Part shown: positions 1-64,000 of the stretch, one piece after another
Layout: the number at the start of each line of letters is the position of its first letter
How positions within the stretch are numbered: the first letter of the stretch is position 1
Sequence record: MK308675.1
DNA length: 64,000 nucleotides
Reading direction: 5' to 3' (one strand)
Notes under the pieces: generated by a model
Told to the model about the DNA's origin: nothing
What the model saw: the letters and a program-made list of their open reading frames with translations, nothing else
Databases searched by the model: none
Position numbers and translations under genes: made by a program

Positions 1-60
1 GATTTGGCAGACATTGTAATCTCCTTTTGTACTACTAGATTTTACGAAAAAAAAATAAGT

Positions 61-82
61 TAGTCTCCCCGAAGGGAGACTA
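61..82 (-). terminator. Intrinsic terminator
   Basis: TAGTCTCCC-CGAA-GGGAGACTA stem preceded by an A-tract, giving hairpin plus CTTATTTTTTTT on the minus strand; follows ORF 87..395. Confidence 0.8.
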
Positions 83-86
83 GCGA

Positions 87-395
87 CTAGTAGGTAAGCT
101 TATAGACGACTACTTCGCCTTGCTTAGCTCTGCGATTGAACCAAAGCTCGTTACCTATTTTAGTGATGGTATTAAAGACATGCTTCTCTGTAACAGACTT
201 CATCTCTTTGTCCCATGCTTTAATAAGCAGCGTGCTTCCGTTGTACTCGATTGAGTAAATGCCGGGGTCCCCTGTGCCAGTAAAGTAAAGGTCGCGTAAA
301 AGCCCCTTCCCTTTAACCGGTAACATAAAGGCATCCTTTCTCGGCATGTTAACGCCGTACTTCTCTAAGGTTCTTACTAGGTCTGATGCCATCAT
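87..395 (-). CDS. Hypothetical protein
   Basis: 102 aa ORF with SD-like GGAG and a downstream terminator. Confidence 0.7.
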   Translation of the reverse strand: MMASDLVRTLEKYGVNMPRKDAFMLPVKGKGLLRDLYFTGTGDPGIYSIEYNGSTLLIKAWDKEMKSVTEKHVFNTITKIGNELWFNRRAKQGEVVVYKLTY

Positions 396-407
396 AATTG
401 GGTACTC

Positions 408-899
408 CTATAAAGCCAAACAAATAAGCGCAGTCTTTGTATGCGCCAAGTGATTAGGCAGCGAATCCACGCGATAGCTCTTGCGGTCACTCCACGGGAA
501 AATTTCTTTACAGTTTAGACACATACAGTCTCGGTGTGAGACGCAGCACCATTCGGTTTCAGAAAGACCAACGGTATGAACGCCATTGAAACGAACGACA
601 AGTCCATGGTCGCATTTCGGACATGCTGTAAAGCGAGTGCTCTTAGTCTTCATATTCTGAAGCTTAGAGAGTTCTAAAGTAGGATAACGCGCAAGAATAC
701 TTTTCACATCCAGCCCCATCCCGTGGAACGTCTCTATCGCCCATGCTTGAGCGTCTACTCGGATTTTCCCCAAGGTCTTCATGTACTGGATTGCCTCGAA
801 GCGGCGTACGCCGTTAGCCATCGCGGAGAAAGCATGCATTCGCTTCCATAGTTCTACGCGAACATCTTCCGGTATTCTGTTTTCCATTTTCTTCTCCAA
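408..899 (-). CDS. Hypothetical protein with Cys-rich zinc-ribbon-like C-terminus
   Basis: CPKC...CCVSHRDCMCLNC cluster; SD GGAG. Confidence 0.65.
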   Translation of the reverse strand: MEKKMENRIPEDVRVELWKRMHAFSAMANGVRRFEAIQYMKTLGKIRVDAQAWAIETFHGMGLDVKSILARYPTLELSKLQNMKTKSTRFTACPKCDHGLVVRFNGVHTVGLSETEWCCVSHRDCMCLNCKEIFPWSDRKSYRVDSLPNHLAHTKTALICLAL

Positions 900-917
900 A
901 ATTAAGTATAAAGAAAA

Positions 918-939
918 GGAGAGTTCCGAAGAACCCTCC
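918..939 (-). terminator. Intrinsic terminator
   Basis: Minus strand GGAGGGTTC-TTCG-GAACTCTCC followed by TTTTCTTT. Confidence 0.75.
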
Positions 940-944
940 TCCCT

Positions 945-1610
945 TTAACGCAGATTTAGATAGACAAGTTCGTACGGTCGGCCCTTCGGCTTCAGTGCGA
1001 CTTCCATCTTAATGTTGTCAAAAGCGCAAACCATAAGACCACGATAAAACATATTCCACATCATGCTATCTCTTACCAGAGCTCGCTTGAGGTTGGATTT
1101 GAGCCATTCGGGAACCTTACCAGTCTCCTCTTTGAACTTACGCTCATATGCCTTCTGTAGCTTAGGCCAGTCTTCCCCTATCTTCTCTGGGTACTCTTTG
1201 TGAATAAGGTCCCAAAGTACGCGCAAGATTTCACCTGGGTTCTGTTCATGAATAATCGGAATGTTGATTGAGACTCGCTTAGTCTCCCCGTTTTCAGTAA
1301 GCTCCATAGAGAAGCGAACATCTTCGAAGTTAAACACGCTGAGTCCCTGACAAAAACGTTCCCAGGTCATCTTATCCTTAGCCAGGTCTTTAGGGATGTT
1401 TCCCTTAAGGTTTGTCGCTTTAGATTTCCCTATCGCCATGTTCAAGTCATAGATATAGTTCTGAAATAAAGCTTCCCAGATAGGAGCACGTACGTCAAGG
1501 TTATAGAGTGACAAACGCCAGAGTCTAGAAAGTACACAATTCACATTGCTGATAAGAGAGACGTCATTCTCCATCAGCTTGTATATTTCCTTCTTCTTAT
1601 CTTCTGCCAT
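945..1610 (-). CDS. Conserved jumbo-phage hypothetical protein with internal duplication
   Basis: Start moved to ATG 1610 (GAGG SD); repeated motif MTWERFCQGLSVFNF / MMWNMFYRGLMVCAF. Confidence 0.7.
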   Translation of the reverse strand: MAEDKKKEIYKLMENDVSLISNVNCVLSRLWRLSLYNLDVRAPIWEALFQNYIYDLNMAIGKSKATNLKGNIPKDLAKDKMTWERFCQGLSVFNFEDVRFSMELTENGETKRVSINIPIIHEQNPGEILRVLWDLIHKEYPEKIGEDWPKLQKAYERKFKEETGKVPEWLKSNLKRALVRDSMMWNMFYRGLMVCAFDNIKMEVALKPKGRPYELVYLNLR

Positions 1611-1617
1611 TTTTACC

Positions 1618-2109
1618 TCACGGTTGAGAAATGCATCGTAACCACATAAGTGTATCGTGGGCGATGCGGTAATAACAGCCATTAACCCGGCTGTTGTGGG
1701 GACCGGTTTCTTCTAACGTCTTAGACAGTTTTACGATAGCTCGCAAAAGTCGTTCAGTTAGAACTTCGGCATTGGTTCCTTCTTCATCAGTTCCCCACGG
1801 ACCAACACTTCTAGCAGTAGCTACTGTGCCTTCAGGTTGGTAGGGTCCCTGTTCGACAGTGCGGTTACTAACATGTTCCGCTTCGCGCACTAGGTGCCCG
1901 AGTTTATCGAAAAAGAAAACCTGTTCGTTTTCGCGCAGAGCCAAGAGATTAATCTCTATGTCTCTGAACCATTTGTGCTGCTTAGAGATTGCCTCCAAAG
2001 CTTCCAATGAAGGAAAGTCAATCCTACCATGTTCATAGTAAGACTTCATTTCCCAGAGTGAAATCTTTCGCTGTAATCCCGCAAGCCGCTTTTTAACTAG
2101 CTTTAACAT
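1618..2109 (-). CDS. Hypothetical protein
   Basis: 163 aa ORF downstream of a TATATTAC motif. Confidence 0.65.
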   Translation of the reverse strand: MLKLVKKRLAGLQRKISLWEMKSYYEHGRIDFPSLEALEAISKQHKWFRDIEINLLALRENEQVFFFDKLGHLVREAEHVSNRTVEQGPYQPEGTVATARSVGPWGTDEEGTNAEVLTERLLRAIVKLSKTLEETGPHNSRVNGCYYRIAHDTLMWLRCISQP

Positions 2110-2166
2110 AGGCCTATGTCTCTAATTAAGTAGTGGACGTAAGCATTTATAGAATGCTACATAATA

Positions 2167-2174
2167 GTAATATA
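2167..2174 (-). promoter_or_regulatory. phiKZ-type early promoter motif TATATTAC
   Basis: GTAATATA on plus strand, about 60 nt upstream of ORF 1618..2109; matches the recalled phiKZ early consensus. Confidence 0.6.
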
Positions 2175-2206
2175 GGTTTTATTTTTACTTGATTGAGGAA
2201 CCTACC

Positions 2207-2659
2207 ATGGCAGAAATTAGCCCCGAGCAAGCTGAAGAGCTTGCAAACCAAGCCGCAGCCGACACTCAGAATTCTTACCAGCTTTTAGACTGGTTAGAGG
2301 AAGACCCTGCGAAACGAATCGCTCGAGTGCAGCAGGTCCGTATGCACTTATTGCAGACCAACGGCTACATCGACAAAGAACAAGCGAAGATGTTGAAAGA
2401 TATCACATCTACCGACTTAGGCCTAATGCGTCTGGATGTAGACAAAGACAATGCCAATGGTTTGGCGGCACTTTCTACAGCCGTGGCAGAAATGTTCATG
2501 CAGCGTACAGAAGCTCCTTTCCGTACAATTGATGGTCCAGCAACAGCTGACGCCGCTCCTCAGTTGGAAGCCGAAGAGTTAGGCGATAAGGAAGTTCCAA
2601 ATTGGGCCCTTAGCCAAGAACTCGCCGATATCCAATACGAAGAAATCATAACGAAATAA
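2207..2659 (+). CDS. Hypothetical protein, acidic
   Basis: Start moved to ATG 2207 (GAGGA SD); convergent with 2707..3390 across a terminator. Confidence 0.7.
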   Translation: MAEISPEQAEELANQAAADTQNSYQLLDWLEEDPAKRIARVQQVRMHLLQTNGYIDKEQAKMLKDITSTDLGLMRLDVDKDNANGLAALSTAVAEMFMQRTEAPFRTIDGPATADAAPQLEAEELGDKEVPNWALSQELADIQYEEIITK

Positions 2660-2665
2660 TAAAAG

Positions 2666-2695
2666 ACCTCTGTCTCCCGCAAAGGAGACAGAGGT
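2666..2695. terminator. Bidirectional terminator
   Basis: Perfect 12-bp stem ACCTCTGTCTCC/GGAGACAGAGGT between convergent genes. Confidence 0.85.
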
Positions 2696-2706
2696 AATAC
2701 ATCACC

Positions 2707-3390
2707 CTAGGCTGGGATGATAAACGAGAAGTCATCCAGGGGCACTGGAGTGACATCTATTGCAACGCGCAATGTCCGTTTAACCTCTTCTACGACCTCA
2801 GCAGGCGGTAGGCCCATATCCTTATGTTGGATGTAGGGGTGGATAGTTTCCACTCGAGGTATAGGACACTTCGCGAGTGCCTGGTTATGAACATTCAACC
2901 AGCTGTCGAAGTCGTAAGTAATGAACAACTCAAACTCGCTTAGTAATGAAGGCGTTATGAGTCCCAAGTCTAACGAGACGAAATCCACAGCATGGAACTC
3001 GGTCGCATAGAGCAATGTTTCTCTTAACTGCTTTCTATGTTCATCGGGTAACTTGTACGGATACAGGTTAACCACAAGGGTTGTCACAGACTCATTAACT
3101 TTGCTAACGTTCTGTGCGTAAGTGGCGCGGGCAAACATCTTTAGTCGGCTCACAATTGAAGTCATTGCAGACTTTGTGATATGTCCGTATGTTCTGCCCG
3201 CATATGTGTCTTCGAAGTCCTTTTGAGGAAACCCCGGAATGAGTCTGTCAAACTTATCGTCCAGACGCTTGAAGTAACGTTCGTCCTTTGCTAACACTTC
3301 GGCATGCTGTGGCCACAGGCCAGCGATAATACCGATGCGTGTGTCCAATAAGCTATCCAAGTCAACGAAGGCTTTAACGTTTTCTATCAT
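2707..3390 (-). CDS. HAD-like (DxD) conserved jumbo-phage protein
   Basis: N-terminal FVDLDSLLD motif I-like sequence; later ITYDFD motif. Confidence 0.55.
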   Translation of the reverse strand: MIENVKAFVDLDSLLDTRIGIIAGLWPQHAEVLAKDERYFKRLDDKFDRLIPGFPQKDFEDTYAGRTYGHITKSAMTSIVSRLKMFARATYAQNVSKVNESVTTLVVNLYPYKLPDEHRKQLRETLLYATEFHAVDFVSLDLGLITPSLLSEFELFITYDFDSWLNVHNQALAKCPIPRVETIHPYIQHKDMGLPPAEVVEEVKRTLRVAIDVTPVPLDDFSFIIPA

Positions 3391-3821
3391 TGGTCAAGGT
3401 CCATGAGTTCGAGCATTCGACAGAAGATAAGCTCTGGAAATTTAGAGAGCTCTTCTCGCAGTGCTTTCTGTTCTTCTTCCTTTAGACGGAAAGAACATGA
3501 AACTCCGTCTAAGAAACGTGCCAGTTCATCAGGTGACTGGATGCCGCGCGTAACGGCTTTGTCCATGTACTGACGCATCGTAGTATGAATGCCATAACTG
3601 CGAAGCTTCTCCAATAGTTCTGTTTTACGAGAACTAGAAGGGTCAGGGCCACAGATGTCATACTTAACTTTAGAGATTTCGATAACAAGCTCTAAGGTAG
3701 AAGTGTCTTCGATGAAAGGCTGTGAAAGGAAGTGCAGGACTTCCTTATTGAAAGCCGGAAGCATGTCCAGATATTCTCTGCGCGGTCCCGGCATTTCGAT
3801 TTTCTTATCTTTGTTAAACAT
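3387..3821 (-). CDS. Hypothetical protein
   Basis: 144 aa ORF with ATGA overlap into the next gene. Confidence 0.65.
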   Translation of the reverse strand: MFNKDKKIEMPGPRREYLDMLPAFNKEVLHFLSQPFIEDTSTLELVIEISKVKYDICGPDPSSSRKTELLEKLRSYGIHTTMRQYMDKAVTRGIQSPDELARFLDGVSCSFRLKEEEQKALREELSKFPELIFCRMLELMDLDQ

Positions 3822-3829
3822 AGTTTATC

Positions 3830-4495
3830 CTACAAGGTTGAGGACAGACCCATGCCTCGCAATAGCTTGTTAGTCGTACTGATAATCTTCGGACGACTAT
3901 TAGCGTCGATGATTGGGCCTAGAGAGAAACCGCCGGTATCTCGAATCTGTTCCATCATAGAACGATAAGCTTCTTTATCACCGCCACGGACTTTAATCAG
4001 CTCAATGATGCCTTGGGCATTGCCCTTAGCATTAAGTGCTGTTAGTTCCGGTAGCGACATAGACGCTGATTTAGAGTCACCAGTAACCTGACCTGAAAGT
4101 TGGTCAACCACTTTGTTAGACGATGCGGTACTGCGCTTCTTAACCAAGTGTTGAATCTGTCGACGTACCTGCAATTCCAAGATAAGATAACGGACAGGAG
4201 ATAAGCTTGTCTCACGTGTAACTGAGTCAGTCATTTCGATACGCTGGAACCAGCTAATACCTAATTTTTCACCGACCTTCATTACATGTTCGTAATCCAT
4301 GCCTTCACCTTCCATATTGAAAGAGCGAATAGCGAGTACGTCTTTCTCGTCACGAATGAGCTGCATCATTGCATCGAACTCTTCGTCCGTTAAGCGAGCA
4401 AAGAGTTCTTTATACAGTTCTTTGTTACGAACTGGGGCTTTAACTTCATCTAGAAATTTAAGCCATTCAGTTTCTACCTTTTTACGGTTAGCCAT
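3830..4495 (-). CDS. Virion RNA polymerase beta subunit, C-terminal fragment (phiKZ gp149-like)
   Basis: RRQIQHLVKKRS...VDQLSGQVTGDSKSASMSLPEL resembles the RpoB C-terminal switch region ([25 protein letters not shown]); size and context next to uvsX match phiKZ-like phages. Confidence 0.8.
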   Translation of the reverse strand: MANRKKVETEWLKFLDEVKAPVRNKELYKELFARLTDEEFDAMMQLIRDEKDVLAIRSFNMEGEGMDYEHVMKVGEKLGISWFQRIEMTDSVTRETSLSPVRYLILELQVRRQIQHLVKKRSTASSNKVVDQLSGQVTGDSKSASMSLPELTALNAKGNAQGIIELIKVRGGDKEAYRSMMEQIRDTGGFSLGPIIDANSRPKIISTTNKLLRGMGLSSTL

Positions 4496-4504
4496 GTCGA
4501 CTCC

Positions 4505-4771
4505 TTAGAAAGTTTTCAGTGAAGGGAGCCAAACATTATTGAATTGGTGTTTGAAATGCTTATCGTCAGTAATGCCGATAAACGTAGGCTCCAGGGCAGC
4601 CTTCTCATTGGCAGTGAGAGAAGACTGGGTCACGGCGAGTCTGACGACTTCCGTTAGCCATAAAATTTGACTATCTTTGGAAACCTTTACTTCTTCAAAT
4701 AACTTCCACGTGGCCGACTGACCTATCGCGTCGGAAAGACCCCGCGCGACGTGGCCTTCTAACTTCTTCAT
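4505..4771 (-). CDS. Hypothetical protein
   Basis: 88 aa, TAATG-coupled to the upstream gene. Confidence 0.65.
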   Translation of the reverse strand: MKKLEGHVARGLSDAIGQSATWKLFEEVKVSKDSQILWLTEVVRLAVTQSSLTANEKAALEPTFIGITDDKHFKHQFNNVWLPSLKTF

Positions 4772-5139
4772 TATTTGAGTTCTCCACAGTACTCAAAGTC
4801 AATGCCTCGTTCTTTACACATGGCCTCTATTATGTCGACTAATAGAAGCCTGTGACAGAACTTACCTGCCTTACACCAACAGCCTAAACAAAGCGTTTCA
4901 GAAGTCAACAAGTCTTCCCAGAAGTCTGGGTCTAATTCATAACTCTTCCTCATCATCTCGTTAAACACGGCCGCGTATCTCTCATCGGTCCAATAAGGGT
5001 CATTGTTTTTATGACCCATGACCATCTCCCATGAGGGAGCGAGTTGAGACCAGCCAGACTTTATTGATGTGTCAATGAAAGGAACGCCTATCTCTCTAGG
5101 CAGTTCCGGTTTCGTGACTTGGCAGGTATATAGTTGCAT
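4771..5139 (-). CDS. DUF488-like protein
   Basis: LAPSWEM...Y...F and CLGCWCKAGKFCHRLLL motifs; TAATG-coupled to uvsX. Confidence 0.65.
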   Translation of the reverse strand: MQLYTCQVTKPELPREIGVPFIDTSIKSGWSQLAPSWEMVMGHKNNDPYWTDERYAAVFNEMMRKSYELDPDFWEDLLTSETLCLGCWCKAGKFCHRLLLVDIIEAMCKERGIDFEYCGELK

Positions 5140-6602
5140 TACTTACGGTCGCCAATTTTCCAGTGTTCTTCGATAAGAGTTTTCTTATCGTCTTTTAGGA
5201 AGTAAGGATGGTATTCACCTGCTGCAACGCGAAGTAAGTCTAGAGTAGACAGGAATGGCTTCTGGCCTTCTTCGTCTTCTAGGTACATCCAGTAACCGCG
5301 TGTATCAAGCAGTTGCTCAATGTCATAACCTTGCTTAGCGATGCGGTCAAATACTTCCGCCGGTTCAACGTGTAGGTTCTCGTCTACATTACGCCAAATC
5401 TTGCGCATCTGTAGCATTTCAGATGTGAACTCTAGAGCACGTTTAACTTTAGGGTTCTCTTCAATGATGCGGCGAATAGTCGTACGCTCCATTGTTACAT
5501 CTGGGTAGAGGTCAAGGTGATAACGACGGTCATTGCCGCCAATGCCGAACTTCTTGTTCTCTTTCAAGTACAAGTATTCAGTTAGACCAACTTTAATACC
5601 TTCAGTCTGAGAAACAACAATAGGGAAGTAGATACCAGACTGACCACCTTTGTTACGAGAGTTAACCGCAGTGATGAGGAAAAGGTCATTACCTTCTTCA
5701 CGGTCAGCAGCGATTAGCGGGAACAGAGGAGCTTTGTCTGCTTGGTTCTTAAGCGGTTTAGTGTTAAGCACTTCTACTAAGTGGTCGTTGATGTATTGGA
5801 ACTTCTCAGGTACACCTTTCGCTTTCGCACCGTTCTTAGAGAACGTTAGTTCGATAGGCTTAGGAGCGTACGGGTCCATTTCAATACGGTTACCGATGTG
5901 AGCAGTACAGCTGAAGTAAACATCACCTTGCACAGTAACGTTAGGCAGCTGGATAATCATTTGCGTTTTAGCAGCACCATCTTTCATGAACATGGTGTTG
6001 TTCTTCGCATCGCCGATTTCGTTCTTGTCAACAATCTTGTCGTCAACAGAAGCTACAGAGAACGCAGACAGAGAGTCACAGACAGCGTGAGTCGCAGCCA
6101 TGCGCTGCATCATGTCGCCTTTAGAGTCACGAATAGGGAGAGTACGCATAATGCTTCTAGCATTCTTCTGCTTCTCTTTAGACATGTCTTTAACAAGGTC
6201 GAACCATTTCTCACCACCTAGGTCAGCTTTCTGCATGAACATAAGTAGTGGGTCTTCGCTGTATGCTTGCTGAGCAAAGTCCGTACCACGCAGATTAGGC
6301 ATGTTCATTGCAATACGGTTAAAGCGAGTGTATTTCAGTGAGTTCTCTGTATCGTACACAACGGCACGGTGAGAAGGGTAGCGGTCTAGACACGTCATTG
6401 TCGGGAATAGAACCAAGTCCGTCTTAAACGAGTTACCTGGGCCTGTAAACGAGGTGACGAAAGACTGACCGCCCATGAGTACCATTTCACCACGAATACC
6501 TTTTACATAAGTGCCCTGAGGAATGTCAAAAAGGCAACCGATATTAAAGGCAGGGCGAATAGGTGGTGCAATGAATTCTTGCCCTTTAAATAGGTTAAGC
6601 AT
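5139..6602 (-). CDS. uvsX: UvsX/RecA-like recombinase (phiKZ gp152-like)
   Basis: Walker A GPGNSFKT, VYDTE, Walker B-like VCDSLSA, TAHIG and RNKGGQSG motifs; 487 aa. Confidence 0.85.
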   Translation of the reverse strand: MLNLFKGQEFIAPPIRPAFNIGCLFDIPQGTYVKGIRGEMVLMGGQSFVTSFTGPGNSFKTDLVLFPTMTCLDRYPSHRAVVYDTENSLKYTRFNRIAMNMPNLRGTDFAQQAYSEDPLLMFMQKADLGGEKWFDLVKDMSKEKQKNARSIMRTLPIRDSKGDMMQRMAATHAVCDSLSAFSVASVDDKIVDKNEIGDAKNNTMFMKDGAAKTQMIIQLPNVTVQGDVYFSCTAHIGNRIEMDPYAPKPIELTFSKNGAKAKGVPEKFQYINDHLVEVLNTKPLKNQADKAPLFPLIAADREEGNDLFLITAVNSRNKGGQSGIYFPIVVSQTEGIKVGLTEYLYLKENKKFGIGGNDRRYHLDLYPDVTMERTTIRRIIEENPKVKRALEFTSEMLQMRKIWRNVDENLHVEPAEVFDRIAKQGYDIEQLLDTRGYWMYLEDEEGQKPFLSTLDLLRVAAGEYHPYFLKDDKKTLIEEHWKIGDRK

Positions 6603-6631
6603 GAGGTGTCTCCGTTTGTCAAATATTGTAG

Positions 6632-6637
6632 GTAATA
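6632..6637 (-). promoter_or_regulatory. TATTAC promoter-like motif upstream of uvsX
   Basis: Minus strand AAAGTATTAC about 30 nt before the uvsX start. Confidence 0.4.
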
Positions 6638-6688
6638 CTTTCCTAGACCATTGGCCAGGTCTATTTCAAATCACAAGAGTACTCTAAA

Positions 6689-7555
6689 ATGAACATTCAT
6701 CAATTAGCTAACCAGTTAGCACGAGAAGTTCAAGAAGGTGATGAAATTTCCATGGAATCTTTCGATTCTTTCTTTGGATATTTGAGCGCCTTCCGAAACA
6801 AACTCTCAGTACAAATCACAAAGCTTTTTAACGAAGATTTTAAAGCGCTTGACGTTACTCCAGAGACATACGCTAAGCTCGAGTCTCTCCTGTCTCAAAA
6901 AGGACTTGATTACAACGACATTGCTAAAGTAGTCATCTACCGCCCAGAAGCAATGACTAGCCCTATGGTGGATTTCACCAAAGAGCTTTACCAACAGTTT
7001 GCTTTGATGGGTTCACTACAAGACCGCCTATATCGCCCTGCGATTAGCTGGTTCGCTCAAGCAGCTTCCCGTGATGAGTTCATGGAGAAGGTGTGGAAAG
7101 ACAAAAACCTTCTTATGGTTGATGTCGAGAAACTGCAGAAAGAAATGCGTCGTCACTATAAGAACGACCGTGGACGTGAAGGTCCAGACATGGAATCTGT
7201 AGCGAAGCTTTATGGGTCACTTCGTCAGTTTGACCAAACACAACAGAACCTACATCTTTTAGCCGAAGCTGGTAAGCAATTCGACTTGAAGATTCTTAAG
7301 GATGCGGAAGAAACTCTTTCTATGCACATCATGGAACTTATTAAAGCGACTGATGAGCGTCAGGAAGAAGGTCAGGAAATCAAAGACATTCCTGAAGGTA
7401 CCCGTAAGCGCCTTGCCGAAGTGTTGCGCCATATCGCCATGGAGACCGAATACTTCTCGAGTCTAACCTTCCTTGCTACTACGGCAATCACATCTTGGAA
7501 CGACAGCCTAGCTAAAATCGAAGCTGCGTCAGACGAACTTAAGAAAGAGAAATAA
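6689..7555 (+). CDS. Virion head protein (phiKZ gp153-like) with propeptide
   Basis: ISMES matches the S/A/G-x-E prohead protease site of phiKZ-like phages; helical. Confidence 0.65.
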   Translation: MNIHQLANQLAREVQEGDEISMESFDSFFGYLSAFRNKLSVQITKLFNEDFKALDVTPETYAKLESLLSQKGLDYNDIAKVVIYRPEAMTSPMVDFTKELYQQFALMGSLQDRLYRPAISWFAQAASRDEFMEKVWKDKNLLMVDVEKLQKEMRRHYKNDRGREGPDMESVAKLYGSLRQFDQTQQNLHLLAEAGKQFDLKILKDAEETLSMHIMELIKATDERQEEGQEIKDIPEGTRKRLAEVLRHIAMETEYFSSLTFLATTAITSWNDSLAKIEAASDELKKEK

Positions 7556-7558
7556 GAA

Positions 7559-8779
7559 ATGAACTTATTACGTCAAGCGATTGCTGAGTCGCTCAAAAAA
7601 CAAGCAGACGAAGAAAAATACCTTGCGCCGGAAGGCTCAATGGAACCTGAACTAAAAGAAGATGAGATTGCAACTATCTTCGCCGAATACGAGCAAGAGA
7701 ACGCAGACCTTGTCGACGCGATGCATATTTATGCTAAGCTGGAAGAGATTGAAGCTCGCGCTGGCAACTCTTCTCCTGAAATGATTATCTACGCTGTTAA
7801 CGAAGCACTAGTGAAAGTTCCTGAACTTCAACTGGATACTGTTTCTATGGAATCGGCTAACGACGAGTTAACCACTGAAGTTGCAATGCTGGGTCTGGAA
7901 GACGTTAAGACTAAACTAAAAGACTTTATCTCTGGCGCTATGAAAACAGTAAAAGAGAAAATGTCTAAGATTGGTCGCGCAGTTAAAGATACGTTCCGTA
8001 CTGAGTATGGCCGTGCTAAGTCTATGTTAGAAGTATTAGACCAAGGCAAGGGCATGAAAGACGCTGCGGTTAAAGTATCTTCTGGTTACGTTCCTTACTT
8101 CCAGGTTAACGGTAAAGCGATTAGTCTGCAAGACGGCCTTAAGCGCATGGCGGCTTCTAGCGTTTACAAGAACCACAAAGCAATCACTGGCGGCTTCTAC
8201 GCAGCAGCTAAAGACGTAACGTTTGATGAAGCAGCAACTGTAGGTACTGGCGTGGCTCGCGCATCTCGTGCTATTCTGGAAGGTGCTAACGCTAAGATGG
8301 TGAAAGAAGTAGACGGCGTACGTGCTGGTCCTGACATCACTCTTTACGTAGCAGACGAAGGTCTACCTAACGGCCACAAAACGGTGTTCGCCGTGAAAGA
8401 GTCTACTCAAGGCGGCGAAGATACTACGTTCCTAGCATGGGGCCGTACAATAAATGATGGGCGTAAAGCTAAGAAACTAGCAGGCGACATCACTCTACAG
8501 CTAGGCGAGTCTGATGCGCGTACCGCACTTAAGACTATTATGCAGCTTTCCATGAACAACGATAAGCAGTATGATGAGTACGCTAAAGGCTACTGGGATG
8601 CTATCAGTGCTTACTGGAAGATGATTGATTCTAATACCTTCAATGGTGAACGTGCGCTTGCTATCTCTCGCATGGAGAAGAACTTCTTTGCTATGGCCGC
8701 TCACTTAGACGGCTTCTTCTTTGCACAAGGCTCAGCTTACAAAGCGTATGTTGGCGCTATCAAAGCGTGCATGAACTAA
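7559..8779 (+). CDS. Internal head (inner-body/ejection) protein
   Basis: Acidic propeptide with GSME, VSMES and GLED sites, then K/A-rich mature region; AT-rich highly expressed codon style. Confidence 0.75.
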   Translation: MNLLRQAIAESLKKQADEEKYLAPEGSMEPELKEDEIATIFAEYEQENADLVDAMHIYAKLEEIEARAGNSSPEMIIYAVNEALVKVPELQLDTVSMESANDELTTEVAMLGLEDVKTKLKDFISGAMKTVKEKMSKIGRAVKDTFRTEYGRAKSMLEVLDQGKGMKDAAVKVSSGYVPYFQVNGKAISLQDGLKRMAASSVYKNHKAITGGFYAAAKDVTFDEAATVGTGVARASRAILEGANAKMVKEVDGVRAGPDITLYVADEGLPNGHKTVFAVKESTQGGEDTTFLAWGRTINDGRKAKKLAGDITLQLGESDARTALKTIMQLSMNNDKQYDEYAKGYWDAISAYWKMIDSNTFNGERALAISRMEKNFFAMAAHLDGFFFAQGSAYKAYVGAIKACMN

Positions 8780-8791
8780 GATACAAAGTTA

Positions 8792-8820
8792 TCTCCTATC
8801 TCCCTCGGGAGATAGGAGGT
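8792..8820. terminator. Bidirectional terminator
   Basis: CTCCTATCTCC-CTCG-GGAGATAGGAG stem followed by T-tract. Confidence 0.85.
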
Positions 8821-8823
8821 TTC

Positions 8824-9117
8824 TTATTGCTTCAGTAGCATACTTAGAGAGTCTAGCTTAGCCGCTAACTGTTCTTTATGGCCTGCGTCCATATGAGTGA
8901 TTTCCATCTTACCCACAAAGATGCGTCCTTGTTCAAACATCTGGTCATTGAACCATACTAGACAAGGATAGGAATGAGGCCAGTTAGTCACAGCGTTGCG
9001 TACTTCCTTTCGACTGTAACCGCTATCTTTAATACCCATCGATTGATAGAGGGCTTGGTTAAAGCCCGCCTGTGTGTGGACGAGGTAAACCCCGCCAACG
9101 ATTTTCTCAAAGTTCAT
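8824..9117 (-). CDS. Hypothetical protein
   Basis: 97 aa, TAATG-coupled to sbcC. Confidence 0.65.
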   Translation of the reverse strand: MNFEKIVGGVYLVHTQAGFNQALYQSMGIKDSGYSRKEVRNAVTNWPHSYPCLVWFNDQMFEQGRIFVGKMEITHMDAGHKEQLAAKLDSLSMLLKQ

Positions 9118-11600
9118 TAACTCATCTCCACTACAGTGTTGTACTCGCCATGGATTTGAACATTGTTCGTATTCATAGCGATAACGTCACAGTTAGCAAT
9201 GCCGCCGTATTCGGAAGCGAAGTGCGAAATCATGATAAGCTGAGAGATAGCGCCCGTGCTAATTAACTTACGAATAAACGCAAGCAGATTAGCTCGGTGA
9301 GCATAGTCAAAGCTACTGCCGATTTCGTCCATAAATAAAGGATAGCCCGCAAGTTCTTTCTGAGCCATGATGACTAGAGTAGCCGCTAGGTTAATGACGT
9401 CCTGTTCGCCAGTACTACCTACTTTAATGTCGGGACGTTCATCGCCATCCACGTGCATCGTAAAGTTGAACGATAGTTTCTTCTCATCTTTAGGAACCGA
9501 GATTAGAAGTTCGTGTTCCCAAATCTCACCCAAGATAGAGTTAACGCTAGCACAGAACTGGTTCAAGCTTTCTCTTAACTGACGACCGATAAAGCCATGT
9601 TGAGGAGAGATAGCTTTAACTAGTCGGTCAAATGCTTTCTTACGCTGAGCTAGTTGCTCGTTCTCTGAAGCCAGGAACTGACGGCGCTTCTCTAAGTCTT
9701 CCCAACGAGTCAAAGAGTTACGCATTGTACCTAGACGGCTTTGCATCTCTTTTACCTTGTTGGTAATTTCTAGAGTCGCTTCGTTATCAACCCACTCATG
9801 GAACAAACGGTCACGCTCTTCTACAAGCTTATCCATTTGGTTCTTGTAAGAAGTCAGCGCAGAGAACATTTGCTCTAGTTTACCATAGACGCGTACAGTA
9901 TTGCCCCAGTTAACTTTCTGGACAATCATTTCATCGTAGCGTTTAGTTAGCTCAGTGAAACGACCTTCAGCGTTATCTGTTTCAGATAGCTTGATGAGGT
10001 ATTGATATTCCTTCATCTTCTCTAGTTCGCGTTCTAAGCGTAGTTTCTCGTTCTCCTTAGCCAATCCATCTAACTCATCAGAGAAAGCCTGCATGAGAAC
10101 GTGAGGCGCTCTAAGGATGTCATCTGCCTTACCAATCTCCGTCCAGATTTTACTGAACATAGGGTATTGCCCTAAAAGACCAGTAACACGAGTCCGGTTA
10201 GCCATATAAAGGTCAACCTTATCCTGTTCAGCTACTCGTGCTTCTAACGTCTTCTCTGCTTCATCCAAAGCATTGCGTCCATTCTGAATGTTCGCTTCCA
10301 ACTGGGCCATCTTCTCGTCTGACATAGAGTCGTTACCCAGAATGCGAGTATCACAATTAGGACAGACAGTGTCAGACTGCTTAGCTAACACAGCATGATG
10401 ATGGATGGTTTCAGCACGGTCTAGCTTCTGTTTAATTTCAGCCACACGAGTCTTAGCCGCTGCGGTGGCATCGGTAATAGTCTTTACTTCTTCCTGACTA
10501 AAGAAGTCTAGAGAAGTAGGAATGTGGTCAGCCACAGAAGCAAAGTTACCGATTAGCAACTTAAGAGAGTTGGTCGCATCCGTGTAGTTCGTGTAAACAC
10601 CGATAATGGAAGAAGACCATGACTCTAGTTTTTCAGTAAGCGCTTTAATCTGAGCATCCAACTGAGACGCATCGATGGTGTCAGGGCATTCTTCCAAGCG
10701 CGCCATGACGTCGGAGAGTTCAGCTAGTTCTTTCTGTACGACTTCAATATCACCATCTACTGCTTCCAGTTTTTCTTTAGCTGAAGCAATGTTTGCTTTA
10801 AACTCTTCAAAGCTAGAGAACTGCTGAGGGAAGATAATCTGTTCTTCTTCGTAGTTAAGAATCTGTTTACGTAACTGCTGTGCTTTTGGCAAGATAGCTT
10901 CTAACTCGCGTTGGTTATTCGCTAACTTAGTTTCAATCGGATTGATGCCATTTAACGACAGATTAGTCAGAGGCAACAGACTAGTCACCGTTTCCTCTTC
11001 TTCCTTTAGACGCATCGCTAACTCTTCCATGTCGCCCATGGAGTCTAACTGAGCACAAAGGTCAGAGTACTTAACTGAAAGGTGCTTAGAAGCGCCTACA
11101 GCGTCACGCAGTGCTTGTTTTAGCTTATCGTAAGTAGCCAGTGCAAAATCGAAATTAACGCCAGAGATGTCGATAAGCATATTCTCGCGCTGAGACTTAG
11201 ACATCGAAGTGAAACGAATATCCTGTGTAAGGATGCGATGCAAGTGAGCGGTGTAGCCCATGTGTTGCTCAACGAGTTGGTTCTGTACCATTGCGGTACC
11301 GCCATCATTAAGTTCCTTACCGTCACGGATAAAGCTATGGTGTGGCTTCTTACCATAATGACTTTCTAGTTCGAATAGCACGTTATCTATCGATAGCCAG
11401 CGAGACTTCTTACAGCCGCCTTCACGAAACTCATTGCGGTCAGTCGTGGTCGGTGTCGCTGCACGGCTGATACTAGATTTACCAGAACCGTTTGTGCCCA
11501 AGATTAACTGCCAAGGCTGAGCAGGTGTCCAACGGAAGTAATTAATGTTGGATAATGACAACGGTTTAAAGCCCGTTAGTTCTAGTTCTAAAAGTTTCAT
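9117..11600 (-). CDS. sbcC: SbcC/Rad50-like SMC ATPase
   Basis: Walker A GTNGSGKS, coiled coils, zinc hook CPNC, signature STGE, Walker B LFMDEIG, H-loop ISH. Confidence 0.92.
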   Translation of the reverse strand: MKLLELELTGFKPLSLSNINYFRWTPAQPWQLILGTNGSGKSSISRAATPTTTDRNEFREGGCKKSRWLSIDNVLFELESHYGKKPHHSFIRDGKELNDGGTAMVQNQLVEQHMGYTAHLHRILTQDIRFTSMSKSQRENMLIDISGVNFDFALATYDKLKQALRDAVGASKHLSVKYSDLCAQLDSMGDMEELAMRLKEEEETVTSLLPLTNLSLNGINPIETKLANNQRELEAILPKAQQLRKQILNYEEEQIIFPQQFSSFEEFKANIASAKEKLEAVDGDIEVVQKELAELSDVMARLEECPDTIDASQLDAQIKALTEKLESWSSSIIGVYTNYTDATNSLKLLIGNFASVADHIPTSLDFFSQEEVKTITDATAAAKTRVAEIKQKLDRAETIHHHAVLAKQSDTVCPNCDTRILGNDSMSDEKMAQLEANIQNGRNALDEAEKTLEARVAEQDKVDLYMANRTRVTGLLGQYPMFSKIWTEIGKADDILRAPHVLMQAFSDELDGLAKENEKLRLERELEKMKEYQYLIKLSETDNAEGRFTELTKRYDEMIVQKVNWGNTVRVYGKLEQMFSALTSYKNQMDKLVEERDRLFHEWVDNEATLEITNKVKEMQSRLGTMRNSLTRWEDLEKRRQFLASENEQLAQRKKAFDRLVKAISPQHGFIGRQLRESLNQFCASVNSILGEIWEHELLISVPKDEKKLSFNFTMHVDGDERPDIKVGSTGEQDVINLAATLVIMAQKELAGYPLFMDEIGSSFDYAHRANLLAFIRKLISTGAISQLIMISHFASEYGGIANCDVIAMNTNNVQIHGEYNTVVEMS

Positions 11601-11672
11601 AATAAAATCTATTTTAAATGAATTTCCACTAGACGAATTGTCTAGATAGTTAATCTTAACAAAGGGTTACCG

Positions 11673-12755
11673 ATGATTAGTCAAGGCTCTCAGTTCAGAG
11701 TCGTCTCGATGGGTATTGTTGCAGAGAACAAACCAAGAGGCGAGAACGAAATCAGAATATGGCCTATTGAACTCTATAGCGAACTGAATGACGAAGTACG
11801 TCAAGACAGTGACGTGGTTGAGGCAACAGGTACAAAGGAGTCGGGCGAGAGATACCGATTCGAATTAAGACGCTCTGCTACTGTCCCTGCTGAATGGTTG
11901 GGAGAGAACAACAGAAGAACTTCACCGGATGTCCGTCGAGGCGAGCAGGTCTTCCTATGGCAATCTTCGGATGCCGATAAGTATTACTGGACCACTCTGG
12001 GACGTAAGAAAGACTTAGACTTACGTCGCTTGGAAACTATCGTCTACGCTTGGTCGGGAGACCCGAATAACGAAGACACGGAGTTCAACCTAGACAATGC
12101 TTACTACTTTGAGTTGTCTACTCACGATAAGTTAGTAACGTTCCGTACGTCTCAAGCCAATGGCGAGAAAGTTTCTTATCTTACTCAGTATAACACTGGC
12201 GACGGATATTACATTCTGGAAGATTCAGAAGAGAACCGTTTCTCTATCGATTCCATGGAACATCATCTTCGTTTAGAGAACGCTGACGAGTCTGTGATTG
12301 AAATCAATAAGACTGTAGCAAACATCTTTACTAAAGACGAAGTAAACATCCGAACCGATAAGTATACTCTGGAAGCAACCTCGTCGATTGATGTTAAGAC
12401 CTCCTCATATACAGAAAAGTCGGATACCTATAAACATTCCGGTGGAACAGTATCGTGGTCCTCTCAGTCCTTCGACAACACTACCGACAAGTATAACCGC
12501 AAAGCTTCTGTGAACACAGTCGGTGGGCCGGTGACATACGACTCCATGAATGCTTTCCCTGCATTTACATGTGGCCCTGGCGCTACGGCATCAAGCGGCG
12601 GAGGCGGAGGCGACTTCGTAGGCGAAATGAAAGGCGGGCTTAACCATACCGAAGGTAAGATTAAGTCTGTTGAAATGGAAGTAGATAAACTGGACGTAGG
12701 CGCTGGTAAGTTCCAATCCATCGAATGGTCTTCTGCGTCTGGCCCATTGCCATAA
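11673..12755 (+). CDS. Baseplate central spike / tail tip (gp5/gpV-like OB fold plus beta-helix; phiKZ gp164-like)
   Basis: RRTSPDVRRGEQVFLW OB-fold motif; T/S-rich short beta repeats; position next to sbcC. Confidence 0.75.
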   Translation: MISQGSQFRVVSMGIVAENKPRGENEIRIWPIELYSELNDEVRQDSDVVEATGTKESGERYRFELRRSATVPAEWLGENNRRTSPDVRRGEQVFLWQSSDADKYYWTTLGRKKDLDLRRLETIVYAWSGDPNNEDTEFNLDNAYYFELSTHDKLVTFRTSQANGEKVSYLTQYNTGDGYYILEDSEENRFSIDSMEHHLRLENADESVIEINKTVANIFTKDEVNIRTDKYTLEATSSIDVKTSSYTEKSDTYKHSGGTVSWSSQSFDNTTDKYNRKASVNTVGGPVTYDSMNAFPAFTCGPGATASSGGGGGDFVGEMKGGLNHTEGKIKSVEMEVDKLDVGAGKFQSIEWSSASGPLP

Positions 12756-12770
12756 AAAGAAAATAAGCTT

Positions 12771-12796
12771 CTCCCTTACCCGCAAAGGTAAGGGAG
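12771..12796. terminator. Bidirectional terminator
   Basis: CTCCCTTACC-CGCAAA-GGTAAGGGAG between convergent genes. Confidence 0.85.
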
Positions 12797-12802
12797 GAGT
12801 TA

Positions 12803-14257
12803 TTATGGCACTAGTCGCAGTGAAGAGAACGGAGCATTATAGATGCCCAAGTTATCTTTACCTTGCACAATGATTGCATGGCGGAAAGAGACCGGAGTCT
12901 TCGTGAACTTCACAAAGTAAATCTTGATTTCTTTCTCTTGCTCGAACATTCGTTTGAATGCAGAAACCTGAGGCATATGTATGCCCTGCGTTAAACGAAC
13001 CGTCAGCTTCTTACCTTCGTACTCTGTATCCAGAAGAATCAGTCTATCGAACTCAGTTGACTTGATGGGTACAGTTTTACCTTTCGCATTCTCTTCAAAG
13101 AACATAGCCGTGATGTCTTGAATGTCGTCATCTAAGTCGCCCGCTTCGAATTGTTCTAACAGGTCTAGTTTGCGCATACAAGAGTCAACGGCATCATCGG
13201 CTAGGCGAGGAATGTCTAGGTAGTAAGTCAACATGACTTTCTTATCTTGAGATAAGATGTTCTTGTTAGACTTCTTAAACTTCTGGTTCTCAGAACGAAC
13301 GAACTCTTCCCAACGTGCCTTCGAAGTGAACGCTGCCCAATCTACTACAAATGGGTAGTCCGCCACACGTGGTGCAATTTCGTTTTGGTACTGACGCAAC
13401 TTCGCATACTGCAAACATTGCTCTTTCGCTAAGATAAGACCTTCAGCAGCATCTGGGTCAATCTGCCCCAAGTTACGCGTCTTCGCTTCAATCTTCTTAG
13501 CTTTAGTTGCTTCGTCATCGTCTCCTGATTTAGCTTTAGTTGAGAACGCATGGTTCATGTAAATGGTGCGCCCATCTACTGTCATAGCTTGTGGACGATG
13601 CGAGATGTCTAGCAACTTACCGAAACAAAGGAAAGCGTTAGCCGGAGCTACCTTCTCTTTCTTCGGTTTCTTAGTCGCTGGTTTCTCGTCTGCTGTTGGC
13701 GGAACATCTTCTGTTGCTGGTTCTTCTGGCTCAGAAACATAAAAAGACTTCTCCGTACGGAACTTTTCACCTGCTTTCCCTCCCTCTTGGGCGAGTCGCT
13801 TACCTTCAGTAGCAGCAGAGTCAGCGTGTTCGTTACCTAGAATGCCAGAGTGACCTTTCACCCACGTGTACTGATAACCGACCTTCTTCGCATCGAGCTG
13901 CGTTTGTAGCTTATCGATGTCTTCCCAAAGTTCTCGGTTCTTAACGTCAGTGCCCATGCGGGTCATAAAGTCATTCTGTTTCCACTTCTGTAATGGGCCA
14001 CGACAGTTATCCATTACGTACTTAGAATCCATGTAGTAGTGCGCTTCTTTATAGTCGCCTTCTAACACTTCTTCCATTGCGTACTTATAGGCCATTAGTT
14101 CCGCAGCGTTGTTTGTACAACCTACGCCACCCGGCCCGTAAACGCCATATTCATTCTTGCCTTCTTCGGAAGGGTAACACCACGTGCCCCAGCCGCCTAC
14201 CCAATTATCATCGATAAGGGACGACCCGCCGTCGGTATAAATTTCAATTTTACTCAT
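12803..14257 (-). CDS. rnhA: Ribonuclease HI with long C-terminal extension
   Basis: YTDGG, TNNAAEL, MDSKYV and WVKGHSGILGNEHAD catalytic motifs. Confidence 0.92.
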   Translation of the reverse strand: MSKIEIYTDGGSSLIDDNWVGGWGTWCYPSEEGKNEYGVYGPGGVGCTNNAAELMAYKYAMEEVLEGDYKEAHYYMDSKYVMDNCRGPLQKWKQNDFMTRMGTDVKNRELWEDIDKLQTQLDAKKVGYQYTWVKGHSGILGNEHADSAATEGKRLAQEGGKAGEKFRTEKSFYVSEPEEPATEDVPPTADEKPATKKPKKEKVAPANAFLCFGKLLDISHRPQAMTVDGRTIYMNHAFSTKAKSGDDDEATKAKKIEAKTRNLGQIDPDAAEGLILAKEQCLQYAKLRQYQNEIAPRVADYPFVVDWAAFTSKARWEEFVRSENQKFKKSNKNILSQDKKVMLTYYLDIPRLADDAVDSCMRKLDLLEQFEAGDLDDDIQDITAMFFEENAKGKTVPIKSTEFDRLILLDTEYEGKKLTVRLTQGIHMPQVSAFKRMFEQEKEIKIYFVKFTKTPVSFRHAIIVQGKDNLGIYNAPFSSLRLVP

Positions 14258-14603
14258 TACAGTTAAACCTTCCTAAGTTAAAATCTTCAACAATGGATTC
14301 TAACAGAGCATTATTTTTCTCAAGTGCCTTAACATAAGAACGCACGCTTTCTTTTGGATTACTTGCTGATTTGAATTCTTCTTTATCTAAGGCACGGAAA
14401 CTTTTAAGTTGGCTAAACGCTTTCGGATAGCACGGAACTTTAACTTCTTTAGGAACGTTCACCGGTACTTCTACGCGCTCCGGTATGCGCACTATGATAG
14501 GTTCACTTGGTACTTCGACTACAACTGGCTCTGGTTGTATGACTCTAACAGTACAGCCACTTAAAAGTATTACTGCTGCTAAGGCGCTAATCAAATATCG
14601 CAT
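14250..14603 (-). CDS. Outer-membrane lipoprotein, o-spanin (Rz1-like)
   Basis: Signal peptide II with lipobox LSGC, Pro-rich region; overlaps the end of the i-spanin candidate. Confidence 0.7.
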   Translation of the reverse strand: MRYLISALAAVILLSGCTVRVIQPEPVVVEVPSEPIIVRIPERVEVPVNVPKEVKVPCYPKAFSQLKSFRALDKEEFKSASNPKESVRSYVKALEKNNALLESIVEDFNLGRFNCNE

Positions 14604-15066
14604 TGTACACTTCTCCTATATCGTCGGCTTTGACGGCTAAAACTTTTATGAGCGTTTCTTTATTCTCTACGTCATTGCTTAACCGTGCATTTTCGATTCG
14701 CAGTTCGGTCATCTGCTCACGTAGATTTATCTTCTCTGTTTTAACTTCCTCCAAAGCGTCTGTTAGGGAAACGGTTTTAGATTTGTATTTGGTCGCTTCT
14801 TTAGTTTGAGTGTCGACCTTCTCTTTAAGAGAAGCTATCTCTTTCTCATATTTGGCGACTTCCTTTGCATGGTCTTCTTTTAACTGTGCAATCTCGGCTT
14901 TAGCTAATGCGAGTTCTGTTTCTAAATCGCTCTGAGCGATTCCGTTAGACAGGGCCGAACTACCCATGCCAATCATAACCATAAGTAAGAGGATGCCTAA
15001 GGCTGCTCCGCCTATTTTAAAGTAGTTGGTATAGTTGGCGTAGTAATAGTCGAATATACGTTTCAT
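14587..15066 (-). CDS. Inner-membrane spanin (Rz-like)
   Basis: Single N-terminal TM helix followed by a long coiled coil; adjacent lipoprotein. Confidence 0.68.
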   Translation of the reverse strand: MKRIFDYYYANYTNYFKIGGAALGILLLMVMIGMGSSALSNGIAQSDLETELALAKAEIAQLKEDHAKEVAKYEKEIASLKEKVDTQTKEATKYKSKTVSLTDALEEVKTEKINLREQMTELRIENARLSNDVENKETLIKVLAVKADDIGEVYNAIFD

Positions 15067-15165
15067 GGGATATCTCCAGTAATAACTTAGTTGTCTAACA
15101 AATTCTTTGAGCCTGTATTAATAAAAGCGCTTACAGGCAATATATATATAAATGGGAGCTCTCTT

Positions 15166-16461
15166 ATGGCCTTAACAATACGCGGCTTTATCCAAATCCC
15201 AACCAACGCCAATAACACTGCGAATGCGGTAGCTGGTCTAGGTGAACTGTCGGATAAGGCTTACACGTACTCCCGAAACAAACAGTTTGTTTCGGACCCA
15301 GATAATGCACCGGATATCGACTTAGTCGTGTTCAATGCCGTTAACGAGTCGGACGCGGCCGTTAATGGACTAGACACTGCTGATGTAGCACCTGGTCTTA
15401 AACTGATTAATGACATCCACGATAACTTCGACAACTCAGGCTCTTTAACTGACTGGTTGACGGCTAATGCGGATGCAAGTCTTTCTAACTTCTCACATGG
15501 TAACATCATAGTAGAAGGCGGCATTAATATGCCTAACTACATTGAGTTTACCCATACGGATGCGGATACCACGACTTACAAGCTATGGATATCTGACGCG
15601 ACATTCTTAACGGATTACGATTTAAGTGAGACCGTTATTGTGCCTGCTATTTTGCCTGTGACCGACCTATATGCCGATTACACCACAGTGCAAGCCTCCC
15701 TAGCTAATTGGTCTAAAATCGATGAGATTAATGCTTTACAAGCAGCAACCGATTCGACTAAGTACACTGAAGTTACCACTTATGAACTTAAATGGAACGA
15801 GCCCACCAACCTAAGTAATCAGATTCAAACTACTTGGATGGTACTAGGCTATGGCCCTGACGGTACTCGTACTGACCGTGTGTTAGAAGCTATCCGTAAC
15901 TACCTAACGGCTAACTCTTCTTACACGGTAGACCAGTGGAAAGAATATCTGCCTGACATCCAAACGCTAGACGTGTACAACTTCATTCCTTTATGGGAGA
16001 ACACGGCACTGGCAGCGGGTCCAGGTATTGACTCTTTACAGCGCCCCGTGTTTAAACAGTCTTCTCTAGCAAACATCATGACCCAGGTTCTAGTAGGCCG
16101 CGATGCAGCGGACTGGACGGACTTCGGTGAGTCTCTGGTAGCTCTGTTCCGTAACATGCCTATCTTAATGATAGCAGGTGAAGCAAACGACCCGGCGCGT
16201 AACTCTTTCGAGGCATCGTTCCCGGACTACACCATGGTAGCGCTGAACGACCAATCGGCTAACCGCATTTCTGGTGCAACTCAAGATGCCATCTCGGCAC
16301 TCGATAGTCTCCTGCGTGCGGCAGAAATAGATGACGGCACCCAGACACTACCTTCGGGCATGACACGTAACCAAGTAGCGTCTCGCCGGTTCCTAGAGCG
16401 TTCTGTCGGCGGCATTGTTTTCCGTCTAGTAACGAAGTCGTCATTTGAAGAGGTGACCTAA
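15166..16461 (+). CDS. Virion structural protein (phiKZ-like)
   Basis: Start moved to ATG 15166 (GGGAG SD); acidic structural composition. Confidence 0.65.
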   Translation: MALTIRGFIQIPTNANNTANAVAGLGELSDKAYTYSRNKQFVSDPDNAPDIDLVVFNAVNESDAAVNGLDTADVAPGLKLINDIHDNFDNSGSLTDWLTANADASLSNFSHGNIIVEGGINMPNYIEFTHTDADTTTYKLWISDATFLTDYDLSETVIVPAILPVTDLYADYTTVQASLANWSKIDEINALQAATDSTKYTEVTTYELKWNEPTNLSNQIQTTWMVLGYGPDGTRTDRVLEAIRNYLTANSSYTVDQWKEYLPDIQTLDVYNFIPLWENTALAAGPGIDSLQRPVFKQSSLANIMTQVLVGRDAADWTDFGESLVALFRNMPILMIAGEANDPARNSFEASFPDYTMVALNDQSANRISGATQDAISALDSLLRAAEIDDGTQTLPSGMTRNQVASRRFLERSVGGIVFRLVTKSSFEEVT

Positions 16462-17060
16462 TGCCAACTCCAGTCCATCAGGCTGTGGGTTTGTATGAAG
16501 TAAAATCTCCCTTCTCCGTTACGCCCAATGCAGCATATATCTGTGAATCGATTCAAGGCTTCGAGGCTTTAATTGATAAAGGCGTCAATGTCTATGAGAC
16601 GTACTACTCGCCTCATAGTTTAACTCAAGCGGATTACGAGAGAGACTTAAAGAATAACGAGAACATCGTTACTCTCCTATCTTCAACTGAAGATACGGTT
16701 ATCTTACCGTCTAGCTACATCCTAAGCTTCCCTGACGAGAAAGCGGTTCCCTATAGCCGAACTTTGTTAGTGGTAGACTTAGGTGCGTTACCAGACGGCT
16801 TTGCAATGACAGCAACTCAAGAACATGTTAAAGAGGTCATAGACCACAACATCGGCATTGAGTCTGTCTCGAGTTTGGTAGTTGGACCAATTACCAACTA
16901 TGTAGACTATGCTACGCACGGTGACCGTGAACAAGCCAGACGCGCGAAGATTGATTATGAAGATTCTCCGTTACGTCAGTTAGCTATTGCGAATGAAACA
17001 ATCGCAGAGCAAGCCGAACGCATTAAGTTACTTCAAGCACAGCTGTTGAAATACATTTAA
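16461..17060 (+). CDS. Conserved phiKZ-like hypothetical/structural protein
   Basis: TAATG coupling; ILPSSYILSFP...PY motif. Confidence 0.6.
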   Translation: MPTPVHQAVGLYEVKSPFSVTPNAAYICESIQGFEALIDKGVNVYETYYSPHSLTQADYERDLKNNENIVTLLSSTEDTVILPSSYILSFPDEKAVPYSRTLLVVDLGALPDGFAMTATQEHVKEVIDHNIGIESVSSLVVGPITNYVDYATHGDREQARRAKIDYEDSPLRQLAIANETIAEQAERIKLLQAQLLKYI

Positions 17061-17065
17061 GAAAC

Positions 17066-17097
17066 TATACTCTCTGGCCGCAAAGCCAGAGAGTATA
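17066..17097. terminator. Bidirectional terminator
   Basis: TATACTCTCTGGC-CGCAAA-GCCAGAGAGTATA perfect stem. Confidence 0.85.
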
Positions 17098-17106
17098 ATA
17101 TTCTTT

Positions 17107-18345
17107 TTATGCGAACGAATAGATTTCTAAAACGTGTGCGTCTTTATACCCTTCTTTAGGGCGACTGTAGCCTTGCTCAGCAAAAGCATTCAGTTTAGGT
17201 AAAGGCACAACTTCATAAGTCCACGTAGGTCGTCTATTGTCGCCTGTGATGATTTGGACTTCATGTTCGTTGTAGTCGTTGATTGCAGCATTGGCCATTA
17301 ACATGTCATCGAAGAACACAATGCCTTTCGGTGCACGATAATGGTAGTAGGTGCGATACAAAGCATTTTTACCTAGAGGCTCACGCATGAACGCAAGGTC
17401 CGTATTCTTAACCAGCACGATAAAACTATTGTTGTCCACCAGATACTGTTTAGAATCGAAAGTAGAAACGTTTACGCCATTCCCTTGTAGGTTGGCTGGA
17501 CTAATCCAACTACGGGTGTGCTCTGGTTTACGAGCCGCACGCTGCATTGCTAAGTAATGGTCCACTTCTAGAAGAATCTTATCTCGGTCTACAATCTCGT
17601 ACGAGCCATCGTCTATAGTGTGAAGGTAGCCATCTAGCACTAACAGCGGAACGCAGCCGGACATGTCCTTACCAGCATTGATAACCATGCGAGTAACATG
17701 GCGCTGTTGGTCATTAAGCGTTCTCGTAACTTCAGTCACAGAACTCTCTTCAATGTTGATGGTTTCAATGCCGCCAATCTCGGAGAAGTCGATAAGGTTA
17801 ATGAGTTGGTCTTCTTCCACTTTAAAGCGCTCGTAAGCGCCCAGGATGTACAAGTACTCGCCTTGTAATGTCATTGGGTGGATAAGTCCGTTGACCATCG
17901 CTAAGGACGTCTCAGCGAGTTTAGCGGTGGCTCTCTTATCGAAAGAAGGATAACCCGTCTTAAACTTGATGTCTGTTTCCGCACCTTCTGGAATAGGGTT
18001 GCCTGCACCATAAAGAACATTAGCGCGGGTTACTTCTGAAGCAACGTCATAGACGTCGAAGACAGAAACGACATTTGAGTCACGCAAGCCATTAGCTTTA
18101 GTGGTGAGCTGTAAAGCGTCCTCACTTAAAGTTTGTACCCAAGCCGAAAGCGTTAGGGTAGTGTCGGAGCTTACCATCAAACTGCGATTAACACTGACGT
18201 AGAAATCTCTTTCGTACTCGCCATTCCAGTCTACGGTAAAGCGCCCGTTTTGTAGTTTCAGAACTTCGTTAAGAGTCCAAGAACTAATGTCCTTTTCTTC
18301 CCAAGCGTAGTCCTGTTTAACATAGGTTGTTACAATAGTGAACAT
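17107..18345 (-). CDS. Virion structural protein (phiKZ-like)
   Basis: 412 aa; repeated xNGxxH / LDGYLH motifs typical of these structural proteins. Confidence 0.6.
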   Translation of the reverse strand: MFTIVTTYVKQDYAWEEKDISSWTLNEVLKLQNGRFTVDWNGEYERDFYVSVNRSLMVSSDTTLTLSAWVQTLSEDALQLTTKANGLRDSNVVSVFDVYDVASEVTRANVLYGAGNPIPEGAETDIKFKTGYPSFDKRATAKLAETSLAMVNGLIHPMTLQGEYLYILGAYERFKVEEDQLINLIDFSEIGGIETINIEESSVTEVTRTLNDQQRHVTRMVINAGKDMSGCVPLLVLDGYLHTIDDGSYEIVDRDKILLEVDHYLAMQRAARKPEHTRSWISPANLQGNGVNVSTFDSKQYLVDNNSFIVLVKNTDLAFMREPLGKNALYRTYYHYRAPKGIVFFDDMLMANAAINDYNEHEVQIITGDNRRPTWTYEVVPLPKLNAFAEQGYSRPKEGYKDAHVLEIYSFA

Positions 18346-18582
18346 TTCGAGTTCCTTGGGTTAATAAAACTAAGCATAGGATTCGCCACTCCGTTATCTC
18401 AGAGCGGGCCTAATTTTATGAGCATTCTTGCCTTCCTTATATATAAAGAGGAAGAAGCGAGACTGATAATTAGGTCCGTCTAGCACTCTGGCAATTGCGA
18501 CGGCAATCGCTGGACTAAGACGGGCACCATCTTTTTCGCCATTAGACTTAGCGCGCACAACCTTTTAAAAGGAGTCTTACTC

Positions 18583-19581
18583 ATGGCTTTATTACCGTTT
18601 GATGAAACCGGTAAACTCGCATCTAACTTGAAGCGAGAATCCCATACCGTTAACAGTGTAAACGTTAACTTCCATAACTTTATCCTTCCGGACTGGGCAC
18701 CGTTCTTTAAGACGGGCTTTACAGTCTTCCATGTAGAGTCAGGTCGTTACCTGGACGAAGGCGTAGATTTCTTCTTCTCGCATTACTTCGAACTGGCCGA
18801 TGACAAACTGGCCGATAAAGTTTATAGTTCCATTACTTTCTTTGATAAGAACATTACTGGTACATTCCAGCTATCAATGCAGTCGTTAGGCGGAGACTTT
18901 GTAGACTCTGCAACTCAGGCTTTAGAAAGTGGCTTAGATACTCTGGCAAACCTTAGTGCGGTACGCTGGGAAGATATTGTTACTCCTCCTACTTTCCCCG
19001 TGACTTCGCACGAACACGTAGTGACTGGCGTGGAAGGCGTAAACCGTCACCTAGAAGAGATGACGAAGATTCGTGAAGCAATTGAGAAGATGTGGGATGA
19101 GCTTACTCTTTCCGACATCACGGATTTCGATTCAGAGTTCCGTGCTCCGCTGCTATCTAGCTTAAGTGCCTTAACCGCAGCAATCGTTGCTGACAGTCGT
19201 CCACGTGACCTGCCGCATTACTACTCGCTGTTGTTCACCGACGACGCCTCAGGCGCAAGTGATGTGGATTTAGGCGTAGTAACTCAAGGTTCTTGGGTAC
19301 AGCTACCTCTGACTATGTTAGTCGCCCAACCTGGCGAGTACAAGCTAACGCACAACATCGGTGCGGAGATTGAAGCTCCAGCCGACATTAAAGTGCTGTA
19401 TCGTTGGACCTTTAACGGTGTCCCTGTTGGACGCTCAATGGCAAACGGCGCTATACACACCATCAATGCAAATACGCAAGTTCGCTTAGAAGCGAAAGTA
19501 ATTGGTGCGGATACCACTAAGTTCCTACTAGCGTCCGCTGAACATGCTTCTGGCATCGAAGGCACGTTCCTTTCAAACTAA
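18583..19581 (+). CDS. Baseplate/tail-fibre attachment protein
   Basis: N-terminus PFDETGKLASN...PDWAPFF...G.D typical of jumbo-phage tail/baseplate proteins; strong SD AAGGAG. Confidence 0.7.
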   Translation: MALLPFDETGKLASNLKRESHTVNSVNVNFHNFILPDWAPFFKTGFTVFHVESGRYLDEGVDFFFSHYFELADDKLADKVYSSITFFDKNITGTFQLSMQSLGGDFVDSATQALESGLDTLANLSAVRWEDIVTPPTFPVTSHEHVVTGVEGVNRHLEEMTKIREAIEKMWDELTLSDITDFDSEFRAPLLSSLSALTAAIVADSRPRDLPHYYSLLFTDDASGASDVDLGVVTQGSWVQLPLTMLVAQPGEYKLTHNIGAEIEAPADIKVLYRWTFNGVPVGRSMANGAIHTINANTQVRLEAKVIGADTTKFLLASAEHASGIEGTFLSN

Positions 19582-19591
19582 GGTGATTTAA

Positions 19592-20518
19592 ATGGCTTAC
19601 ACAGATTATAACTTCGACCCTACAGCCGAAGCGCCTGCCAACCTCATCTCTCAAGAGGTACATGCGTTGGACATGGCTACGTTTGTAGGCGTCATTCCTG
19701 ACCAAGGTGCCTTCTTTGAAAAGGGACTGGTCGTGGAAGCACGAGCGAGTTCGTCTGACCCTTGGGTTGAACTAACTCCTTATTTCGACTTTGTCTTCTC
19801 TCCTCCATTCGTAGATGCCGGTGCGAGAACAACCCGTAAACAGGTATTCTCTTACATCGTGTTGAATGAAGACCGAGGCGTCTATTCCGACGTCCGTTTA
19901 ACATACCAAGCAATCGGTAAGTACCGCGATTCAGAAATGTTCACTTTACTAAATGCAGCTACTTTCGACCGCAGCCTGTCTGCTGAATGGGTAGCGTTCT
20001 CGAGCTACATCGACACGATGTCGCACGTGACGCGCGAAGAGACATTGGTTGGGAAGGGTACTCTAGAAGTTCTAGCCGCAATGGTAGATAAGTGGACTGA
20101 AGCTATCCAGAACCCGCACGCTCAAGGGAAGAACCTAGGGCAAGACGTGGCTCGCTTAGAACAGAAAGTCGCCAAAGCACTAACGACAGATGCTTACGCC
20201 GAACTAACCGCACAGAATGACTTCAGTCAGGCAGTTGTTTCAGGTACAGCATACGAAGTGAAAGTTACTGACGACGAAGTAGAGCTACATAAAGGCATGC
20301 TTCTAATCAAGTCGTCAACAGGGGATGCGTATAGCGTAGACGTACTAGGCCGTAAAGCCGGCTCTACTGTGCACTCTGCTTTATTTAGCCAGAGCCATAA
20401 CAACGGGGTTTTAGGGACCGTAGCCGTCACTCGCTCTTCTGACGCAATTGTTATCCGCGTGACTCCTTCTGTCGCAGGCACCATGTACTATAAAACTGTT
20501 TCAGAAATCAGAGGCTAG
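19592..20518 (+). CDS. Baseplate/tail-fibre attachment protein, paralogue of 18583..19581
   Basis: FDPTAEAPANLI...PDQGAFF N-terminal domain. Confidence 0.7.
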   Translation: MAYTDYNFDPTAEAPANLISQEVHALDMATFVGVIPDQGAFFEKGLVVEARASSSDPWVELTPYFDFVFSPPFVDAGARTTRKQVFSYIVLNEDRGVYSDVRLTYQAIGKYRDSEMFTLLNAATFDRSLSAEWVAFSSYIDTMSHVTREETLVGKGTLEVLAAMVDKWTEAIQNPHAQGKNLGQDVARLEQKVAKALTTDAYAELTAQNDFSQAVVSGTAYEVKVTDDEVELHKGMLLIKSSTGDAYSVDVLGRKAGSTVHSALFSQSHNNGVLGTVAVTRSSDAIVIRVTPSVAGTMYYKTVSEIRG

Positions 20519-20523
20519 TAAAG

Positions 20524-22086
20524 ATGAATAATCTTCGTAAATACATAGGGCTAAAGTTAGCCCATTGGGGTAAGTTCGTGTTCCCTTACGGCGCGATGAC
20601 CGCCCAAAGAACCACTGACGGAGAAGACGGCGCCGCATTTATCGACTCCGACTTAAACGCTTTAAGACTGCATTTGGGCGGGACATATAAACAGCAAGCC
20701 TCGTTGGTTTATAATCCTGCGGCCATTGTCTCCGATACGAACGAAACCGTCCCAGGTATGCTCCGTGCGGTTGATACATCTGGCGGCCCTATTGTTGTAG
20801 ACCTAGACCCGACTCTTCCTGCGGGCTCAATGGTGGGCTATATTGACGTTACGGGTACGTGGGCAACGAATAAGTTTTCTCTAAGGGCAGCCGCGAATAT
20901 CCAAGGCGAAGCCGTTAAGGAGTATACCACGGCGTTTGGGTCCATTCAGTTAATCAAGCATGCGACTGCCGGCTGGATTCCATTTGGTGGCGGAGTAGGT
21001 GGCGGAGAAGGAGGCTCGGGAATTGGCCTCCCGGAAGGGGAGCTGGTCCATGGTACGTCCTATACCTTAAAGGTAGGTGTCCCTGCGTTACTCGACTTAG
21101 GCAAGACCTTCACAACGACCGGGTTTAACGTTCACTTTGAAAGAACGATGGATTACACTGCGGCCGATTGGGAATATACGCTGCCGAACGTCACATCGCT
21201 CCACTTACCTGAAGTCTATAACGTGAAAGCCGACCCCACGCAATCCGGTGACGCTGTGGCCGACCCAGAAGCCGGCCACTGGAAACTACCTGCCGACCCT
21301 GGACGTGCTATCCTAAAGCACCCTACCTTAAAGAAATGGATGCTCGTCCGTTTGGATGTCGCTCAAGAGTTCTTCCTTCAGATTGACGAAGAAGAATACG
21401 ACCACCCTGCGAGAGTACAGACATGGGCATCAGTCGATGCCGGTACGGGCGAAAGGACTATTCTGCCAAACGCCGAAATAAAACTAACAGACCTGACTTT
21501 AACTCTGCCTTTACCACCAAGTGGCGCAGTGGGAGATACGGTCGCATTCTACGACATATGGAAACTCGCTTCATTCGCGAATGTGATTCTAGAGGTAGAC
21601 GGCGCGCGGTCTTTAGACATGGACGGGAGAAGCTTTGCTATCGACGTCGATGGTGCCTCCGCCGAAATACAAGCCGTGCAACAGCGTGGCTGGGTAGCGG
21701 TCCGCTGGAACGTCGGCGCCGACCCGATGAATGACGAAGCCCCACATAGTAACTTAGTCGTAGGCAGCATAAGTCACGACTCTACTGACGACTACACGTC
21801 ATCCAATGGTTCAATCGAGCCAACTACGGAAGGCAGTGACGTCAAAGTAATGAATATTACCGAAGCAACCACAATTCAGCCCCCACTTTTGAAGTCAGGT
21901 CCTGTTACTTGGCTCACTTACAAAATCGTACAAGGCAACACAGCATACCCTGTGGAGTTTACTAGCGATTACGTAATCGTTGATGGGGTAGAGGCCTCCA
22001 AGGCACCTAACTCAGTTACGTGGGCCAGAGTTCTGGTCTCGGGTGACGGTAAGTACGATGTGTGGTTGTCTTCACGTCCTTTATAA
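20524..22086 (+). CDS. Tail fibre protein
   Basis: Two T4-long-fibre-like modules (LPAGSMVGYID...TNKFSL; LPLPPSGAVGDTVAFYD); Gly-rich linker. Confidence 0.65.
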   Translation: MNNLRKYIGLKLAHWGKFVFPYGAMTAQRTTDGEDGAAFIDSDLNALRLHLGGTYKQQASLVYNPAAIVSDTNETVPGMLRAVDTSGGPIVVDLDPTLPAGSMVGYIDVTGTWATNKFSLRAAANIQGEAVKEYTTAFGSIQLIKHATAGWIPFGGGVGGGEGGSGIGLPEGELVHGTSYTLKVGVPALLDLGKTFTTTGFNVHFERTMDYTAADWEYTLPNVTSLHLPEVYNVKADPTQSGDAVADPEAGHWKLPADPGRAILKHPTLKKWMLVRLDVAQEFFLQIDEEEYDHPARVQTWASVDAGTGERTILPNAEIKLTDLTLTLPLPPSGAVGDTVAFYDIWKLASFANVILEVDGARSLDMDGRSFAIDVDGASAEIQAVQQRGWVAVRWNVGADPMNDEAPHSNLVVGSISHDSTDDYTSSNGSIEPTTEGSDVKVMNITEATTIQPPLLKSGPVTWLTYKIVQGNTAYPVEFTSDYVIVDGVEASKAPNSVTWARVLVSGDGKYDVWLSSRPL

Positions 22087-22096
22087 GGAGTAAGGA

Positions 22097-25000
22097 ATGA
22101 ATCCCGAAGCCAAGCAAGTTGGCCATTTAGAGAGCGACGTTAAAGGTCGCTCTTTTGACCGATACAAAATAAAAGGCTCTCTGTCTTTAAACCCGCCTTT
22201 GGGCGGAGTGCAACCGCCTTTTCTAGCATATACGCAAAAGGATGGAAACCGCCAAATAGGCACTGTCTCACTTTGGATACGTCGAAGAGGTGTGGCAAAC
22301 AAGTCCCCCTCTACAACGGACGAGACTATATTTAGCCATCAGGCGTCATCGACTACGGCCTCTTACGGCGGAATGGGATTCGATTCCAGCGGCCATCTAG
22401 CCCACTTCATGTCTGACGGCACCGCTACGCAGTACGGCATGATAACGAAAGAGCGCTTTGTAGACTGTTCTCGCTTCTACCATATTGTGGTTCACTGGAA
22501 TACATGGATATCGGATGCTAACCAACGCATGCGCATGTTCGTTGACGGCAAGGAAATCAAATCGTTCATTCACTTTACCATGCCGCCGCTCGGCTACCAG
22601 GGGAAAGTGCATAATGCGGCTTATCCGTTTACCATCGGTCACGTTCCGGGACTGTCTGCTTATAATTACTTCGCTTTAAATGCCGAGATTGCAGACTTTG
22701 CCCTAGTTGATGGCCAGGCACTATTCCCGAAAGACTTTGGGCACTTTGATACCCAAGATAACTGGCGTCCAAGCTTCCCGAGCTTCGAAGGATGGGGACC
22801 TAACTCTCTGTTTTTGACCTGGGATAAACAGGCTAACGGAATGACCTCGCATGTCATTAATCGCCCTTCGCAATATGCCCCGGATGAGACCGACGATAAG
22901 AAGCCTATCTCTACGGTGCCTACGCCAGGTATTAAAGCCGACATCACCATACACAAGTCGTACAACCACACGTCAAACCAACATATGTTCTTGCAGGACT
23001 CAGTCCGCGGAGACGGCTGGTTCACTACGTTCTCAGAAGCTACGATTAACTCGCGCTACCATGGTCGACCTGCGCCGGCACCCAATGGGGAAGATGAACA
23101 CTTAAGGTTCAGCGGCTCCTTTAACTGGGAGAAACGTACGGATAATGAGCCGACATATTGGACACACTTCCTCTTTGCTACGGGACCCGAACACGGCATC
23201 AGTATCGTTCCTCACGATGGTACCGCCGCAGAAAAGAGAATTGAGCACGGTCTGGGGCGTAAGCCGGACTTAGCCATAAACGTGGTCCAGGAATCCGGAG
23301 CAAGCTACCCGATGTATACTTGGGCCAAAGGCTTTACGGATACTAACGACGATTCTCGCCTAAATCTCCATAATGGCTCAGGGGTCTTTACAGCACCTGG
23401 AGCAGACCACTGGCGAAACTCCTTAACGGACGAAACCTATTTCGGATTCGGTAGTGGGAGCGCGAACAACAGCGCATCTGGTAGAAACTTCATCACGTAT
23501 TTCTTTGCGTCCGTTCCCGGAAAGTCCCAGTACTTTAAATGGGAACATCGCGGGTCTAACACTAGGACGCGTTTTGAATGCGGTTTCCGCCCGCGCTTCT
23601 TCTTCTGGAAGACGGCAACGCCGTCGGGTGAGACTGCCGATGTCGGTGCTTGGGTGGTTGTTGACTGTCGAGACGGTACGGCTTGGGAATTCGACCGCAC
23701 GCGCGGCGGATACTACTCTTACAGTGCGACTTACTTCAATCCGGCTGAGGTAGACGATACCGGTTTCTCAATGGGCCACGACCTGGCCAGCATAGACGGC
23801 ATTATCATGGCCTTCGCGGACGAGTCGGACCTAAACCGCTGTGCCAAGTCAATAATGAACGATAACCGTGTTCGGCCGATTAACTTCCATGGCACGGCGG
23901 ACATCAGTGACGCAACTCCAGATAACCCAGGTGTAATCCTTAGCTGGAATAATGCTAACCGCTGGGCATCCGCAAACGGAGCAGCTCACCAGAGCCAGAG
24001 AGCCACGGAAGGCGGTTATCGCCTAGAGCTTTCACATACGCGTACCAATACCGCGGTAGGCTTAGGGCTTTCTCGCTCATTGCCGGAAAGCGGTAAGTGG
24101 TACTTTGAGGTAGATAGTTGCTATACGTTCGTTTTATGCGGCTACCAATTCATGGACGGTGCCCAGAACGGATACGACTACTACGACTACGTCAAAGATA
24201 CGCCGGGGTACGTATATGCTGGCGGCGTAAAGAACACACGCAGAAGTCACTACATTGCCTTGGATATGGATGCGCGGACATTACATGTCACTACCTCCGA
24301 CGGCAAGGTGTTCACTCTACCGGTTCCAGACGCCGACGAACGCACTACGGGCGATTATCAGTTCTTCGTATCCTCTAACGTCGCGTCTAAAGATACGGCC
24401 TCCATCAACTTAGGGCAGCGCCCTTTTGTAAATGAGATGCCAGTGGGCTACCGTCCTCTGAACGACCTCGGCAACTATCAGGAAAACTCGATTGAGCCTG
24501 AGAAATACTTCGACAACTTCATTTACAATGGCCTGCAAGCTTGCCATCAGGACATGTCGTCTACGTGGGCTTACTGGGGCGTGAAGTCTTTTGAAATCGA
24601 CGGCGAACTTTACCTAGCCCGCCGCCGCACGCACAGGATAGCGAACCCGCCGGTTGCCGCGGACTGGGTTAACCAAGGACATGTGGAAATATGGCTCTGG
24701 AACAGACATACTAAGAAGTTCAACGAACATCATACCTTGGCCATGCCTTCGGGCGGATACGCAATAGATGTGAAGTCGATAGATGGAGAGACGTATCTTT
24801 CTGCGGGGTCACACTACAACGGCTCACACGACATCACTGGCGGAGCATACCTCTTTAGATGGAACCGGACACACAAGAGATTCGAAACATTAGTTCGCCG
24901 CAATGAAGGTACCGGGCACATAGGAACCGAGATTTTCGACATCGATGAAGACCATTTGGGCTGGATAATGTCATCTCACCGCAACGGTACTGTCTTTGAC

Positions 25001-27802
25001 TTGGATTCTCACTTCTTTAAAGTGGAGAAACAAACAGGCAATGTTGTAAAGGTCCAGGCTATCCATACGGCCGGGGCACACGGCGTATCGACTGAGGTCT
25101 TTGAGGGAGAAACGTGGGTCACTATTTCGGAGTATCGTACTGGCGCAAATGGAGCTCAACTTGGAAACATTCCGCAAAGAAGTTGGCGCTATGACCCGAC
25201 CACCAGCGAGTTAGTGGCCGCCCCAGGTCTAACTACTGGACAGTATGCCGCAGTGGTACAGAATAAACTATTCGCGCACTCGGGTAACTTATATTGCCTG
25301 GTTTCATCTCGTCATACGGCCAACGTTTGGACGGAGTATACTAGCCTGGGCATGTTTAAGCTAAATGCCGCTAAAGACGGCTGGGACCAAATCACCTCTA
25401 TGGGCTCAATTGGCGCCAGCGAAGTAAGCGTACTGAAGAAAGATGACGGAGTTTACATCAGTGTCCCTTGTTATTACAACGGCACGTCAGTAGCATCCCG
25501 TCAGAACTACGTAGCGTTTAGCACGATTGCTTTCTTTAACCCGCAAACAGAGACGTTGATTTCCCACGAGACGTGGCGTGGTGTGGCTCAGACAGGTGCC
25601 GACTTCTTTGAGGACGATGGTGACTTCTATTTGGCCACGACGTCTACTTTGGACGATAGCTACAGCGCGACATGGATGGGCGTGCAAAAGTTTGCCGATA
25701 AGAACTTATCTGGATTCATTACTCGGGCCCAGTTCGGCAGTGACTCAGTCTACGACTCTGTGCGCATTGATGACGCCGACGGAGAGTACGTCCTGATGGT
25801 AGAACACGTGAAAGAATCTTCTCGCAGTCAAAGATTGTCAGACATTCAAATTCACGAGTACAACCCGACCACAAAGAGTATATCGCGCATAGGCACGCGC
25901 TCATCTCACGGCTGTCATGCCTTGGACGCTAAGAAGATTGGCGGCAAGTGGTACCTCGCGTCGGTCAATCATTCAAACGCCAGTACCGACACTACCGGCG
26001 GCGCCATTAACATTTATGTCTGGAATGAAACTACCAAAGACTTAGACTTCGTCATATCGTCACCCGTACACGGCTGTATAGAGGCGAAGTGGTTCGAGTC
26101 CGACGGTAAGACATATGTTTCCATTACGTCTAATCGCAGCGGTTCGAACTATGGACAGCCACTGGGTACGTTCTTGTTCGACCCAGCGTCTGTAGGTAGC
26201 GAGCTCACAGTCAAACCGACTTTGTCGGGCTCAGGCCATTTCGGTCTAGACCTTTATGAGTTCAAAGGAGAAACCTTCGGCTTTATCGGCGGTTCAGCCG
26301 CGTCTTCTTCTGGCGGCTATCATACGGCCTTTATAAAGTGGTATCCTGACTCGGAGACTTGGGGCGTTCATCAAAACCAAATCGCAGGTTCCAATATTCC
26401 GCATGGTTACGGTCGCTTCTTTGAAGCGAATGGACGACTGTATCTTCTTCTGGGCGCAGACCGCATCGGAGGCACACCAAACGCAACAACGGTTTGCCAG
26501 CTTTACCGTTACAGCGAAGCGACGCAGAGGATGTATTTCGTCAATGAGGTTCATGCTCCCGGAGCACGAAACTTCAATGTCGTTGAATACGAGGGCGACA
26601 TCTATGCGGCCATGGCTACGTGGGGTACGCCCGAGAGTAACAATCGCGGACTGGACCCGTATGACTGGACGGACAACCTCCTGCTTAAGTTTGATGCAGC
26701 AGACGAGACGTTCTACCTAGAAGCGGTTTATCCAGCGCACCATTCGGTTTGTCATAAGTTACACCTGATGAACGACGGTAATCTGTTCATAGCGGCGCAT
26801 AGCCACACGACGAACAATACCTTTAGTGCTCCTAACTTATGGCTACAAGTTAAGAAAGGTGCAGCGGCGATGCAGCACAACACCTTGACGGTCCCGACCG
26901 ACTTTGTCTGGCTCAAGTCGCTTTCTGGCCCTGCTAACTCACATAAGCAGTTCGCTAAGAAGGTAGGTTGGGAAAGGCAACTAACGTCCGACACGGCAGA
27001 CGCGGCAAGCTTTACTAACGGCCAGCATATTTTCGGTGTCTACAAACACGGAGTTCGTTTAGCGTATTCGTCATCAGCAAACGTCGCGCGCCTAGCTTAC
27101 TCGGTGTATGCCTGGAAAGCTGCCCCAGAGGCGGGCTTTGATTGTACAGTCCACGAAGGTAGTGGCGGCACACAGCATGCCCTCCCTTACGATATGGGCG
27201 ACAAGCAAGCCACGCTCGGCATCATTAAGAGCATCGATGTTTCCGGCAACTGGATGGTTCAAGGACCTATCTTGAAATCTGTAAACAACCGAGTGCTTTA
27301 CTTAAATGGTACCGGGGCCGCACAAGACAACTCATCCGACGGCTACATGTCTATGTTCTACAACGTAGGCCACTACGTTCTCGGGAACCAGGATGTGTCT
27401 AACGACCACGTAAACCGCAATGGGCAGAAATACATGGGCCTATGGTTCCGTAGTATAGAAGGCCAGGTTAAAGTGGGTCGCTATTCGGGCACGGGCCAAG
27501 TCGATGGCGATTTCGTTCCGCTGTCATTTAGCGCCCGCTGGATAATGATAAAGAGTGAAGCGAGTTCCAACAACTGGGCGGTCTATGACTTGAACAACGG
27601 AGCTAACGTTCGAAACGACGTGACGCACATCATCTATCCTAATCTCTCGCAGAGTATGGGAGAGCCGGTAACGGATAAGATAGAAGTAAGTGCCGGCGGT
27701 TTCCGCCCTATCGGTGCCGGTAACATCCATAACCAAAACGGACAGCCTTATGTCTTCATCGCCATAGCGGACGACCCGTTTGGTACATCTAACGCTTACT
27801 AA
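22097..27802 (+). CDS. Giant tail/receptor-binding protein: LamG/ConA, SPRY and 14 EAR/EPTP-like repeats
   Basis: TVSLWIRR...FYHIVVHW LamG; SGKWYFEV SPRY; 14 FExDGxxYL repeats; C-terminal YVFIAIADDPF. Confidence 0.75.
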   Translation: MNPEAKQVGHLESDVKGRSFDRYKIKGSLSLNPPLGGVQPPFLAYTQKDGNRQIGTVSLWIRRRGVANKSPSTTDETIFSHQASSTTASYGGMGFDSSGHLAHFMSDGTATQYGMITKERFVDCSRFYHIVVHWNTWISDANQRMRMFVDGKEIKSFIHFTMPPLGYQGKVHNAAYPFTIGHVPGLSAYNYFALNAEIADFALVDGQALFPKDFGHFDTQDNWRPSFPSFEGWGPNSLFLTWDKQANGMTSHVINRPSQYAPDETDDKKPISTVPTPGIKADITIHKSYNHTSNQHMFLQDSVRGDGWFTTFSEATINSRYHGRPAPAPNGEDEHLRFSGSFNWEKRTDNEPTYWTHFLFATGPEHGISIVPHDGTAAEKRIEHGLGRKPDLAINVVQESGASYPMYTWAKGFTDTNDDSRLNLHNGSGVFTAPGADHWRNSLTDETYFGFGSGSANNSASGRNFITYFFASVPGKSQYFKWEHRGSNTRTRFECGFRPRFFFWKTATPSGETADVGAWVVVDCRDGTAWEFDRTRGGYYSYSATYFNPAEVDDTGFSMGHDLASIDGIIMAFADESDLNRCAKSIMNDNRVRPINFHGTADISDATPDNPGVILSWNNANRWASANGAAHQSQRATEGGYRLELSHTRTNTAVGLGLSRSLPESGKWYFEVDSCYTFVLCGYQFMDGAQNGYDYYDYVKDTPGYVYAGGVKNTRRSHYIALDMDARTLHVTTSDGKVFTLPVPDADERTTGDYQFFVSSNVASKDTASINLGQRPFVNEMPVGYRPLNDLGNYQENSIEPEKYFDNFIYNGLQACHQDMSSTWAYWGVKSFEIDGELYLARRRTHRIANPPVAADWVNQGHVEIWLWNRHTKKFNEHHTLAMPSGGYAIDVKSIDGETYLSAGSHYNGSHDITGGAYLFRWNRTHKRFETLVRRNEGTGHIGTEIFDIDEDHLGWIMSSHRNGTVFDLDSHFFKVEKQTGNVVKVQAIHTAGAHGVSTEVFEGETWVTISEYRTGANGAQLGNIPQRSWRYDPTTSELVAAPGLTTGQYAAVVQNKLFAHSGNLYCLVSSRHTANVWTEYTSLGMFKLNAAKDGWDQITSMGSIGASEVSVLKKDDGVYISVPCYYNGTSVASRQNYVAFSTIAFFNPQTETLISHETWRGVAQTGADFFEDDGDFYLATTSTLDDSYSATWMGVQKFADKNLSGFITRAQFGSDSVYDSVRIDDADGEYVLMVEHVKESSRSQRLSDIQIHEYNPTTKSISRIGTRSSHGCHALDAKKIGGKWYLASVNHSNASTDTTGGAINIYVWNETTKDLDFVISSPVHGCIEAKWFESDGKTYVSITSNRSGSNYGQPLGTFLFDPASVGSELTVKPTLSGSGHFGLDLYEFKGETFGFIGGSAASSSGGYHTAFIKWYPDSETWGVHQNQIAGSNIPHGYGRFFEANGRLYLLLGADRIGGTPNATTVCQLYRYSEATQRMYFVNEVHAPGARNFNVVEYEGDIYAAMATWGTPESNNRGLDPYDWTDNLLLKFDAADETFYLEAVYPAHHSVCHKLHLMNDGNLFIAAHSHTTNNTFSAPNLWLQVKKGAAAMQHNTLTVPTDFVWLKSLSGPANSHKQFAKKVGWERQLTSDTADAASFTNGQHIFGVYKHGVRLAYSSSANVARLAYSVYAWKAAPEAGFDCTVHEGSGGTQHALPYDMGDKQATLGIIKSIDVSGNWMVQGPILKSVNNRVLYLNGTGAAQDNSSDGYMSMFYNVGHYVLGNQDVSNDHVNRNGQKYMGLWFRSIEGQVKVGRYSGTGQVDGDFVPLSFSARWIMIKSEASSNNWAVYDLNNGANVRNDVTHIIYPNLSQSMGEPVTDKIEVSAGGFRPIGAGNIHNQNGQPYVFIAIADDPFGTSNAY

Positions 27803-27812
27803 GGAGTAAGAA

Positions 27813-28232
27813 ATGCGTTCATTTTCTAAGAAATTTGGACGCGGCCCTGCCTCTCAAATCAGTAAAGGCACCAAGAGCGCGGGTTTCCGCGCCGATGGTG
27901 CGCTCCTGGTCACAGGCAGTGTCGTAAACACCCCTATCACTTTGCCCTATGCTGCAAACGTGGAGCTATCCTTAGCAGATAGCGATACGCAGCATCTAGA
28001 ACTAGCTGGCGATGTGCATATTACTGCGCCGGAGCTAAGAGTAGGTGGGTCCTGGAAAATCTATATAAGGCAAGATGCGACAGGCGGACACGATGTAACC
28101 TTCGGGGCTAACCTAAAGAACATCTATGGTACACCGGTGTTGTCTGCCGCAAACGCGACGACGTTAATGACCCTAATCGGTCGAGGGGATGGTAATTTTG
28201 ATTACACCCTAACGGCCGTTGCCACGATTTAA
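27813..28232 (+). CDS. Small tail-associated protein
   Basis: WKIYIRQDATGGHDVTF motif common in phage fibre C-terminal domains. Confidence 0.6.
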   Translation: MRSFSKKFGRGPASQISKGTKSAGFRADGALLVTGSVVNTPITLPYAANVELSLADSDTQHLELAGDVHITAPELRVGGSWKIYIRQDATGGHDVTFGANLKNIYGTPVLSAANATTLMTLIGRGDGNFDYTLTAVATI

Positions 28233-28252
28233 ACTAAACAAACGAGGTTAAC

Positions 28253-31200
28253 ATGCTTCTACCAAACATTGACGGTGGGGTTGTTAGTAAAGCAAGGGGC
28301 GATATCAATGTCGCCCCTCCTCTTTACGACCCGGAAGGCTCAATATTCCTAGATGGCCGCGACGGCGAAGGCGGCATGTTACAGTTCCGCCCGGAAACTC
28401 CATCGGACTCTACGAAATGGTGTTATTCTATCTGGATAAAGAATGGTGGGTTCAGCTACAGTGACCGGCACTTCACGCTGCTTGGCGCTGTAAACCAGAA
28501 CGGTATTCCGTCGGCACTTAACACTTCTCGGCTTGACGACAACATGGCATATATAGCCATCGACGATTCGAGCACCTTTAAGTTAAGTAATATTACGAAT
28601 AACGCAACTATTGACACCTACACTCTCCCGATTAAATTTAAAGACTCGGCCGACTGGCAGCATTTGTTTGTTCGTTTTGACACCACTCGCGACATACTAG
28701 AACTGTTCGTCAATGGGGTTTTCGCAGGCGATGTCGTCGTGGCTAAAGATATCTTGAGGTTCGGCGATACTTCCCACTATCACTACATCGGAGCAGATTC
28801 GTATTCTCGTACTCGAGATGCCTATTTTACAGACCCAGCACTTATCTTCGGGGAGGGGCAGCTGGATGTTAATGATTTTGGTTACACTGACGAACACGGC
28901 GTGTGGCGTCCGAAGGACCTAACGCAATCTTTACCGAAAAGTATTTGGAAAGGGAGCTCTTTTTACCTACAGCCGGGTAAAACGCCTAGGTTTACCGAAG
29001 AGGCCGAAGGCGGCATCGCGCATGGTCACAAATATCAACGTGGTTTCCAGAGATTCAGAGTCGGCTTTGAGCCAGACATGGTTATGGTTTTCTCTACCAA
29101 GTATGGTTTTGCCGAAGGCGCCGACTTTACCTTTAAAGAGTTGCCAGAACTCTCCATCAATGCATCAAACGAAGTGGGTGCCGTCGCGGACCCAAATGGG
29201 GTAAAATATTTCCACGATGGTTTTTCCATGGGAACTTCCGGGAACTTCCATAACGAGAACGGTTTCCCTTACTCTTACTTGGCCTTTAAGAAAGGAGCTA
29301 AGTACGGCATCGACATCATTCATTATACGGGTGACGGCCAAGACAATCGCCGGGTCGCCCACGAGCTGGAACAGCGCCCGCTTTCTACTTGGATTATTCC
29401 AGTCGACGTCAACGCCAACCGAACATATAACCATATCGAGTTAGGACCCAATCGCGTCATGACCCTTGAGGATGGCGAGCTAACCGCAAGCACGGGCTAC
29501 ATACGTAACCTGACGGACAAAGAAGTTGTGGTCAGCAACTCAGCGAACGTCAATGCCAGCGGCGTACGCTACGCAATGATTTGTTTTGGTAATAAACAGG
29601 GCGTTATGTCCGTGGAACATCTTGTTGGTCCCGGCAATAGTCTACATTCTGGGTCCACTGAGACGCCGATTGATTTCCACGGGCTGGTTGCATTTACTCG
29701 CCGGATGGCAGGTAGCGGTAATCGCGCACTAGACATTATTACCAACGACTCCGTGCGTTCTATTTCGAGCGCGTACGCGGTGGCCTATCCGAACAACAGT
29801 GCCAATAACCCCCAGTTCTTCAGCAGCAATCAGTTAAACTGGTTAACGACCGTCGCCGAAACAATCGGCTATGCCGCTAGGGCAGATACGCGGTCAATCT
29901 TTAAGGCATGTAAGTCTGTAGTCAACGACGTTCAGTTAATCCCTCGTCGTATGTCGACGCATGATGCTTTGTCCGACGATAGTCCTTTCAGGAACTTAGG
30001 CGTCTGGAAAAACGCAGAGACGAATAGCACTTCGAGCTTCCACAGCGGCGGGCTTGGGGCGCACCTAGGCAATGGCGCGACGGCACAGGCCAAATGGAGC
30101 AAGTCGATACGCGGACGCTGTTACTGGGAAGTCAACGTCGAGTCCTCAGGCAGCGGCTACTACTATTTGGTCGGCTTAACGGGCAACCCGGGCTACACTT
30201 CGGCTGCTTACATCGACTGGTCGTACTATGTCGTTTATTACGCTAATAATGGAACAATACTCAGTTCTCCTCCAGGCACTGGCGGTGAGCAATTAGGGAC
30301 GACAACCGGCGGCGGTCATAGACATATTTACAGTATGTTGTGGGACCCGGAAATACGTACGCTTAAAATGTATCGTGACGGAAGCCTTCTTTTCGAACAA
30401 GACATGAGTGCTTATGATTTACCGGACTCGATATATCCGTACATACGCCACGCCTCGGGAGCACAATCCACAGTCTTCGCGATGAACGACGGGCGCTTCC
30501 CGTTTTTGTATCCTGAGCTTGCCGATAATGCACCTTCTCTTATGGAGGATGGCCTTAAGCCAATCGCGGACATAAAGAACAGCCAGGTAGCTTTTAAGCC
30601 GGTTGCGTACAAAGCGGGCGATAACTCGGGCCATCTGTTCTCTTATACTGGACAGCCGGCATCCACGACATGTAACATGTTCGAGGCAGACGGTAAACTG
30701 TATCTCTATAAGGCCAACTTCGGTGATGGTTCGACGCACCACGTCAACGATGAGCTAATTCGCATTAATGAGGACGGCTCTTTCGAAGTAGTGCTGGAAG
30801 GGCAGTACGGCAGCGCCACCTATGACACTCGCCATTTCGAGTCCAACGGCAGACATTTCCTCATTGTCTGCGACTACAATAAGGGGGCCTGGGGGAGCGC
30901 TAACACAGGTATCGGCATAATCACTTACGAGTTTCATCCTAAGACAGAAACGCTAACGACTATCTCGGTTTTACCTAACGGTGGCGTGAACAGGCTATCG
31001 CTTTACGAGTTTAACGGTGAACTGTTCTTAGCTCGTTGTGTGTGGGGCACCTCGTATGAAAACATCCGCATTTACAAATGGCAGCCGGACCACTTAACCT
31101 GGAAGGAAGGAGGCTACGAGGCTCTTACAAATGCCACCGCGGCACAGTTCTGGGAACGTGACGGAACACTCTATCTGTCTTGTGCTGCTTTGATGACGGC

Positions 31201-32620
31201 GGGCCGTAAGAGTGCGACGTATCGAGTCGACCCGGAAACAGGGAACCTTGCTCTCGTGTTCGCAGGGCCTAACGTAAACCAAGCGCGCTCTTTGGCAGTC
31301 AATACGGCTAAAGACGGTAACACCTACATGTTGATGTCATACACGGGAACGAGCAACAAGCTCTTCAAGTGGGACCCTGTTAACGAGGACTGGATTGAGG
31401 ATGTCGCGCCTGGGTCCTGGGCAAACTGCTACGGAATGAGCACCTTCAAAGAAGGAGAAGAGGTTTACTTCGCAATGGCGAATGCGGAATATACTTCCTC
31501 AAACGTACTGCATCACTTTGACCCGGTTACGAAGGGGCTGACTCCTATCGTTACGGCGGCTTCACAAAACGCACACGATGCTCAAAGCATTAAGTATCGC
31601 GGCGTGTGGTATACGGCATTCGCGAACCACCGCACGTCGAGCAGCTATGCCCAAGGCTACATCACTGTGGTGACCTCTAAAGTTGACCCCGACACAGGAA
31701 TATTGAAAGCAGGTCGCTTCATTGAGATGCCTAAGGGCGCTGACTTAATGTGGGTTAAGGACAGAACCACACCGGGCATTGCTCATCGTTTGTACAGTCC
31801 TAAGATGGTAGATAAGGAACTCTATCCGGGCCTAAACCTACCTGCTGGAAATTCGGCCACCGTAGACTGGCACGATGACGGCGTGTTGTTACAAGGCGGT
31901 TATACCGGACACAATACCGGCAACATTAACCACGTGGCATACTTCTGGAAAACTGGCCCTGAGTACGGCATTGATTTCTCTTTGCAAACCTCGGGGCCGG
32001 ATGGAACAACCGCGGTGACACACGAACACAATTGCGGCGACATCCCGGAAGTTTTGATGATAAAAGGACTAACGAATAACTCATCGTGGCATGTCAGGTT
32101 TGAGGATTTTGCGGATACCGATACCTTGCTCTTGGACACGAACACCGTAAGGTATACGTTGCCTGGCGCTAAGTATTGGGATAAGGCAAACTTCAATGAG
32201 AAGTCCGTATCGCTGTTCGCAGCGAATGCAATTGGTGTCAACCAAGGATTCGCAATGTTGGCTATTCGTTCCGTCCCGGGCTATTCAAAAACCGGTTTTT
32301 ATTGGGGCAATGGCAACGCGTCGGGTATCGATTTTAACCTTGGATTTAAACCAGCATGGATGTTGGTCAAGATTGAAAACGTCGTCGGTAACGATTGGGT
32401 AATCTTCGATTCGTCGCGTTCACCGTTTAACAAGGACGGGATGGCGAGATTGCGAGTTAACGGTACTCAGGTTGAGGACGCAGCGGAAAATAACGACATC
32501 TTCTTTACGTCAACTGGCTTTAAGTGTGACGGTACGGGAAGTTCCATGAACCGACTGAATGCTAAGTACACATTCATCGCGTTTGCGGAAAACCCGTTCG
32601 AACACACCAACGCTCGATAA
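28253..32620 (+). CDS. Giant tail/receptor-binding protein, paralogue with 7 EAR/EPTP-like repeats
   Basis: WCYSIWIK...DWQHLFV LamG; GRCYWEV SPRY; 7 repeats; C-terminal YTFIAFAENPF..NAR. Confidence 0.75.
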   Translation: MLLPNIDGGVVSKARGDINVAPPLYDPEGSIFLDGRDGEGGMLQFRPETPSDSTKWCYSIWIKNGGFSYSDRHFTLLGAVNQNGIPSALNTSRLDDNMAYIAIDDSSTFKLSNITNNATIDTYTLPIKFKDSADWQHLFVRFDTTRDILELFVNGVFAGDVVVAKDILRFGDTSHYHYIGADSYSRTRDAYFTDPALIFGEGQLDVNDFGYTDEHGVWRPKDLTQSLPKSIWKGSSFYLQPGKTPRFTEEAEGGIAHGHKYQRGFQRFRVGFEPDMVMVFSTKYGFAEGADFTFKELPELSINASNEVGAVADPNGVKYFHDGFSMGTSGNFHNENGFPYSYLAFKKGAKYGIDIIHYTGDGQDNRRVAHELEQRPLSTWIIPVDVNANRTYNHIELGPNRVMTLEDGELTASTGYIRNLTDKEVVVSNSANVNASGVRYAMICFGNKQGVMSVEHLVGPGNSLHSGSTETPIDFHGLVAFTRRMAGSGNRALDIITNDSVRSISSAYAVAYPNNSANNPQFFSSNQLNWLTTVAETIGYAARADTRSIFKACKSVVNDVQLIPRRMSTHDALSDDSPFRNLGVWKNAETNSTSSFHSGGLGAHLGNGATAQAKWSKSIRGRCYWEVNVESSGSGYYYLVGLTGNPGYTSAAYIDWSYYVVYYANNGTILSSPPGTGGEQLGTTTGGGHRHIYSMLWDPEIRTLKMYRDGSLLFEQDMSAYDLPDSIYPYIRHASGAQSTVFAMNDGRFPFLYPELADNAPSLMEDGLKPIADIKNSQVAFKPVAYKAGDNSGHLFSYTGQPASTTCNMFEADGKLYLYKANFGDGSTHHVNDELIRINEDGSFEVVLEGQYGSATYDTRHFESNGRHFLIVCDYNKGAWGSANTGIGIITYEFHPKTETLTTISVLPNGGVNRLSLYEFNGELFLARCVWGTSYENIRIYKWQPDHLTWKEGGYEALTNATAAQFWERDGTLYLSCAALMTAGRKSATYRVDPETGNLALVFAGPNVNQARSLAVNTAKDGNTYMLMSYTGTSNKLFKWDPVNEDWIEDVAPGSWANCYGMSTFKEGEEVYFAMANAEYTSSNVLHHFDPVTKGLTPIVTAASQNAHDAQSIKYRGVWYTAFANHRTSSSYAQGYITVVTSKVDPDTGILKAGRFIEMPKGADLMWVKDRTTPGIAHRLYSPKMVDKELYPGLNLPAGNSATVDWHDDGVLLQGGYTGHNTGNINHVAYFWKTGPEYGIDFSLQTSGPDGTTAVTHEHNCGDIPEVLMIKGLTNNSSWHVRFEDFADTDTLLLDTNTVRYTLPGAKYWDKANFNEKSVSLFAANAIGVNQGFAMLAIRSVPGYSKTGFYWGNGNASGIDFNLGFKPAWMLVKIENVVGNDWVIFDSSRSPFNKDGMARLRVNGTQVEDAAENNDIFFTSTGFKCDGTGSSMNRLNAKYTFIAFAENPFEHTNAR

Positions 32621-32632
32621 GTAAAAAGAATA

Positions 32633-32660
32633 CCTCCCTAGTCTCTCGGGACTAGGGAGG
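32633..32660 (+). terminator. Intrinsic terminator
   Basis: CCTCCCTAGTC/GACTAGGGAGG stem then TCTTTATTTTTT. Confidence 0.85.
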
Positions 32661-32725
32661 GTCTTTATTTTTTAACAAATCAAATAGTGCTATACACTTA
32701 TTTCTTCTGGCCGGAGAACTATTAA

Positions 32726-33715
32726 ATGTCAATCCAAACGCTATACAAATACCAGTTCGACAAGTACGGAAATAACTCCGCTAACTTGATTCCAAATGAA
32801 CCGGTGAAGTTCGATACTCCGCGTATCGTTCCTTTCGTACTGAGAGAAGGTAACTTCTATCAGAAAGACTTAACTATCCGAGATAAAGCAGACAACAGTT
32901 TATTGGTCTTAGGTACCGACTATAACCTAGTTGGCCTAGATGCTGACCTTACAGCAGAGACAGGCTTAACTGTAGCAGGCGGTATCGAGTTAGCCGATAA
33001 AACATTCATCGGTGAATTGGAAGTTACCTATCGCTGCGTAGGTGGACCGCAAGGCGAATCGCGCGCTCTTTATCTGGAACTAATCGAAGCAATCACAAAC
33101 GCAGGAACTAACCCTAGTGTTCTTTGGGAATCCATCATTGGTCGCCCTCAGCGCTTCCCGCCTGAAATCCACTCACACTTACTGAGCGAACTGACTGAAC
33201 TTGAGAAACTCTATCAGTCAATGCAGGACATGACTAATGCAATCGTCAACTCTAAGCCGATGTATGGTTCCAACCAAAACATCTTAGAACAGATTGAAGG
33301 CATCATTCAAATCCAGGCAGCGATGCAGTTAGCACTTAACCGTGTGGCTACAGGCGTAGGCTCAGTCGCGTTAATTAACCAAGTGCGTGATAATCTCGCT
33401 AACGTTCATAAGCAGTTCGATAAGACGACCAACACCGTTGGCGTTACTTGGGCAGACGTAGCAGTTATCCCTGAAGCGGACTTCAACAACGCACGCGGCG
33501 TCATCTCTATTGTTGATGCAACCGACTCCATGCAGATGGATTTCGATATTTCGTGGACTACCGCGAAAGACCCGTCTTACACACACTATGGCCATATCGG
33601 CACAGATGAACTCATCAACGCGATGCAAGTCATTAAACAGTCAGGTAACGTTGTAGTTCAAATTCGAACCACTAAAGACGCAACCGTCAAGACTAAATTT
33701 ACTCACCTGCTTTAA
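32726..33715 (+). CDS. Baseplate/tail attachment protein (same N-terminal family as 18583..19581)
   Basis: YQFDKYGNNSANLI...G.FY...G.DY and WESIIGRPQRFPPEIHSH motifs. Confidence 0.7.
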   Translation: MSIQTLYKYQFDKYGNNSANLIPNEPVKFDTPRIVPFVLREGNFYQKDLTIRDKADNSLLVLGTDYNLVGLDADLTAETGLTVAGGIELADKTFIGELEVTYRCVGGPQGESRALYLELIEAITNAGTNPSVLWESIIGRPQRFPPEIHSHLLSELTELEKLYQSMQDMTNAIVNSKPMYGSNQNILEQIEGIIQIQAAMQLALNRVATGVGSVALINQVRDNLANVHKQFDKTTNTVGVTWADVAVIPEADFNNARGVISIVDATDSMQMDFDISWTTAKDPSYTHYGHIGTDELINAMQVIKQSGNVVVQIRTTKDATVKTKFTHLL

Positions 33716-33724
33716 GGAGCACCC

Positions 33725-34171
33725 ATGAAGATTACTTTTCATTTCTTCGATAACCGCGCAATCGGTTCGCTACTTATCAAAGCACGCCTTTCCGAGCATT
33801 TCTCTCATGTGGGAATGGAGTTTGAGAACGGCGCGTTTATTCACAGCACTATGCTGCACGGCACCGTCATGCAGAAACTTAGCGACCAGCCAACTGAGCC
33901 TCTTGCGTCGGTAACTATCGATGTAGACGAAGAAGCGTACATGGAAGCGTACGAATGGGCAGTTCATCAAGTGGGTGGCAAATACGACTACAAGGGAATC
34001 ATTGGTTTCATGTTCGCTAAGAAATGGAACGATGAGAATGCGTTCTTCTGTTCTGAGCTAGGACGTAAAGTATTTGAAATCGCGACAGGGAAAATCCTGA
34101 AGTATTATAATTTGGTTACGCCCGGCGAATTACGCATGCTTGTAGCTATGCACAATCTAGACGGCAAGTAA
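33725..34171 (+). CDS. Permuted papain-like (YiiX/YaeF, NlpC/P60 superfamily) enzyme
   Basis: FSHVGM (His), GGKYDY, FFCSEL (Cys) in permuted order. Confidence 0.8.
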   Translation: MKITFHFFDNRAIGSLLIKARLSEHFSHVGMEFENGAFIHSTMLHGTVMQKLSDQPTEPLASVTIDVDEEAYMEAYEWAVHQVGGKYDYKGIIGFMFAKKWNDENAFFCSELGRKVFEIATGKILKYYNLVTPGELRMLVAMHNLDGK

Positions 34172-34187
34172 CTTAAGGGAAAAGACT

Positions 34188-37100
34188 ATGAGTAGCAAAT
34201 TAATCTTTACCATGCAATATTTCCGCGGGGAGAAAAAGCGCGAATATCTCGCTGACCCTGAAACCGGACTTATTCCTGGTACTGGTGAAACGGGCGGAGG
34301 TCTAGAAGAATACGACCGCGCCAAAGCATGGGATAAAGACGACGTCGTTATTCGCGACGGCGCTATCTTCCAAGCGAACGAAGACATTCCTGCGGGCTCT
34401 TCTTTCATTGAAGGCCTTACTGGCCCGACTTGGCTTAAGTTAGGCGCAGAAGCGGTAGCGACACTTCCCGACTACGCTGTAGGCATTCGTTATCTTAAAG
34501 ACCAAGCGATTGCCCGTGGTCGAGTTATCTACCGTGCGAAGAATGACTTTACTTCTGCCGCGTGGAATCCAGCACAATGGGAAACGGTCTTCTCTGAAGA
34601 CGCAGTTCGCGATAAGGTAGCGGACTTCAGTACTGCACAGTCTTACGTAACGCATGAATTAGTTGCCTACAACGGTGACATCTATGCGGCAAACGAAGAT
34701 ATGGCGGCAGGGGCCTTTGACGCATCTAAATGGCAGAATCTAACTACGCCTAACGTAACATACGTCGATGACTATGCCCCGGGCACAGTCTATACCAAAG
34801 ACGCTGTAGTTATGCGCAATGGTCAATTGTTCCGTGCAACGCAACAAACTGCGACAGCATGGGATGAAGGCGATTGGCAAGCGGTTTCTTCAGTTTCTAC
34901 TGTTCGTGGTTACTGGGACCTTAATGCAACCTATAAAGCAAACGAAATAGTTATCGCTAATGACCGCTTCTATCGTGCTAACGGCGATATCGGTTCAGGC
35001 ACTACGTTCACTGTAGGTACTGGTACTGAAGAATGGACTGAGGTGTCGGGCCCTGTTACTCCGCCTATCACGGCAGATGACTTTAAAGCTTCTACGCTTT
35101 ATGCTAAGAATCAGGTTATTGTAGTTAACGGCATCCTTTATCGGGCTAAGGCAGAGTTCACTTCACTCTCTGCATTTAGCATCGCGGATTGGGACCCTGT
35201 CTCTTATGACCCAGAAACGGCCGTAGACGCATGGCAAGCTAATACTGACTATAAAGCAGGGCAGTTAGCCACGTTAGTTGTAAATGGTCGTAACACGCTT
35301 TACAGAGCGCGTGCGGACATCACAGGCGGAGCGAGTTTCGTAGCGGCCGAATGGGACGACCTAACTCAAACGTCGACCTGGCGTGCTGAGTGGGATATCT
35401 CGAACATCTATGCTAAGGACGACGTTGTGTGGCGTGCAGGGCATCTGTACATTGCCAACGATGCGGTACCTATCAACACTGCATGGGTAGAAGGCATCAC
35501 CGGCGCTACGTGGGCTCGTTTGTTGGCCGAACCAGTATCTAAGATTTCTGTTTGGGCAGCAACAACTTCTTATCAGAAAGATGAACTTCTAGCTTATGAT
35601 GGCAACATCTATCGCGTGGAAGCCCCTTTCGTTTCTGGCGCGGCATTTACAAGCGGTGGCCTAGAACTGCTCACTGCCGGTAAGTATACTAAGATTCCTG
35701 CATTCCGTGGCTCTAACGCTTACGTCCAAGACGAGACGATTGCCGAAGGCGGAATCCTTTACCGCGCTAAAGCGGACTTTACGTCAGCTACAAACTTCAA
35801 TGAAGCAGACTGGGAAGTTATCGCGGACATCGCGACAAACATCCTGTACGACTTCAGTATCACAGAAGACTATGTAGAAAATGAAATCGTTTTCCACTTA
35901 GACTCCATCTGGCGTGCTAAAGGCGACCTTGCTCCTGGGGCTTGGGACGAGTCCGATTGGGAATTCGTTTCTGAATACTCAACCTTTAAAGGTCAGCACG
36001 TCCAGGCACGTGACTACAAGCAAGACGACGTGGTAATCCACAACAACCGATTATATCGAGCAAACTCGAATATTGCGGGCGGCACTGCTTTCTTGGCAGG
36101 TAGCGGAGGTAACCAATGGACTGAGGTTTCCCCTCCAGGAAATCCTTCTGCTCCGGACTGGGCAAGCTCAACGGCATATGTTCAGCACAACTTGGTCATT
36201 CACGGTGGCGTCCTTTACCGCTGTAAGACAGACCATACTTCAGGAAGTAGCTTCCTCGCTTCTCAGTGGGAGACATTGAAAGCAGAAGCGGCTACCTTGG
36301 CTTCGACTTACCAGAATGGCCAAGAATATGTCCTTGACCAACTGATTGAATACAACGGCATTCTTTACCGCTGTATCGAAGCGATGCTAAGTTCACCTGT
36401 AACGTTCGAGCCAGACAAATGGCAAGGCGTATCGGTTTCTTATATCCGCATCTCTGCGCATAGTGCTTCAGCCGTTTATCGTGAAGGCGAATTGATTTGG
36501 CACGTGAATCGCTTGTATCGTGCTAAGGCAGGCATTAACCCAGGTCGTGCTTTCTCGCTTAACGATTGGGCTATCTCTGAAGATACCAACTACGTGAGCG
36601 AATATGCGGAGAATGAAGACTACCGCCTAGGCCAACTTATCCGTTCAGGTGTTGACTTATATATCGCAAACGAAGCTATTACCGGTGCTCCTGCTGTACT
36701 TGACGAAACTAAGTGGAACCGCGTAGGTTACCGCCCAACCGTTCAAGGCGCGCATGACGATACTCTTGCGTATAAGCAAGGGGACATTGTTCTTAAGGAA
36801 GGTACTTGGTACGAAGCTAACGCGGACATCGCGGCTAACGTGGCCCTGTCTGAAGGTACTACTGGCGCCACATGGAAACGTGTAACCGACAGCATGACCA
36901 TCAAGGCACATGCGGCAGACGCAATCTTCTTCCCTGGTCAGCTCTGTCTACATGAAGAGCGCGTTTACACAGCGAAGGAATTCCTAACGGTAGACAGCTC
37001 TAATACGTTCCAGTCTATCAAGTGGGAGAAGCTAGGTTCGTTTGTTACTCTAGCGGAAGACTACCAAGACAACATCGAATACAAGAAAGACCAAATCATC

Positions 37101-38522
37101 TTCCATCTGAGCGTTCTTTACCGCCGCATTGCGACGGGCACCGATACGACTTGGACGGCAGCAAATTGGCAAGCTCTTTCTTTAACCGCGGCGATTCTAA
37201 ACGACTTCGACAACACGAAGAACTATGCTGCCAACGAGGTCATCACTCGCGGAGGTGCTACCTACCGTGTTAAGACTCCTGGCATTAAAGCTAGCTTCGT
37301 AGAAAGCGATTGGGACCGCATCGATGAGCGTCCTACGTTCCGTGGCGAATGGGCTCAGGCTAATGCTTATAAAGCAGCTGACTTCGTAGTTCGCGACAGT
37401 ATCCTTTACACTGCCAACGATGATGTTCCGGCAACAACTGCATTCTCAGTCGGCACTACCGGCGCTACATGGAAACGTCAGTCGCCAGAGAACATTGCAG
37501 TTGAGCACGTAGGTGCTGAGATTACGGTAACTGAGGGACAACCTGTTCTTCATCGCCGTGTTCTTTACTTCGCAACACAGACGGTAACCATTCCTGATGC
37601 GTTCGATGAAACCGGACTTAAGAAGATTGGTCGCTTCGGCATGACCGAGCAAACCTTCGAAGCCGATACTTGGTTCCCTGCTGGTTGGTTAATGCGTCAA
37701 GACGATAAAGTCTACAAAGCGAAAACGGACTTTACCACTGCGACGGCCTTTGATGTTGCTGACTGGGATTTAGTTTCTCATGACTACGCGTTCATTGTAG
37801 AGTTCAGCACAGCTGACACTTACTACAAAGACCAAATCGTTATCAACTCTAAACTACTTTACCGTGCTAATACAGACGTTACTGTAGCGGGTGCTTGGGA
37901 CTCTGCCCAATGGGACCAATTGGCTCCAGCTGAAGCAGCTCGTATCGAGACTCATGACGAGACTAACGAATACCTACTTGACGACATTGTCTTCAAAGAC
38001 GGTATGTTGTGGCGTGCTAACTCTGCCATCGCAGCGAACACTCCGTTCGTTAAGGGCACGAGTGCCAACGAATGGCGTGCAGCCATTGAACTTAAGATTA
38101 AAGCGTTTGCTGAAGGTGAGAACATTCTTACCGGAGAGTACCGCTTAATCGAAGGTCACTTAGCCGTAGCAAAAGAAGACATTGCATCTACTGCTGCGTA
38201 CGCTACGGAAACTGAGAAGTGGAGTATTCTGTCTCACGACATCTCCAAACTTAAGATGGTTTACCCAGTCCGCGAATACTTACCGGCCGAGACAAACATC
38301 AACTATGATGGTTCAATCGACGGTTCAGTATCCGACACTTGGGTAGTCACGGGTAGCTTACCGACTACAGAACTTTCAGTGTTACTATGGTTAGGTTACG
38401 AGTTCCACTTAGGTGGCCTAGACGTAACTGACAAAGTAGTACAGAAGGGTTCGTCAGCACCGTATGGTTTCGGCATTAGCGGTGTCTGGATTGAGTCAGG
38501 CGACGTCCTAGAGGTACGATAA
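34188..38522 (+). CDS. Large repeat protein with about 26 CBM5/12 (ChtBD3)-like modules
   Basis: Repeated aromatic-x5-Y-x2-D/G-x2-V-x3-G-x-L-Y-R-A...W units counted by eye. Confidence 0.75.
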   Translation: MSSKLIFTMQYFRGEKKREYLADPETGLIPGTGETGGGLEEYDRAKAWDKDDVVIRDGAIFQANEDIPAGSSFIEGLTGPTWLKLGAEAVATLPDYAVGIRYLKDQAIARGRVIYRAKNDFTSAAWNPAQWETVFSEDAVRDKVADFSTAQSYVTHELVAYNGDIYAANEDMAAGAFDASKWQNLTTPNVTYVDDYAPGTVYTKDAVVMRNGQLFRATQQTATAWDEGDWQAVSSVSTVRGYWDLNATYKANEIVIANDRFYRANGDIGSGTTFTVGTGTEEWTEVSGPVTPPITADDFKASTLYAKNQVIVVNGILYRAKAEFTSLSAFSIADWDPVSYDPETAVDAWQANTDYKAGQLATLVVNGRNTLYRARADITGGASFVAAEWDDLTQTSTWRAEWDISNIYAKDDVVWRAGHLYIANDAVPINTAWVEGITGATWARLLAEPVSKISVWAATTSYQKDELLAYDGNIYRVEAPFVSGAAFTSGGLELLTAGKYTKIPAFRGSNAYVQDETIAEGGILYRAKADFTSATNFNEADWEVIADIATNILYDFSITEDYVENEIVFHLDSIWRAKGDLAPGAWDESDWEFVSEYSTFKGQHVQARDYKQDDVVIHNNRLYRANSNIAGGTAFLAGSGGNQWTEVSPPGNPSAPDWASSTAYVQHNLVIHGGVLYRCKTDHTSGSSFLASQWETLKAEAATLASTYQNGQEYVLDQLIEYNGILYRCIEAMLSSPVTFEPDKWQGVSVSYIRISAHSASAVYREGELIWHVNRLYRAKAGINPGRAFSLNDWAISEDTNYVSEYAENEDYRLGQLIRSGVDLYIANEAITGAPAVLDETKWNRVGYRPTVQGAHDDTLAYKQGDIVLKEGTWYEANADIAANVALSEGTTGATWKRVTDSMTIKAHAADAIFFPGQLCLHEERVYTAKEFLTVDSSNTFQSIKWEKLGSFVTLAEDYQDNIEYKKDQIIFHLSVLYRRIATGTDTTWTAANWQALSLTAAILNDFDNTKNYAANEVITRGGATYRVKTPGIKASFVESDWDRIDERPTFRGEWAQANAYKAADFVVRDSILYTANDDVPATTAFSVGTTGATWKRQSPENIAVEHVGAEITVTEGQPVLHRRVLYFATQTVTIPDAFDETGLKKIGRFGMTEQTFEADTWFPAGWLMRQDDKVYKAKTDFTTATAFDVADWDLVSHDYAFIVEFSTADTYYKDQIVINSKLLYRANTDVTVAGAWDSAQWDQLAPAEAARIETHDETNEYLLDDIVFKDGMLWRANSAIAANTPFVKGTSANEWRAAIELKIKAFAEGENILTGEYRLIEGHLAVAKEDIASTAAYATETEKWSILSHDISKLKMVYPVREYLPAETNINYDGSIDGSVSDTWVVTGSLPTTELSVLLWLGYEFHLGGLDVTDKVVQKGSSAPYGFGISGVWIESGDVLEVR

Positions 38523-38527
38523 AGTCA

Positions 38528-38553
38528 TAGAGGAGGGCTTCGGCCCTCCTCTA
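38528..38553 (+). terminator. Intrinsic terminator
   Basis: TAGAGGAGGGC-TTCG-GCCCTCCTCTA followed by TTCTTCTCTTT. Confidence 0.85.
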
Positions 38554-38689
38554 TTCTTCTCTTTCGTCAAATCCTCTGAGAAGGCCCGTTTTCCCTAATC
38601 CTAGGCTAACTCAACGTCAGAGGTAAACAGGTATGTTTTCTACGACTATATATAACAATATCTTTAAAGTCGACATCCAGGGGCAAGAC

Positions 38690-39046
38690 ATGGCCGAGAC
38701 ATACTCTCGCTCAGGTCAAGACGATGTCGGTCTCGAATGGTTAGGAAGACTTTCACTTCGCTTAGCGCATTACGTGGCATATCTGCGCGTCGTGCAATCT
38801 GCTGAAGATGCTTGTCTTTTCGTTAATGAACAGGTGGACTTACTCTTAACAGAGCTTTCATCCTCAAATGTGTTCCCCGACCGTGACTCCGATGTGATTA
38901 CGGTAGAAACAATGCAAGCTTTGAGATTTCTAATGGAAGAAGTTCCCACTGCACAAGACCACTTCATTAATCAAATCGCTCAAGAGATTGAAAGCGGCCA
39001 AGTCAGCAAGGAAGCTGAGTTCTTGCGCCCTCTCGGTTCTTTTTAA
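38690..39046 (+). CDS. Hypothetical protein
   Basis: Probable ATG 38690 after AGGGG, with TATATAAC at 38649-38656; own terminator. Confidence 0.6.
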   Translation: MAETYSRSGQDDVGLEWLGRLSLRLAHYVAYLRVVQSAEDACLFVNEQVDLLLTELSSSNVFPDRDSDVITVETMQALRFLMEEVPTAQDHFINQIAQEIESGQVSKEAEFLRPLGSF

Positions 39047-39074
39047 GATTGAGATAAAACAATAATAAAATAAA

Positions 39075-39098
39075 GCAGGAAGGTTTCGGCCTTCCTGC
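39075..39098 (+). terminator. Intrinsic terminator
   Basis: GCAGGAAGG-TTTCGG-CCTTCCTGC. Confidence 0.8.
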
Positions 39099-39137
39099 AT
39101 TTATACTATTTTTCATCAAAAAAAAAATAAGTCATGT

Positions 39138-39171
39138 CTCTTCCCTAAGCCCATTAAGGCTTAGGGAAGAG
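39138..39171 (-). terminator. Intrinsic terminator
   Basis: 14-bp stem CTCTTCCCTAAGCC/GGCTTAGGGAAGAG with an A-tract on the plus side (T-tract on minus). Confidence 0.8.
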
Positions 39172-39223
39172 TTAGACTCTTAAAGTTAAAATCCATGTGG
39201 CGTCTACGCCATTAAAAGTTTGG

Positions 39224-39505
39224 TTAGTTTAGGGTTGTGCTTTTGAAGGTGGTGTCACGAATGTTTATAGCCTTTAGACACACGATATTATCCCGTGGCT
39301 TTTGCCCGTGTGGCGGACTTGTTTTTGTCTGCACTGGCATGGCGAGTGCAGCGAGACATGCAGTTGACCTTTGAGAGGTTTGTGTTTGCATGCATATAGA
39401 CAATATGGGTCTTACTTTTCCTTCAAACCCAAATCCTCGGAACGCTGGTGTTATCTTGTCGATATCCTTGGACTCGATGAACAGGCGTGGCGAAGTACTA
39501 CTCAC
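39224..39505 (-). CDS. Small hypothetical protein (or structured RNA locus)
   Basis: GTG at 39505 preceded by perfect TAAGGAGG with 9-nt spacing; 93 aa; bracketed by minus-strand terminators. Confidence 0.4.
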   Translation of the reverse strand: MSSTSPRLFIESKDIDKITPAFRGFGFEGKVRPILSICMQTQTSQRSTACLAALAMPVQTKTSPPHGQKPRDNIVCLKAINIRDTTFKSTTLN

Positions 39506-39714
39506 GTTTTGTTTCCTCCTTATATTAAGTCCCCTACCTTCAACGCTAAAGGAACGAGAGGGACAGTAAATGTTTCCAGAGACAATGACAATAAATCCGT
39601 TATCCGTCAAGCGTACGTGCAGCTCTGAGAAACCTAGCCGGTTATTACTTTTCTAATTTTTAAACAAATAGGCGGTGTGGTTCGCCATAGAATTAAACAA
39701 AATAAAAACATACA

Positions 39715-39738
39715 GGACGGTACCCGAAGGCACCGTCC
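39715..39738 (-). terminator. Intrinsic terminator
   Basis: Minus strand GGACGGTGCC-TTCG-GGTACCGTCC then T-rich tract. Confidence 0.8.
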
Positions 39739-39758
39739 TATCTAGGTAAAACTAAGAC

Positions 39759-40706
39759 TTAGTATTCCGCTGGAGCGGTCCAGAATTTAGTGAAGTCGTA
39801 AAGAATATCTTCCGGAGCTTCTTCTTCTGCACCTTCAGTTTGGTCAGCGATACCAACACGTACAAGCTTAAGTACGCGACCTTCATCGTCGTACTCGTTG
39901 CGACCAGTACAGCTAACTGTACCTTGGGTGCATTGCTCTAGCATGTTGCCTTTGTCATCCCACTTGAATGTGATAACGGTGTCGCCTACTGGTGGCGGAG
40001 CGTAGTAAGTAGCCGTTTCCATCAGACCAGTATCTTCGTTATGGGCGAAGGTAGCGTGATGACGGAACATATCGCGGTCTAGTTTAGCGGGTAGTTTGCC
40101 TTTACTAGTCGCATCGAATTCACCTACGTGATGTTCTACTGGCCAGTCTTTACCGTTGTAGATATGACGGTCAACAGAAATCTTACCGGTCTCTTGGAAA
40201 GAACGACCGTCTTCGCCATGAACAAGAATAGGTTGATGTTCTTCTTTAACGCGACCTTGCTTGTCGTAGATTACGTTATAGATGACCATGTGCACTTTCT
40301 TAGTAGCACGGTCTACAACTGCCTGTTCAATAGTCAGGCCGCTGTCTGCACGATAACGTGTACGAGTTAGACTACCGTCGGCATAGTGCGACCAACCGAT
40401 GATTTCATCTTTCTCTGCATCGATTTCAAATGTTTCACGATGTGTAGGATAGATGACCATCATTGGAACGCCATCTTCTAACCACGTTGTTTGCGTAATG
40501 ATTCCGCGAATATGGTCAGACCAAATGCCTTCGATAGAAAGGAAGCGACCTACCGTAGTAGGGATGATGTTATTACGCTTAAGTACTTCTACCTGAGCCG
40601 GGTCCATACCTAACAAGATTAATGCTCGCGCATCGATTGGTGCATTAAGAACTTGCTTTTGTGCTTCGGTTGGATTTTCAGGAAGAGTGATTTGTGGCTT
40701 ATCCAT
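39759..40706 (-). CDS. Hypothetical protein: alpha-CTD-like N-terminus plus YD-like beta repeats
   Basis: LLGMDPAQVEVLKRNNIIPTTVGRFL; YDKQGRV, WDDKGNM and YDDEGRV repeats. Confidence 0.55.
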   Translation of the reverse strand: MDKPQITLPENPTEAQKQVLNAPIDARALILLGMDPAQVEVLKRNNIIPTTVGRFLSIEGIWSDHIRGIITQTTWLEDGVPMMVIYPTHRETFEIDAEKDEIIGWSHYADGSLTRTRYRADSGLTIEQAVVDRATKKVHMVIYNVIYDKQGRVKEEHQPILVHGEDGRSFQETGKISVDRHIYNGKDWPVEHHVGEFDATSKGKLPAKLDRDMFRHHATFAHNEDTGLMETATYYAPPPVGDTVITFKWDDKGNMLEQCTQGTVSCTGRNEYDDEGRVLKLVRVGIADQTEGAEEEAPEDILYDFTKFWTAPAEY

Positions 40707-40740
40707 TTTGGGTTCCTTCTATAGTAACAAAGAATTAGGG

Positions 40741-41322
40741 TTAGGCGTTTTTATTGACTTCGCAGATAGCTTCTTCAACTTGCAAGTCTAAAGCATCATA
40801 GTTATCACGGAAATGAAACGCACGGATGTGTGGATTGGGATGGTTGTTGACTTGGTCGCAGTTACGGATGAAGTCGTCTAATAACCAAACCTCATCCCAC
40901 TGATGGGACTGCTGAAGTTGATTCATGACAGCAGCCTTCTCTCCACTGCCTTGAACGATATGGAAATGTTCCAGCGTATGGGCACTATTAGGAAGGTTAC
41001 GAATAATCCACTGCTGTTTAGTCGACTTGGCTAACGTAGGGTTCGGATATAGGCCGAAAGCCGTTAACCAACCTAAAGTAAAGAAACCTTGCGCTTCTAG
41101 AGAAAGCTGACTTTCCCATAGCTCTTTAAAGCCGGGTAAGATTTCTAGATGTTTAAAAGCGCTTGGGTTTTCAGCATAGTAATGCTGCATGATTTCTTGA
41201 CGCTCTTCAGGAGACTTGTCGTTGAATTCTCGGATGTTCTCGTAGCCGTAACGTTCGCAGACGGGACCTCGCCAGTTACAAGCGAATTCGTCCATGTCAT
41301 TAAGTAGTAGAATCTTTTTCAT
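40741..41322 (-). CDS. HAD-family 5'(3')-deoxyribonucleotidase-like protein
   Basis: LLLNDMDEF motif I, WLTA motif II, EKA motif III, LLDDFIRN motif IV. Confidence 0.75.
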   Translation of the reverse strand: MKKILLLNDMDEFACNWRGPVCERYGYENIREFNDKSPEERQEIMQHYYAENPSAFKHLEILPGFKELWESQLSLEAQGFFTLGWLTAFGLYPNPTLAKSTKQQWIIRNLPNSAHTLEHFHIVQGSGEKAAVMNQLQQSHQWDEVWLLDDFIRNCDQVNNHPNPHIRAFHFRDNYDALDLQVEEAICEVNKNA

Positions 41323-42005
41323 TACATCGTCTCTATTTTGATTTTGTAACCGATGGAGTTCAATAACTTCTGCATGTCGTCAAAAGTAATCTTACCGCCG
41401 GTTGCTGCCGTAGACACAGCCGCTGCTGTTAGTCCACTTTTAAAGGATAGGTCTTCTTCAGTTAAGTTCCGTTCATCCATGTAATCTTTTAAATGAATCG
41501 AAAGCTCGTCTGACGAAGACTTGTATGTCTTAGGTAGTTGAATATCTAGGTAGTAGCCATAATATGCCATGTATTGCATTGCAGATACAAAGGCCTTAGT
41601 TGGACCATAACCTAGAAGATGATGGAACGTATTCTCAGAGATACCATAAGCAGGGACATCCCGATACGTTAGCTCTGAAGTCTTGGAAAGCTCTCGGATA
41701 ACAGAAGGCGTTAACCAATCGCAGTTCCAACTAAGTTCCGCACCTAAGTGATTGAGTAGCCCGTCAGGAATTACCCAACATGTCATCTTAAGTCCTAAGG
41801 TACTAAAGAAGCGAAGCATTCGAGGCACTTGCTTATCGAAGCTTTTATTCTTCTCAAACTTATAGACCGCACCTTCTGTGTGGCCCATAAGTTTACTAAG
41901 GCGTGTAGCAGCAATTCCTCGCTCCAACCGCCTTTCCTTTAGACGTTCTGACGTCAGGTAGTTCCAAGGGACCTTTTCTTCCAGTAGGACGCCTTGGAGT
42001 TTCAT
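41322..42005 (-). CDS. XRE/Cro-type protein with three HTH-like domains
   Basis: LKERRLERGIAATRLSKLMG..., IRELSKTSELTYRDV..., LKDYMDERNLTEEDLSFKSGL...; start moved to 42005 (GGAG SD). Confidence 0.7.
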   Translation of the reverse strand: MKLQGVLLEEKVPWNYLTSERLKERRLERGIAATRLSKLMGHTEGAVYKFEKNKSFDKQVPRMLRFFSTLGLKMTCWVIPDGLLNHLGAELSWNCDWLTPSVIRELSKTSELTYRDVPAYGISENTFHHLLGYGPTKAFVSAMQYMAYYGYYLDIQLPKTYKSSSDELSIHLKDYMDERNLTEEDLSFKSGLTAAAVSTAATGGKITFDDMQKLLNSIGYKIKIETM

Positions 42006-42007
42006 AC

Positions 42008-42445
42008 CTATAGCTCCACGTCGCACTCAGGAGCAAGAGAGCGCATGTTAGAGGCGTTCTCTACTAAGTGTAGTACGTTCTCCTCAGTAACAGCGAACTT
42101 AAGGTTCACGTCCTTTTGGAGAGGCTTATAGAAGCAAGGAACGACTACGTTCACGATGCCGCCATACGGTACAGTGATTTCGTCGGTGCCGAGCTCACTA
42201 TAAATCTGCGTACGCAGTAACGTCTCGCCAAACAACTGGTCAGACGCAATAATGTCCGAGTTAGGCAAGTAGATAACTAACGGCCAAAACAGGTAGTTTT
42301 TATCTTGCGAGTCTAACCAAGCTGCCATAGGCTGATTGCTTTCACTCTTATACTCAACGGTCTCCGTCAGTACTTTCATGAAGGCATTCATTTTGTGGGA
42401 CTTAACGTGCACCACTAACGTTTCAAACGGATTAGATAAAGCCAC
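42008..42445 (-). CDS. Hypothetical protein
   Basis: GTG 42445 after AAGGAGG. Confidence 0.6.
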   Translation of the reverse strand: MALSNPFETLVVHVKSHKMNAFMKVLTETVEYKSESNQPMAAWLDSQDKNYLFWPLVIYLPNSDIIASDQLFGETLLRTQIYSELGTDEITVPYGGIVNVVVPCFYKPLQKDVNLKFAVTEENVLHLVENASNMRSLAPECDVEL

Positions 42446-42455
42446 AGAGGCCTCC

Positions 42456-43946
42456 TTATTTCTTCTTGCGGTTTGCTTTACGTCCTTGCTTGCTTTTAGC
42501 GCGGGACTTCTTAATTGCTGCACGAGAGCGCTTATGTGGGTTTACTTCCAAACCCATTGCGTCGTTCTGTGCTTTCTTCTCATCTTCCCATGGTTTAGGG
42601 GCAACATGTGAATAGGTCCACTGAGGACGACTAAAGAGAGGGTCACGGAAGAAGTTCTCGTCTCCCGTAGGGCAGATAGCCCATGGGCCAACATCTACGT
42701 CTGGTAGTAAATCGTCAACCATGGATTTGCAGCCAGGAGTCAGCGCCACGGTCGGATTAGCCATCATAGAAGCAGTAGCCAAAGCCATCGCCGTCTTCAT
42801 GCTCATTCCGCCAGAGTTAACGCGTCCTCCGCGAGGAATGAAACCTACCGCGGTTGAACCGATTTCTCCTACTAGGGCTTGGGCTACTTCTGGAAGAATG
42901 CCTTTCTCCGTAAGAACGCCAACTCGACTACTAAACTCAGCAGCTTTCATTTCACTTACGGTTCTTGCTGCCTCGTCGATTAACTCAAAGACTTTGTCCG
43001 CCGGCGTATCTTCCTCGATGGTGCAAGTAACGTCAGAAGAGACTTGAGCTAAAAGCATGCTCTTGATATCGCCGTCTTGAAGCCCGTCTTCTTCGATAAC
43101 GCCTGCTGCCTTTAACTTCTTACGGCGAGTAAGCTGCTCGTCGATTAATTTAGCAATCGGGGTAGCGGGTACTGCGGAGTCTCTTACTTGGTAGCTTGAT
43201 AGCGAATCGATAACGATAGGACGATTGCGTTCGTTCTCTACCACAGACAGTTCAGGAGCTGGAGTTCTAGCAATGTCAGCAGTGTTCCATTTCACATCAA
43301 CTGGGAAAGGAACATAGTGTTTAGTCAGTTGCTCCTTCATTTCTTTTATGGCATTGCGGACCATGAAGTAAGCGTCATTGGAAATTACAATGTCGCCTGC
43401 GGTACGGTGAGTGCGCACGGCATTATTGGCATTGTCTTGACCTTCAGGGCGATATAGGTCTTCGTCGCCGACGGCTTCGCTGGATAGCCAGTCCAAGTCC
43501 CACTTGCCCTTATCAAAAGTGGCACCGTTCAGCTCAAAGGAAAGTTCCGTGCCTTTGCGGTAAGCCATATGAAAGCGCCCGTCGTCAAACATCGCTCCGT
43601 CTTCAATAAAGAAGACAACGAAGTCTGACGCAATCTCATCTAAGAAAAGCACTAAATGAGAAACTTCCATGAACCTTCCGCTATACGTACTGTAGAGAAC
43701 AGTGTCGACCATGCTAGGCGTCACGGTTCCCAGGAACTTCCCTAAATGTGTACACGCCATCATGCCTTGGCTAAGCTCGTCAAAGCAAGCCCAATCTAAG
43801 TCGCCCAAGTACTTAGCTTTATGCTCTAGCCACTCATTAGCATCTAGAATTTCTTTCGTAGTCCAGCCCGCTACCAACGCTTGAACAATCTGCAAATATT
43901 CCGGTTTGATTTGTGCCTTTACAACAGCACCGTTTCTTGTACCCAT
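42456..43946 (-). CDS. Hypothetical protein with very basic C-terminal tail
   Basis: 496 aa; ends KKSRAKSKQGRKANRKKK; GAGG SD. Confidence 0.7.
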   Translation of the reverse strand: MGTRNGAVVKAQIKPEYLQIVQALVAGWTTKEILDANEWLEHKAKYLGDLDWACFDELSQGMMACTHLGKFLGTVTPSMVDTVLYSTYSGRFMEVSHLVLFLDEIASDFVVFFIEDGAMFDDGRFHMAYRKGTELSFELNGATFDKGKWDLDWLSSEAVGDEDLYRPEGQDNANNAVRTHRTAGDIVISNDAYFMVRNAIKEMKEQLTKHYVPFPVDVKWNTADIARTPAPELSVVENERNRPIVIDSLSSYQVRDSAVPATPIAKLIDEQLTRRKKLKAAGVIEEDGLQDGDIKSMLLAQVSSDVTCTIEEDTPADKVFELIDEAARTVSEMKAAEFSSRVGVLTEKGILPEVAQALVGEIGSTAVGFIPRGGRVNSGGMSMKTAMALATASMMANPTVALTPGCKSMVDDLLPDVDVGPWAICPTGDENFFRDPLFSRPQWTYSHVAPKPWEDEKKAQNDAMGLEVNPHKRSRAAIKKSRAKSKQGRKANRKKK

Positions 43947-43978
43947 AACGGTATCCTCTTTAAACAGTAATAAGAAAA

Positions 43979-44004
43979 CTCTCTCCTACCTAAGTAGGAG
44001 AGAG
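43979..44004 (-). terminator. Intrinsic terminator
   Basis: CTCTCTCCTAC-CTAA-GTAGGAGAGAG. Confidence 0.8.
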
Positions 44005-44019
44005 CATTAGTTTGAACAA

Positions 44020-44532
44020 TTATATTTGCACTCGGTCTTCGATGTTGTACCAACGGTACATCTCTTTCGTCGTTAACTGAATGCGGGTGAGCTTACGTAG
44101 TTCCTTTTCCACTGCTTCTTCCCAGTTGTCTCCGTTACAAGTAAGGAATAGACGTTTAGGGTCTAGGTTACGTTTAAGACCACGAACTTCAATGTAAGTG
44201 ACCGTTTCCCATGGAAGGACAACTGTGTATGGCGGAATGCGTCGGTCTTCGGATTCGTAGTACTCGATGGTTACGTGTACGCCGTCATCTTTGATTTCAG
44301 ATTCCGTAATAAGGAAAAGGTGGTCCACGCGGTTGGCCTTATAAGGGAACGCGTAGAAGTTTTGTCCGTCTTCTGTCGAAAAGAAGCTACGTCTTACGTG
44401 CTCTTCCCATTCGGTTGACATAAGACCACAAACCCAGCGAGCTTCTAGATTGTACTTGTCAATCATAGCGGCTACTTTCTGAGCAACTTCTTTATGTTGA
44501 ATGCCGTGAGGCAGGTATTCGGTATCAGACAT
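44020..44532 (-). CDS. Hypothetical protein
   Basis: 170 aa, overlaps the upstream stop. Confidence 0.65.
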   Translation of the reverse strand: MSDTEYLPHGIQHKEVAQKVAAMIDKYNLEARWVCGLMSTEWEEHVRRSFFSTEDGQNFYAFPYKANRVDHLFLITESEIKDDGVHVTIEYYESEDRRIPPYTVVLPWETVTYIEVRGLKRNLDPKRLFLTCNGDNWEEAVEKELRKLTRIQLTTKEMYRWYNIEDRVQI

Positions 44533-45400
44533 TATCGCGCTTCTTATTGTAAACGTGGATGGAATCGAAGCGACTAGCTTCGCCGTGTAGGTCGACTAGT
44601 AGATTTAGCTGACCTGTTAGGAACGCAATTTCGAAGAGGTTAGTTTCTTCACGGTTGACTGCGTCGTTAAGCTTCTTAGCCATCACGCCACAATCGAATG
44701 TATCGTTGCTACCAACTGTCTCTTCTTTAAGTTCCCAGCCTAGAGTGCCGGTGACGAACTCAACAAGCTCTGTCGCGGTCTGCATAGAGCAGATGCCAAT
44801 AGAAGCTAAAGTTTCCAGGGCCGAATTAGAAACCACTTTAGCTGGCTCATCATCGTTACCTTTCATCTTTTCACGTTCGGCCTGTTCCCATGCTTCTTTA
44901 CGCTCATGGAAAGCTTTCTCGTCGACTTGGTCATAGCCACCACGGTCGTTCTTAACGTAGTACTGAGGCCCTACAGGAGATTCCTGAACAACGAAATGAC
45001 CAGGCGGTTCAACTGGTTTGTACTCAGCAATTGCTTCTTCAAGACCAGGAATCTCGATGTCTGGTTTCTTTGACTCTTCCTTTTCTACGGCCGGTTCAGC
45101 AGGAATAGCTGCTTGAAGCGGTGGAGCATTACGGATATAGTCCCGCTCAATCTCGAGCAGTACATCTTTAATGTTCTTAGCTACACGGTCGCGGATGTTG
45201 TGAATGGTATCCGGCTCGATAGTAGCTTTGTAGTTACCATAGTCACGCTCGATGCGCGCCTGACCGCTTGGCACTTCTTTGTCACGGTCGTCAAAGGTAA
45301 CCTTAACAGAGAAGCCGTCATAACGACTAAAGACAGCCTTAAGGGCCGGAACATGTTTCGACTCAGTATAGACGGTCAACGGAATTAAATCATTAGTCAC
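44525..45400 (-). CDS. Hypothetical protein
   Basis: 291 aa in a tightly packed operon. Confidence 0.7.
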   Translation of the reverse strand: MTNDLIPLTVYTESKHVPALKAVFSRYDGFSVKVTFDDRDKEVPSGQARIERDYGNYKATIEPDTIHNIRDRVAKNIKDVLLEIERDYIRNAPPLQAAIPAEPAVEKEESKKPDIEIPGLEEAIAEYKPVEPPGHFVVQESPVGPQYYVKNDRGGYDQVDEKAFHERKEAWEQAEREKMKGNDDEPAKVVSNSALETLASIGICSMQTATELVEFVTGTLGWELKEETVGSNDTFDCGVMAKKLNDAVNREETNLFEIAFLTGQLNLLVDLHGEASRFDSIHVYNKKRDNV

Positions 45401-45402
45401 GA

Positions 45403-45870
45403 TTAGTCTCCTTTTATCTGGATATTTTGGTCAACGTCAACTAACACTAACGTTTCCCGGAAAGTTTTCTTATTAATACGGATATCCTTCTTCTCTGATT
45501 TCATAGAGAAATAGAAATGAAGGCTCTCGTCACATAATGCGATAGCTTCGTCAATATTAACTAGCTTCACGTAGACGCCCATAATGCCTAGACCTTCGTC
45601 CTTAGCGCGAAGATACAGATGGCGAGTGATGCGGTATTGGTCTTCGTATTCCAGAGGACGTACTTCCGCTTTAATGTTCTGTACCAGATTGTGGTCAGAG
45701 CTAAAGTGTCCGTCTTCAAAACTATTAAAGAGTTTATAGGTCGGACTTTCATTTACGCTGTCAGTAACAAAGACGCCCTCTTCTAGAAGAATCCACGAAG
45801 CACCTGTGCGCTTAGCTTCTTCTAGTTTAAAGCGTGTTACTGAATATACTACTTCTTTCGTCTCTTGCAT
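45403..45870 (-). CDS. Hypothetical protein
   Basis: 155 aa in operon. Confidence 0.65.
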   Translation of the reverse strand: MQETKEVVYSVTRFKLEEAKRTGASWILLEEGVFVTDSVNESPTYKLFNSFEDGHFSSDHNLVQNIKAEVRPLEYEDQYRITRHLYLRAKDEGLGIMGVYVKLVNIDEAIALCDESLHFYFSMKSEKKDIRINKKTFRETLVLVDVDQNIQIKGD

Positions 45871-46136
45871 TTCTTATGTACCAAATTATCGTCCCCGAAG
45901 AACTTACCGAACGGATGCCATGCCACTGGCTTAGTGAGTTCGTTTGTATCGATGCGCGGGATAGCATGTGCTCTTAAGCACTCAGCGGTGAAATTACCTA
46001 TGCTAGGTGCTGCTCCCAAAACAACGACACGTTTCTTTGTTTCTTCAGGTAGGGTTTCTATTAGTTCTCTGGCACGCTCTTGAATCTCTTCATCCTCGAG
46101 GTGCAGAAGTATATCTTCTACTTTAGTCTCAATCAT
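45849..46136 (-). CDS. Hypothetical protein, basic C-terminus
   Basis: GGGAG SD; 95 aa. Confidence 0.6.
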   Translation of the reverse strand: MIETKVEDILLHLEDEEIQERARELIETLPEETKKRVVVLGAAPSIGNFTAECLRAHAIPRIDTNELTKPVAWHPFGKFFGDDNLVHKKCKRRKK

Positions 46137-46166
46137 TGGGAACTCCCAAAAACTAATTAAAAATAG

Positions 46167-46190
46167 TAGAGATAGCCGTAGCCATCTCTA
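46167..46190 (-). terminator. Intrinsic terminator
   Basis: Minus strand TAGAGATGGC-TACG-GCTATCTCTA plus T-rich tract. Confidence 0.7.
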
Positions 46191-46197
46191 AGTAAGT

Positions 46198-46662
46198 TTA
46201 TTCTGTGCCGTCGTCCGGATAACCCAAAATAGCTATCGACTGGATATCAGCATTCGCATAGTCATAGTCGATGCCTATACATATGTCGCCGTCCGTTCTA
46301 ACAGTACGGTCAACTTCCATCTCGATTTCAATGACCATGCCTAATCCTTCATGAGCGAACTGCGGGTAACCTTCCACATGTAACTTAAAAACATGAGTAG
46401 TGTGTCGCGTCACAATGCGGTCGATGAGACTCGAAGCCCATGGGAACTTCTCGACCTTAACGTCAAGAAGCTTAATGTCTGTTTCATCCTGTTGTAGTTC
46501 CAGTAATTCCTCTTTCGGAAGTGCCTGTAAGCGTTCTAGAATCGCACGGTGTGTTTCATCTAGAGACGGCTCGGCGATAATAGGAGCCATGCGCTGAGCG
46601 TGGAGCCATAGGGTTTGTCCTCCGATTTTGCAAGAGTGACGGATTTTAATTTTTTCGTTCAT
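46198..46662 (-). CDS. Hypothetical protein
   Basis: 154 aa; GAGG SD. Confidence 0.65.
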   Translation of the reverse strand: MNEKIKIRHSCKIGGQTLWLHAQRMAPIIAEPSLDETHRAILERLQALPKEELLELQQDETDIKLLDVKVEKFPWASSLIDRIVTRHTTHVFKLHVEGYPQFAHEGLGMVIEIEMEVDRTVRTDGDICIGIDYDYANADIQSIAILGYPDDGTE

Positions 46663-46693
46663 TTTAGTTTCCTCGCTTTGAAAGGTTATAAAG

Positions 46694-46725
46694 ATATAGT
46701 CTTAGGTTTTACCCTAAGACTATAT
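46694..46725 (-). terminator. Inverted repeat / terminator
   Basis: ATATAGTCTTAGG/CCTAAGACTATAT 13-bp stem. Confidence 0.65.
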
Positions 46726-46733
46726 AGGTTTAA

Positions 46734-47132
46734 TTATTTCTTAGTAGAGATGGTAACAGATGAAGGCTCATTCCGCTTAGGCTGAGGAAGGTAGGTAATT
46801 TCACCGGTTTCCGATATAGTACCGCATAGGAAGCAAGAGACATTCTCGAATGTAAATTCTACATCCCAGTCTCCGTCCCATTCGGTATGGCGATAAGTGA
46901 TTTTGGCTTTAGCCGACAGATGATACACGTGGTTGGTTAATAAAACTTTTTCCGCCAACGCCTCCAAGATAACACGGTCGATTAAGTCACCTAGGACGTC
47001 TTCAGTGGCGTCCTTTTCTGTCAGATTTCCCACGATGGGAACCATAGATAAATCGACATGGCGCGCCACCAGGGGAGCTTCTTCATCTGTGCGTTCGGTA
47101 TAGAACGTGGTCGCGAAATAAACTTCGGTCAT
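46734..47132 (-). CDS. Hypothetical protein
   Basis: Start moved to ATG 47132 (ATGA overlap). Confidence 0.6.
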   Translation of the reverse strand: MTEVYFATTFYTERTDEEAPLVARHVDLSMVPIVGNLTEKDATEDVLGDLIDRVILEALAEKVLLTNHVYHLSAKAKITYRHTEWDGDWDVEFTFENVSCFLCGTISETGEITYLPQPKRNEPSSVTISTKK

Positions 47133-47440
47133 TGTTTTGTCCATCCTAAAGAACGAGCCAAAGCTAAGCACTGGTATTTATCGTCGTGCACTGCGCAAAG
47201 CGTGAAGTGGGTGATAAGTTGAACTTTGCCTTGGATGTCGCGAAATGCTCCATGGCCATGCCAGTGGTTGTCTCGCTCAACCATACCGCCCGAATAGAAA
47301 AGACCACGGCCCTTTATATAAACCCAGAAACGAGTATAATGACGGCGAGTACGTGCATTAAACCATTCGGCTCCTTCTCCGAATACGTTGAAGAAGGTAT
47401 TGACATTATGCTGAATCGGCGATTGTCGTTCGATACACAT
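47129..47440 (-). CDS. Hypothetical protein
   Basis: Protein-like composition; start uncertain. Confidence 0.5.
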   Translation of the reverse strand: MCIERQSPIQHNVNTFFNVFGEGAEWFNARTRRHYTRFWVYIKGRGLFYSGGMVERDNHWHGHGAFRDIQGKVQLITHFTLCAVHDDKYQCLALARSLGWTKQ

Positions 47441-47696
47441 CGGTGTTCTCCAGTTTTTCAAAAACATCAGACTTAACTAAAAGCTTGCTAGGGCGAGAGA
47501 ATAGAAAGTCAATGGAAGGTGTACGGACAGTAAACTTACCATCGGCGCGCTTAGACGCCGACGTAATGGTTTCCTCTGTAAAGACCGTGTCATACTTCGC
47601 TTCGAAGATAGTGGTCCCGATAGGCAACTTAAGTAAACTGTCTTCGTCAAGGGGGCGGAACGTATCCCATTCCCCTTCTTCTAGTTTACGATACAT
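47406..47696 (-). CDS. Hypothetical protein
   Basis: 96 aa abutting the upstream stop. Confidence 0.6.
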   Translation of the reverse strand: MYRKLEEGEWDTFRPLDEDSLLKLPIGTTIFEAKYDTVFTEETITSASKRADGKFTVRTPSIDFLFSRPSKLLVKSDVFEKLENTDVYRTTIADSA

Positions 47697-48350
47697 TTAA
47701 ACTCCTGCTTTACTGTATAGTAGGTCGGTGAAGTTGTTTGGCTCAGGGCGCAGTACGTGAGGTTTAAGCTCAATACTAATCGGTTGAGTAATGATGATAA
47801 CGCGCTTGTCGTCTTCAAACGCTTCCAGGGCTTGGCGAGGTTTGCTTTTCTCATGGCAGTAGTTTGCTAACTCACTAAGCATGAAAGACTCTAGCGGAAC
47901 GAACGGAGTATCACCTAGTTTGTAAAGGATACCCGCTGACAAGGTAGTGTCGCCCACAACCCATAGTGTCTTACCATCAGGCAGAACGATAGTGATGAAT
48001 AGGTCAGCTGCGTACAAGCAGAACCAACTCTCGTAATCGCCAGGGTGGTCTTTAAGTAACTCTACTGTTGTAGACTGAACTGCAAAGTGATGTGCAGCAG
48101 CTTCTACCGCAGTGCCTTTCATGTAGGGTGCAAACGATACGGTTTCTTGGCAGTCTGACTCCAGAAGTAAATCTAGGTCAAGTGTTACTTTCTCAGACGG
48201 GGCAAACTTAAAGCAGAAATCGGTAACTGCGCAGATAATAGTTTTAACAGAAGCCAGCACGTTAGAATTGGTTTGGTAACCTACTTCGTCATTTGCTGTA
48301 AATGGGACTGCGCCTTTGATTACTACTTCGTGTTTAGTTTTGTAAGACAT
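47697..48350 (-). CDS. Hypothetical protein
   Basis: 217 aa; GGAG SD. Confidence 0.65.
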   Translation of the reverse strand: MSYKTKHEVVIKGAVPFTANDEVGYQTNSNVLASVKTIICAVTDFCFKFAPSEKVTLDLDLLLESDCQETVSFAPYMKGTAVEAAAHHFAVQSTTVELLKDHPGDYESWFCLYAADLFITIVLPDGKTLWVVGDTTLSAGILYKLGDTPFVPLESFMLSELANYCHEKSKPRQALEAFEDDKRVIIITQPISIELKPHVLRPEPNNFTDLLYSKAGV

Positions 48351-48361
48351 GATGTCTCTCC

Positions 48362-48916
48362 TTATAAATTGATGAATTTAAGAACACGTACTCGGTCGGA
48401 TACATTTGTTAAACCGAGTACGTTAGGGTTTTTGCGAGAGCGACATTCGAAGGAACCAAGTCCTGCCAAACGATAGCCCTCGCCCGTAATTAAAACCATT
48501 AGAAGAACATTTGCGAATGCCTCGCAGACCTTCTCTAGTTGACCGTATCGGATTGTCTCTGCAAAGACAGCCTTAGTCTTAGTGGAGACCATTTGAACGC
48601 GTATGCGGGCGCCTGAGTCTTTTGCGGCTTTAAACTTGTTAGTGACTTTAAACGCGACGGTAAAGGCTTCACTGCTGGCCTCCTTGTCTTTTAAGTTTTG
48701 AGTGTTAAAAGTAGAGCGTCTAATTCGGAAAGAGCCCAGGTTAGGGAACTTGAGCTCGACGGCTTCTTTAGAAAGCTTCCAGTGTTTAAGTCTGTCAGTA
48801 AGAACCTTCAAAAAGTTCTTTGCTAACTTTTCAGCTACTAGCGGGTCTAAGTTGTGATTGATGACCATGTCTTTAGCCATCTTCGCAGCTAGAACGTCTT
48901 CACGGAATAATGTCAT
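48362..48916 (-). CDS. Tandem HU/IHF-like DNA-binding protein
   Basis: Two HU signatures: LKFPNLGSFRIRRS...VAFKVTNKFK and GEGYRLAGLGSFECRSRK. Confidence 0.7.
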   Translation of the reverse strand: MTLFREDVLAAKMAKDMVINHNLDPLVAEKLAKNFLKVLTDRLKHWKLSKEAVELKFPNLGSFRIRRSTFNTQNLKDKEASSEAFTVAFKVTNKFKAAKDSGARIRVQMVSTKTKAVFAETIRYGQLEKVCEAFANVLLMVLITGEGYRLAGLGSFECRSRKNPNVLGLTNVSDRVRVLKFINL

Positions 48917-49319
48917 TAATTTTCTCTACGTGGATTTTAAGTTCAGGCAAAGCCTGGATGGTGCCGTCTTTAGTGGCCAGTTCTGCTTGGACTTCAATGT
49001 TGGTAAGCTTAGAGCGGTCTAAACCGTAGGGTAAAGACGCCCACACGAATACCGTTCGTTGATTGCCTTCTTCTAAGCAAGCCAAGCCAGTCCCAGTAGA
49101 TACCAAGACTCCTTGGTCAGTTACCCACTGTAACATAATGGACGAGCGGGAACAGTACATGTCCAGCCATTCCTTTTGTTGCTCATAAGCAGATAATTGA
49201 GGCGTTGCGTATTTATCTTCCGCGGGAACACTAAATAAAGGAAGCCCATAAGTGGTCTCGATGGGATTACGCATTACTCGGTTAAACGGCTGTCTACGCA
49301 GCAACTTTACAGTTTGCAT
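48900..49319 (-). CDS. Hypothetical protein
   Basis: 139 aa in operon. Confidence 0.6.
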   Translation of the reverse strand: MQTVKLLRRQPFNRVMRNPIETTYGLPLFSVPAEDKYATPQLSAYEQQKEWLDMYCSRSSIMLQWVTDQGVLVSTGTGLACLEEGNQRTVFVWASLPYGLDRSKLTNIEVQAELATKDGTIQALPELKIHVEKINDIIP

Positions 49320-49554
49320 TTTGATTCTCCACTCGACTTAAGTCGATAATAGCTACGCTTTCGATTTGCTCAATGTAGTATGGCATTACGGAAGCAGAAA
49401 AGCCCATAGTGGTCGTAGCAGTCCAATTGCTAGGAACCACAACGCGACGACCGTTACGGTCTTGGGTGATGACGGCAGGACTAGGGTTAATCCCGCCAAT
49501 CCAGTTAATAAGACAAAGACCAACTGGTAGTTTTTCGAAGGTCTCGATGTTCAT
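49294..49554 (-). CDS. Hypothetical protein
   Basis: 86 aa, TAATG-coupled. Confidence 0.6.
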   Translation of the reverse strand: MNIETFEKLPVGLCLINWIGGINPSPAVITQDRNGRRVVVPSNWTATTTMGFSASVMPYYIEQIESVAIIDLSRVENQNANCKVAA

Positions 49555-49889
49555 TAGTCGATTACCTCTAGCTGAGATATCATGTATGGAAAGTTCATGC
49601 CTTTAGCACAGTGTTTAATGCGGTCGTCCTTAATGATAAGGATGTTCGCGGGGTAGCGGCAACCTGGCTCGAAACCACGGTCGCTCTCATTAAGGCTTTC
49701 AACACGACCAATCATGTCAGTGCCACGAATCTGTACGCGCTTATCTAAGTTAGTAGCGACCCAGCGTCTTGCGGCATCGGTAGGTCCACCTTCAACAGCA
49801 CTGAAAAGCTTGTAAAGGTCAGCCGTAGCTTCAGGGTCTTTCTTGGCAGCGTCCAATAGTAGACCTGCTGTATTTTTATCCATTGACAT
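49554..49889 (-). CDS. Hypothetical protein
   Basis: 111 aa; GGAG SD. Confidence 0.6.
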   Translation of the reverse strand: MSMDKNTAGLLLDAAKKDPEATADLYKLFSAVEGGPTDAARRWVATNLDKRVQIRGTDMIGRVESLNESDRGFEPGCRYPANILIIKDDRIKHCAKGMNFPYMISQLEVID

Positions 49890-49917
49890 TTTTCTTCTCC
49901 GATTTTTAATAAAGGAT

Positions 49918-49945
49918 AAGATGGATATCCGCAGATACCCATCTT
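49918..49945 (-). terminator. Probable terminator
   Basis: AAGATGG...CCATCTT imperfect stem with CGCA loop. Confidence 0.55.
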
Positions 49946-49952
49946 GTTAGTT

Positions 49953-50675
49953 TTATTTTTCGCTTAAGCAAGCGGTTGTGTAGCGAGGCTCTTGCCAGAC
50001 GTGCGACTTAAGCCATTTGCGGTTAGGCCAGAACTTATTGTTGGCGAACTGGTCGCCATCAACTACGTTCACCCAGTAGTCTACGTCTTCGTGTACCACT
50101 TGGCGAATCTTAGTCATTACGCCTAGCTCGTCATACTTAGACTGCGTAAGTAGGCCGTCCATTTCAGTAGTATCGAACTTGGTTGCGTTAGCAGTATGTA
50201 CGACTTCGATAGCTTTCTGGATGTGGATGCCCATTCCGCGAGCAAACTTGATGGAATGTAGCAGTAGGTCGTGAATGCGAACAATGGCTTCACTGTAACG
50301 ATGTAACGTAAACAGCGTTTCAATGTCGCGAGCAATTTGGTACGAAACATGTGCTTCGTGCATGATTGCCTCTTCACCTTCTTCCAGCAAAGACTTCCAT
50401 TCTGTACCTACGGCTTCTTTAGGTTTAACGATTGAAAAATCCGCTAGATAAAGAAGACCATAACAAACGAACGCGGTATCTGGAATAGCATCCATTAGAC
50501 CATGTTCCCCGTGGTAGTCCTTGTTCTTCACGGCTACAATTTGTTCATGTGCTTCTTCTACTAAACACGCAGCGTTCATTAAGACCGAATGGTGGTCCTG
50601 CCGTACGCCAGCAATTTTATTAATATCCGAAACCTTTTTGTAGTTCGCTTGATGCATTAGATAATAAGACATCAT
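49953..50675 (-). CDS. MazG-like / PRA-PH-type NTP pyrophosphohydrolase
   Basis: LVEEAHE...LMDAIPDTAFVCYG and EVVHTANATKF motifs of the all-alpha NTP-PPase superfamily. Confidence 0.7.
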   Translation of the reverse strand: MMSYYLMHQANYKKVSDINKIAGVRQDHHSVLMNAACLVEEAHEQIVAVKNKDYHGEHGLMDAIPDTAFVCYGLLYLADFSIVKPKEAVGTEWKSLLEEGEEAIMHEAHVSYQIARDIETLFTLHRYSEAIVRIHDLLLHSIKFARGMGIHIQKAIEVVHTANATKFDTTEMDGLLTQSKYDELGVMTKIRQVVHEDVDYWVNVVDGDQFANNKFWPNRKWLKSHVWQEPRYTTACLSEK

Positions 50676-51013
50676 TTCTTCCTTAGAAAAATTCCATTGT
50701 TAAGAGGGATTGAGTTTAAGGCTTTTACAGATGCTTGCATTGGGTCTTTACCAAAAGCTTGGCCCTTGAAAGCTTTGCTATCTTTACGGCGAATGTCGTA
50801 GACAATAGCGCTGTAGCCATCGCGTCCACCTTCGGCACGGAACTCGATTGAGATTTTACCGACCTTAGGTAGTTCCTGAAGAGCTTTAAAGAAATCGTAC
50901 TTGATATCTTCTACTGACGCGTCTAAGCCGAGCTTGCTTAGTCGTTCACGGAAGCAGATAACTTCAAGGTCTGCGATTTCAGATTCATGCGTTAGTATAG
51001 TAGTAGAATGCAT
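50672..51013 (-). CDS. Hypothetical protein, LeuA-regulatory-domain-like
   Basis: FKGQAFGKDPMQASVKALN resembles LeuA [17 protein letters not shown]..LN. Confidence 0.45.
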   Translation of the reverse strand: MHSTTILTHESEIADLEVICFRERLSKLGLDASVEDIKYDFFKALQELPKVGKISIEFRAEGGRDGYSAIVYDIRRKDSKAFKGQAFGKDPMQASVKALNSIPLNNGIFLRKK

Positions 51014-51083
51014 GATTATTTCCTTTTTAGCTGTACTAGAAAATTGAGGCCTAGTGTTTATTTTACAACTAGGCCATATAGGT

Positions 51084-51422
51084 TTAAAGAGCCGTTGGGA
51101 AACTTAGCTTCTGTAGGTTCATGTAAACGTCTACCACGGAACCTGACAGTGGAGCGTCTCTATCTACAAGGCTTACTTTAAACTCATGCAGTGCTTGGAA
51201 CTGACTGCCCACTTCATGGAAGTCGGCCATGTCGATATCAAATACGATGCAGCGCTTATCTTCGTGATTGCAGTAGATAGGGTTAGTCATGTATGTCAGG
51301 AGCTTGCTCACATCCGTATTAAGGTGTTCGCGTGAGATTAACCACGACATAAACGGAGCACCGTCTTCACTCGGCACTTCTTCACGGTAAAGTTTGAATA
51401 GGTCTTTAAGTAGTTGTTTCAT
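51084..51422 (-). CDS. Hypothetical protein
   Basis: 112 aa; AAGGA SD; followed by hairpin 51048-51075. Confidence 0.6.
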   Translation of the reverse strand: MKQLLKDLFKLYREEVPSEDGAPFMSWLISREHLNTDVSKLLTYMTNPIYCNHEDKRCIVFDIDMADFHEVGSQFQALHEFKVSLVDRDAPLSGSVVDVYMNLQKLSFPTAL

Positions 51423-51600
51423 TGGAATATCCTTCTGTTATTTAAAACGTCGCTCGCTATCATATAGGAGGACTTATCGATGAGTCTTGAATTAGTTAGG
51501 AAGAAAACCATAATGGCCTTCCATGCACGAGTAAGGTGCCCTAGGCGCATTGCCGTAAGACAGCTAGTTGAAATTAAACGAAAACTTTTAAGGACAAGAT

Positions 51601-51924
51601 ATGGCAAGTATCAATCCCGCGTTCGTCAAAGAGAACTTGGCAACGCTAGAGAAGATGGCTCAGTCTCATTTGAGAACGGGAGCGGCAACAATCTCGCCAG
51701 GCGGCAAAGTAAAACTGGAAGTAAAGAAAGTAACCAAGCTTCCAGCAAAAGAAGCCGGAACTCAGTGGTTAGTAGAATCAAGAACAGACAAAGGCCATCT
51801 ACGTGAATGGGTAATCGATGCCCACAACGCAGCGGACTTCGTTCTCCAGTTCAATGTAGAAATGACTTACAAGCAAAGTACTCGTAACCCAGATACCTTT
51901 GCTGTTCATGCTTGGGTTGGTTAA
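51601..51924 (+). CDS. Hypothetical protein
   Basis: AAGGA SD; protein-like composition; terminator at 51934. Confidence 0.7.
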   Translation: MASINPAFVKENLATLEKMAQSHLRTGAATISPGGKVKLEVKKVTKLPAKEAGTQWLVESRTDKGHLREWVIDAHNAADFVLQFNVEMTYKQSTRNPDTFAVHAWVG

Positions 51925-51933
51925 AATGACTAT

Positions 51934-51957
51934 CTCTCCTAAGGAAACTTAGGAGAG
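51934..51957. terminator. Bidirectional terminator
   Basis: CTCTCCTAAG-GAAA-CTTAGGAGAG. Confidence 0.8.
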
Positions 51958-52335
51958 TATGTCTTCTAACATTTTTGTTGGGTCTGTAGCGTTAAAGACC
52001 TTAGGTACGAAGCCGACTTCTCTAAGCGCATATTGTTCTAAGCGAACAAAGTAGCGGAAGAACTCTTCTTCTTCACCTTCACTGTAAGCTAACAGAACCG
52101 TGGTAGCGAACATCTTATCGTAGCTCTCTTGCCACTCCCTAAAGGTATAAGCCATTAGGTTAGTGAGCTGTTGCAGCGATAAGTCTTTAGGGTCTTTAGC
52201 AGAGTTAGTCTCAACCTCTGCTTTGACGCGTATCCAATCGCGACCAATGCGGCGGGCATCATTGCGGTGTTTGCGCAATTCTTTAGCCGCTTTAACCCTT
52301 CTCGCTTGTAGCCACCATCGACAAAGATTTAACAT
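51949..52335 (-). CDS. Hypothetical protein
   Basis: 128 aa; GGGG SD. Confidence 0.6.
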   Translation of the reverse strand: MLNLCRWWLQARRVKAAKELRKHRNDARRIGRDWIRVKAEVETNSAKDPKDLSLQQLTNLMAYTFREWQESYDKMFATTVLLAYSEGEEEEFFRYFVRLEQYALREVGFVPKVFNATDPTKMLEDILS

Positions 52336-52338
52336 GTC

Positions 52339-53859
52339 TTATTCCCCTTTCTTACGATAGGCGTTAGCGTTCTCGATACCGCCGCTCCATAAAGAACATA
52401 GACCCAGTAGTTCGAGGAAGCTTTCTTTCGAATCGATGCTGCGCACGGGAGAGAAGGTAAAGTCTTCACGACAATAGTCCTTATCCGCAACAAACTTCAT
52501 CCACTCGACTTGGTTAGGTAAGTCGTGCGTATGACGTAAGCTACCTAAGGACTGGTTGTATGAAGCCATCGCCCATAACGCGTAGGTGTGTTCTCCATCA
52601 CTCTCTACAATATGCTCCCACGTGACATCGCCGTATCCCGGCAAACATGCAACTGGAACAGGCGCATCTTGAACCTTAGAGAACCGACAAGCTGCCCCGA
52701 AGTTTAGCATCTCCGCGGTTAGCTCTTGACAACCTCGAGGTACAAAGAACGCCCCGATGATGCCACTAGGGCCAGTCTTGTTGCGGCCGACTTCTACTTC
52801 CACATAGTGACCATTATGGAGCTCAACAGCACGCGAGATACGAAGGCTGTACGTAGACATGAACTTCAGAGTCTCAGGCACGCCGCAGAAGTTACCTCCC
52901 TTTTTCTCGGTCACTCCTCGAATTATAGGTACCGTACCATTACTACCTAACTGTAACATGGTCTGCTTACTTACAGCTAAGACCTCCATTGCCATATGTG
53001 CCAACGCCAGCGTTTTCTTATTACCGGTCTCTGACATGTTAGGCATGTACAGTGTAGTGTCGGCCACGGCGAAGTCACCAGACATAGGTACGATTCCGGC
53101 CGAAGCTGCCATGCGTAAGCTGGCCTTATAGCTAGAAAGATTATTAGGTAGAGAAACGCAGTTTTCTAGCAAATATTCCGAGCGGGCTTGATGTGGGCAA
53201 TCCATGTAGACGTGAATGGTCATAGGCGATGCAGTTTCCATTATCTGCTTATGCAGCCAATCGGTCAGCAAACGACGGAACACGATATATTCTTCAGATG
53301 AAGATACCAAGATATGACCATTGGGCATACCTACGTATTCTTCGCCAGAAGCGTGTACCTTTCTCATGCCGAGAAGAACATCCATCCATGTCTTAGTTTG
53401 AATCGGCATAGGTAAACGCGGGAACGTAGGGAATACCTGCCCAGCTAACCCTAGAGGCTTTACCTGTCCGGTATAGAAGTAACCGTTCCATTTAGGGTCT
53501 GCGACTATATCCTCAATATCGTCGTAGCGCTCGATATAACGGCAAAGGACACCGACCACGTGATTTAGAAGATGACTGATTTCAGAGATATTGACCTTAT
53601 CGTTCATGTAATCGTCCATAGTCACATTGACTTGGTCGTCCCACTTAACGAAAACTTCACACAGGTGGTTATTAGCGTTCACGTCATTTACCATAATGAC
53701 GTCGGCCTTCACGAAATGTTCATCACGTTCGGTGATGATAACGTCTACCGACTTCGTTCCGTAGATGCCGTAAAAGTTCTCTTTTACAGGAACCAGTTCG
53801 GTTTTAAGTGAGCCTTGGTCGTTCTTATGGATAAAGAAAGATACTGGAATCTTTTTCAT
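52339..53859 (-). CDS. Degenerate UvsX/RecA paralogue with extra N-terminal domain
   Basis: GVPETLKF and RNKTGPSGI match GVPEKFQY and RNKGGQSGI of 5139..6602; no Walker A. Confidence 0.6.
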   Translation of the reverse strand: MKKIPVSFFIHKNDQGSLKTELVPVKENFYGIYGTKSVDVIITERDEHFVKADVIMVNDVNANNHLCEVFVKWDDQVNVTMDDYMNDKVNISEISHLLNHVVGVLCRYIERYDDIEDIVADPKWNGYFYTGQVKPLGLAGQVFPTFPRLPMPIQTKTWMDVLLGMRKVHASGEEYVGMPNGHILVSSSEEYIVFRRLLTDWLHKQIMETASPMTIHVYMDCPHQARSEYLLENCVSLPNNLSSYKASLRMAASAGIVPMSGDFAVADTTLYMPNMSETGNKKTLALAHMAMEVLAVSKQTMLQLGSNGTVPIIRGVTEKKGGNFCGVPETLKFMSTYSLRISRAVELHNGHYVEVEVGRNKTGPSGIIGAFFVPRGCQELTAEMLNFGAACRFSKVQDAPVPVACLPGYGDVTWEHIVESDGEHTYALWAMASYNQSLGSLRHTHDLPNQVEWMKFVADKDYCREDFTFSPVRSIDSKESFLELLGLCSLWSGGIENANAYRKKGE

Positions 53860-53864
53860 GTTAG

Positions 53865-54308
53865 TTACTCCATTCCGTCTAGGATAAGAGGGATGCTCAC
53901 TTCTAGGTCAACGTCACCGTCTTCAAGATGGTATTTGAAACGTGCCTTACCTAGTTCAGCATCTAGAGGTGCGTCGTCGTTTAGACAACAGAACCAAGTC
54001 GCTCTTAGCTTGCCAGGTTCGTTAAAGTCGCTAAGTTGCAGCGGCGGAAGGTTCGCCCACGTACCGTCATTCTCGTCCATGTCTTCCCATTCTTTGTTAA
54101 AGATGAAGTGTAGTGTATTTTCAAACATGTTGTTGATGACAGACGTAGTGGTAGTATATGCGTCCAGTTTAGACGCACGGCCATCGATGTGACAAACGGC
54201 TAGGTAGCCAGTATCAACCATCTCTACTGCACCCTTTGCGTGCTCATTTAGAAGTCCTGTCTCAGAAACGACTTTAACAGAAACTGGATTTACTTTTAGG
54301 CCTTTCAT
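53865..54308 (-). CDS. Hypothetical protein
   Basis: 147 aa; GAGG SD. Confidence 0.65.
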   Translation of the reverse strand: MKGLKVNPVSVKVVSETGLLNEHAKGAVEMVDTGYLAVCHIDGRASKLDAYTTTTSVINNMFENTLHFIFNKEWEDMDENDGTWANLPPLQLSDFNEPGKLRATWFCCLNDDAPLDAELGKARFKYHLEDGDVDLEVSIPLILDGME

Positions 54309-54378
54309 GTTGTTATCCTCTAATTTTATGTGTCATACTCGACACGTTTTATTCACTACTATAAGGAATAGTAATTTG

Positions 54379-54930
54379 ATGCAAATGTTCTTAACCGTAC
54401 TTCGCTTCTTTGTTCTTCTACCTTTCCACTGGCTTGTGACGTTGCTTTGCTACATCCTAGCTCCAGTGTTACCTTTAACCGCTATTGGTAAAGAGACGTT
54501 ACCTAAATGGCTTTCGTGGTTCCAAACGCCTGACGCTCCACTCGATGGAGATTTAGGTTTCCGTTTAGAACATGAAGCCAAAGGAACACATCCTTATCTA
54601 CAGCGCGTCTATTGGTTATGGAGAAATCCAGCATATGGTTTCTCTTGGGGACTCTTAGCTTATCAATCTATCAAAGGAATGAAGATTCATACCTTGGGCG
54701 ATATTAAAGCGAAAGATGACCCTTATAAGGCAGGTTGGTCCATTAGCTGGACTGAGGACAAGAAGGCGTTTCAAGTACGGGCGTTTGTTCCAACCATCCC
54801 TGGTAAGTGTTTAAAGTTTAGGTTCGGTTGGAAACTGCGTTGGTTAGTCAACGACTGTAACGGAATTGCGAATGGCTCCAAACGTAAGTTCGTCTTCACT
54901 TGCAACCCGTTCAAATCTCGCCGTCCTTAA
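54379..54930 (+). CDS. Phage membrane-associated protein
   Basis: N-terminal hydrophobic helix; LPKWLSWFQTPDAPLDGD and WLWRNPAYG motifs; start after AAGGA SD. Confidence 0.65.
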   Translation: MQMFLTVLRFFVLLPFHWLVTLLCYILAPVLPLTAIGKETLPKWLSWFQTPDAPLDGDLGFRLEHEAKGTHPYLQRVYWLWRNPAYGFSWGLLAYQSIKGMKIHTLGDIKAKDDPYKAGWSISWTEDKKAFQVRAFVPTIPGKCLKFRFGWKLRWLVNDCNGIANGSKRKFVFTCNPFKSRRP

Positions 54931-54944
54931 TTAAGTTAGCCATT

Positions 54945-54975
54945 GGTCTCTTACTTCGGTAAGAGACCTTTTTTC
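54945..54975 (+). terminator. Intrinsic terminator
   Basis: GGTCTCTTAC-TTCG-GTAAGAGACC plus T-tract; second hairpin 54994-55011 serves the minus strand. Confidence 0.85.
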
Positions 54976-55023
54976 TTTTTACCCAAAAGAAAAGGCCCTA
55001 TTCAAAGGGCCCCGTAGGTAGTG

Positions 55024-55848
55024 TTAGTTTTCTAGTGCTTTAACTAGAGTTTTAGCTTCCGGTAGGGTCAGCTTAGATTCCAATAGGAATTTATCCAGAG
55101 CGTCACATACAGGAATCGTAGTGATGACGGTATTGTCCATCGTGATAGGCTGAGTCTTATCACGGACCCAAAGAATCTTCTTCTGACCATTGCGGAACTC
55201 GCGCCCAGTAAGCCCACACTTCTTAGAGCCCATGCGAGCCTTGAAGTTAGAGAACGATAGTGCATATGTGCCGCCATGGTTCTCTACAAAGACACCGAAC
55301 TCCATGTATGCGCGTGCTAAGAACAGTTCATTGTTCTCACTGCGCATCTCTTCGCTAAAGACGAAGAACGGAAGACCTTCTTGATTGAAAGACTTATGTT
55401 CCGGGACAATAGCGGCCTTTTCACCAGCGGCTAAAATGGTGGCACCGCAGTAACGTTCGCGAATTCCGCGTAAAGCTTCAGGGTTGAAGAGTGTTGCACA
55501 AAGCTTGTTACGAACTTCCATGAGGTGCTTACGTTGCGGCGTACTCGTATCATGGGACTCGAACAAGCGAGCTTTCTCTTCATTAGCGTCGTGGCGAACC
55601 AGACACACGTTACCTTTCTGATAAGGTAAGGCATTGTCGATACGCTCAATAGTAACACTATCCTCTTTACGTTCATCGTTCGAGAGAACCATGGGTAGGC
55701 CAGTATAATCACAGACACCGCCGTTGCGACGGAATAATTCACGCCAGTCATCGAGCGACAAGCGGAAACCAATATCACGAGAGCGCTTGCTTTGTGCTTT
55801 CGTTTCGTATTTGCGGTCCACTAATTGCTCATCGTACCATACAGACAT
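55024..55848 (-). CDS. HNH/His-Me-finger-like protein with duplicated domain
   Basis: CDYTG...TIERIDNALPYQKGNVCLV..DAN; degenerate second copy CGLTG...DNTVIT; start moved to 55848 (AAGGAG SD). Confidence 0.65.
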   Translation of the reverse strand: MSVWYDEQLVDRKYETKAQSKRSRDIGFRLSLDDWRELFRRNGGVCDYTGLPMVLSNDERKEDSVTIERIDNALPYQKGNVCLVRHDANEEKARLFESHDTSTPQRKHLMEVRNKLCATLFNPEALRGIRERYCGATILAAGEKAAIVPEHKSFNQEGLPFFVFSEEMRSENNELFLARAYMEFGVFVENHGGTYALSFSNFKARMGSKKCGLTGREFRNGQKKILWVRDKTQPITMDNTVITTIPVCDALDKFLLESKLTLPEAKTLVKALEN

Positions 55849-55898
55849 AATGTCTCCTTTGTTGGTCGTTGTAAAAAGATTAAGGTAAGAATAAGAAA

Positions 55899-55924
55899 CC
55901 CTCATCTCCCGAAAGAGATGAGGG
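55899..55924 (-). terminator. Intrinsic terminator
   Basis: CCCTCATCTC-CCGAAA-GAGATGAGGG. Confidence 0.8.
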
Positions 55925-55932
55925 GGATGTTA

Positions 55933-56874
55933 TTAAGGTTGTTTAACAGAGCACTTGAATTGACGCTGGCCAAAACGAGTCATGCGGTAAGCTGCTAAGA
56001 ACTCACCGACCAGTTCATATTCGAAGTCAGTATGGCCGTCACCACTGGCAGCAGTTCGAACTAACTTCATGTCCCAACGTTTTTCGTATGCGGTCGCTCC
56101 GACGGATTCGTCCGAGATTCGAAGAATACGGTCACCGTCAGCATCATAGACGATGACGTCACCGTTCACTTCAACTGACTTACGGAGTACGTCGTTTTTA
56201 TCGTACATCAATGTCATGTGCTGTTCGTAATTATCGCCGATTGAAACGAACGAGTAGAAGTCCGCGCCTTGCGCCGTATGCGTATGCCATTGTCGTGCAG
56301 ACGAAATGATGTCACCGCTAACGTAGTTTACAAGCGCACTGCTGAACTCATGTCCTTTACCGCGCTTAGCAGTGAAGGTTGTCTTCGGTCCCTTGGTAGG
56401 CGTTGAAATGCAATGTGTTTCAAACCCGTCTTCCGTCATAGTAATGAGATAGTTGAACTTCTCTCTATTTTCCGTCAGGAAACATTCGTCGGCGGGTTTA
56501 GGATTAAGGCTCTTCATTGGCTCCGGATAAGAACCGAAACGACATGGCGCCTCAGGATTCTTAGGGAAACGGAACACTTCCTTACCGTTTAGACAATGTA
56601 GTGCCAAGTCGAAGTAAACGAAACTTTCGGTCTCGACAAGAGTTCGGCAGAACTTACTGAGAGCAGAGCCAGTCAGGTGCTCCGCACCAGTTAATTGAGA
56701 GAAGTCACATTGGAACAGTTCCCATGCGTTTAGTTTAAGTACGCCCATGCGAAGGATGAAATCCATGTCCATCTCAGAGACGTCGCTTAGAATCGCGCGC
56801 AGGATAGCTTTAGTTACAGGGACTTTAGTAAGGGCAGACTTAGCTTTAGTTAGGTCAACGGTTTTAATTTTCAT
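55933..56874 (-). CDS. Hypothetical early protein with alpha-CTD-like N-terminus
   Basis: VSEMDMDFILRMGVLKLNAWELFQCDFSQLTGAEHLTGSALSKF pattern; YDKND/YDADGD beta repeats. Confidence 0.55.
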   Translation of the reverse strand: MKIKTVDLTKAKSALTKVPVTKAILRAILSDVSEMDMDFILRMGVLKLNAWELFQCDFSQLTGAEHLTGSALSKFCRTLVETESFVYFDLALHCLNGKEVFRFPKNPEAPCRFGSYPEPMKSLNPKPADECFLTENREKFNYLITMTEDGFETHCISTPTKGPKTTFTAKRGKGHEFSSALVNYVSGDIISSARQWHTHTAQGADFYSFVSIGDNYEQHMTLMYDKNDVLRKSVEVNGDVIVYDADGDRILRISDESVGATAYEKRWDMKLVRTAASGDGHTDFEYELVGEFLAAYRMTRFGQRQFKCSVKQP

Positions 56875-56979
56875 AATGATATTTCCTTTCAATATCGTTT
56901 CTTATTTTAAGAAACATTTAAGTAAAGCTGCTACGTTTTCACAGCCGAGGTACGTCCTCTTTAGGACGCATGCATAAAG

Positions 56980-56987
56980 GTAATATA
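56980..56987 (-). promoter_or_regulatory. phiKZ-type early promoter motif TATATTAC
   Basis: GTAATATA on plus strand upstream of 55933..56874. Confidence 0.6.
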
Positions 56988-57080
56988 GGTGACAGTTTTT
57001 ATTGAGTGACAAGCCTTTTAATCTTATGGTGCACCAACGCGCTCTATCCCGACTTTGGTCGGCCTAAGAGGGAATATAAA

Positions 57081-57812
57081 ATGATTACTAATCAAAGCTT
57101 CATTACGCAGCTTTATACTTTTAGTAGCGGTACCCTGACGCCTCTCCCTTACTTCATCATAGAGGAACAGGACTACGACTACTTAAAGGAAACCGCCGAT
57201 GTTGCAAGCGGACTTTATCCAATTGTAGATGAAGACATCAGTGATGGGATACGTGCCGACACAATCGGCATACGCGACGATAAGGTCATGTTCGTACAAG
57301 GGAACGGACAAGAGATTGAACTCAAAGTTAATCGCGGCTATGTACCTAAACATAGTGCCATTCGTAACTATAGTAAGGAAGACTTCGTTGAAGTTTCTGA
57401 CGAACTATACGTAAGAAAAGAAGCAGGACGTTCCGCATGGGGTGTTGACGAATGGGTCAAGTTAAAGTCAGGACACAAGGTCTCTGAGATTTTCTACTAC
57501 GATGCTCGCACTCAAAGCACGGTAGGTAAACAAGCTACAGGTATCGTGGTAATCGCAGAAGATACTCGATTCTTTAACCGAGTCATTGTGCCGGGCGATA
57601 GCATCCTAATCGACTTCGCACATGAACTACAAAACTTTTCCTTGCAAGTAGCAGCCAATGGTTCTGTTGAGTTCACCATTGCTGACAGCATCGATATAGA
57701 AGCCATGGAAATTAATGAAGACGGTGAGTTGGTTTTTGAACATGCACTCGCTAGTTCAGACACGGCTAACGTCTACGTCGATGACGACGGCTACCTAATC
57801 GTAGAAGAATAA
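57081..57812 (+). CDS. Probable virion structural/adaptor protein
   Basis: Start moved to ATG 57081 (GAGGG SD); acidic beta-rich; heads the depolymerase operon. Confidence 0.6.
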   Translation: MITNQSFITQLYTFSSGTLTPLPYFIIEEQDYDYLKETADVASGLYPIVDEDISDGIRADTIGIRDDKVMFVQGNGQEIELKVNRGYVPKHSAIRNYSKEDFVEVSDELYVRKEAGRSAWGVDEWVKLKSGHKVSEIFYYDARTQSTVGKQATGIVVIAEDTRFFNRVIVPGDSILIDFAHELQNFSLQVAANGSVEFTIADSIDIEAMEINEDGELVFEHALASSDTANVYVDDDGYLIVEE

Positions 57813-57825
57813 AGAGGTAAAGGAA

Positions 57826-58380
57826 ATGGTTAAAACAGTAGTAGGTCGCATCCGTGGCGATAAGTACAACGGCCATGATGTCAGCCAGGCCTATAAGAAA
57901 CTAGACGAAGTCTACGATGATGGTAAAGCGTATGTCTGTAAACAGGACGTAGCTGAAAACTCCAACACTCCTTTATCCGATGAAACTAAATGGCAGCTCT
58001 TTGCCACCTTTACTACTTACGGTACCTACTTCACGCATGACTCCAACCGAGCTTATGTCGACGGTGACCAAGTGTGGATTGATAACAAGGTCTACGTAGC
58101 AATCGATGACATTCCAGCAGATAGTGACATCCCGTTAACGGACGATACTAAGTGGGAAGTCCGCCTTACCGGCGGAGCGGAAAGTTTGCCAGTCGAGTTA
58201 AGACATGCGATTGATTTCAGAACCGTAGATGAAGATTTGCGACAACTATCTGAAAACCTTCTTATGGCAGCTCCTACTAAACCTCCAAGATTGCCCGGAC
58301 TTATAAAGGTTTGCCCTTCTTTGAGTAAGCGTTATATTTCCGTAGGCACAACAGCGGCTTCTGATTGGGAGGAATTCTAA
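57826..58380 (+). CDS. Tail-associated protein with two CBM5/12-like repeats
   Basis: YKKLDEVYDDGKAYVC...ETKW; C-terminal G..KV....KRYISVGT....DW motif. Confidence 0.65.
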   Translation: MVKTVVGRIRGDKYNGHDVSQAYKKLDEVYDDGKAYVCKQDVAENSNTPLSDETKWQLFATFTTYGTYFTHDSNRAYVDGDQVWIDNKVYVAIDDIPADSDIPLTDDTKWEVRLTGGAESLPVELRHAIDFRTVDEDLRQLSENLLMAAPTKPPRLPGLIKVCPSLSKRYISVGTTAASDWEEF

Positions 58381-59645
58381 TGACTGATATCTATCTAAAG
58401 AAAGTAGCGACCGGTTCTGGTAACGGTTCGGGCTGGGACAATGCTAAAGCGTTTACGGACTCCACGGCTTTAAGAGTGGACCTAGAGACCTTACGCGCAG
58501 GCGATACTCTCTATATCGGTAACGACTTCGGTAAACGTGACTGGCTAGAAACAGACATCCTGATGATAGTCAACGCTGTGAACGGTACAGAAGATGACCC
58601 TATCACTTTCTGTGGCTCTGCCGTAACAGACACTACGGAACTACATGCGGCAGCAAAAGGTAAGGGCCCTATCTTCCATGGCGGGGCAGAGGCGCCGATG
58701 CGCCTAGGTGACTCAAAAGGAGTAGACTTCCTCAGAGTTGAAAGAGACCACTATAAATTCTTGGGATTAAACCTGGTCAACGCAGGTTACTTCCTGACAA
58801 TACGCAATCGTCCAGTCACTGGGATAACGGTGGCAGACTGTCAGACCTACGGAACGGAATTAGTTTTCTCTTGCGGCGCAGGAGACTCGGACGTTACTGG
58901 CTTGGATGTCTCCAACTTCATAGCTGGTAATGTCTCTGGTGGTTTTGGTCTCTTTAGAAACGGTAAGAAATTAAGTTTCAGCGACGTGCATGTCTCCCAT
59001 AGTGAGGAGACGACTGACGTCTTCGGACTAAAGTTCGGTGCAGCCGGAGATGCGAGCAGCGTAGTCGAAGAGATACTCGTCCGCGATTCTTCTTTTACAG
59101 GCGGCTATAACTTTAACGGCTCGCCTTCTTACGTTCAGGGCGACGGCATTATTGCCGAGATTGGCACTTCTGAAATAGACATCGACAACGTGCGCATTAG
59201 TCTATACGGCGATGCCGCAATTGACCTGAAGTCCACCAATGCCAGAATCAAACGTGCGGACATCCAGAGATGTAAGTACGGCATCAAGCTGTGGGGCCTT
59301 GGCGAGAACTTAATCGAAAACTCCATCGTGAGTAACTGTTCCTTAGGTGCCATTCAGTGCATCGCTGACATCGTGGCTAAGAACAGTACCTTTAAGGGCA
59401 CGGCCGACAGTAAATGCTTATTGAACCTAACGAAGAATAACCTCGACGGGGATAAGCTGGGCGAACTAACCCTGGAAGATTGCGTCCTGGAATATCCAGA
59501 CCCAAGCCGTCTTATCTACGGCTATGCCGGTAACAAAGTACACATGAAGAACTGCATGGTGAACGGAGTGCTCATTAAAGAGACTAAGTTCCTTCTACCG
59601 GCGCAGGGCTCATTCGGCATTGTAGATGACCTAACTGACTTTTAA
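58380..59645 (+). CDS. Right-handed beta-helix (pectate-lyase-like) depolymerase
   Basis: IYLKKVATGSGNGSGWDNA start; GDGI and DAAIDLK coil motifs; TAATG coupling, GGGAGG SD. Confidence 0.7.
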   Translation: MTDIYLKKVATGSGNGSGWDNAKAFTDSTALRVDLETLRAGDTLYIGNDFGKRDWLETDILMIVNAVNGTEDDPITFCGSAVTDTTELHAAAKGKGPIFHGGAEAPMRLGDSKGVDFLRVERDHYKFLGLNLVNAGYFLTIRNRPVTGITVADCQTYGTELVFSCGAGDSDVTGLDVSNFIAGNVSGGFGLFRNGKKLSFSDVHVSHSEETTDVFGLKFGAAGDASSVVEEILVRDSSFTGGYNFNGSPSYVQGDGIIAEIGTSEIDIDNVRISLYGDAAIDLKSTNARIKRADIQRCKYGIKLWGLGENLIENSIVSNCSLGAIQCIADIVAKNSTFKGTADSKCLLNLTKNNLDGDKLGELTLEDCVLEYPDPSRLIYGYAGNKVHMKNCMVNGVLIKETKFLLPAQGSFGIVDDLTDF

Positions 59646-59659
59646 GGAAGGAGACTAAC

Positions 59660-61618
59660 ATGTCTAAAACTGTTGTGGGTCGAATTCGTGGCGATAAATA
59701 TAAAGGCCACAATCCGAACCAAATTTACAAGAAGTTGGACGAAGTCTACATTTCAGGTATGGCATTCCTTTGTCTCGAGGATATAGAGATTAACTCTAAT
59801 ATCCCTTTGACGGATGTTACGAAGTGGCAAGAGTTCGCTTCGCTTGAAACTCTACGTATCCACTACGCACATGACGTGAATGCTGAGTACTTTAAAGACG
59901 AGCAGATGTGGGTAGGCGGTAAAGTGTATGTTGCTTTAGCAGATATCCCTGAAAACTCTAATGTAGATTTAACCGACGACACTAAGTGGGAAGAACTTCT
60001 TGCTAGTGAAGCTCTTGCTCCTACGGCTAACGACAACATCACCATCACAGGCTTTACTGACCTGGGCGATGGTAATTGGCAAGTGACGCCCCCTGCGGGT
60101 TACGTACATTACGTACATATTGCTGGCGCCTCGCCTAACTACTTCGCTGAAGTTTCTACTATTGTAGAACTTTCTAAGATTGGTGACTGGACGCGTGAAG
60201 GCGGACAGCTAACTATCCGTTGGCCTTCTAACCTAAACGACCTGGACGTGTTCCTCACTATGGGTTCTAGCTCCTCTGTGGCATACTACGGCATGGAAGT
60301 AGACGAGCCTGGGGAAATCCATAACCAAAACACTTACGGTGGTTTGCGTGGCTTTACAGTTACGGCTCTGGCACATCTGTTCCATTGTAAAGCAGAGAAT
60401 GCTAACTTCCACGGTTTCGATATGCAGTTCCCTGGAGCTACACTGAGTCATTGTGAGAGCCATCACAACGGTCAGTGGGACAAAGGCGAGACAGGTAACA
60501 ATGTCGGTCACGGTGTTCTTATGCGTCGTGGCGGTACAGTGCGCCACCATAAGTCATATTGTCAAGCTGAAGATGGTTACCAAATTGGTACAGCCGTTCA
60601 AGGCAATGTTGCAGAGAACGATGAGTTTACTCTGGAACACTGTGAAGCGTACTACTGTTCTGAGGACATGTTCGATATTAAAGAGACAGGTAAGAAATTA
60701 ACCATTCGTCACTTTAGAGGACATGGCGCACTCGACTCAGCAATCAACTACCACCCGAATGTAGGCTCGGGTTTAGTAGAGATTACAGATGGGCGCTTCT
60801 CAGGCACCGTACAGATGCTTCGCGTCGCTCAGGTTGAATCTAGCATCCCTGCTAAGTTCAACACTGCCCGTAATGTCTTCGATGCTTCTAACCGTGGCTG
60901 GTCAGATAGTTCTGCTCCATGTTTCGATTGGAAGGCCAGTATCGATAATGCAGATGCTTACTTTGTCTCTATGGCGGACGTTTTCATCGGCGGCGGTACT
61001 CGCGGTATCTCTGACAAGCACGTAGTCAACATCAAGGGCGCTGGTAAGGTTAAACTGTTTAACCCGACCATTCACGTGCCTTCTACTCCGAACGCAGGAG
61101 ACGTTTCTGCAATCGGTATGTATGGTACGGCCGCTGTTGAGATTTACAACGCGTGCCTAACTAACTATGGCGGTGGTACCCGCGGCATCCTTGAAGTTGA
61201 CGATAACACTCGCAGTATTAAGATTGCAGATTCTGTAATGTATGTCAAAGACGGGGACGACAATACGGTCTATGTGACTGTTGGTTCGACTACCTATACT
61301 AAGGCAGACATTGAAGGTGCAAACTTCGGCGGGGAAGGCAACATCGTAGACGGTAGCGTGGAGCTAACTAATCTATACATCAAATCGCCTAACTACATGG
61401 ACGAAGCTAATAACCTACTAGCTCCTCTTTACATTACGCCACATATGGCAAACCACGGTCTAGCTGTGAATGCGCCAATGAAAGACGTAATGGGTCTACC
61501 ATTCAACCACTGGAGTTGGATGGGCGGTTCTGAGAACGTTAGTATGGGCGTTGGCGCTTACCATGCCTACAGCGGACGAATGCTCCGTGCTAAGAATTCA
61601 CATACTCTAGCGAAATAA
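59660..61618 (+). CDS. Tailspike/depolymerase: CBM-like N-terminus plus beta-helix
   Basis: N-terminus paralogous to 57826..58380; NANFHGF, AEDGYQI and EDMFDIK beta-helix motifs. Confidence 0.72.
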   Translation: MSKTVVGRIRGDKYKGHNPNQIYKKLDEVYISGMAFLCLEDIEINSNIPLTDVTKWQEFASLETLRIHYAHDVNAEYFKDEQMWVGGKVYVALADIPENSNVDLTDDTKWEELLASEALAPTANDNITITGFTDLGDGNWQVTPPAGYVHYVHIAGASPNYFAEVSTIVELSKIGDWTREGGQLTIRWPSNLNDLDVFLTMGSSSSVAYYGMEVDEPGEIHNQNTYGGLRGFTVTALAHLFHCKAENANFHGFDMQFPGATLSHCESHHNGQWDKGETGNNVGHGVLMRRGGTVRHHKSYCQAEDGYQIGTAVQGNVAENDEFTLEHCEAYYCSEDMFDIKETGKKLTIRHFRGHGALDSAINYHPNVGSGLVEITDGRFSGTVQMLRVAQVESSIPAKFNTARNVFDASNRGWSDSSAPCFDWKASIDNADAYFVSMADVFIGGGTRGISDKHVVNIKGAGKVKLFNPTIHVPSTPNAGDVSAIGMYGTAAVEIYNACLTNYGGGTRGILEVDDNTRSIKIADSVMYVKDGDDNTVYVTVGSTTYTKADIEGANFGGEGNIVDGSVELTNLYIKSPNYMDEANNLLAPLYITPHMANHGLAVNAPMKDVMGLPFNHWSWMGGSENVSMGVGAYHAYSGRMLRAKNSHTLAK

Positions 61619-61633
61619 AAAAAAAATAAGAGT

Positions 61634-61657
61634 CCCTACTGGCCGAAGCCAGTAGGG
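61634..61657. terminator. Bidirectional terminator
   Basis: CCCTACTGGC-CGAA-GCCAGTAGGG with A-tract before and T-tract after. Confidence 0.85.
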
Positions 61658-61663
61658 GTCTTT

Positions 61664-61975
61664 TTATTCGTCTTCAGACGGGAACGTCTCGTCGATTACG
61701 AGGCCTTGTTTCTTAAGAGACTTCGCTCGAGCCACAGCGACGTCGATGTGACAAACCATGTGACAAAGAAACTTAGAAGCATCGCGTTTGCCTACCTGGT
61801 GAGATTCATACCACCACTTAAAACCGTCTAGGTAAATACATGCGTTCTTATCGCCGTCTTCAGTTACTTTAAGTAACATTGACTGCGGGATAAAGAAGTC
61901 GATGTAAATATGCTCAAGACCTTGCTTCTTGGCTTTCTTGATTTGCTTTTTAACGCGCTTTTTATTACCTGCCAT
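61664..61975 (-). CDS. Hypothetical basic protein
   Basis: Probable ATG 61975 (GAGG SD). Confidence 0.6.
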   Translation of the reverse strand: MAGNKKRVKKQIKKAKKQGLEHIYIDFFIPQSMLLKVTEDGDKNACIYLDGFKWWYESHQVGKRDASKFLCHMVCHIDVAVARAKSLKKQGLVIDETFPSEDE

Positions 61976-62012
61976 AATAGGTGCCTCTTTTATCTTAAGT
62001 TCGAAATGTTTT

Positions 62013-62303
62013 TTATTTTTGGTCGTGGTCAACCGATATGGTACAAAGGCTTAAACTAAAGTAGACCGTCTTATGGTCGACGACGCCTTTGTAGACGCGA
62101 TTGATGCCGTTCTCTGTAAAGTCTTTAACGTCCGTTTTCTTTACCCAAAGATAGTGACTACCGTGTCGTCCGCAGTCGACGTACATGTGTTGTACCACGC
62201 CGCCTAAATCACGGACTGCGTCGCTAACCTCATAAGGCTTCGGGAAAGCGTCCACGTTGAAAGAAGATAGGCACAGAAGTAGTAAAGCGAATAATTTTTC
62301 CAT
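62013..62303 (-). CDS. Secreted hypothetical protein
   Basis: Sec signal peptide MEKLFALLLLCLSSFNVDA; GGAG-like SD. Confidence 0.6.
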   Translation of the reverse strand: MEKLFALLLLCLSSFNVDAFPKPYEVSDAVRDLGGVVQHMYVDCGRHGSHYLWVKKTDVKDFTENGINRVYKGVVDHKTVYFSLSLCTISVDHDQK

Positions 62304-62335
62304 GGTGTTCTCTCTTTAAGATAGAAATGATTAAG

Positions 62336-62359
62336 CTCCCTCTCCCGAAGGAGAAGGAG
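62336..62359 (-). terminator. Intrinsic terminator after the chemoreceptor gene
   Basis: CTCC-C-TCTCC-CGAA-GGAGA-A-GGAG, same style as the other phage terminators. Confidence 0.65.
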
Positions 62360-62367
62360 TACTTAGT

Positions 62368-64000
62368 TTATACGGTGAACTTGCTTAGAGCAACACCTTG
62401 CTCTTCACATAGTTCCATTACTTCACCCAGTTCGTCTTTAGACTTAGCAGAGCCGTCAGAGATTTCCTGAGATAGGTCTTTCACTCGAGTAGCGTTGAGG
62501 TTAATCTCATTGCTTACAAGCGATTGCTGTTCTGATGCTGTAGCGGTCTGAATAGACATGCTGGTAATCTCAGAGACAGCTTTAGAGATGTCGTTAAGGT
62601 TAGAAGCGGCAACAGCTGCTTTATCAATTGCCCCATCCGTAGAAGCCTTACCGTCCTCAATGGTCTCAAAGACTTCTTGAGCGTGGTTAGTAATCTCTTC
62701 TAGAATGGTATTGATTTGAACTGTGCTTTCTTGCGTATCCTTGGCTAGCTTACGAACTTCGTCTGCTACCACTGCAAAACCTCGACCTGCATCGCCTGCA
62801 CGTGCTGCTTCAATTGCTGCGTTAAGTGCAAGTAAGTTGGTTTGGTCTGCCACGCCAGAAATAACTTCCAGTACTTCGGTGATACTTGCCGTAGAACCGA
62901 TTAGGTTAGTAGTAGTGTTTACAGCGCTCTCCATTACTTCACCTACGTGAGTAATAGCCGCTGATGTAGCTTCTACAGAATCCAGACCAGAACGTACAGA
63001 GGTTTCTGCCTCTTCTGTACTAGCCGCGGTAGATTGAGCATTAGATGCAATCTCTACGCTAGATGCTGCCATCTCTTCCATAGCTGAAGCTAGTGACTCT
63101 AGCTCTGCCATTTGTTCAGTTACATTGCTTACGTTCTGAGTAGACACTGCTCCCACAGAGATGACTGCATTACTAATGCCGCCAGATATCTCTTTAAGGC
63201 GCTGTACGTCTTTCTGAAGGTTCGCAGCAAACGTATTGACAGATTGTGCCATGGCAGCAAACTCTTCGTCAGAGTCTTCGCTAATGCGTTTAGTGAGGTC
63301 TGCTTCACCAGAAGCTAAATCCTGTAAAGCATTGCGTAGTTCTTGAAGAGGACGCATTAGGTACATCGCTGTTACAATAGCTAGACCAGATACTACAGCA
63401 GTGGTAATACCGGCAATGATAAGTAGTAGTACAAGTAAGTCTTTGACTGGCTGCTCAATAACAGAAGTCGGTTTCTTAACGTCTACTACCCAACCCGCAG
63501 AAGGAATAGTAACTAACACAGTAGTCATTTCTTCTTTAGGTGCTTTCTGCTGACGGATGTTCTTGCCGATTAAGTACTCGTCTTTATGTGCAATGATGTT
63601 ACTCGTTGCTTTACTGTAAAGGACAAGTTCCGTACCGTTAACATGAGCAATGCGGTTTAACTCATCGCCTAGTTCGCCTAGGTTAGTATCAAAGAACACA
63701 GCACCGTCATTCTTACCGTTCTTGTAAACAGGAATGGCAATTGACGTTACGAGTTCTTGAGTGGCTAAGTCTACGTACGGTTCAGTTTGGATAGGTTTAC
63801 CCGCAGCTATTGAGTCCTTGTACCAGTCGCGTGTACGGCCGTCGTAGTTCGCGGGCATACGGCTTTCCGGTACAGACGTAGTAAACTCACCTTCGCGGTT
63901 TACATAACCCACCATGTCGAAAGCATTCAGTAGAGTAGCTCCCTTTAATAGGTGGGCTGCTTCTTCCATACTTTCGGTTTTGGATAGACCATCTGCGATA
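62368..64000 (-). CDS. Methyl-accepting chemotaxis protein (dCache_1, TM, HAMP, MA); 5' end beyond the window
   Basis: YDGRTRDWY...EPYVD dCache; TM2; HAMP RPL...DLTKRI...DEEFAAMA; [34 protein letters not shown]; frame stays open to base 64000. Confidence 0.95.

What the first reader, a model, noticed from the sequence alone, without database searches (positions are those of the whole stretch)
24533..31720. EAR/EPTP-like beta-propellers inserted at the same site in two paralogous tail proteins (14 versus 7 blades)
Seen: both giant proteins share a LamG-SPRY scaffold and a C-terminal ...AFAExPF domain. In the common marine-phage version the motif F.xxxY.G is followed directly by ...PDxVWxK. Here it is interrupted by about 780 aa in gene 22097 (about 24533-26880; 14 repeats such as FEIDGELYLA and FFEDDGDFYLA) and about 370 aa in gene 28253 (about 30620-31720; 7 repeats such as FESNGRHFLI and YEFNGELFLA). 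Known: EAR/EPTP repeats form 7-bladed propellers, best known from animal LGI1/ADGRV1 adhesion proteins. Inference: modular receptor-binding cassettes of one or two propellers plugged into a permissive loop, possibly binding host surface proteins or eukaryotic mucus/tissue.
Basis: partly seen in the sequence, partly recalled or inferred. Interest (0 to 1): 0.72.

Follow-up and report, generated by a model that had tools for sequence, protein, structure and literature searches.

The report
Propeller domains nested in phage tail-fibre proteins
Two neighbouring giant tail-fibre-like proteins of a jumbo Vibrio phage carry seven-bladed propeller domains of the EAR/EPTP family (one copy in one protein, two in the other) nested in the same surface loop of their end domain. 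A related phage has one of these proteins with the loop empty, so the propellers behave as add-on modules, most likely for binding.

Summary
The window is Vibrio phage vB_VmeM-Yong, a 290-kb jumbo phage. Gene 22097-27802 (1901 aa) has 14 repeats of about 55 aa at residues 826-1594. Gene 28253-32620 (1455 aa) has 7 repeats of about 50 aa at residues 805-1152.

Both arrays interrupt the C-terminal DUF7483 domain (PF24299) at one loop. In 83 insert-less relatives that loop is usually 13-14 residues.

The repeats belong to the EPTP/EAR family. Pfam PF03736 scores 38.7 bits on the 14-blade insert (cut-off 21). Orthologous inserts score 33-163 bits. All 50 retrieved relatives that I scanned carry EPTP. 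An AlphaFold model of the 7-blade insert (pTM 0.78) matches human LGI1 EPTP best (TM 0.61-0.73).

Vibrio phage GR7B is syntenic. Its orthologue of the 14-blade protein has no insert and an intact DUF7483. Its orthologue of the 7-blade protein keeps the propeller. Two metagenomic contigs carry the double-propeller form.

Not shown: receptor binding, presence in the virion, two 7-bladed rings rather than another arrangement, and gain versus loss. Binding to animal mucus has no support. This is a new variant of a known kind, of moderate interest.

The parts
22097..27802 (+). Gene p1 (QAX96161, 1901 aa). Giant tail-fibre-like protein: N-terminal LamG-like region, partial first DUF7483-like copy (aa 364-526), SPRY-like region, then a split C-terminal DUF7483 carrying a 14-blade insert.
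   Evidence: ORF, translation. Pfam DUF7483 151.5 bits and EPTP 31.2 bits on the whole protein. phrog_19943 virion structural protein and phrog_24898 tail fiber protein. 100% identical to MK308674.
24437..24532 (+). p1 aa 781-812: the first segment of the split DUF7483, ending in the motif YFDNFIYNG, directly upstream of the insert.
   Evidence: Matches positions 2-43 of an HMM built from insert-less domains (weak on its own, 2.4 bits). BLASTP is collinear up to p1 812 = GR7B_00153 781, which lies inside that protein's unbroken Pfam DUF7483 (769-1082).
24572..25747 (+). p1 aa 826-1217: blades 1-7, the proposed first EPTP-type propeller.
   Evidence: Blade envelopes 826-884, 888-938, 941-993, 997-1048, 1054-1106, 1108-1163, 1166-1214. 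The best Pfam EPTP stretch is in blade 1.
25748..26887 (+). p1 aa 1218-1597: blades 8-14, the proposed second EPTP-type propeller.
   Evidence: Blade envelopes 1220-1272, 1273-1326, 1327-1375, 1381-1431, 1438-1489, 1491-1549, 1552-1594. Blades 1-7 score best against blades 8-14 at offset 0 (261 versus 205 or less; blade 2 versus blade 9 = 96).
26888..27799 (+). p1 aa 1598-1901: the remainder of the split DUF7483 domain.
   Evidence: Pfam DUF7483 profile 25-330 (106 bits on the fragment). BLASTP p1 1596-1900 = GR7B_00153 790-1088.
27813..28232 (+). Small gene (139 aa) between the two giant genes. The position is conserved in GR7B (141 aa) and L003 (140 aa).
   Evidence: phrog_4549 tail fiber C-terminal module, E 1.5e-9. 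The L003 orthologue carries PF26209. Synteny.
28253..32620 (+). Gene p2 (QAX96163, 1455 aa): paralogue of p1 with a 7-blade insert in the same loop.
   Evidence: ORF, translation. Pfam DUF7483 138.2 bits. hhalign of p1-type versus p2-type scaffolds E 7.7e-65. End-to-end orthologues are GR7B_00155 and L003 13937-18277.
30560..30619 (+). p2 aa 770-789: the first segment of the split DUF7483, ending in VAFKPVAYKAG.
   Evidence: Motif position. Aligned with FTATTYTG of GR7B_00155 and with the end of the p1-type scaffold. Predicted as a beta-strand (model residues 7-11).
30620..31726 (+). p2 aa 790-1158: 7-blade EPTP-type propeller insert.
   Evidence: Blade envelopes 805-853, 857-911, 914-952, 961-1008, 1015-1057, 1059-1105, 1107-1152. 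AlphaFold2 with alignment A5: pLDDT 74.5, pTM 0.78, four-stranded blades, blade 5 at low confidence. The top seven Foldseek PDB hits are LGI1 EPTP. The orthologous inserts pass the Pfam EPTP threshold (33.3 and 116.8 bits). The Yong insert itself gives no Pfam hit.
31727..32617 (+). p2 aa 1159-1455: the remainder of the split DUF7483 domain.
   Evidence: Pfam DUF7483 profile 27-330, 123 bits on the fragment.

Best explanation
p1 and p2 are paralogous tail-fibre-like structural proteins of a jumbo Vibrio myophage. Their last domain, DUF7483, is shared with fibre and virion proteins of many marine phages. In p1 and p2 it is split after its first short segment by a nested domain. That nested domain is one seven-bladed beta-propeller of the EPTP/EAR family in p2, and two such propellers in tandem in p1. 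The two ends of a closed propeller lie side by side, so it can sit in a loop without breaking the host domain.

I propose that the propellers are extra ligand-binding heads displayed from the far end of the fibre. They would add or change what the phage binds on the Vibrio cell surface during adsorption. I also propose that they can be gained, duplicated or lost as whole units.

Shown: family membership, blade counts, the insertion site, that the host domain is one domain, paralogy, and that an orthologue exists without the insert.

Inferred: two separate 7-bladed rings, presence in the virion, and the binding function with its target.
For: Identity of the genome: 100% match to Vibrio phage vB_VmeM-Yong.

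EPTP family:
- Pfam PF03736 scores 38.7 bits, E 1.1e-9, on the p1 insert (cut-off 21).
- Orthologues score 33.3 bits (GR7B_00155), and 163.2, 116.8 and 129.4 bits (L003 and L004).
- A profile of the three Yong propellers finds 466 representatives at E<=1e-3 among 1.84 billion proteins. All 50 of those I scanned carry Pfam EPTP.
- A profile of Yong plus microbial relatives retrieves animal TSPEAR proteins at about 1e-90 to 1e-140.

Fold: AlphaFold2 gives pTM 0.78 with four-stranded blades. The Foldseek PDB top seven are all human LGI1 EPTP (E about 1e-12, TM 0.61-0.62 by query length, 0.72-0.73 against the EPTP-only chains). Six-bladed Kelch domains follow at TM about 0.46.

Blade counts with cross-validated HMMs and shuffles.

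Site and split domain.

Paralogy.

Empty-site orthologue: GR7B_00153 (1089 aa) aligns to p1 11-812 and 1596-1900 with only a short loop between.

Rarity: none of 70 DUF7483 ORFs in 71 IMG/VR loci has a propeller, and 60 have the domain in one piece.

Tail-fibre context:
- PHROG tail fiber and virion structural hits for p1, p2 and their neighbours.
- Homologues are annotated as tail fiber, fiber or virion structural protein in Pelagibacter and cyanophage records.
- A GPW_gp25 baseplate gene lies upstream in GR7B.
- Neighbouring genes are orthologous to pir03 genes that sit next to its PAAR-motif and puncturing-device genes.

Faster divergence of the propeller than of its flanks: Yong versus GR7B is 19% against 25-32%. 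This fits a surface that tracks a variable ligand.
Against: - There are no virion proteomics, structure or binding data for any of these proteins.
- The Yong p2 insert itself gets no Pfam EPTP hit. Its assignment rests on orthologues, profiles and the model.
- The AlphaFold alignment was made of EPTP-family sequences, so the LGI1 match is not fully independent. Blade 5 is at low confidence.
- A PDB sequence search with the three-propeller profile returned a designed Kelch protein (3e-6) and a Kelch protein (0.009), not LGI1.
- The 14-blade insert was not modelled.
- The model of the split-domain construct failed (pLDDT 36), so the nested topology rests on homology alone.
Confidence: 0.62

Rival explanations
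1. The inserts are Kelch-type propellers, like the Kelch-like proteins common in jumbo phages, and not EPTP/EAR.
For: The PDB sequence search with the three-propeller profile gives a designed Kelch protein at 3e-6 and KBTBD10 Kelch at 0.009, and no LGI1. Kelch domains and jumbo-phage Kelch-like proteins follow the top hits in Foldseek.
Against: No Pfam Kelch family is reported for the inserts at E<=10, while EPTP passes its threshold. All 50 scanned relatives are EPTP. The orthologues score up to 163 bits on EPTP. There are seven blades per unit, against six in the Kelch matches. LGI1 EPTP outranks every Kelch structure (TM 0.61-0.73 versus about 0.46). Both families are beta-propellers, so this is a question of the nearest family only.
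Confidence: 0.05
2. The propellers are enzymes, for example a polysaccharide-degrading or lactonase-like activity that clears a path to the cell surface, and not passive binding modules.
For: Propeller enzymes occur in phage tail spikes (established knowledge: endosialidases). The L003 and L004 orthologues show sub-threshold matches to the 7-bladed Lactonase family (20.0 and 20.7 bits, cut-off 21.7). Three of the 50 relatives also hit Lactonase.
Against: The Lactonase matches are below threshold and overlap far stronger EPTP matches. No catalytic activity is known for the EPTP family (my knowledge). No conserved candidate catalytic residues were looked for here.
Confidence: 0.1
3. The propellers bind surfaces of the animal hosts of the vibrios (coral or bivalve mucus or tissue) and hold the phage where its bacteria live.
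For: Animal EPTP/EAR proteins are extracellular adhesion or ligand proteins (LGI1-ADAM22 complexes; TSPEAR relatives). GR7B came from an oyster hatchery and infects a coral and shellfish pathogen.
Against: The closest relatives of the phage propellers are bacterial or metagenomic proteins with PKD, Big, CARDB and Peptidase_S74 domains. One of them sits in a plainly bacterial chromosomal context. The cassette sits in the end domain of a fibre, where host-cell receptors are normally bound. There is no sequence signal of recent transfer from animals: the inserts have the same GC and GC3 as the host gene.
Confidence: 0.07
4. The identical site does not reflect two insertions into a permissive loop. 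There was one ancestral insertion before p1 and p2 duplicated, followed by tandem duplication of the propeller in p1 and a later clean loss in GR7B_00153. A variant is copying between the paralogues by recombination in the flanking DUF7483 sequence. This rivals only the evolutionary part of the reading.
For: The scaffolds are paralogous right up to the insert. p1 1262-1900 aligns collinearly with p2 796-1454. Yong p1 and L003 p1 align end to end through both propellers, so the double propeller has one origin. GR7B and L003 are the closest pair in 6 of 7 syntenic segments, while L003, L004 and Yong all have the double propeller. That makes a loss in GR7B the more parsimonious reading.
Against: The loop of GR7B_00153 has the ordinary length of insert-less relatives. 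That is what an ancestral empty site would look like. In the p1 N-terminal scaffold, Yong and GR7B are the closest pair. Fibre genes are mosaic. Pairwise propeller scores could not resolve the origin.
Confidence: 0.5

Closest known systems
EPTP/EAR seven-bladed beta-propeller (Pfam PF03736; LGI1 EPTP domain, PDB 5Y2Z, 5Y31, 8Y6B; TSPEAR; ADGRV1)
   Same: Same family by the Pfam threshold (p1 and the orthologues), by reciprocal profile search and by best structural match. Seven repeats of about 50 aa per unit. An extracellular ligand-binding role is the family's known function.
   Different: Here the propeller sits in a bacteriophage structural protein and is nested inside another domain, whereas LGI1 and TSPEAR carry it as a C-terminal domain. 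It is very divergent: 9-10% identity to LGI1 in the structural alignment. The ligand is unknown.
DUF7483-ending fibre and virion proteins of marine phages (PF24299; for example the Pelagibacter phage HTVC011P tail fiber protein, cyanophage SS120-1 virion structural protein, PHROG 19943 and 24898)
   Same: Same C-terminal domain and the same LamG/SPRY-type scaffold. These are the host proteins of the insert.
   Different: Those proteins have the domain in one piece with a loop of about 13-14 residues. None of 70 IMG/VR examples has a propeller.
Orthologues: Vibrio phage vB_VcorM_GR7B GR7B_00153 and GR7B_00155 (MT366760); metagenomic contigs L003 (SRR13169030) and L004 (ERR13986111)
   Same: Same gene order (giant gene, gene of about 140 aa, giant gene). 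GR7B_00155 and the L003 1446-aa protein have the 7-blade insert at the same site. The L003 1827-aa and L004 1820-aa proteins have the double insert.
   Different: GR7B_00153 has no insert at all. Identities to Yong are only 19-32%.
Tandem (not nested) DUF7483 plus EPTP proteins on a 220-kb contig (L077, P0157)
   Same: The same two families are combined in giant genes of what looks like another jumbo phage. There are about 13-14 EPTP repeats.
   Different: There the EPTP array follows a complete DUF7483 (432-746). It does not interrupt it.
Propeller 'platform' of the Staphylococcus phage phi11 receptor-binding protein Gp45 (PMC4901313)
   Same: A beta-propeller used as a module of a phage host-recognition device.
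   Different: It is five-bladed, from an unrelated family, in line with the fibre and not nested in a loop, and from a siphophage of a Gram-positive host.
'EAR-like protein' ORF 199 of jumbo Vibrio phage vB_VhaM_pir03 (PMC7765460; MT811961)
   Same: An earlier automatic annotation (InterPro IPR009039) of EAR repeats in a related jumbo vibriophage. A 548-aa protein of the same length ranks third in the BFVD fold search.
   Different: It is a stand-alone 548-aa protein next to a 19-kb gene, not in a DUF7483 fibre. Pfam EPTP is below threshold (18.1 bits versus 21).

Membership tests
EPTP/EAR repeat family (Pfam PF03736) | Score at or above the Pfam gathering threshold (21 bits) | tested here: met
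   The p1 insert scores 38.7 bits, E 1.1e-9. Orthologues score 33.3 (GR7B_00155), and 163.2, 116.8 and 129.4 bits (L003 and L004). The Yong p2 insert alone gives no hit and is assigned through its orthologues.
EPTP/EAR repeat family (Pfam PF03736) | Repeats of about 45-55 aa in multiples of seven | tested here: met
   14 repeats in p1 and 7 in p2. Cross-built HMMs and shuffles support this. Insert lengths in the orthologues (373, 381, about 723 and about 750 aa) fit 7 or 14 blades.
EPTP/EAR repeat family (Pfam PF03736) | Reciprocal search: a profile of the candidates retrieves family members | tested here: met
   466 hits at E<=1e-3. All 50 scanned carry PF03736. A mixed profile retrieves animal TSPEAR proteins.
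EPTP/EAR repeat family (Pfam PF03736) | Closed seven-bladed beta-propeller fold like LGI1 EPTP | tested here: met
   AlphaFold2 model of the p2 insert: pTM 0.78, six blades well defined and one at low confidence. The Foldseek top seven are LGI1 EPTP, TM 0.61-0.73. Caveat: the input alignment consisted of EPTP-family sequences. The p1 insert was not modelled.
EPTP/EAR repeat family (Pfam PF03736) | Binds a protein ligand on a propeller face, as LGI1 binds ADAM22 | not testable with these tools
   No binding data exist. The ligand is unknown.
DUF7483 (Pfam PF24299) | Score above the gathering threshold (27 bits) | tested here: met
   151.5 bits for p1 and 138.2 bits for p2.
DUF7483 (Pfam PF24299) | One contiguous domain of about 330 positions | tested here: not met
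   In p1 and p2 the match starts at profile position 19-27 after the insert. The first positions lie before the insert. It is contiguous in GR7B_00153 (profile 1-330). So this is a split member of the family.
Kelch repeat propellers | Match to Pfam Kelch models; usually six blades | tested here: not met
   No Kelch family is reported for the inserts at E<=10. There are seven blades per unit. Kelch structures rank below LGI1. There are weak PDB sequence matches to Kelch designs.
Phage tail fibre / receptor-binding protein | Homology to annotated fibre proteins and location in a tail or baseplate gene module | tested here: met
   phrog_24898 tail fiber protein and phrog_19943 virion structural protein. 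Neighbouring genes hit tail fiber PHROGs. Homologues are annotated as tail fiber or fiber. A gp25-like gene lies upstream in GR7B. These are annotation-level names, not experiments.
Phage tail fibre / receptor-binding protein | Physically present at the tail of the virion and contacts the host receptor | not tested
   I found no proteomics or structure for Yong or its relatives in the paper library.

The most novel reading that the evidence does not exclude
Whole EPTP propellers act as countable, removable binding units. Related jumbo vibriophages would carry 0, 7 or 14 blades in the same loop of orthologous fibre proteins and so set what they adsorb to. That might include surfaces of the animals their vibrios colonise. 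This would be a new way of diversifying phage receptor-binding proteins, by nesting domains within a domain. It would also be the first function for EPTP propellers outside animals.
Probability: 0.12. Interest if true: 0.75.

Novelty: new variant of a known kind. Interest (0 to 1): 0.45.

Why it matters
The EPTP/EAR propeller has been studied almost only in animal proteins (LGI1 in epilepsy, ADGRV1 and TSPEAR in hearing). Here it appears as a nested module in phage fibre proteins, and hundreds of microbial relatives exist. That gives the family a microbial setting and a likely ligand-binding use.

For phage biology, two things are useful. One is a clean orthologue pair with and without a 780-residue insert in a loop that is normally about 14 residues. 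The other is the single and double versions in neighbouring paralogues. Together they are a natural example of how receptor-binding proteins can be rebuilt by inserting domains as well as by swapping ends.

The practical value is modest: better annotation of DUF7483 proteins and of 'hypothetical' giant genes in jumbo vibriophages. Automatic pipelines already tag EPTP on the 1901-aa protein (precomputed Pfam), so the family hit itself is not new. I found no paper on EPTP propellers in phage fibres in the library searched.

Tried and rejected
- A single-sequence AlphaFold2 run of p2 aa 763-1455, meant to test the split domain directly, gave pLDDT 36 and is unusable.
- I tested offline a combined alignment of EPTP and DUF7483 relatives for that construct.
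- tblastn of the p2 insert against 50,697 phage records found only the four Yong isolates. The word-based search with the p1 insert found only itself. Both are too insensitive at 20-25% identity.
- phmmer of the p1 insert against PDB sequences found nothing. The three-sequence profile found Kelch designs and not LGI1.
- Blade register: MAFFT and summed blade scores put the p2 blades one blade out of step with the second propeller of p1 (offset 8 scores 261; other offsets reach up to 229). The signal is too weak to interpret.
- Origin of the cassette: every phage propeller scores higher against regular bacterial EPTP arrays than against the other phage propellers. This reflects how regular those arrays are, so it says nothing about descent.
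- No DNA-level tandem repeat and no compositional difference marks the inserts. They are therefore old and not recent insertions.
- Literature searches for EPTP or EAR with phage, and for DUF7483, found nothing relevant beyond one table entry in the pir03 paper.

Full report
WHAT THE WINDOW IS. The region 22097-32620 is 100% identical to Vibrio phage vB_VmeM-Yong. Four isolates are in the collection, with genomes of about 278-291 kb and Vibrio mediterranei as host. All genes there are annotated 'hypothetical protein'. The two genes of the finding are p1 (22097-27802, 1901 aa, QAX96161) and p2 (28253-32620, 1455 aa, QAX96163). A 139-aa gene lies between them.

- Aligning the segments between successive 'hydrophobic-x-x-D/N-G-x-x-Y/F-L' motifs gives 21 units with one shared pattern: 14 in p1 (about 55 aa each) and 7 in p2 (about 50 aa each).
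- HMM envelopes put the units at p1 826-1594 and p2 805-1152.
- As a non-circular control, I built a blade HMM from p2 alone. It finds seven hits in p1, all inside the insert.
- An HMM from p1 alone finds five hits in p2, all inside that insert, and none in the insert-less orthologue described below.
- 200 shuffles of either insert give 0.015 hits on average.

WHAT THE INSERTS ARE.
- Pfam's EPTP model (PF03736) passes its 21-bit threshold on p1: 31.2 bits on the whole protein and 38.7 bits on the insert alone. No other propeller family is reported.
- The p2 insert alone gives no Pfam hit.
- Its end-to-end orthologues do. GR7B_00155 scores 33.3 bits. The 1446-aa protein of contig L003 scores 116.8 bits. 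The double-insert orthologues in L003 and L004 score 163.2 and 129.4 bits.
- A profile of the three Yong propellers, searched against 1.84 billion representative proteins, gave 466 hits at E<=1e-3 and 170 at E<=1e-10.
- I scanned 50 of the best non-self hits and all 50 carry Pfam EPTP. They often also carry PKD, Big, CARDB, FG-GAP, Laminin_G_3 or Peptidase_S74 domains.
- The named or placeable hits are bacterial: a Chloroflexota CARDB protein, an uncultured 'bacterium', and a gene among purine-synthesis and grpE genes. One is from a choanoflagellate.
- A profile of Yong plus small microbial relatives retrieves animal TSPEAR proteins at about 1e-90 to 1e-140. This ties the microbial set to the animal family.
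- AlphaFold2 of p2 aa 778-1172, with an alignment of these relatives, gave pLDDT 74.5 and pTM 0.78. The model has seven groups of four strands, and the fifth group has low confidence where the alignment was empty.
- The seven best Foldseek matches in the PDB are all human LGI1 EPTP (E about 1e-12 to 1e-11; TM 0.61-0.62 by query length, 0.72-0.73 against the EPTP-only chains). Six-bladed Kelch domains come next at TM about 0.46.
- The viral structure library returns the protein itself first. Next come a fragment of what appears to be p1, a 548-aa protein (the length of the pir03 'EAR-like' ORF) and a 1457-aa protein (the length of GR7B_00155). Kelch-like proteins of poxviruses and jumbo phages follow.
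- Caveats: the alignment fed to AlphaFold was made of EPTP sequences. A PDB sequence search with the small profile found Kelch designs and not LGI1.

WHERE THE INSERTS SIT.
- Pfam DUF7483 (PF24299) matches the C-terminus of both proteins, but only from profile position 19-27 onward.
- I built an HMM from the last domain of insert-less relatives. It aligns p1 781-822 to positions 2-43 and p1 1588-1675 to positions 35-120. The domain is therefore interrupted after its first short segment.
- In 83 motif pairs from insert-less relatives, the loop between the two flanking motifs is 11-21 residues in 75 cases, with a mode of 13-14. In p1 and p2 the loop holds about 790 and about 375 residues.
- The decisive comparator is Vibrio phage vB_VcorM_GR7B (MT366760), which has the same gene order.
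- GR7B_00153 (1089 aa) aligns with p1 11-812 and, after a short loop, with p1 1596-1900. Pfam DUF7483 covers it in one piece, profile 1-330 at residues 769-1082.
- So the two flanks of the p1 insert are one domain in an orthologue, and that orthologue lacks the insert.
- GR7B_00155 (1457 aa) aligns with p2 end to end through the propeller.
- The direct structural test of the nested topology failed, so the topology rests on homology.

PARALOGY AND SCAFFOLD.
- Profiles of the N-terminal 770-810 residues of the p1-type and p2-type proteins align collinearly over 726 columns, right up to the insertion point (hhalign probability 100%, E 7.7e-65).
- Laminin_G_3 and SPRY pass Pfam thresholds in GR7B_00155. 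SPRY passes in the L003 p2-type and L004 p1-type proteins.
- Neither family is detected directly in the Yong proteins.
- A weak PDB match of the p1-type profile is to the SPRY domain of DDX1 (E 0.28).

DISTRIBUTION.
- The nested form is rare. None of 70 DUF7483 ORFs in 71 IMG/VR loci has a propeller. None of 28 word-search relatives covers the insert.
- It occurs in Yong, GR7B (p2-type only), contig L003 (1827-aa double form, a 140-aa gene, and a 1446-aa single form, in the same order as Yong) and contig L004 (1820-aa double form).
- A 220-kb contig (L077) combines the same two families the other way round: the EPTP array follows a complete DUF7483.

HISTORY (UNRESOLVED).
- Yong p1 and L003 p1 align end to end through both propellers, so the double insert arose once.
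- GR7B and L003 are the closest pair in six of seven syntenic segments. That would make the empty site of GR7B a loss.
- Against this, the GR7B loop has the ordinary length, and in the p1 scaffold Yong and GR7B are the closest pair.
- Blades 1-7 match blades 8-14 best in register, which fits a duplicated seven-blade unit.
- The inserts have the same GC and GC3 as the host genes and show no DNA-level repeats. They are old.
- The identical site in the two paralogues is explained at least as well by inheritance or recombination between paralogues as by two independent insertions.

HOW IT PROBABLY WORKS.
- The genes lie in a block of tail-fibre-like genes.
- Their relatives are annotated as tail fiber, fiber or virion structural proteins.
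- The block is close to baseplate genes in related phages.
- The end domain of a fibre is where receptors are usually bound. EPTP propellers are ligand-binding domains in animals, and propellers serve in other phage recognition devices, such as the phi11 Gp45 platform (PMC4901313).
- The propeller also diverges faster than its flanks.
- I therefore take the inserts to be extra binding heads for adsorption to Vibrio cells.
- This step is inferred. An enzymatic role or binding to animal surfaces cannot be excluded, but neither has positive evidence.

NOVELTY. The family hit is already produced by automatic annotation: precomputed Pfam marks EPTP on the 1901-aa protein, and an 'EAR-like protein' is listed in a table of the pir03 paper (PMC7765460). 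What I did not find described in the paper library searched is the rest. That covers the nested architecture, the 0/7/14-blade series among orthologues and paralogues, and the link between DUF7483 fibres and EPTP propellers.

Noticed in passing
window 34188-38522 (+): A third giant gene (1444 aa) is built almost entirely of CBM_5_12-type carbohydrate/chitin-binding repeats (Pfam 118 bits, 6 stretches passing). It matches tail-fibre phrog_9851. A chitin-binding array on a Vibrio phage fibre may be of interest in its own right.
   Followed up: partly
window 20524-22086 (aa 408-519) and 27813-28232 (aa 74-128): The gene directly upstream of each giant gene ends in the same small module (C-terminus of tail-fibre phrog_4549). 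The L003 orthologues carry PF26209 Phage_phiTE_241_C. The module could be an adaptor or an assembly factor paired with each fibre gene.
   Followed up: partly
window 33725-34171 (+): A 148-aa ORF in the middle of the fibre module matches phrog_1128, an enoyl-CoA hydratase/carnitine racemase-like family (E 1.5e-14). That is an odd family to find there.
   Followed up: no
window 18583-19581, 19592-20518, 32726-33715 (+): Three genes of about 310-330 aa share an N-terminal module with virion structural and tail protein PHROGs (2163, 13857, 7557). They may share an attachment domain with different ends.
   Followed up: no
L077 8001-20557 (ENA ERZ27315067 contig, 219,847 bp): Three consecutive giant genes combine DUF7483 and EPTP in tandem order. 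In the first, DUF7483 is complete at 432-746 and is followed by about 13-14 EPTP repeats (535 bits). This is a second architecture for the same pair of families, probably in another jumbo phage.
   Followed up: partly
p1 aa 826-1594 versus p2 aa 805-1152: The blades of p2 score best against those of p1 at an offset of 8, that is one blade out of step with the second propeller. MAFFT makes the same shift. It could be a circular permutation or different unit boundaries. The signal is weak.
   Followed up: partly
L076 8001-11105 (ENA ERZ25074195 contig): The best non-phage relative of the Yong propellers is a 1034-aa bacterial protein with seven EPTP repeats and a Peptidase_S74 (endosialidase chaperone) domain. 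It lies among housekeeping genes (purL-like, SAICAR synthase, dCTP deaminase, grpE).
   Followed up: partly
window 20001-32000: The fibre-gene block has a higher G+C content (about 0.51) than the window as a whole (0.468). The inserts do not differ from their host genes in GC or GC3.
   Followed up: yes
L078 6946-8592 (Vibrio phage pir03, MT811961): The published 'EAR-like protein' (548 aa) scores only 18.1 bits on Pfam EPTP, below the 21-bit threshold. It lies just upstream of a 19-kb gene.
   Followed up: partly

What the first reader, a model, noticed from the sequence alone, without database searches (positions are those of the whole stretch)
62368..64000. Lytic jumbo phage encodes an apparently intact amino-acid chemoreceptor
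Seen: full MCP architecture (dCache, TM2, HAMP, signalling hairpin) with methylation-type sites ([15 protein letters not shown]). The sensor has Y-x4-R-x-W (YDGRTRDW), Y at W+16, D at Y+2 and D at Y+29. Known: this is the spacing of the amino-acid-binding dCache motif of Pseudomonas PctA (Y121/R126/W128/Y144/D146/D173). The membrane-proximal Cache module looks shortened. The gene has phage-like T-ending codons and a phage-style terminator. Inference: the phage may insert its own receptor into host chemosensory arrays, steering infected cells toward nutrients or host-dense patches before lysis or jamming signalling. No che genes are present in the window.
Basis: partly seen in the sequence, partly recalled or inferred. 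Interest (0 to 1): 0.88.

Follow-up and report, generated by a model that had tools for sequence, protein, structure and literature searches.

The report
Jumbo Vibrio phage carries a chemoreceptor
A 290-kb virus of the marine bacterium Vibrio mediterranei carries a complete, apparently working copy of the kind of bacterial membrane sensor that steers swimming towards amino acids, which suggests (but does not prove) that the virus adds a sense to the cell it has infected.

Summary
[quoted passage not shown] The minus-strand ORF at 62368 runs off the window end. In the public record it is a complete 610-aa gene, deposited as 'hypothetical protein'.

What the protein has:
- TM1, a dCache_1 sensor, TM2, HAMP and an MCP signalling domain.
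- All amino-acid-motif residues (Y119, R124, W126, Y127, Y142, D144, D171), aligned with PctA.
- The 40H signalling-domain length of Vibrio and Pseudomonas receptors, and an invariant hairpin tip.
- E/Q pairs at positions that align with Tar methylation sites.
- A real 13-residue shortening of the membrane-proximal module.

Context:
- Phage genes lie on both sides, so this is not an assembly chimera.
- No protein in 1.84 billion cluster representatives is more than 39% identical. Equally distant cellular receptors have lost as many conserved positions, so there is no sign of decay.
- The phage has no other che genes.
- Sibling isolate MS32 lacks a 12.4-kb block that includes the gene, so it is accessory.
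- Among 50,697 phage records it is essentially unique. One 162-kb uncultivated phage contig carries an unrelated 4HB-type MCP.

The idea that it plugs into host arrays and adds amino-acid taxis to infected cells is plausible but untested. The codon-usage argument does not discriminate.

The parts
62368..64000 (-). Phage-encoded methyl-accepting chemotaxis protein gene. The window holds residues 68-610 plus the stop. The first 67 codons (N-terminus, TM1, start of the sensor's first helix) lie 201 nt beyond the window end, at L001:10401-10601.
   Evidence: Open frame to the window edge. Full 610-aa CDS QAX96201.1 in MK308674.1. Pfam domains. AlphaFold2 model with mean pLDDT 82.
63439..63999 (-). 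Periplasmic dCache_1 sensor domain, residues 68-254 of a domain spanning about 27-254. The membrane-distal module carries the binding motif. The membrane-proximal module (about residues 186-254, window 63439-63645) is 13 residues shorter than in homologs.
   Evidence: Pfam dCache_1 and MCP-like_PDC_1. PDB sequence hits to PctA/B/C, Mlp37, CtaA and Mlp24 sensor domains. Foldseek TM 0.6-0.73 over 212-247 columns to the same structures. Indel analysis.
63688..63846 (-). Amino-acid binding motif region: Y119, R124, W126, Y127, then Y142, D144, then D171.
   Evidence: Positions computed. They align to the PctA motif residues. R, W and the last D are invariant in all 57 aligned sequences. Motif definition from PMC8915833.
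63370..63438 (-). Second transmembrane helix (about residues 255-277).
   Evidence: Hydropathy windows. Continuous helix 245-297 in the model.
63214..63372 (-). HAMP domain (residues 277-329).
   Evidence: Pfam HAMP 2.8e-10. TM2 plus HAMP has the same length (76 residues) as in all homologs.
62371..63210 (-). Cytoplasmic signalling and adaptation bundle (residues 331-610), 40H length class. It includes the E/Q pairs at 361-362, 375-376 and 396-397.
   Evidence: Pfam MCPsignal 1e-39. Gap-free against the Vibrio homolog and PctA, with two symmetric 14-residue insertions relative to E. coli Tar and Tap. Mapping to the Tar sites.
62743..62844 (-). Hairpin tip (residues 453-486), the surface that contacts CheA and CheW in known receptors.
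   Evidence: 30 of the 34 residues in 453-486 fall in columns invariant across all 57 aligned sequences, phage protein included. Residues 440-500 are 70-80% identical to homologs.
62332..62365 (-). Stem-loop 3 nt after the stop codon: 10-bp core stem, UUCG loop, weak U-tail.
   Evidence: RNA fold -21.3 kcal/mol, z = -3.1. Not called by the terminator scan.
62013..62303 (-). Downstream neighbour: 96-aa protein with an N-terminal signal-peptide-like segment and no family match. It belongs to the same small run of envelope-directed genes.
   Evidence: ORF and translation. No Pfam, PHROG or PADLOC hit. The signal peptide is read by eye from the sequence.
53865..64000 (.). Window part of the ~12.4-kb accessory block that is absent from sibling phage MS32. 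The block is 12 whole genes, including the chemoreceptor. It continues beyond the window through the YadA-anchor gene.
   Evidence: Megablast coverage. Per-gene presence or absence. MS32 record is 278,116 bp against 290,532-290,537 bp.

Best explanation
The gene encodes a functional transmembrane chemoreceptor of the PctA-like, amino-acid-sensing dCache_1AA family. It is carried as an accessory gene by a jumbo Vibrio phage.

Shown:
- The gene is complete and embedded in phage DNA.
- It has every sequence feature of a 40H-class amino-acid receptor.
- The phage has no che genes of its own.

Inferred:
- During infection the protein is made and inserted into the inner membrane by host machinery.
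- It mixes with the host's own 40H receptors in the polar F6 array through its conserved tip.
- It binds L-amino acids, or close relatives such as GABA or taurine, in the membrane-distal pocket, and so lowers CheA activity.
- Host CheR and CheB adapt it through its E/Q sites.

The infected cell would thereby gain or keep an attractant response to amino acids through the long latent period of a jumbo phage. That would favour phage yield and release where nutrients and hosts are concentrated.
For: - Complete ORF with TM1, dCache_1, TM2, HAMP and MCPsignal.
- All motif residues of the amino-acid sensor are present and aligned to PctA, including D171 as D rather than the loss-of-function N.
- The best solved-structure matches, by sequence and by fold, are all amino-acid receptors.
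- The signalling domain aligns gap-free with PctA and a Vibrio homolog and carries the two 14-residue insertions that separate it from 36H Tar. PctA is 40H. In V. cholerae, 40H membrane receptors are the ones that fit the F6 arrays, and a change of one heptad excludes a receptor.
- The tip is invariant. E/Q pairs align with Tar sites 1 and 3.
- It retains 80% of family-conserved positions. Equally distant cellular receptors retain 70-94%. So purifying selection has acted despite at most 39% identity to anything known.
- Phage-style hairpin punctuation lies on both sides, and the ribosome-binding leader is shared with a virion structural gene.
Against: - There are no expression, localisation, ligand-binding or behavioural data.
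- Sibling isolate MS32 lacks the gene, so it is not needed for propagation.
- The three carriers are identical in sequence, so selection within the phage lineage cannot be measured.
- It cannot be told whether the divergence arose in the phage or in an unsampled bacterium before a recent transfer. Codon usage is uninformative.
- The membrane-proximal module is shortened by 13 residues, and several family-conserved residues nearby and just after the tip are changed (G190, Y191, G200, P206, R488, Q504, G506). This could alter signal transmission.
- A strong terminator sits 36 nt upstream of the start, and no promoter was identified.
Confidence: 0.5

Rival explanations
1. Passenger gene. A receptor gene was captured from an unsampled Vibrionaceae-like bacterium and is carried without benefit to the phage. 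It would be neutral cargo in a dispensable, variable genome block.
For: The gene lies in a 12.4-kb block that sibling phage MS32 lacks entirely. It is absent from all other phage records, including relatives. GC3 is 2.6 sd below the mean of window genes. No promoter was identified, and a terminator lies directly upstream.
Against: There is no frameshift, stop or loss of any functional motif, even though the protein sits on the longest terminal branch of the tree. No donor above 39% identity exists among 1.84 billion cluster representatives. The gene has phage-type hairpins on both sides and a phage-type leader. Lytic phage genomes are normally streamlined against useless 1.8-kb genes (general knowledge).
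Confidence: 0.25
2. Array modulator rather than sensor. The protein enters host arrays and locks or disturbs CheA control, for example by forcing smooth swimming or reversals, whatever the ligand. This would change dispersal or flagellar rotation of infected cells.
For: The tip is intact. Radical changes occur at family-conserved positions just after the tip (R488D, Q504T, G506H) and in the membrane-proximal module, alongside the 13-residue deletion. These are the places where signalling bias could be altered.
Against: A pure jammer needs neither an intact ligand pocket nor adaptation sites, yet both are conserved. Equally distant cellular receptors show a similar number of changes at conserved positions.
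Confidence: 0.12
3. A real receptor with a different ligand or output. It might bind an amine, a peptide or a host- or alga-derived compound, or feed a non-motility chemosensory pathway.
For: The residue between the motif R and W is D, where at least 90% of homologs have P. The sensor is at most 29% identical to any homolog. Specificity within this family ranges from many amino acids (PctA) to GABA (PctC) and taurine (Mlp37), as the PDB titles show.
Against: Both halves of the amino-acid motif are complete. [quoted passage not shown] 40H membrane receptors are assigned to the motility (F6) pathway in Vibrio.
Confidence: 0.1
4. Artefact. Host DNA was mis-joined into the phage assembly, or the record is contaminated.
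For: Several other 'phage' records in the collection do contain obvious bacterial che genes.
Against: The arrangement is identical in three complete circular genome records. Tail-fibre, virion, recombinase and nuclease genes fill the 62 kb upstream in the window. Phage ORFs continue on the other side. MS32 shares both flanks. The protein matches no bacterial protein above 39% identity, so it cannot be contaminating host DNA of any sequenced Vibrio.
Confidence: 0.01

Closest known systems
PctA, PctB and PctC of Pseudomonas aeruginosa (amino-acid and GABA chemoreceptors; PDB 5ltx, 5lt9, 5ltv)
   Same: Same architecture, and the same binding-motif residues at the same spacing. They belong to the same 40H signalling class, with only a compensating 3-residue shift near the C-terminus of the PctA alignment. 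They are the best solved-structure hits by sequence, and are among the top fold matches alongside Mlp24.
   Different: Only about 32% identical overall and at most 29% in the sensor. The phage protein is 13 residues shorter in the membrane-proximal module. It is encoded by a virus with no che genes.
PctA-like 622-624-aa receptors of Vibrio fluvialis, V. aerogenes, V. scophthalmi and Photobacterium species
   Same: These are the nearest cellular relatives. In a neighbour-joining tree the phage protein is sister to a 35-member clade dominated by Vibrionaceae in 82 of 100 bootstraps. TM2, HAMP and the signalling domain have identical lengths.
   Different: 33-39% identity. The phage protein is the longest terminal branch, 0.755 against a median of 0.076. 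No specific donor can be named.
Mlp24 (McpX) and Mlp37 of Vibrio cholerae
   Same: dCache amino-acid and taurine receptors of the 40H class that work through the F6 polar arrays of a Vibrio. Strong fold matches, TM 0.59-0.72.
   Different: 21-24% identity in the sensor. They are chromosomal genes.
Chemotaxis genes listed in other phage genomes: the CheR, CheY and MCP noted in phages of ammonia oxidisers (bioRxiv 10.64898/2026.05.02.722434), and the 4HB-type MCP on IMG/VR contig UViG_3300016725_000002
   Same: Chemoreceptor genes inside phage genomes, presumably accessory.
   Different: They have a different sensor type (4HB) or are uncharacterised. They come from predicted or uncultivated phages. 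None is described as an amino-acid dCache receptor, and none has been studied functionally.

Membership tests
Methyl-accepting chemotaxis protein (transmembrane chemoreceptor) | MCP signalling domain with the conserved hairpin tip | tested here: met
   Pfam MCPsignal 1e-39, 136.6 bits against a cutoff of 34.6. Tip residues are invariant with 56 homologs.
Methyl-accepting chemotaxis protein (transmembrane chemoreceptor) | Two transmembrane helices flanking a periplasmic sensor, followed by HAMP | tested here: met
   Hydrophobic segments at 8-26 and 255-277. HAMP 2.8e-10. Model helices 4-72 and 245-297.
Methyl-accepting chemotaxis protein (transmembrane chemoreceptor) | Reversibly methylated glutamates in the adaptation region | tested here: inconclusive
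   E/Q pairs at 361-362 and 375-376 align with Tar sites 1 and 3. There are two strict consensus matches, at 371-380 and 392-401. Actual methylation cannot be tested here.
Methyl-accepting chemotaxis protein (transmembrane chemoreceptor) | Controls CheA through CheW in a receptor array | not testable with these tools
   Only the conserved contact surface can be shown. The phage encodes no CheA, W, R, B, Y or Z, so host proteins would be needed.
[quoted passage not shown] | dCache_1 fold | tested here: met
   Pfam dCache_1 at 56 bits against a cutoff of 45, on the window part alone. Foldseek TM 0.6-0.73 to full sensor domains of PctA, PctC, CtaA, Mlp24 and Mlp37.
[quoted passage not shown] | N-terminal motif part Y121, R126, W128 (PctA numbering) | tested here: met
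   Y119, R124 and W126, aligned to PctA. Y127 is also present, equivalent to Y129.
[quoted passage not shown] | C-terminal motif part Y144 and D173, with D not replaced by N, and 13-17 residues between the two parts | tested here: met
   Y142 and D171 are present. Fifteen residues lie between W126 and Y142. The criterion is as quoted.
[quoted passage not shown] | Binds amino acids | not testable with these tools
   No binding data exist. The D for P substitution between the motif R and W, and the remodelled proximal module, leave specificity open.
40H heptad class (compatible with F6 arrays of Vibrio and Pseudomonas) | Signalling-domain length: no indels against known 40H receptors, four extra heptads against 36H | tested here: met
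   280 residues from 331 to the end, as in all homologs. Two symmetric 14-residue insertions against Tar and Tap, and none against the V. fluvialis homolog. PctA is listed as 40H.
Phage accessory ('moron' or auxiliary) gene | Host-type gene inside a bona fide phage genome, variably present, not part of the core | tested here: met
   Phage genes lie on both sides. Absent from MS32 and from every other phage record, apart from two dubious ones.
Phage accessory ('moron' or auxiliary) gene | Expressed during infection with an effect on the host | not testable with these tools
   No transcriptome or proteome of this phage was found in the literature searches.

The most novel reading that the evidence does not exclude
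A virulent jumbo phage supplies its own working sensory receptor to the host's chemotaxis array. The infected cell would then navigate by a virus-encoded sense (amino-acid taxis) during the latent period. This would be the first characterised case of a virus directly adding sensory input to bacterial behaviour. The independent 4HB-type receptor on a 162-kb uncultivated phage contig suggests it may be a recurrent strategy of large phages.
Probability: 0.4. Interest if true: 0.85.

Novelty: new member of a known kind. Interest (0 to 1): 0.66.

Why it matters
As a protein, this is an ordinary member of a well-understood receptor family. What is unusual is where it sits.

Phage auxiliary genes are known for metabolism, photosynthesis, toxins and defence. 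I found no description of a complete chemoreceptor in a cultured phage. GenBank lists this gene as hypothetical, and the survey that defined the amino-acid sensor motif does not mention viruses.

If the receptor is used, it would show that a virus can reprogram where its host swims. That bears on marine microscale ecology, including nutrient hot spots, particles and algal surfaces. It also bears on the biology of 'virocells' and on how receptor arrays accept foreign members.

The sequence gives a concrete, testable object:
- a diverged sensor with an intact pocket;
- a naturally shortened membrane-proximal module;
- a natural sibling phage that lacks the gene.

Tried and rejected
1. Codon usage as evidence of long residence in the phage. 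The phage and Vibrio codon pools correlate at r = 0.84. The gene fits both equally well: r = 0.82 to the phage pool and 0.78-0.85 to Vibrio pools of similar G+C. Rejected as uninformative.

2. Decay test. In a leave-one-out test the phage protein kept the fewest family-conserved positions, 92 of 115. This looked like relaxed selection. The control removed the signal: 24 cellular receptors at the same distance keep 70-94%.

3. Search for a donor or for relatives. None was found closer than 39% identity, and no V. mediterranei locus was recovered. Searches run:
- the word-indexed search of 5.8 billion proteins;
- an exhaustive HMMER search of 1.84 billion representatives;
- IMG/VR with the protein alone;

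4. Defence or anti-defence role. There were no PADLOC hits for the gene or three neighbours.

5. Promoter. The sigma-70 scan gave no more sites than shuffled sequence, 5 against 4.4, and none was convincing upstream of the gene.

6. Other phage MCPs:
- The Pseudomonas phage Y13 record was not examined. A sibling record, Y1, carries a whole che cluster.
- The E. coli P1 record carrying aer is 126.5 kb. This looks oversized for P1, judged from memory.
- Of the best 80 IMG/VR hits, 50 lie within 5 kb of a contig end. I read these as probable prophage-edge host genes, but did not check.

7. A first tree script timed out. It was redone with a faster distance method.
Full report
[quoted passage not shown] The stated host is Vibrio mediterranei. 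The rest of the window is plainly phage. It encodes tail-fibre and virion structural proteins of 1,901, 1,455 and 1,444 aa, an SbcC-like nuclease subunit, a UvsX-like recombinase, RNase H and an HNH endonuclease. The only paper found that mentions these phages places them near the jumbo Vibrio phages BONAISHI and pir03. It lists pir03 proteins whose best hits are XC31 proteins numbered both before and after the gene studied here (PMC7765460). That paper does not mention chemotaxis.

**The observation.** The minus-strand frame is open from the stop codon at 62368-62370 to the window edge. The ORF list's ATG at 63969 is therefore an internal methionine. In the public record the gene continues for another 67 codons, giving a 610-aa protein (QAX96201.1, deposited as 'hypothetical protein').
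- Pfam finds MCPsignal (1e-39), dCache_1 (5.5e-15) and HAMP (2.8e-10) on the window part alone.
- Hydropathy places TM1 at about 8-26 and TM2 at about 255-277.
- An AlphaFold2 model built on 56 homologs has mean pLDDT 82. It shows the expected long N-terminal helix, two alpha/beta modules, a transmembrane helix and a long helical hairpin.

The best sequence matches among solved structures are the sensor domains of PctA (E 4e-23), PctB, PctC, Mlp37, CtaA and Mlp24, all of them amino-acid, GABA or taurine receptors. The PctA alignment puts every motif residue in register. Foldseek returns the same set, with TM-scores of 0.6-0.73 over 212-247 columns. The published definition of the amino-acid motif is Y121, R126, W128 plus Y144, D173, with 13-17 residues between the two parts and D not N. 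The protein meets it (PMC8915833).

**The cytoplasmic half.** Against 56 cellular homologs, TM2 plus HAMP (76 residues) and the signalling domain (280 residues) have exactly the same lengths. Against E. coli Tar and Tap, fetched from the K-12 record, the phage protein has two symmetric 14-residue insertions, one in each arm of the hairpin. It aligns without gaps to a V. fluvialis homolog and to PctA. PctA, PctB and PctC are listed as 40H receptors (PMC12691637). In V. cholerae, most receptors are 40H membrane proteins thought to integrate into the cluster II/F6 arrays, and changing receptor length by one heptad prevents integration (PMC7534058).

The hairpin tip is invariant with all homologs. 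E/Q pairs at 361-362 and 375-376 align with Tar methylation sites 1 and 3, and there are two strict consensus matches. Its alignment to Tar was not examined, and Tar site 4 mapped elsewhere in an unreliable stretch of the alignment.

**The shortened module.** The only sizeable indel in the whole protein is a 13-residue deletion in the membrane-proximal module, leaving 38 residues against 51 between residue 217 and TM2. The model still shows four strands there, with pLDDT above 80.

**Relatives and origin.** The nearest proteins among 5.8 billion clusters are 622-629-aa receptors of Vibrio fluvialis, V. aerogenes, Photobacterium, Marinobacter and Pseudomonas, at 31-39% identity. An exhaustive HMMER pass over 1.84 billion representatives found nothing closer.

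| Region | Identity to homologs |
|---|---|
| Sensor | at most 29% |
| Signalling domain | at most 43% |
| Tip (residues 440-500) | 70-80% |

This spread is similar to that among the cellular homologs themselves. In a neighbour-joining tree the phage protein is the longest terminal branch. It is sister to a 35-member clade dominated by Vibrionaceae in 82 of 100 bootstraps. No donor can be named.

**Is it decaying?** A leave-one-out count suggested so at first. The phage protein keeps 92 of 115 positions that are at least 90% conserved, the lowest value in the alignment. The control removed the signal: 24 cellular receptors at the same distance keep 70-94%. The gene therefore looks like a normally constrained receptor of a lineage not otherwise sampled. 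Changes worth noting:
- D for the usual P between the motif R and W;
- a cluster of changes in the proximal module (G190, Y191, G200, P206);
- three changes just after the tip (R488, Q504, G506).

**Context.**
- *Upstream.* Just beyond the window lies a 146-aa gene with a signal peptide and a YadA-like outer-membrane anchor (Pfam 3e-10).
- *Downstream.* There is a 96-aa gene with a signal-peptide-like N-terminus. The receptor therefore sits in a short run of envelope-directed genes.
- *Hairpins.* A 13-bp terminator hairpin (z = -5.7) ends 36 nt before the receptor's start codon. A 10-bp UUCG hairpin follows its stop codon. A hairpin followed by a short spacer, a ribosome-binding site and the start codon recurs at several phage genes.
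- *Leader.* The receptor's leader (CGGAGAACTAT before the ATG) is shared with a virion structural gene at 32726.
- *Promoter.* No promoter could be identified.
- *Codon usage.* It does not discriminate between phage and Vibrio origin.

**Other chemotaxis genes and other phages.** I ran a tblastn search with E. coli CheA, W, R, B, Y and Z, read from the K-12 record and joined into one query, against 50,697 phage records. It hit 122 records, none of them a Vibrio phage. The receptor would therefore have to use host proteins. Most of those hits are unannotated fragments or evidently bacterial contigs filed as phage.

With the receptor itself as query, only five records match. Three are the Yong phages. 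The other two are doubtful: Pseudomonas phage Y13, and a 126.5-kb E. coli P1 record carrying aer.

In IMG/VR, 242 stretches encode MCP-like proteins. Of the best 80, 50 lie within 5 kb of a contig end and 10 lie more than 10 kb inside. One of those is a 161,660-bp contig. A complete 581-aa receptor with a four-helix-bundle sensor sits about 5 kb from a tail sheath gene. A 2026 preprint lists CheR, CheY and an MCP among the genes of phages of ammonia oxidisers, without further study.

**A natural variant.** The fourth sibling, MS32 (278,116 bp), is identical on both flanks but lacks about 12.4 kb. Twelve genes are wholly absent, including the receptor, the YadA-anchor gene and the beta-helix tail-spike-like genes. 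The two genes at the edges are truncated and fused by this single deletion, and they are not paralogous. If MS32 is a viable isolate, as deposited, the receptor is dispensable for growth on the isolation host.

**Interpretation.** The sequence evidence fits a working amino-acid receptor that depends on the host's F6 chemotaxis machinery.
- The main rival is neutral cargo in a variable block (0.25).
- A ligand-independent modulator of arrays (0.12) is made less likely by the conserved pocket and adaptation sites.
- A different ligand or output stays open (0.1).
- An assembly artefact is effectively excluded (0.01).

Nothing here shows expression, localisation, binding or any effect on swimming.

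**Novelty.** The protein is a new member of a known family. The viral context appears undescribed for a cultured phage in the literature I could search.

Noticed in passing
L001:10702-11142 (-), i.e. 302-742 nt beyond the window end (MK308674.1 209330-209770): The gene immediately upstream of the chemoreceptor encodes a 146-aa protein. It has a signal peptide and a YadA-like trimeric-autotransporter membrane anchor (Pfam 3.2e-10) with almost no passenger domain. A phage-encoded outer-membrane mini-anchor is odd in its own right. GC3 is also low (0.397).
   Followed up: partly
window 53865-64000 and beyond; L002 (MK308677.1): Sibling phage vB_VmeM-Yong MS32 lacks a ~12.4-kb block through one deletion. 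Twelve genes are wholly absent and the two edge genes are truncated and fused. The lost genes include the chemoreceptor and the putative tail-spike genes.
   Followed up: yes
L082:9089-10834 (+) (IMGVR_UViG_3300016725_000002, 161,660 bp): A large uncultivated phage contig carries a complete 581-aa chemoreceptor with a four-helix-bundle sensor. It lies more than 56 kb from either contig end and about 5 kb from a tail sheath gene and an HNH endonuclease. This is an independent second case of a phage-borne receptor.
   Followed up: partly
window 57826-58380, 58365-59645, 59660-61618 (+): Two genes share a conserved N-terminal module of about 130 aa (MxKTVVGRIRGDKY...), with a right-handed beta-helix protein between them. 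This looks like exchangeable tail-spike or depolymerase cassettes. All three are missing in MS32.
   Followed up: partly
window 32700-32728 and L001:10602-10625 (-): The chemoreceptor and a virion structural gene (32726-33715, phrog_2163) share the same leader, CGGAGAACTAT, just before the start codon. Many genes in this phage follow a hairpin, short spacer, ribosome-binding site and ATG layout.
   Followed up: no
phage collection records (e.g. OQ572403.1, CAKLQH020000002.1, OR851186.1, MH445380.1): Many records filed as phages contain bacterial chemotaxis genes and look like host DNA or mis-binned contigs. Examples are a whole che cluster in a 95.8-kb 'Pseudomonas phage Y1', glnG/glnL on 'Acinetobacter phage MD-2021a' contigs, and 2.5-kb 'Salmonella phage' fragments 93% identical to E. 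coli che genes. Surveys of phage-borne che genes need to filter these out.
   Followed up: no
protein residues 606-610 (window 62371-62385): The extreme C-terminus ends in F-x-V/I-type residues. F608 is invariant in all 57 aligned receptors, including the phage protein. Its role is unknown to me. It is not the CheR-tethering pentapeptide seen at the end of E. coli Tar.
   Followed up: no
window 55024-55905 (-): A free-standing HNH endonuclease gene (phrog_3118, 1e-43) lies inside the accessory block. Its N-terminal part also matches PHROGs annotated as a sigma-70 decoy and the Srd anti-sigma factor.
   Followed up: no
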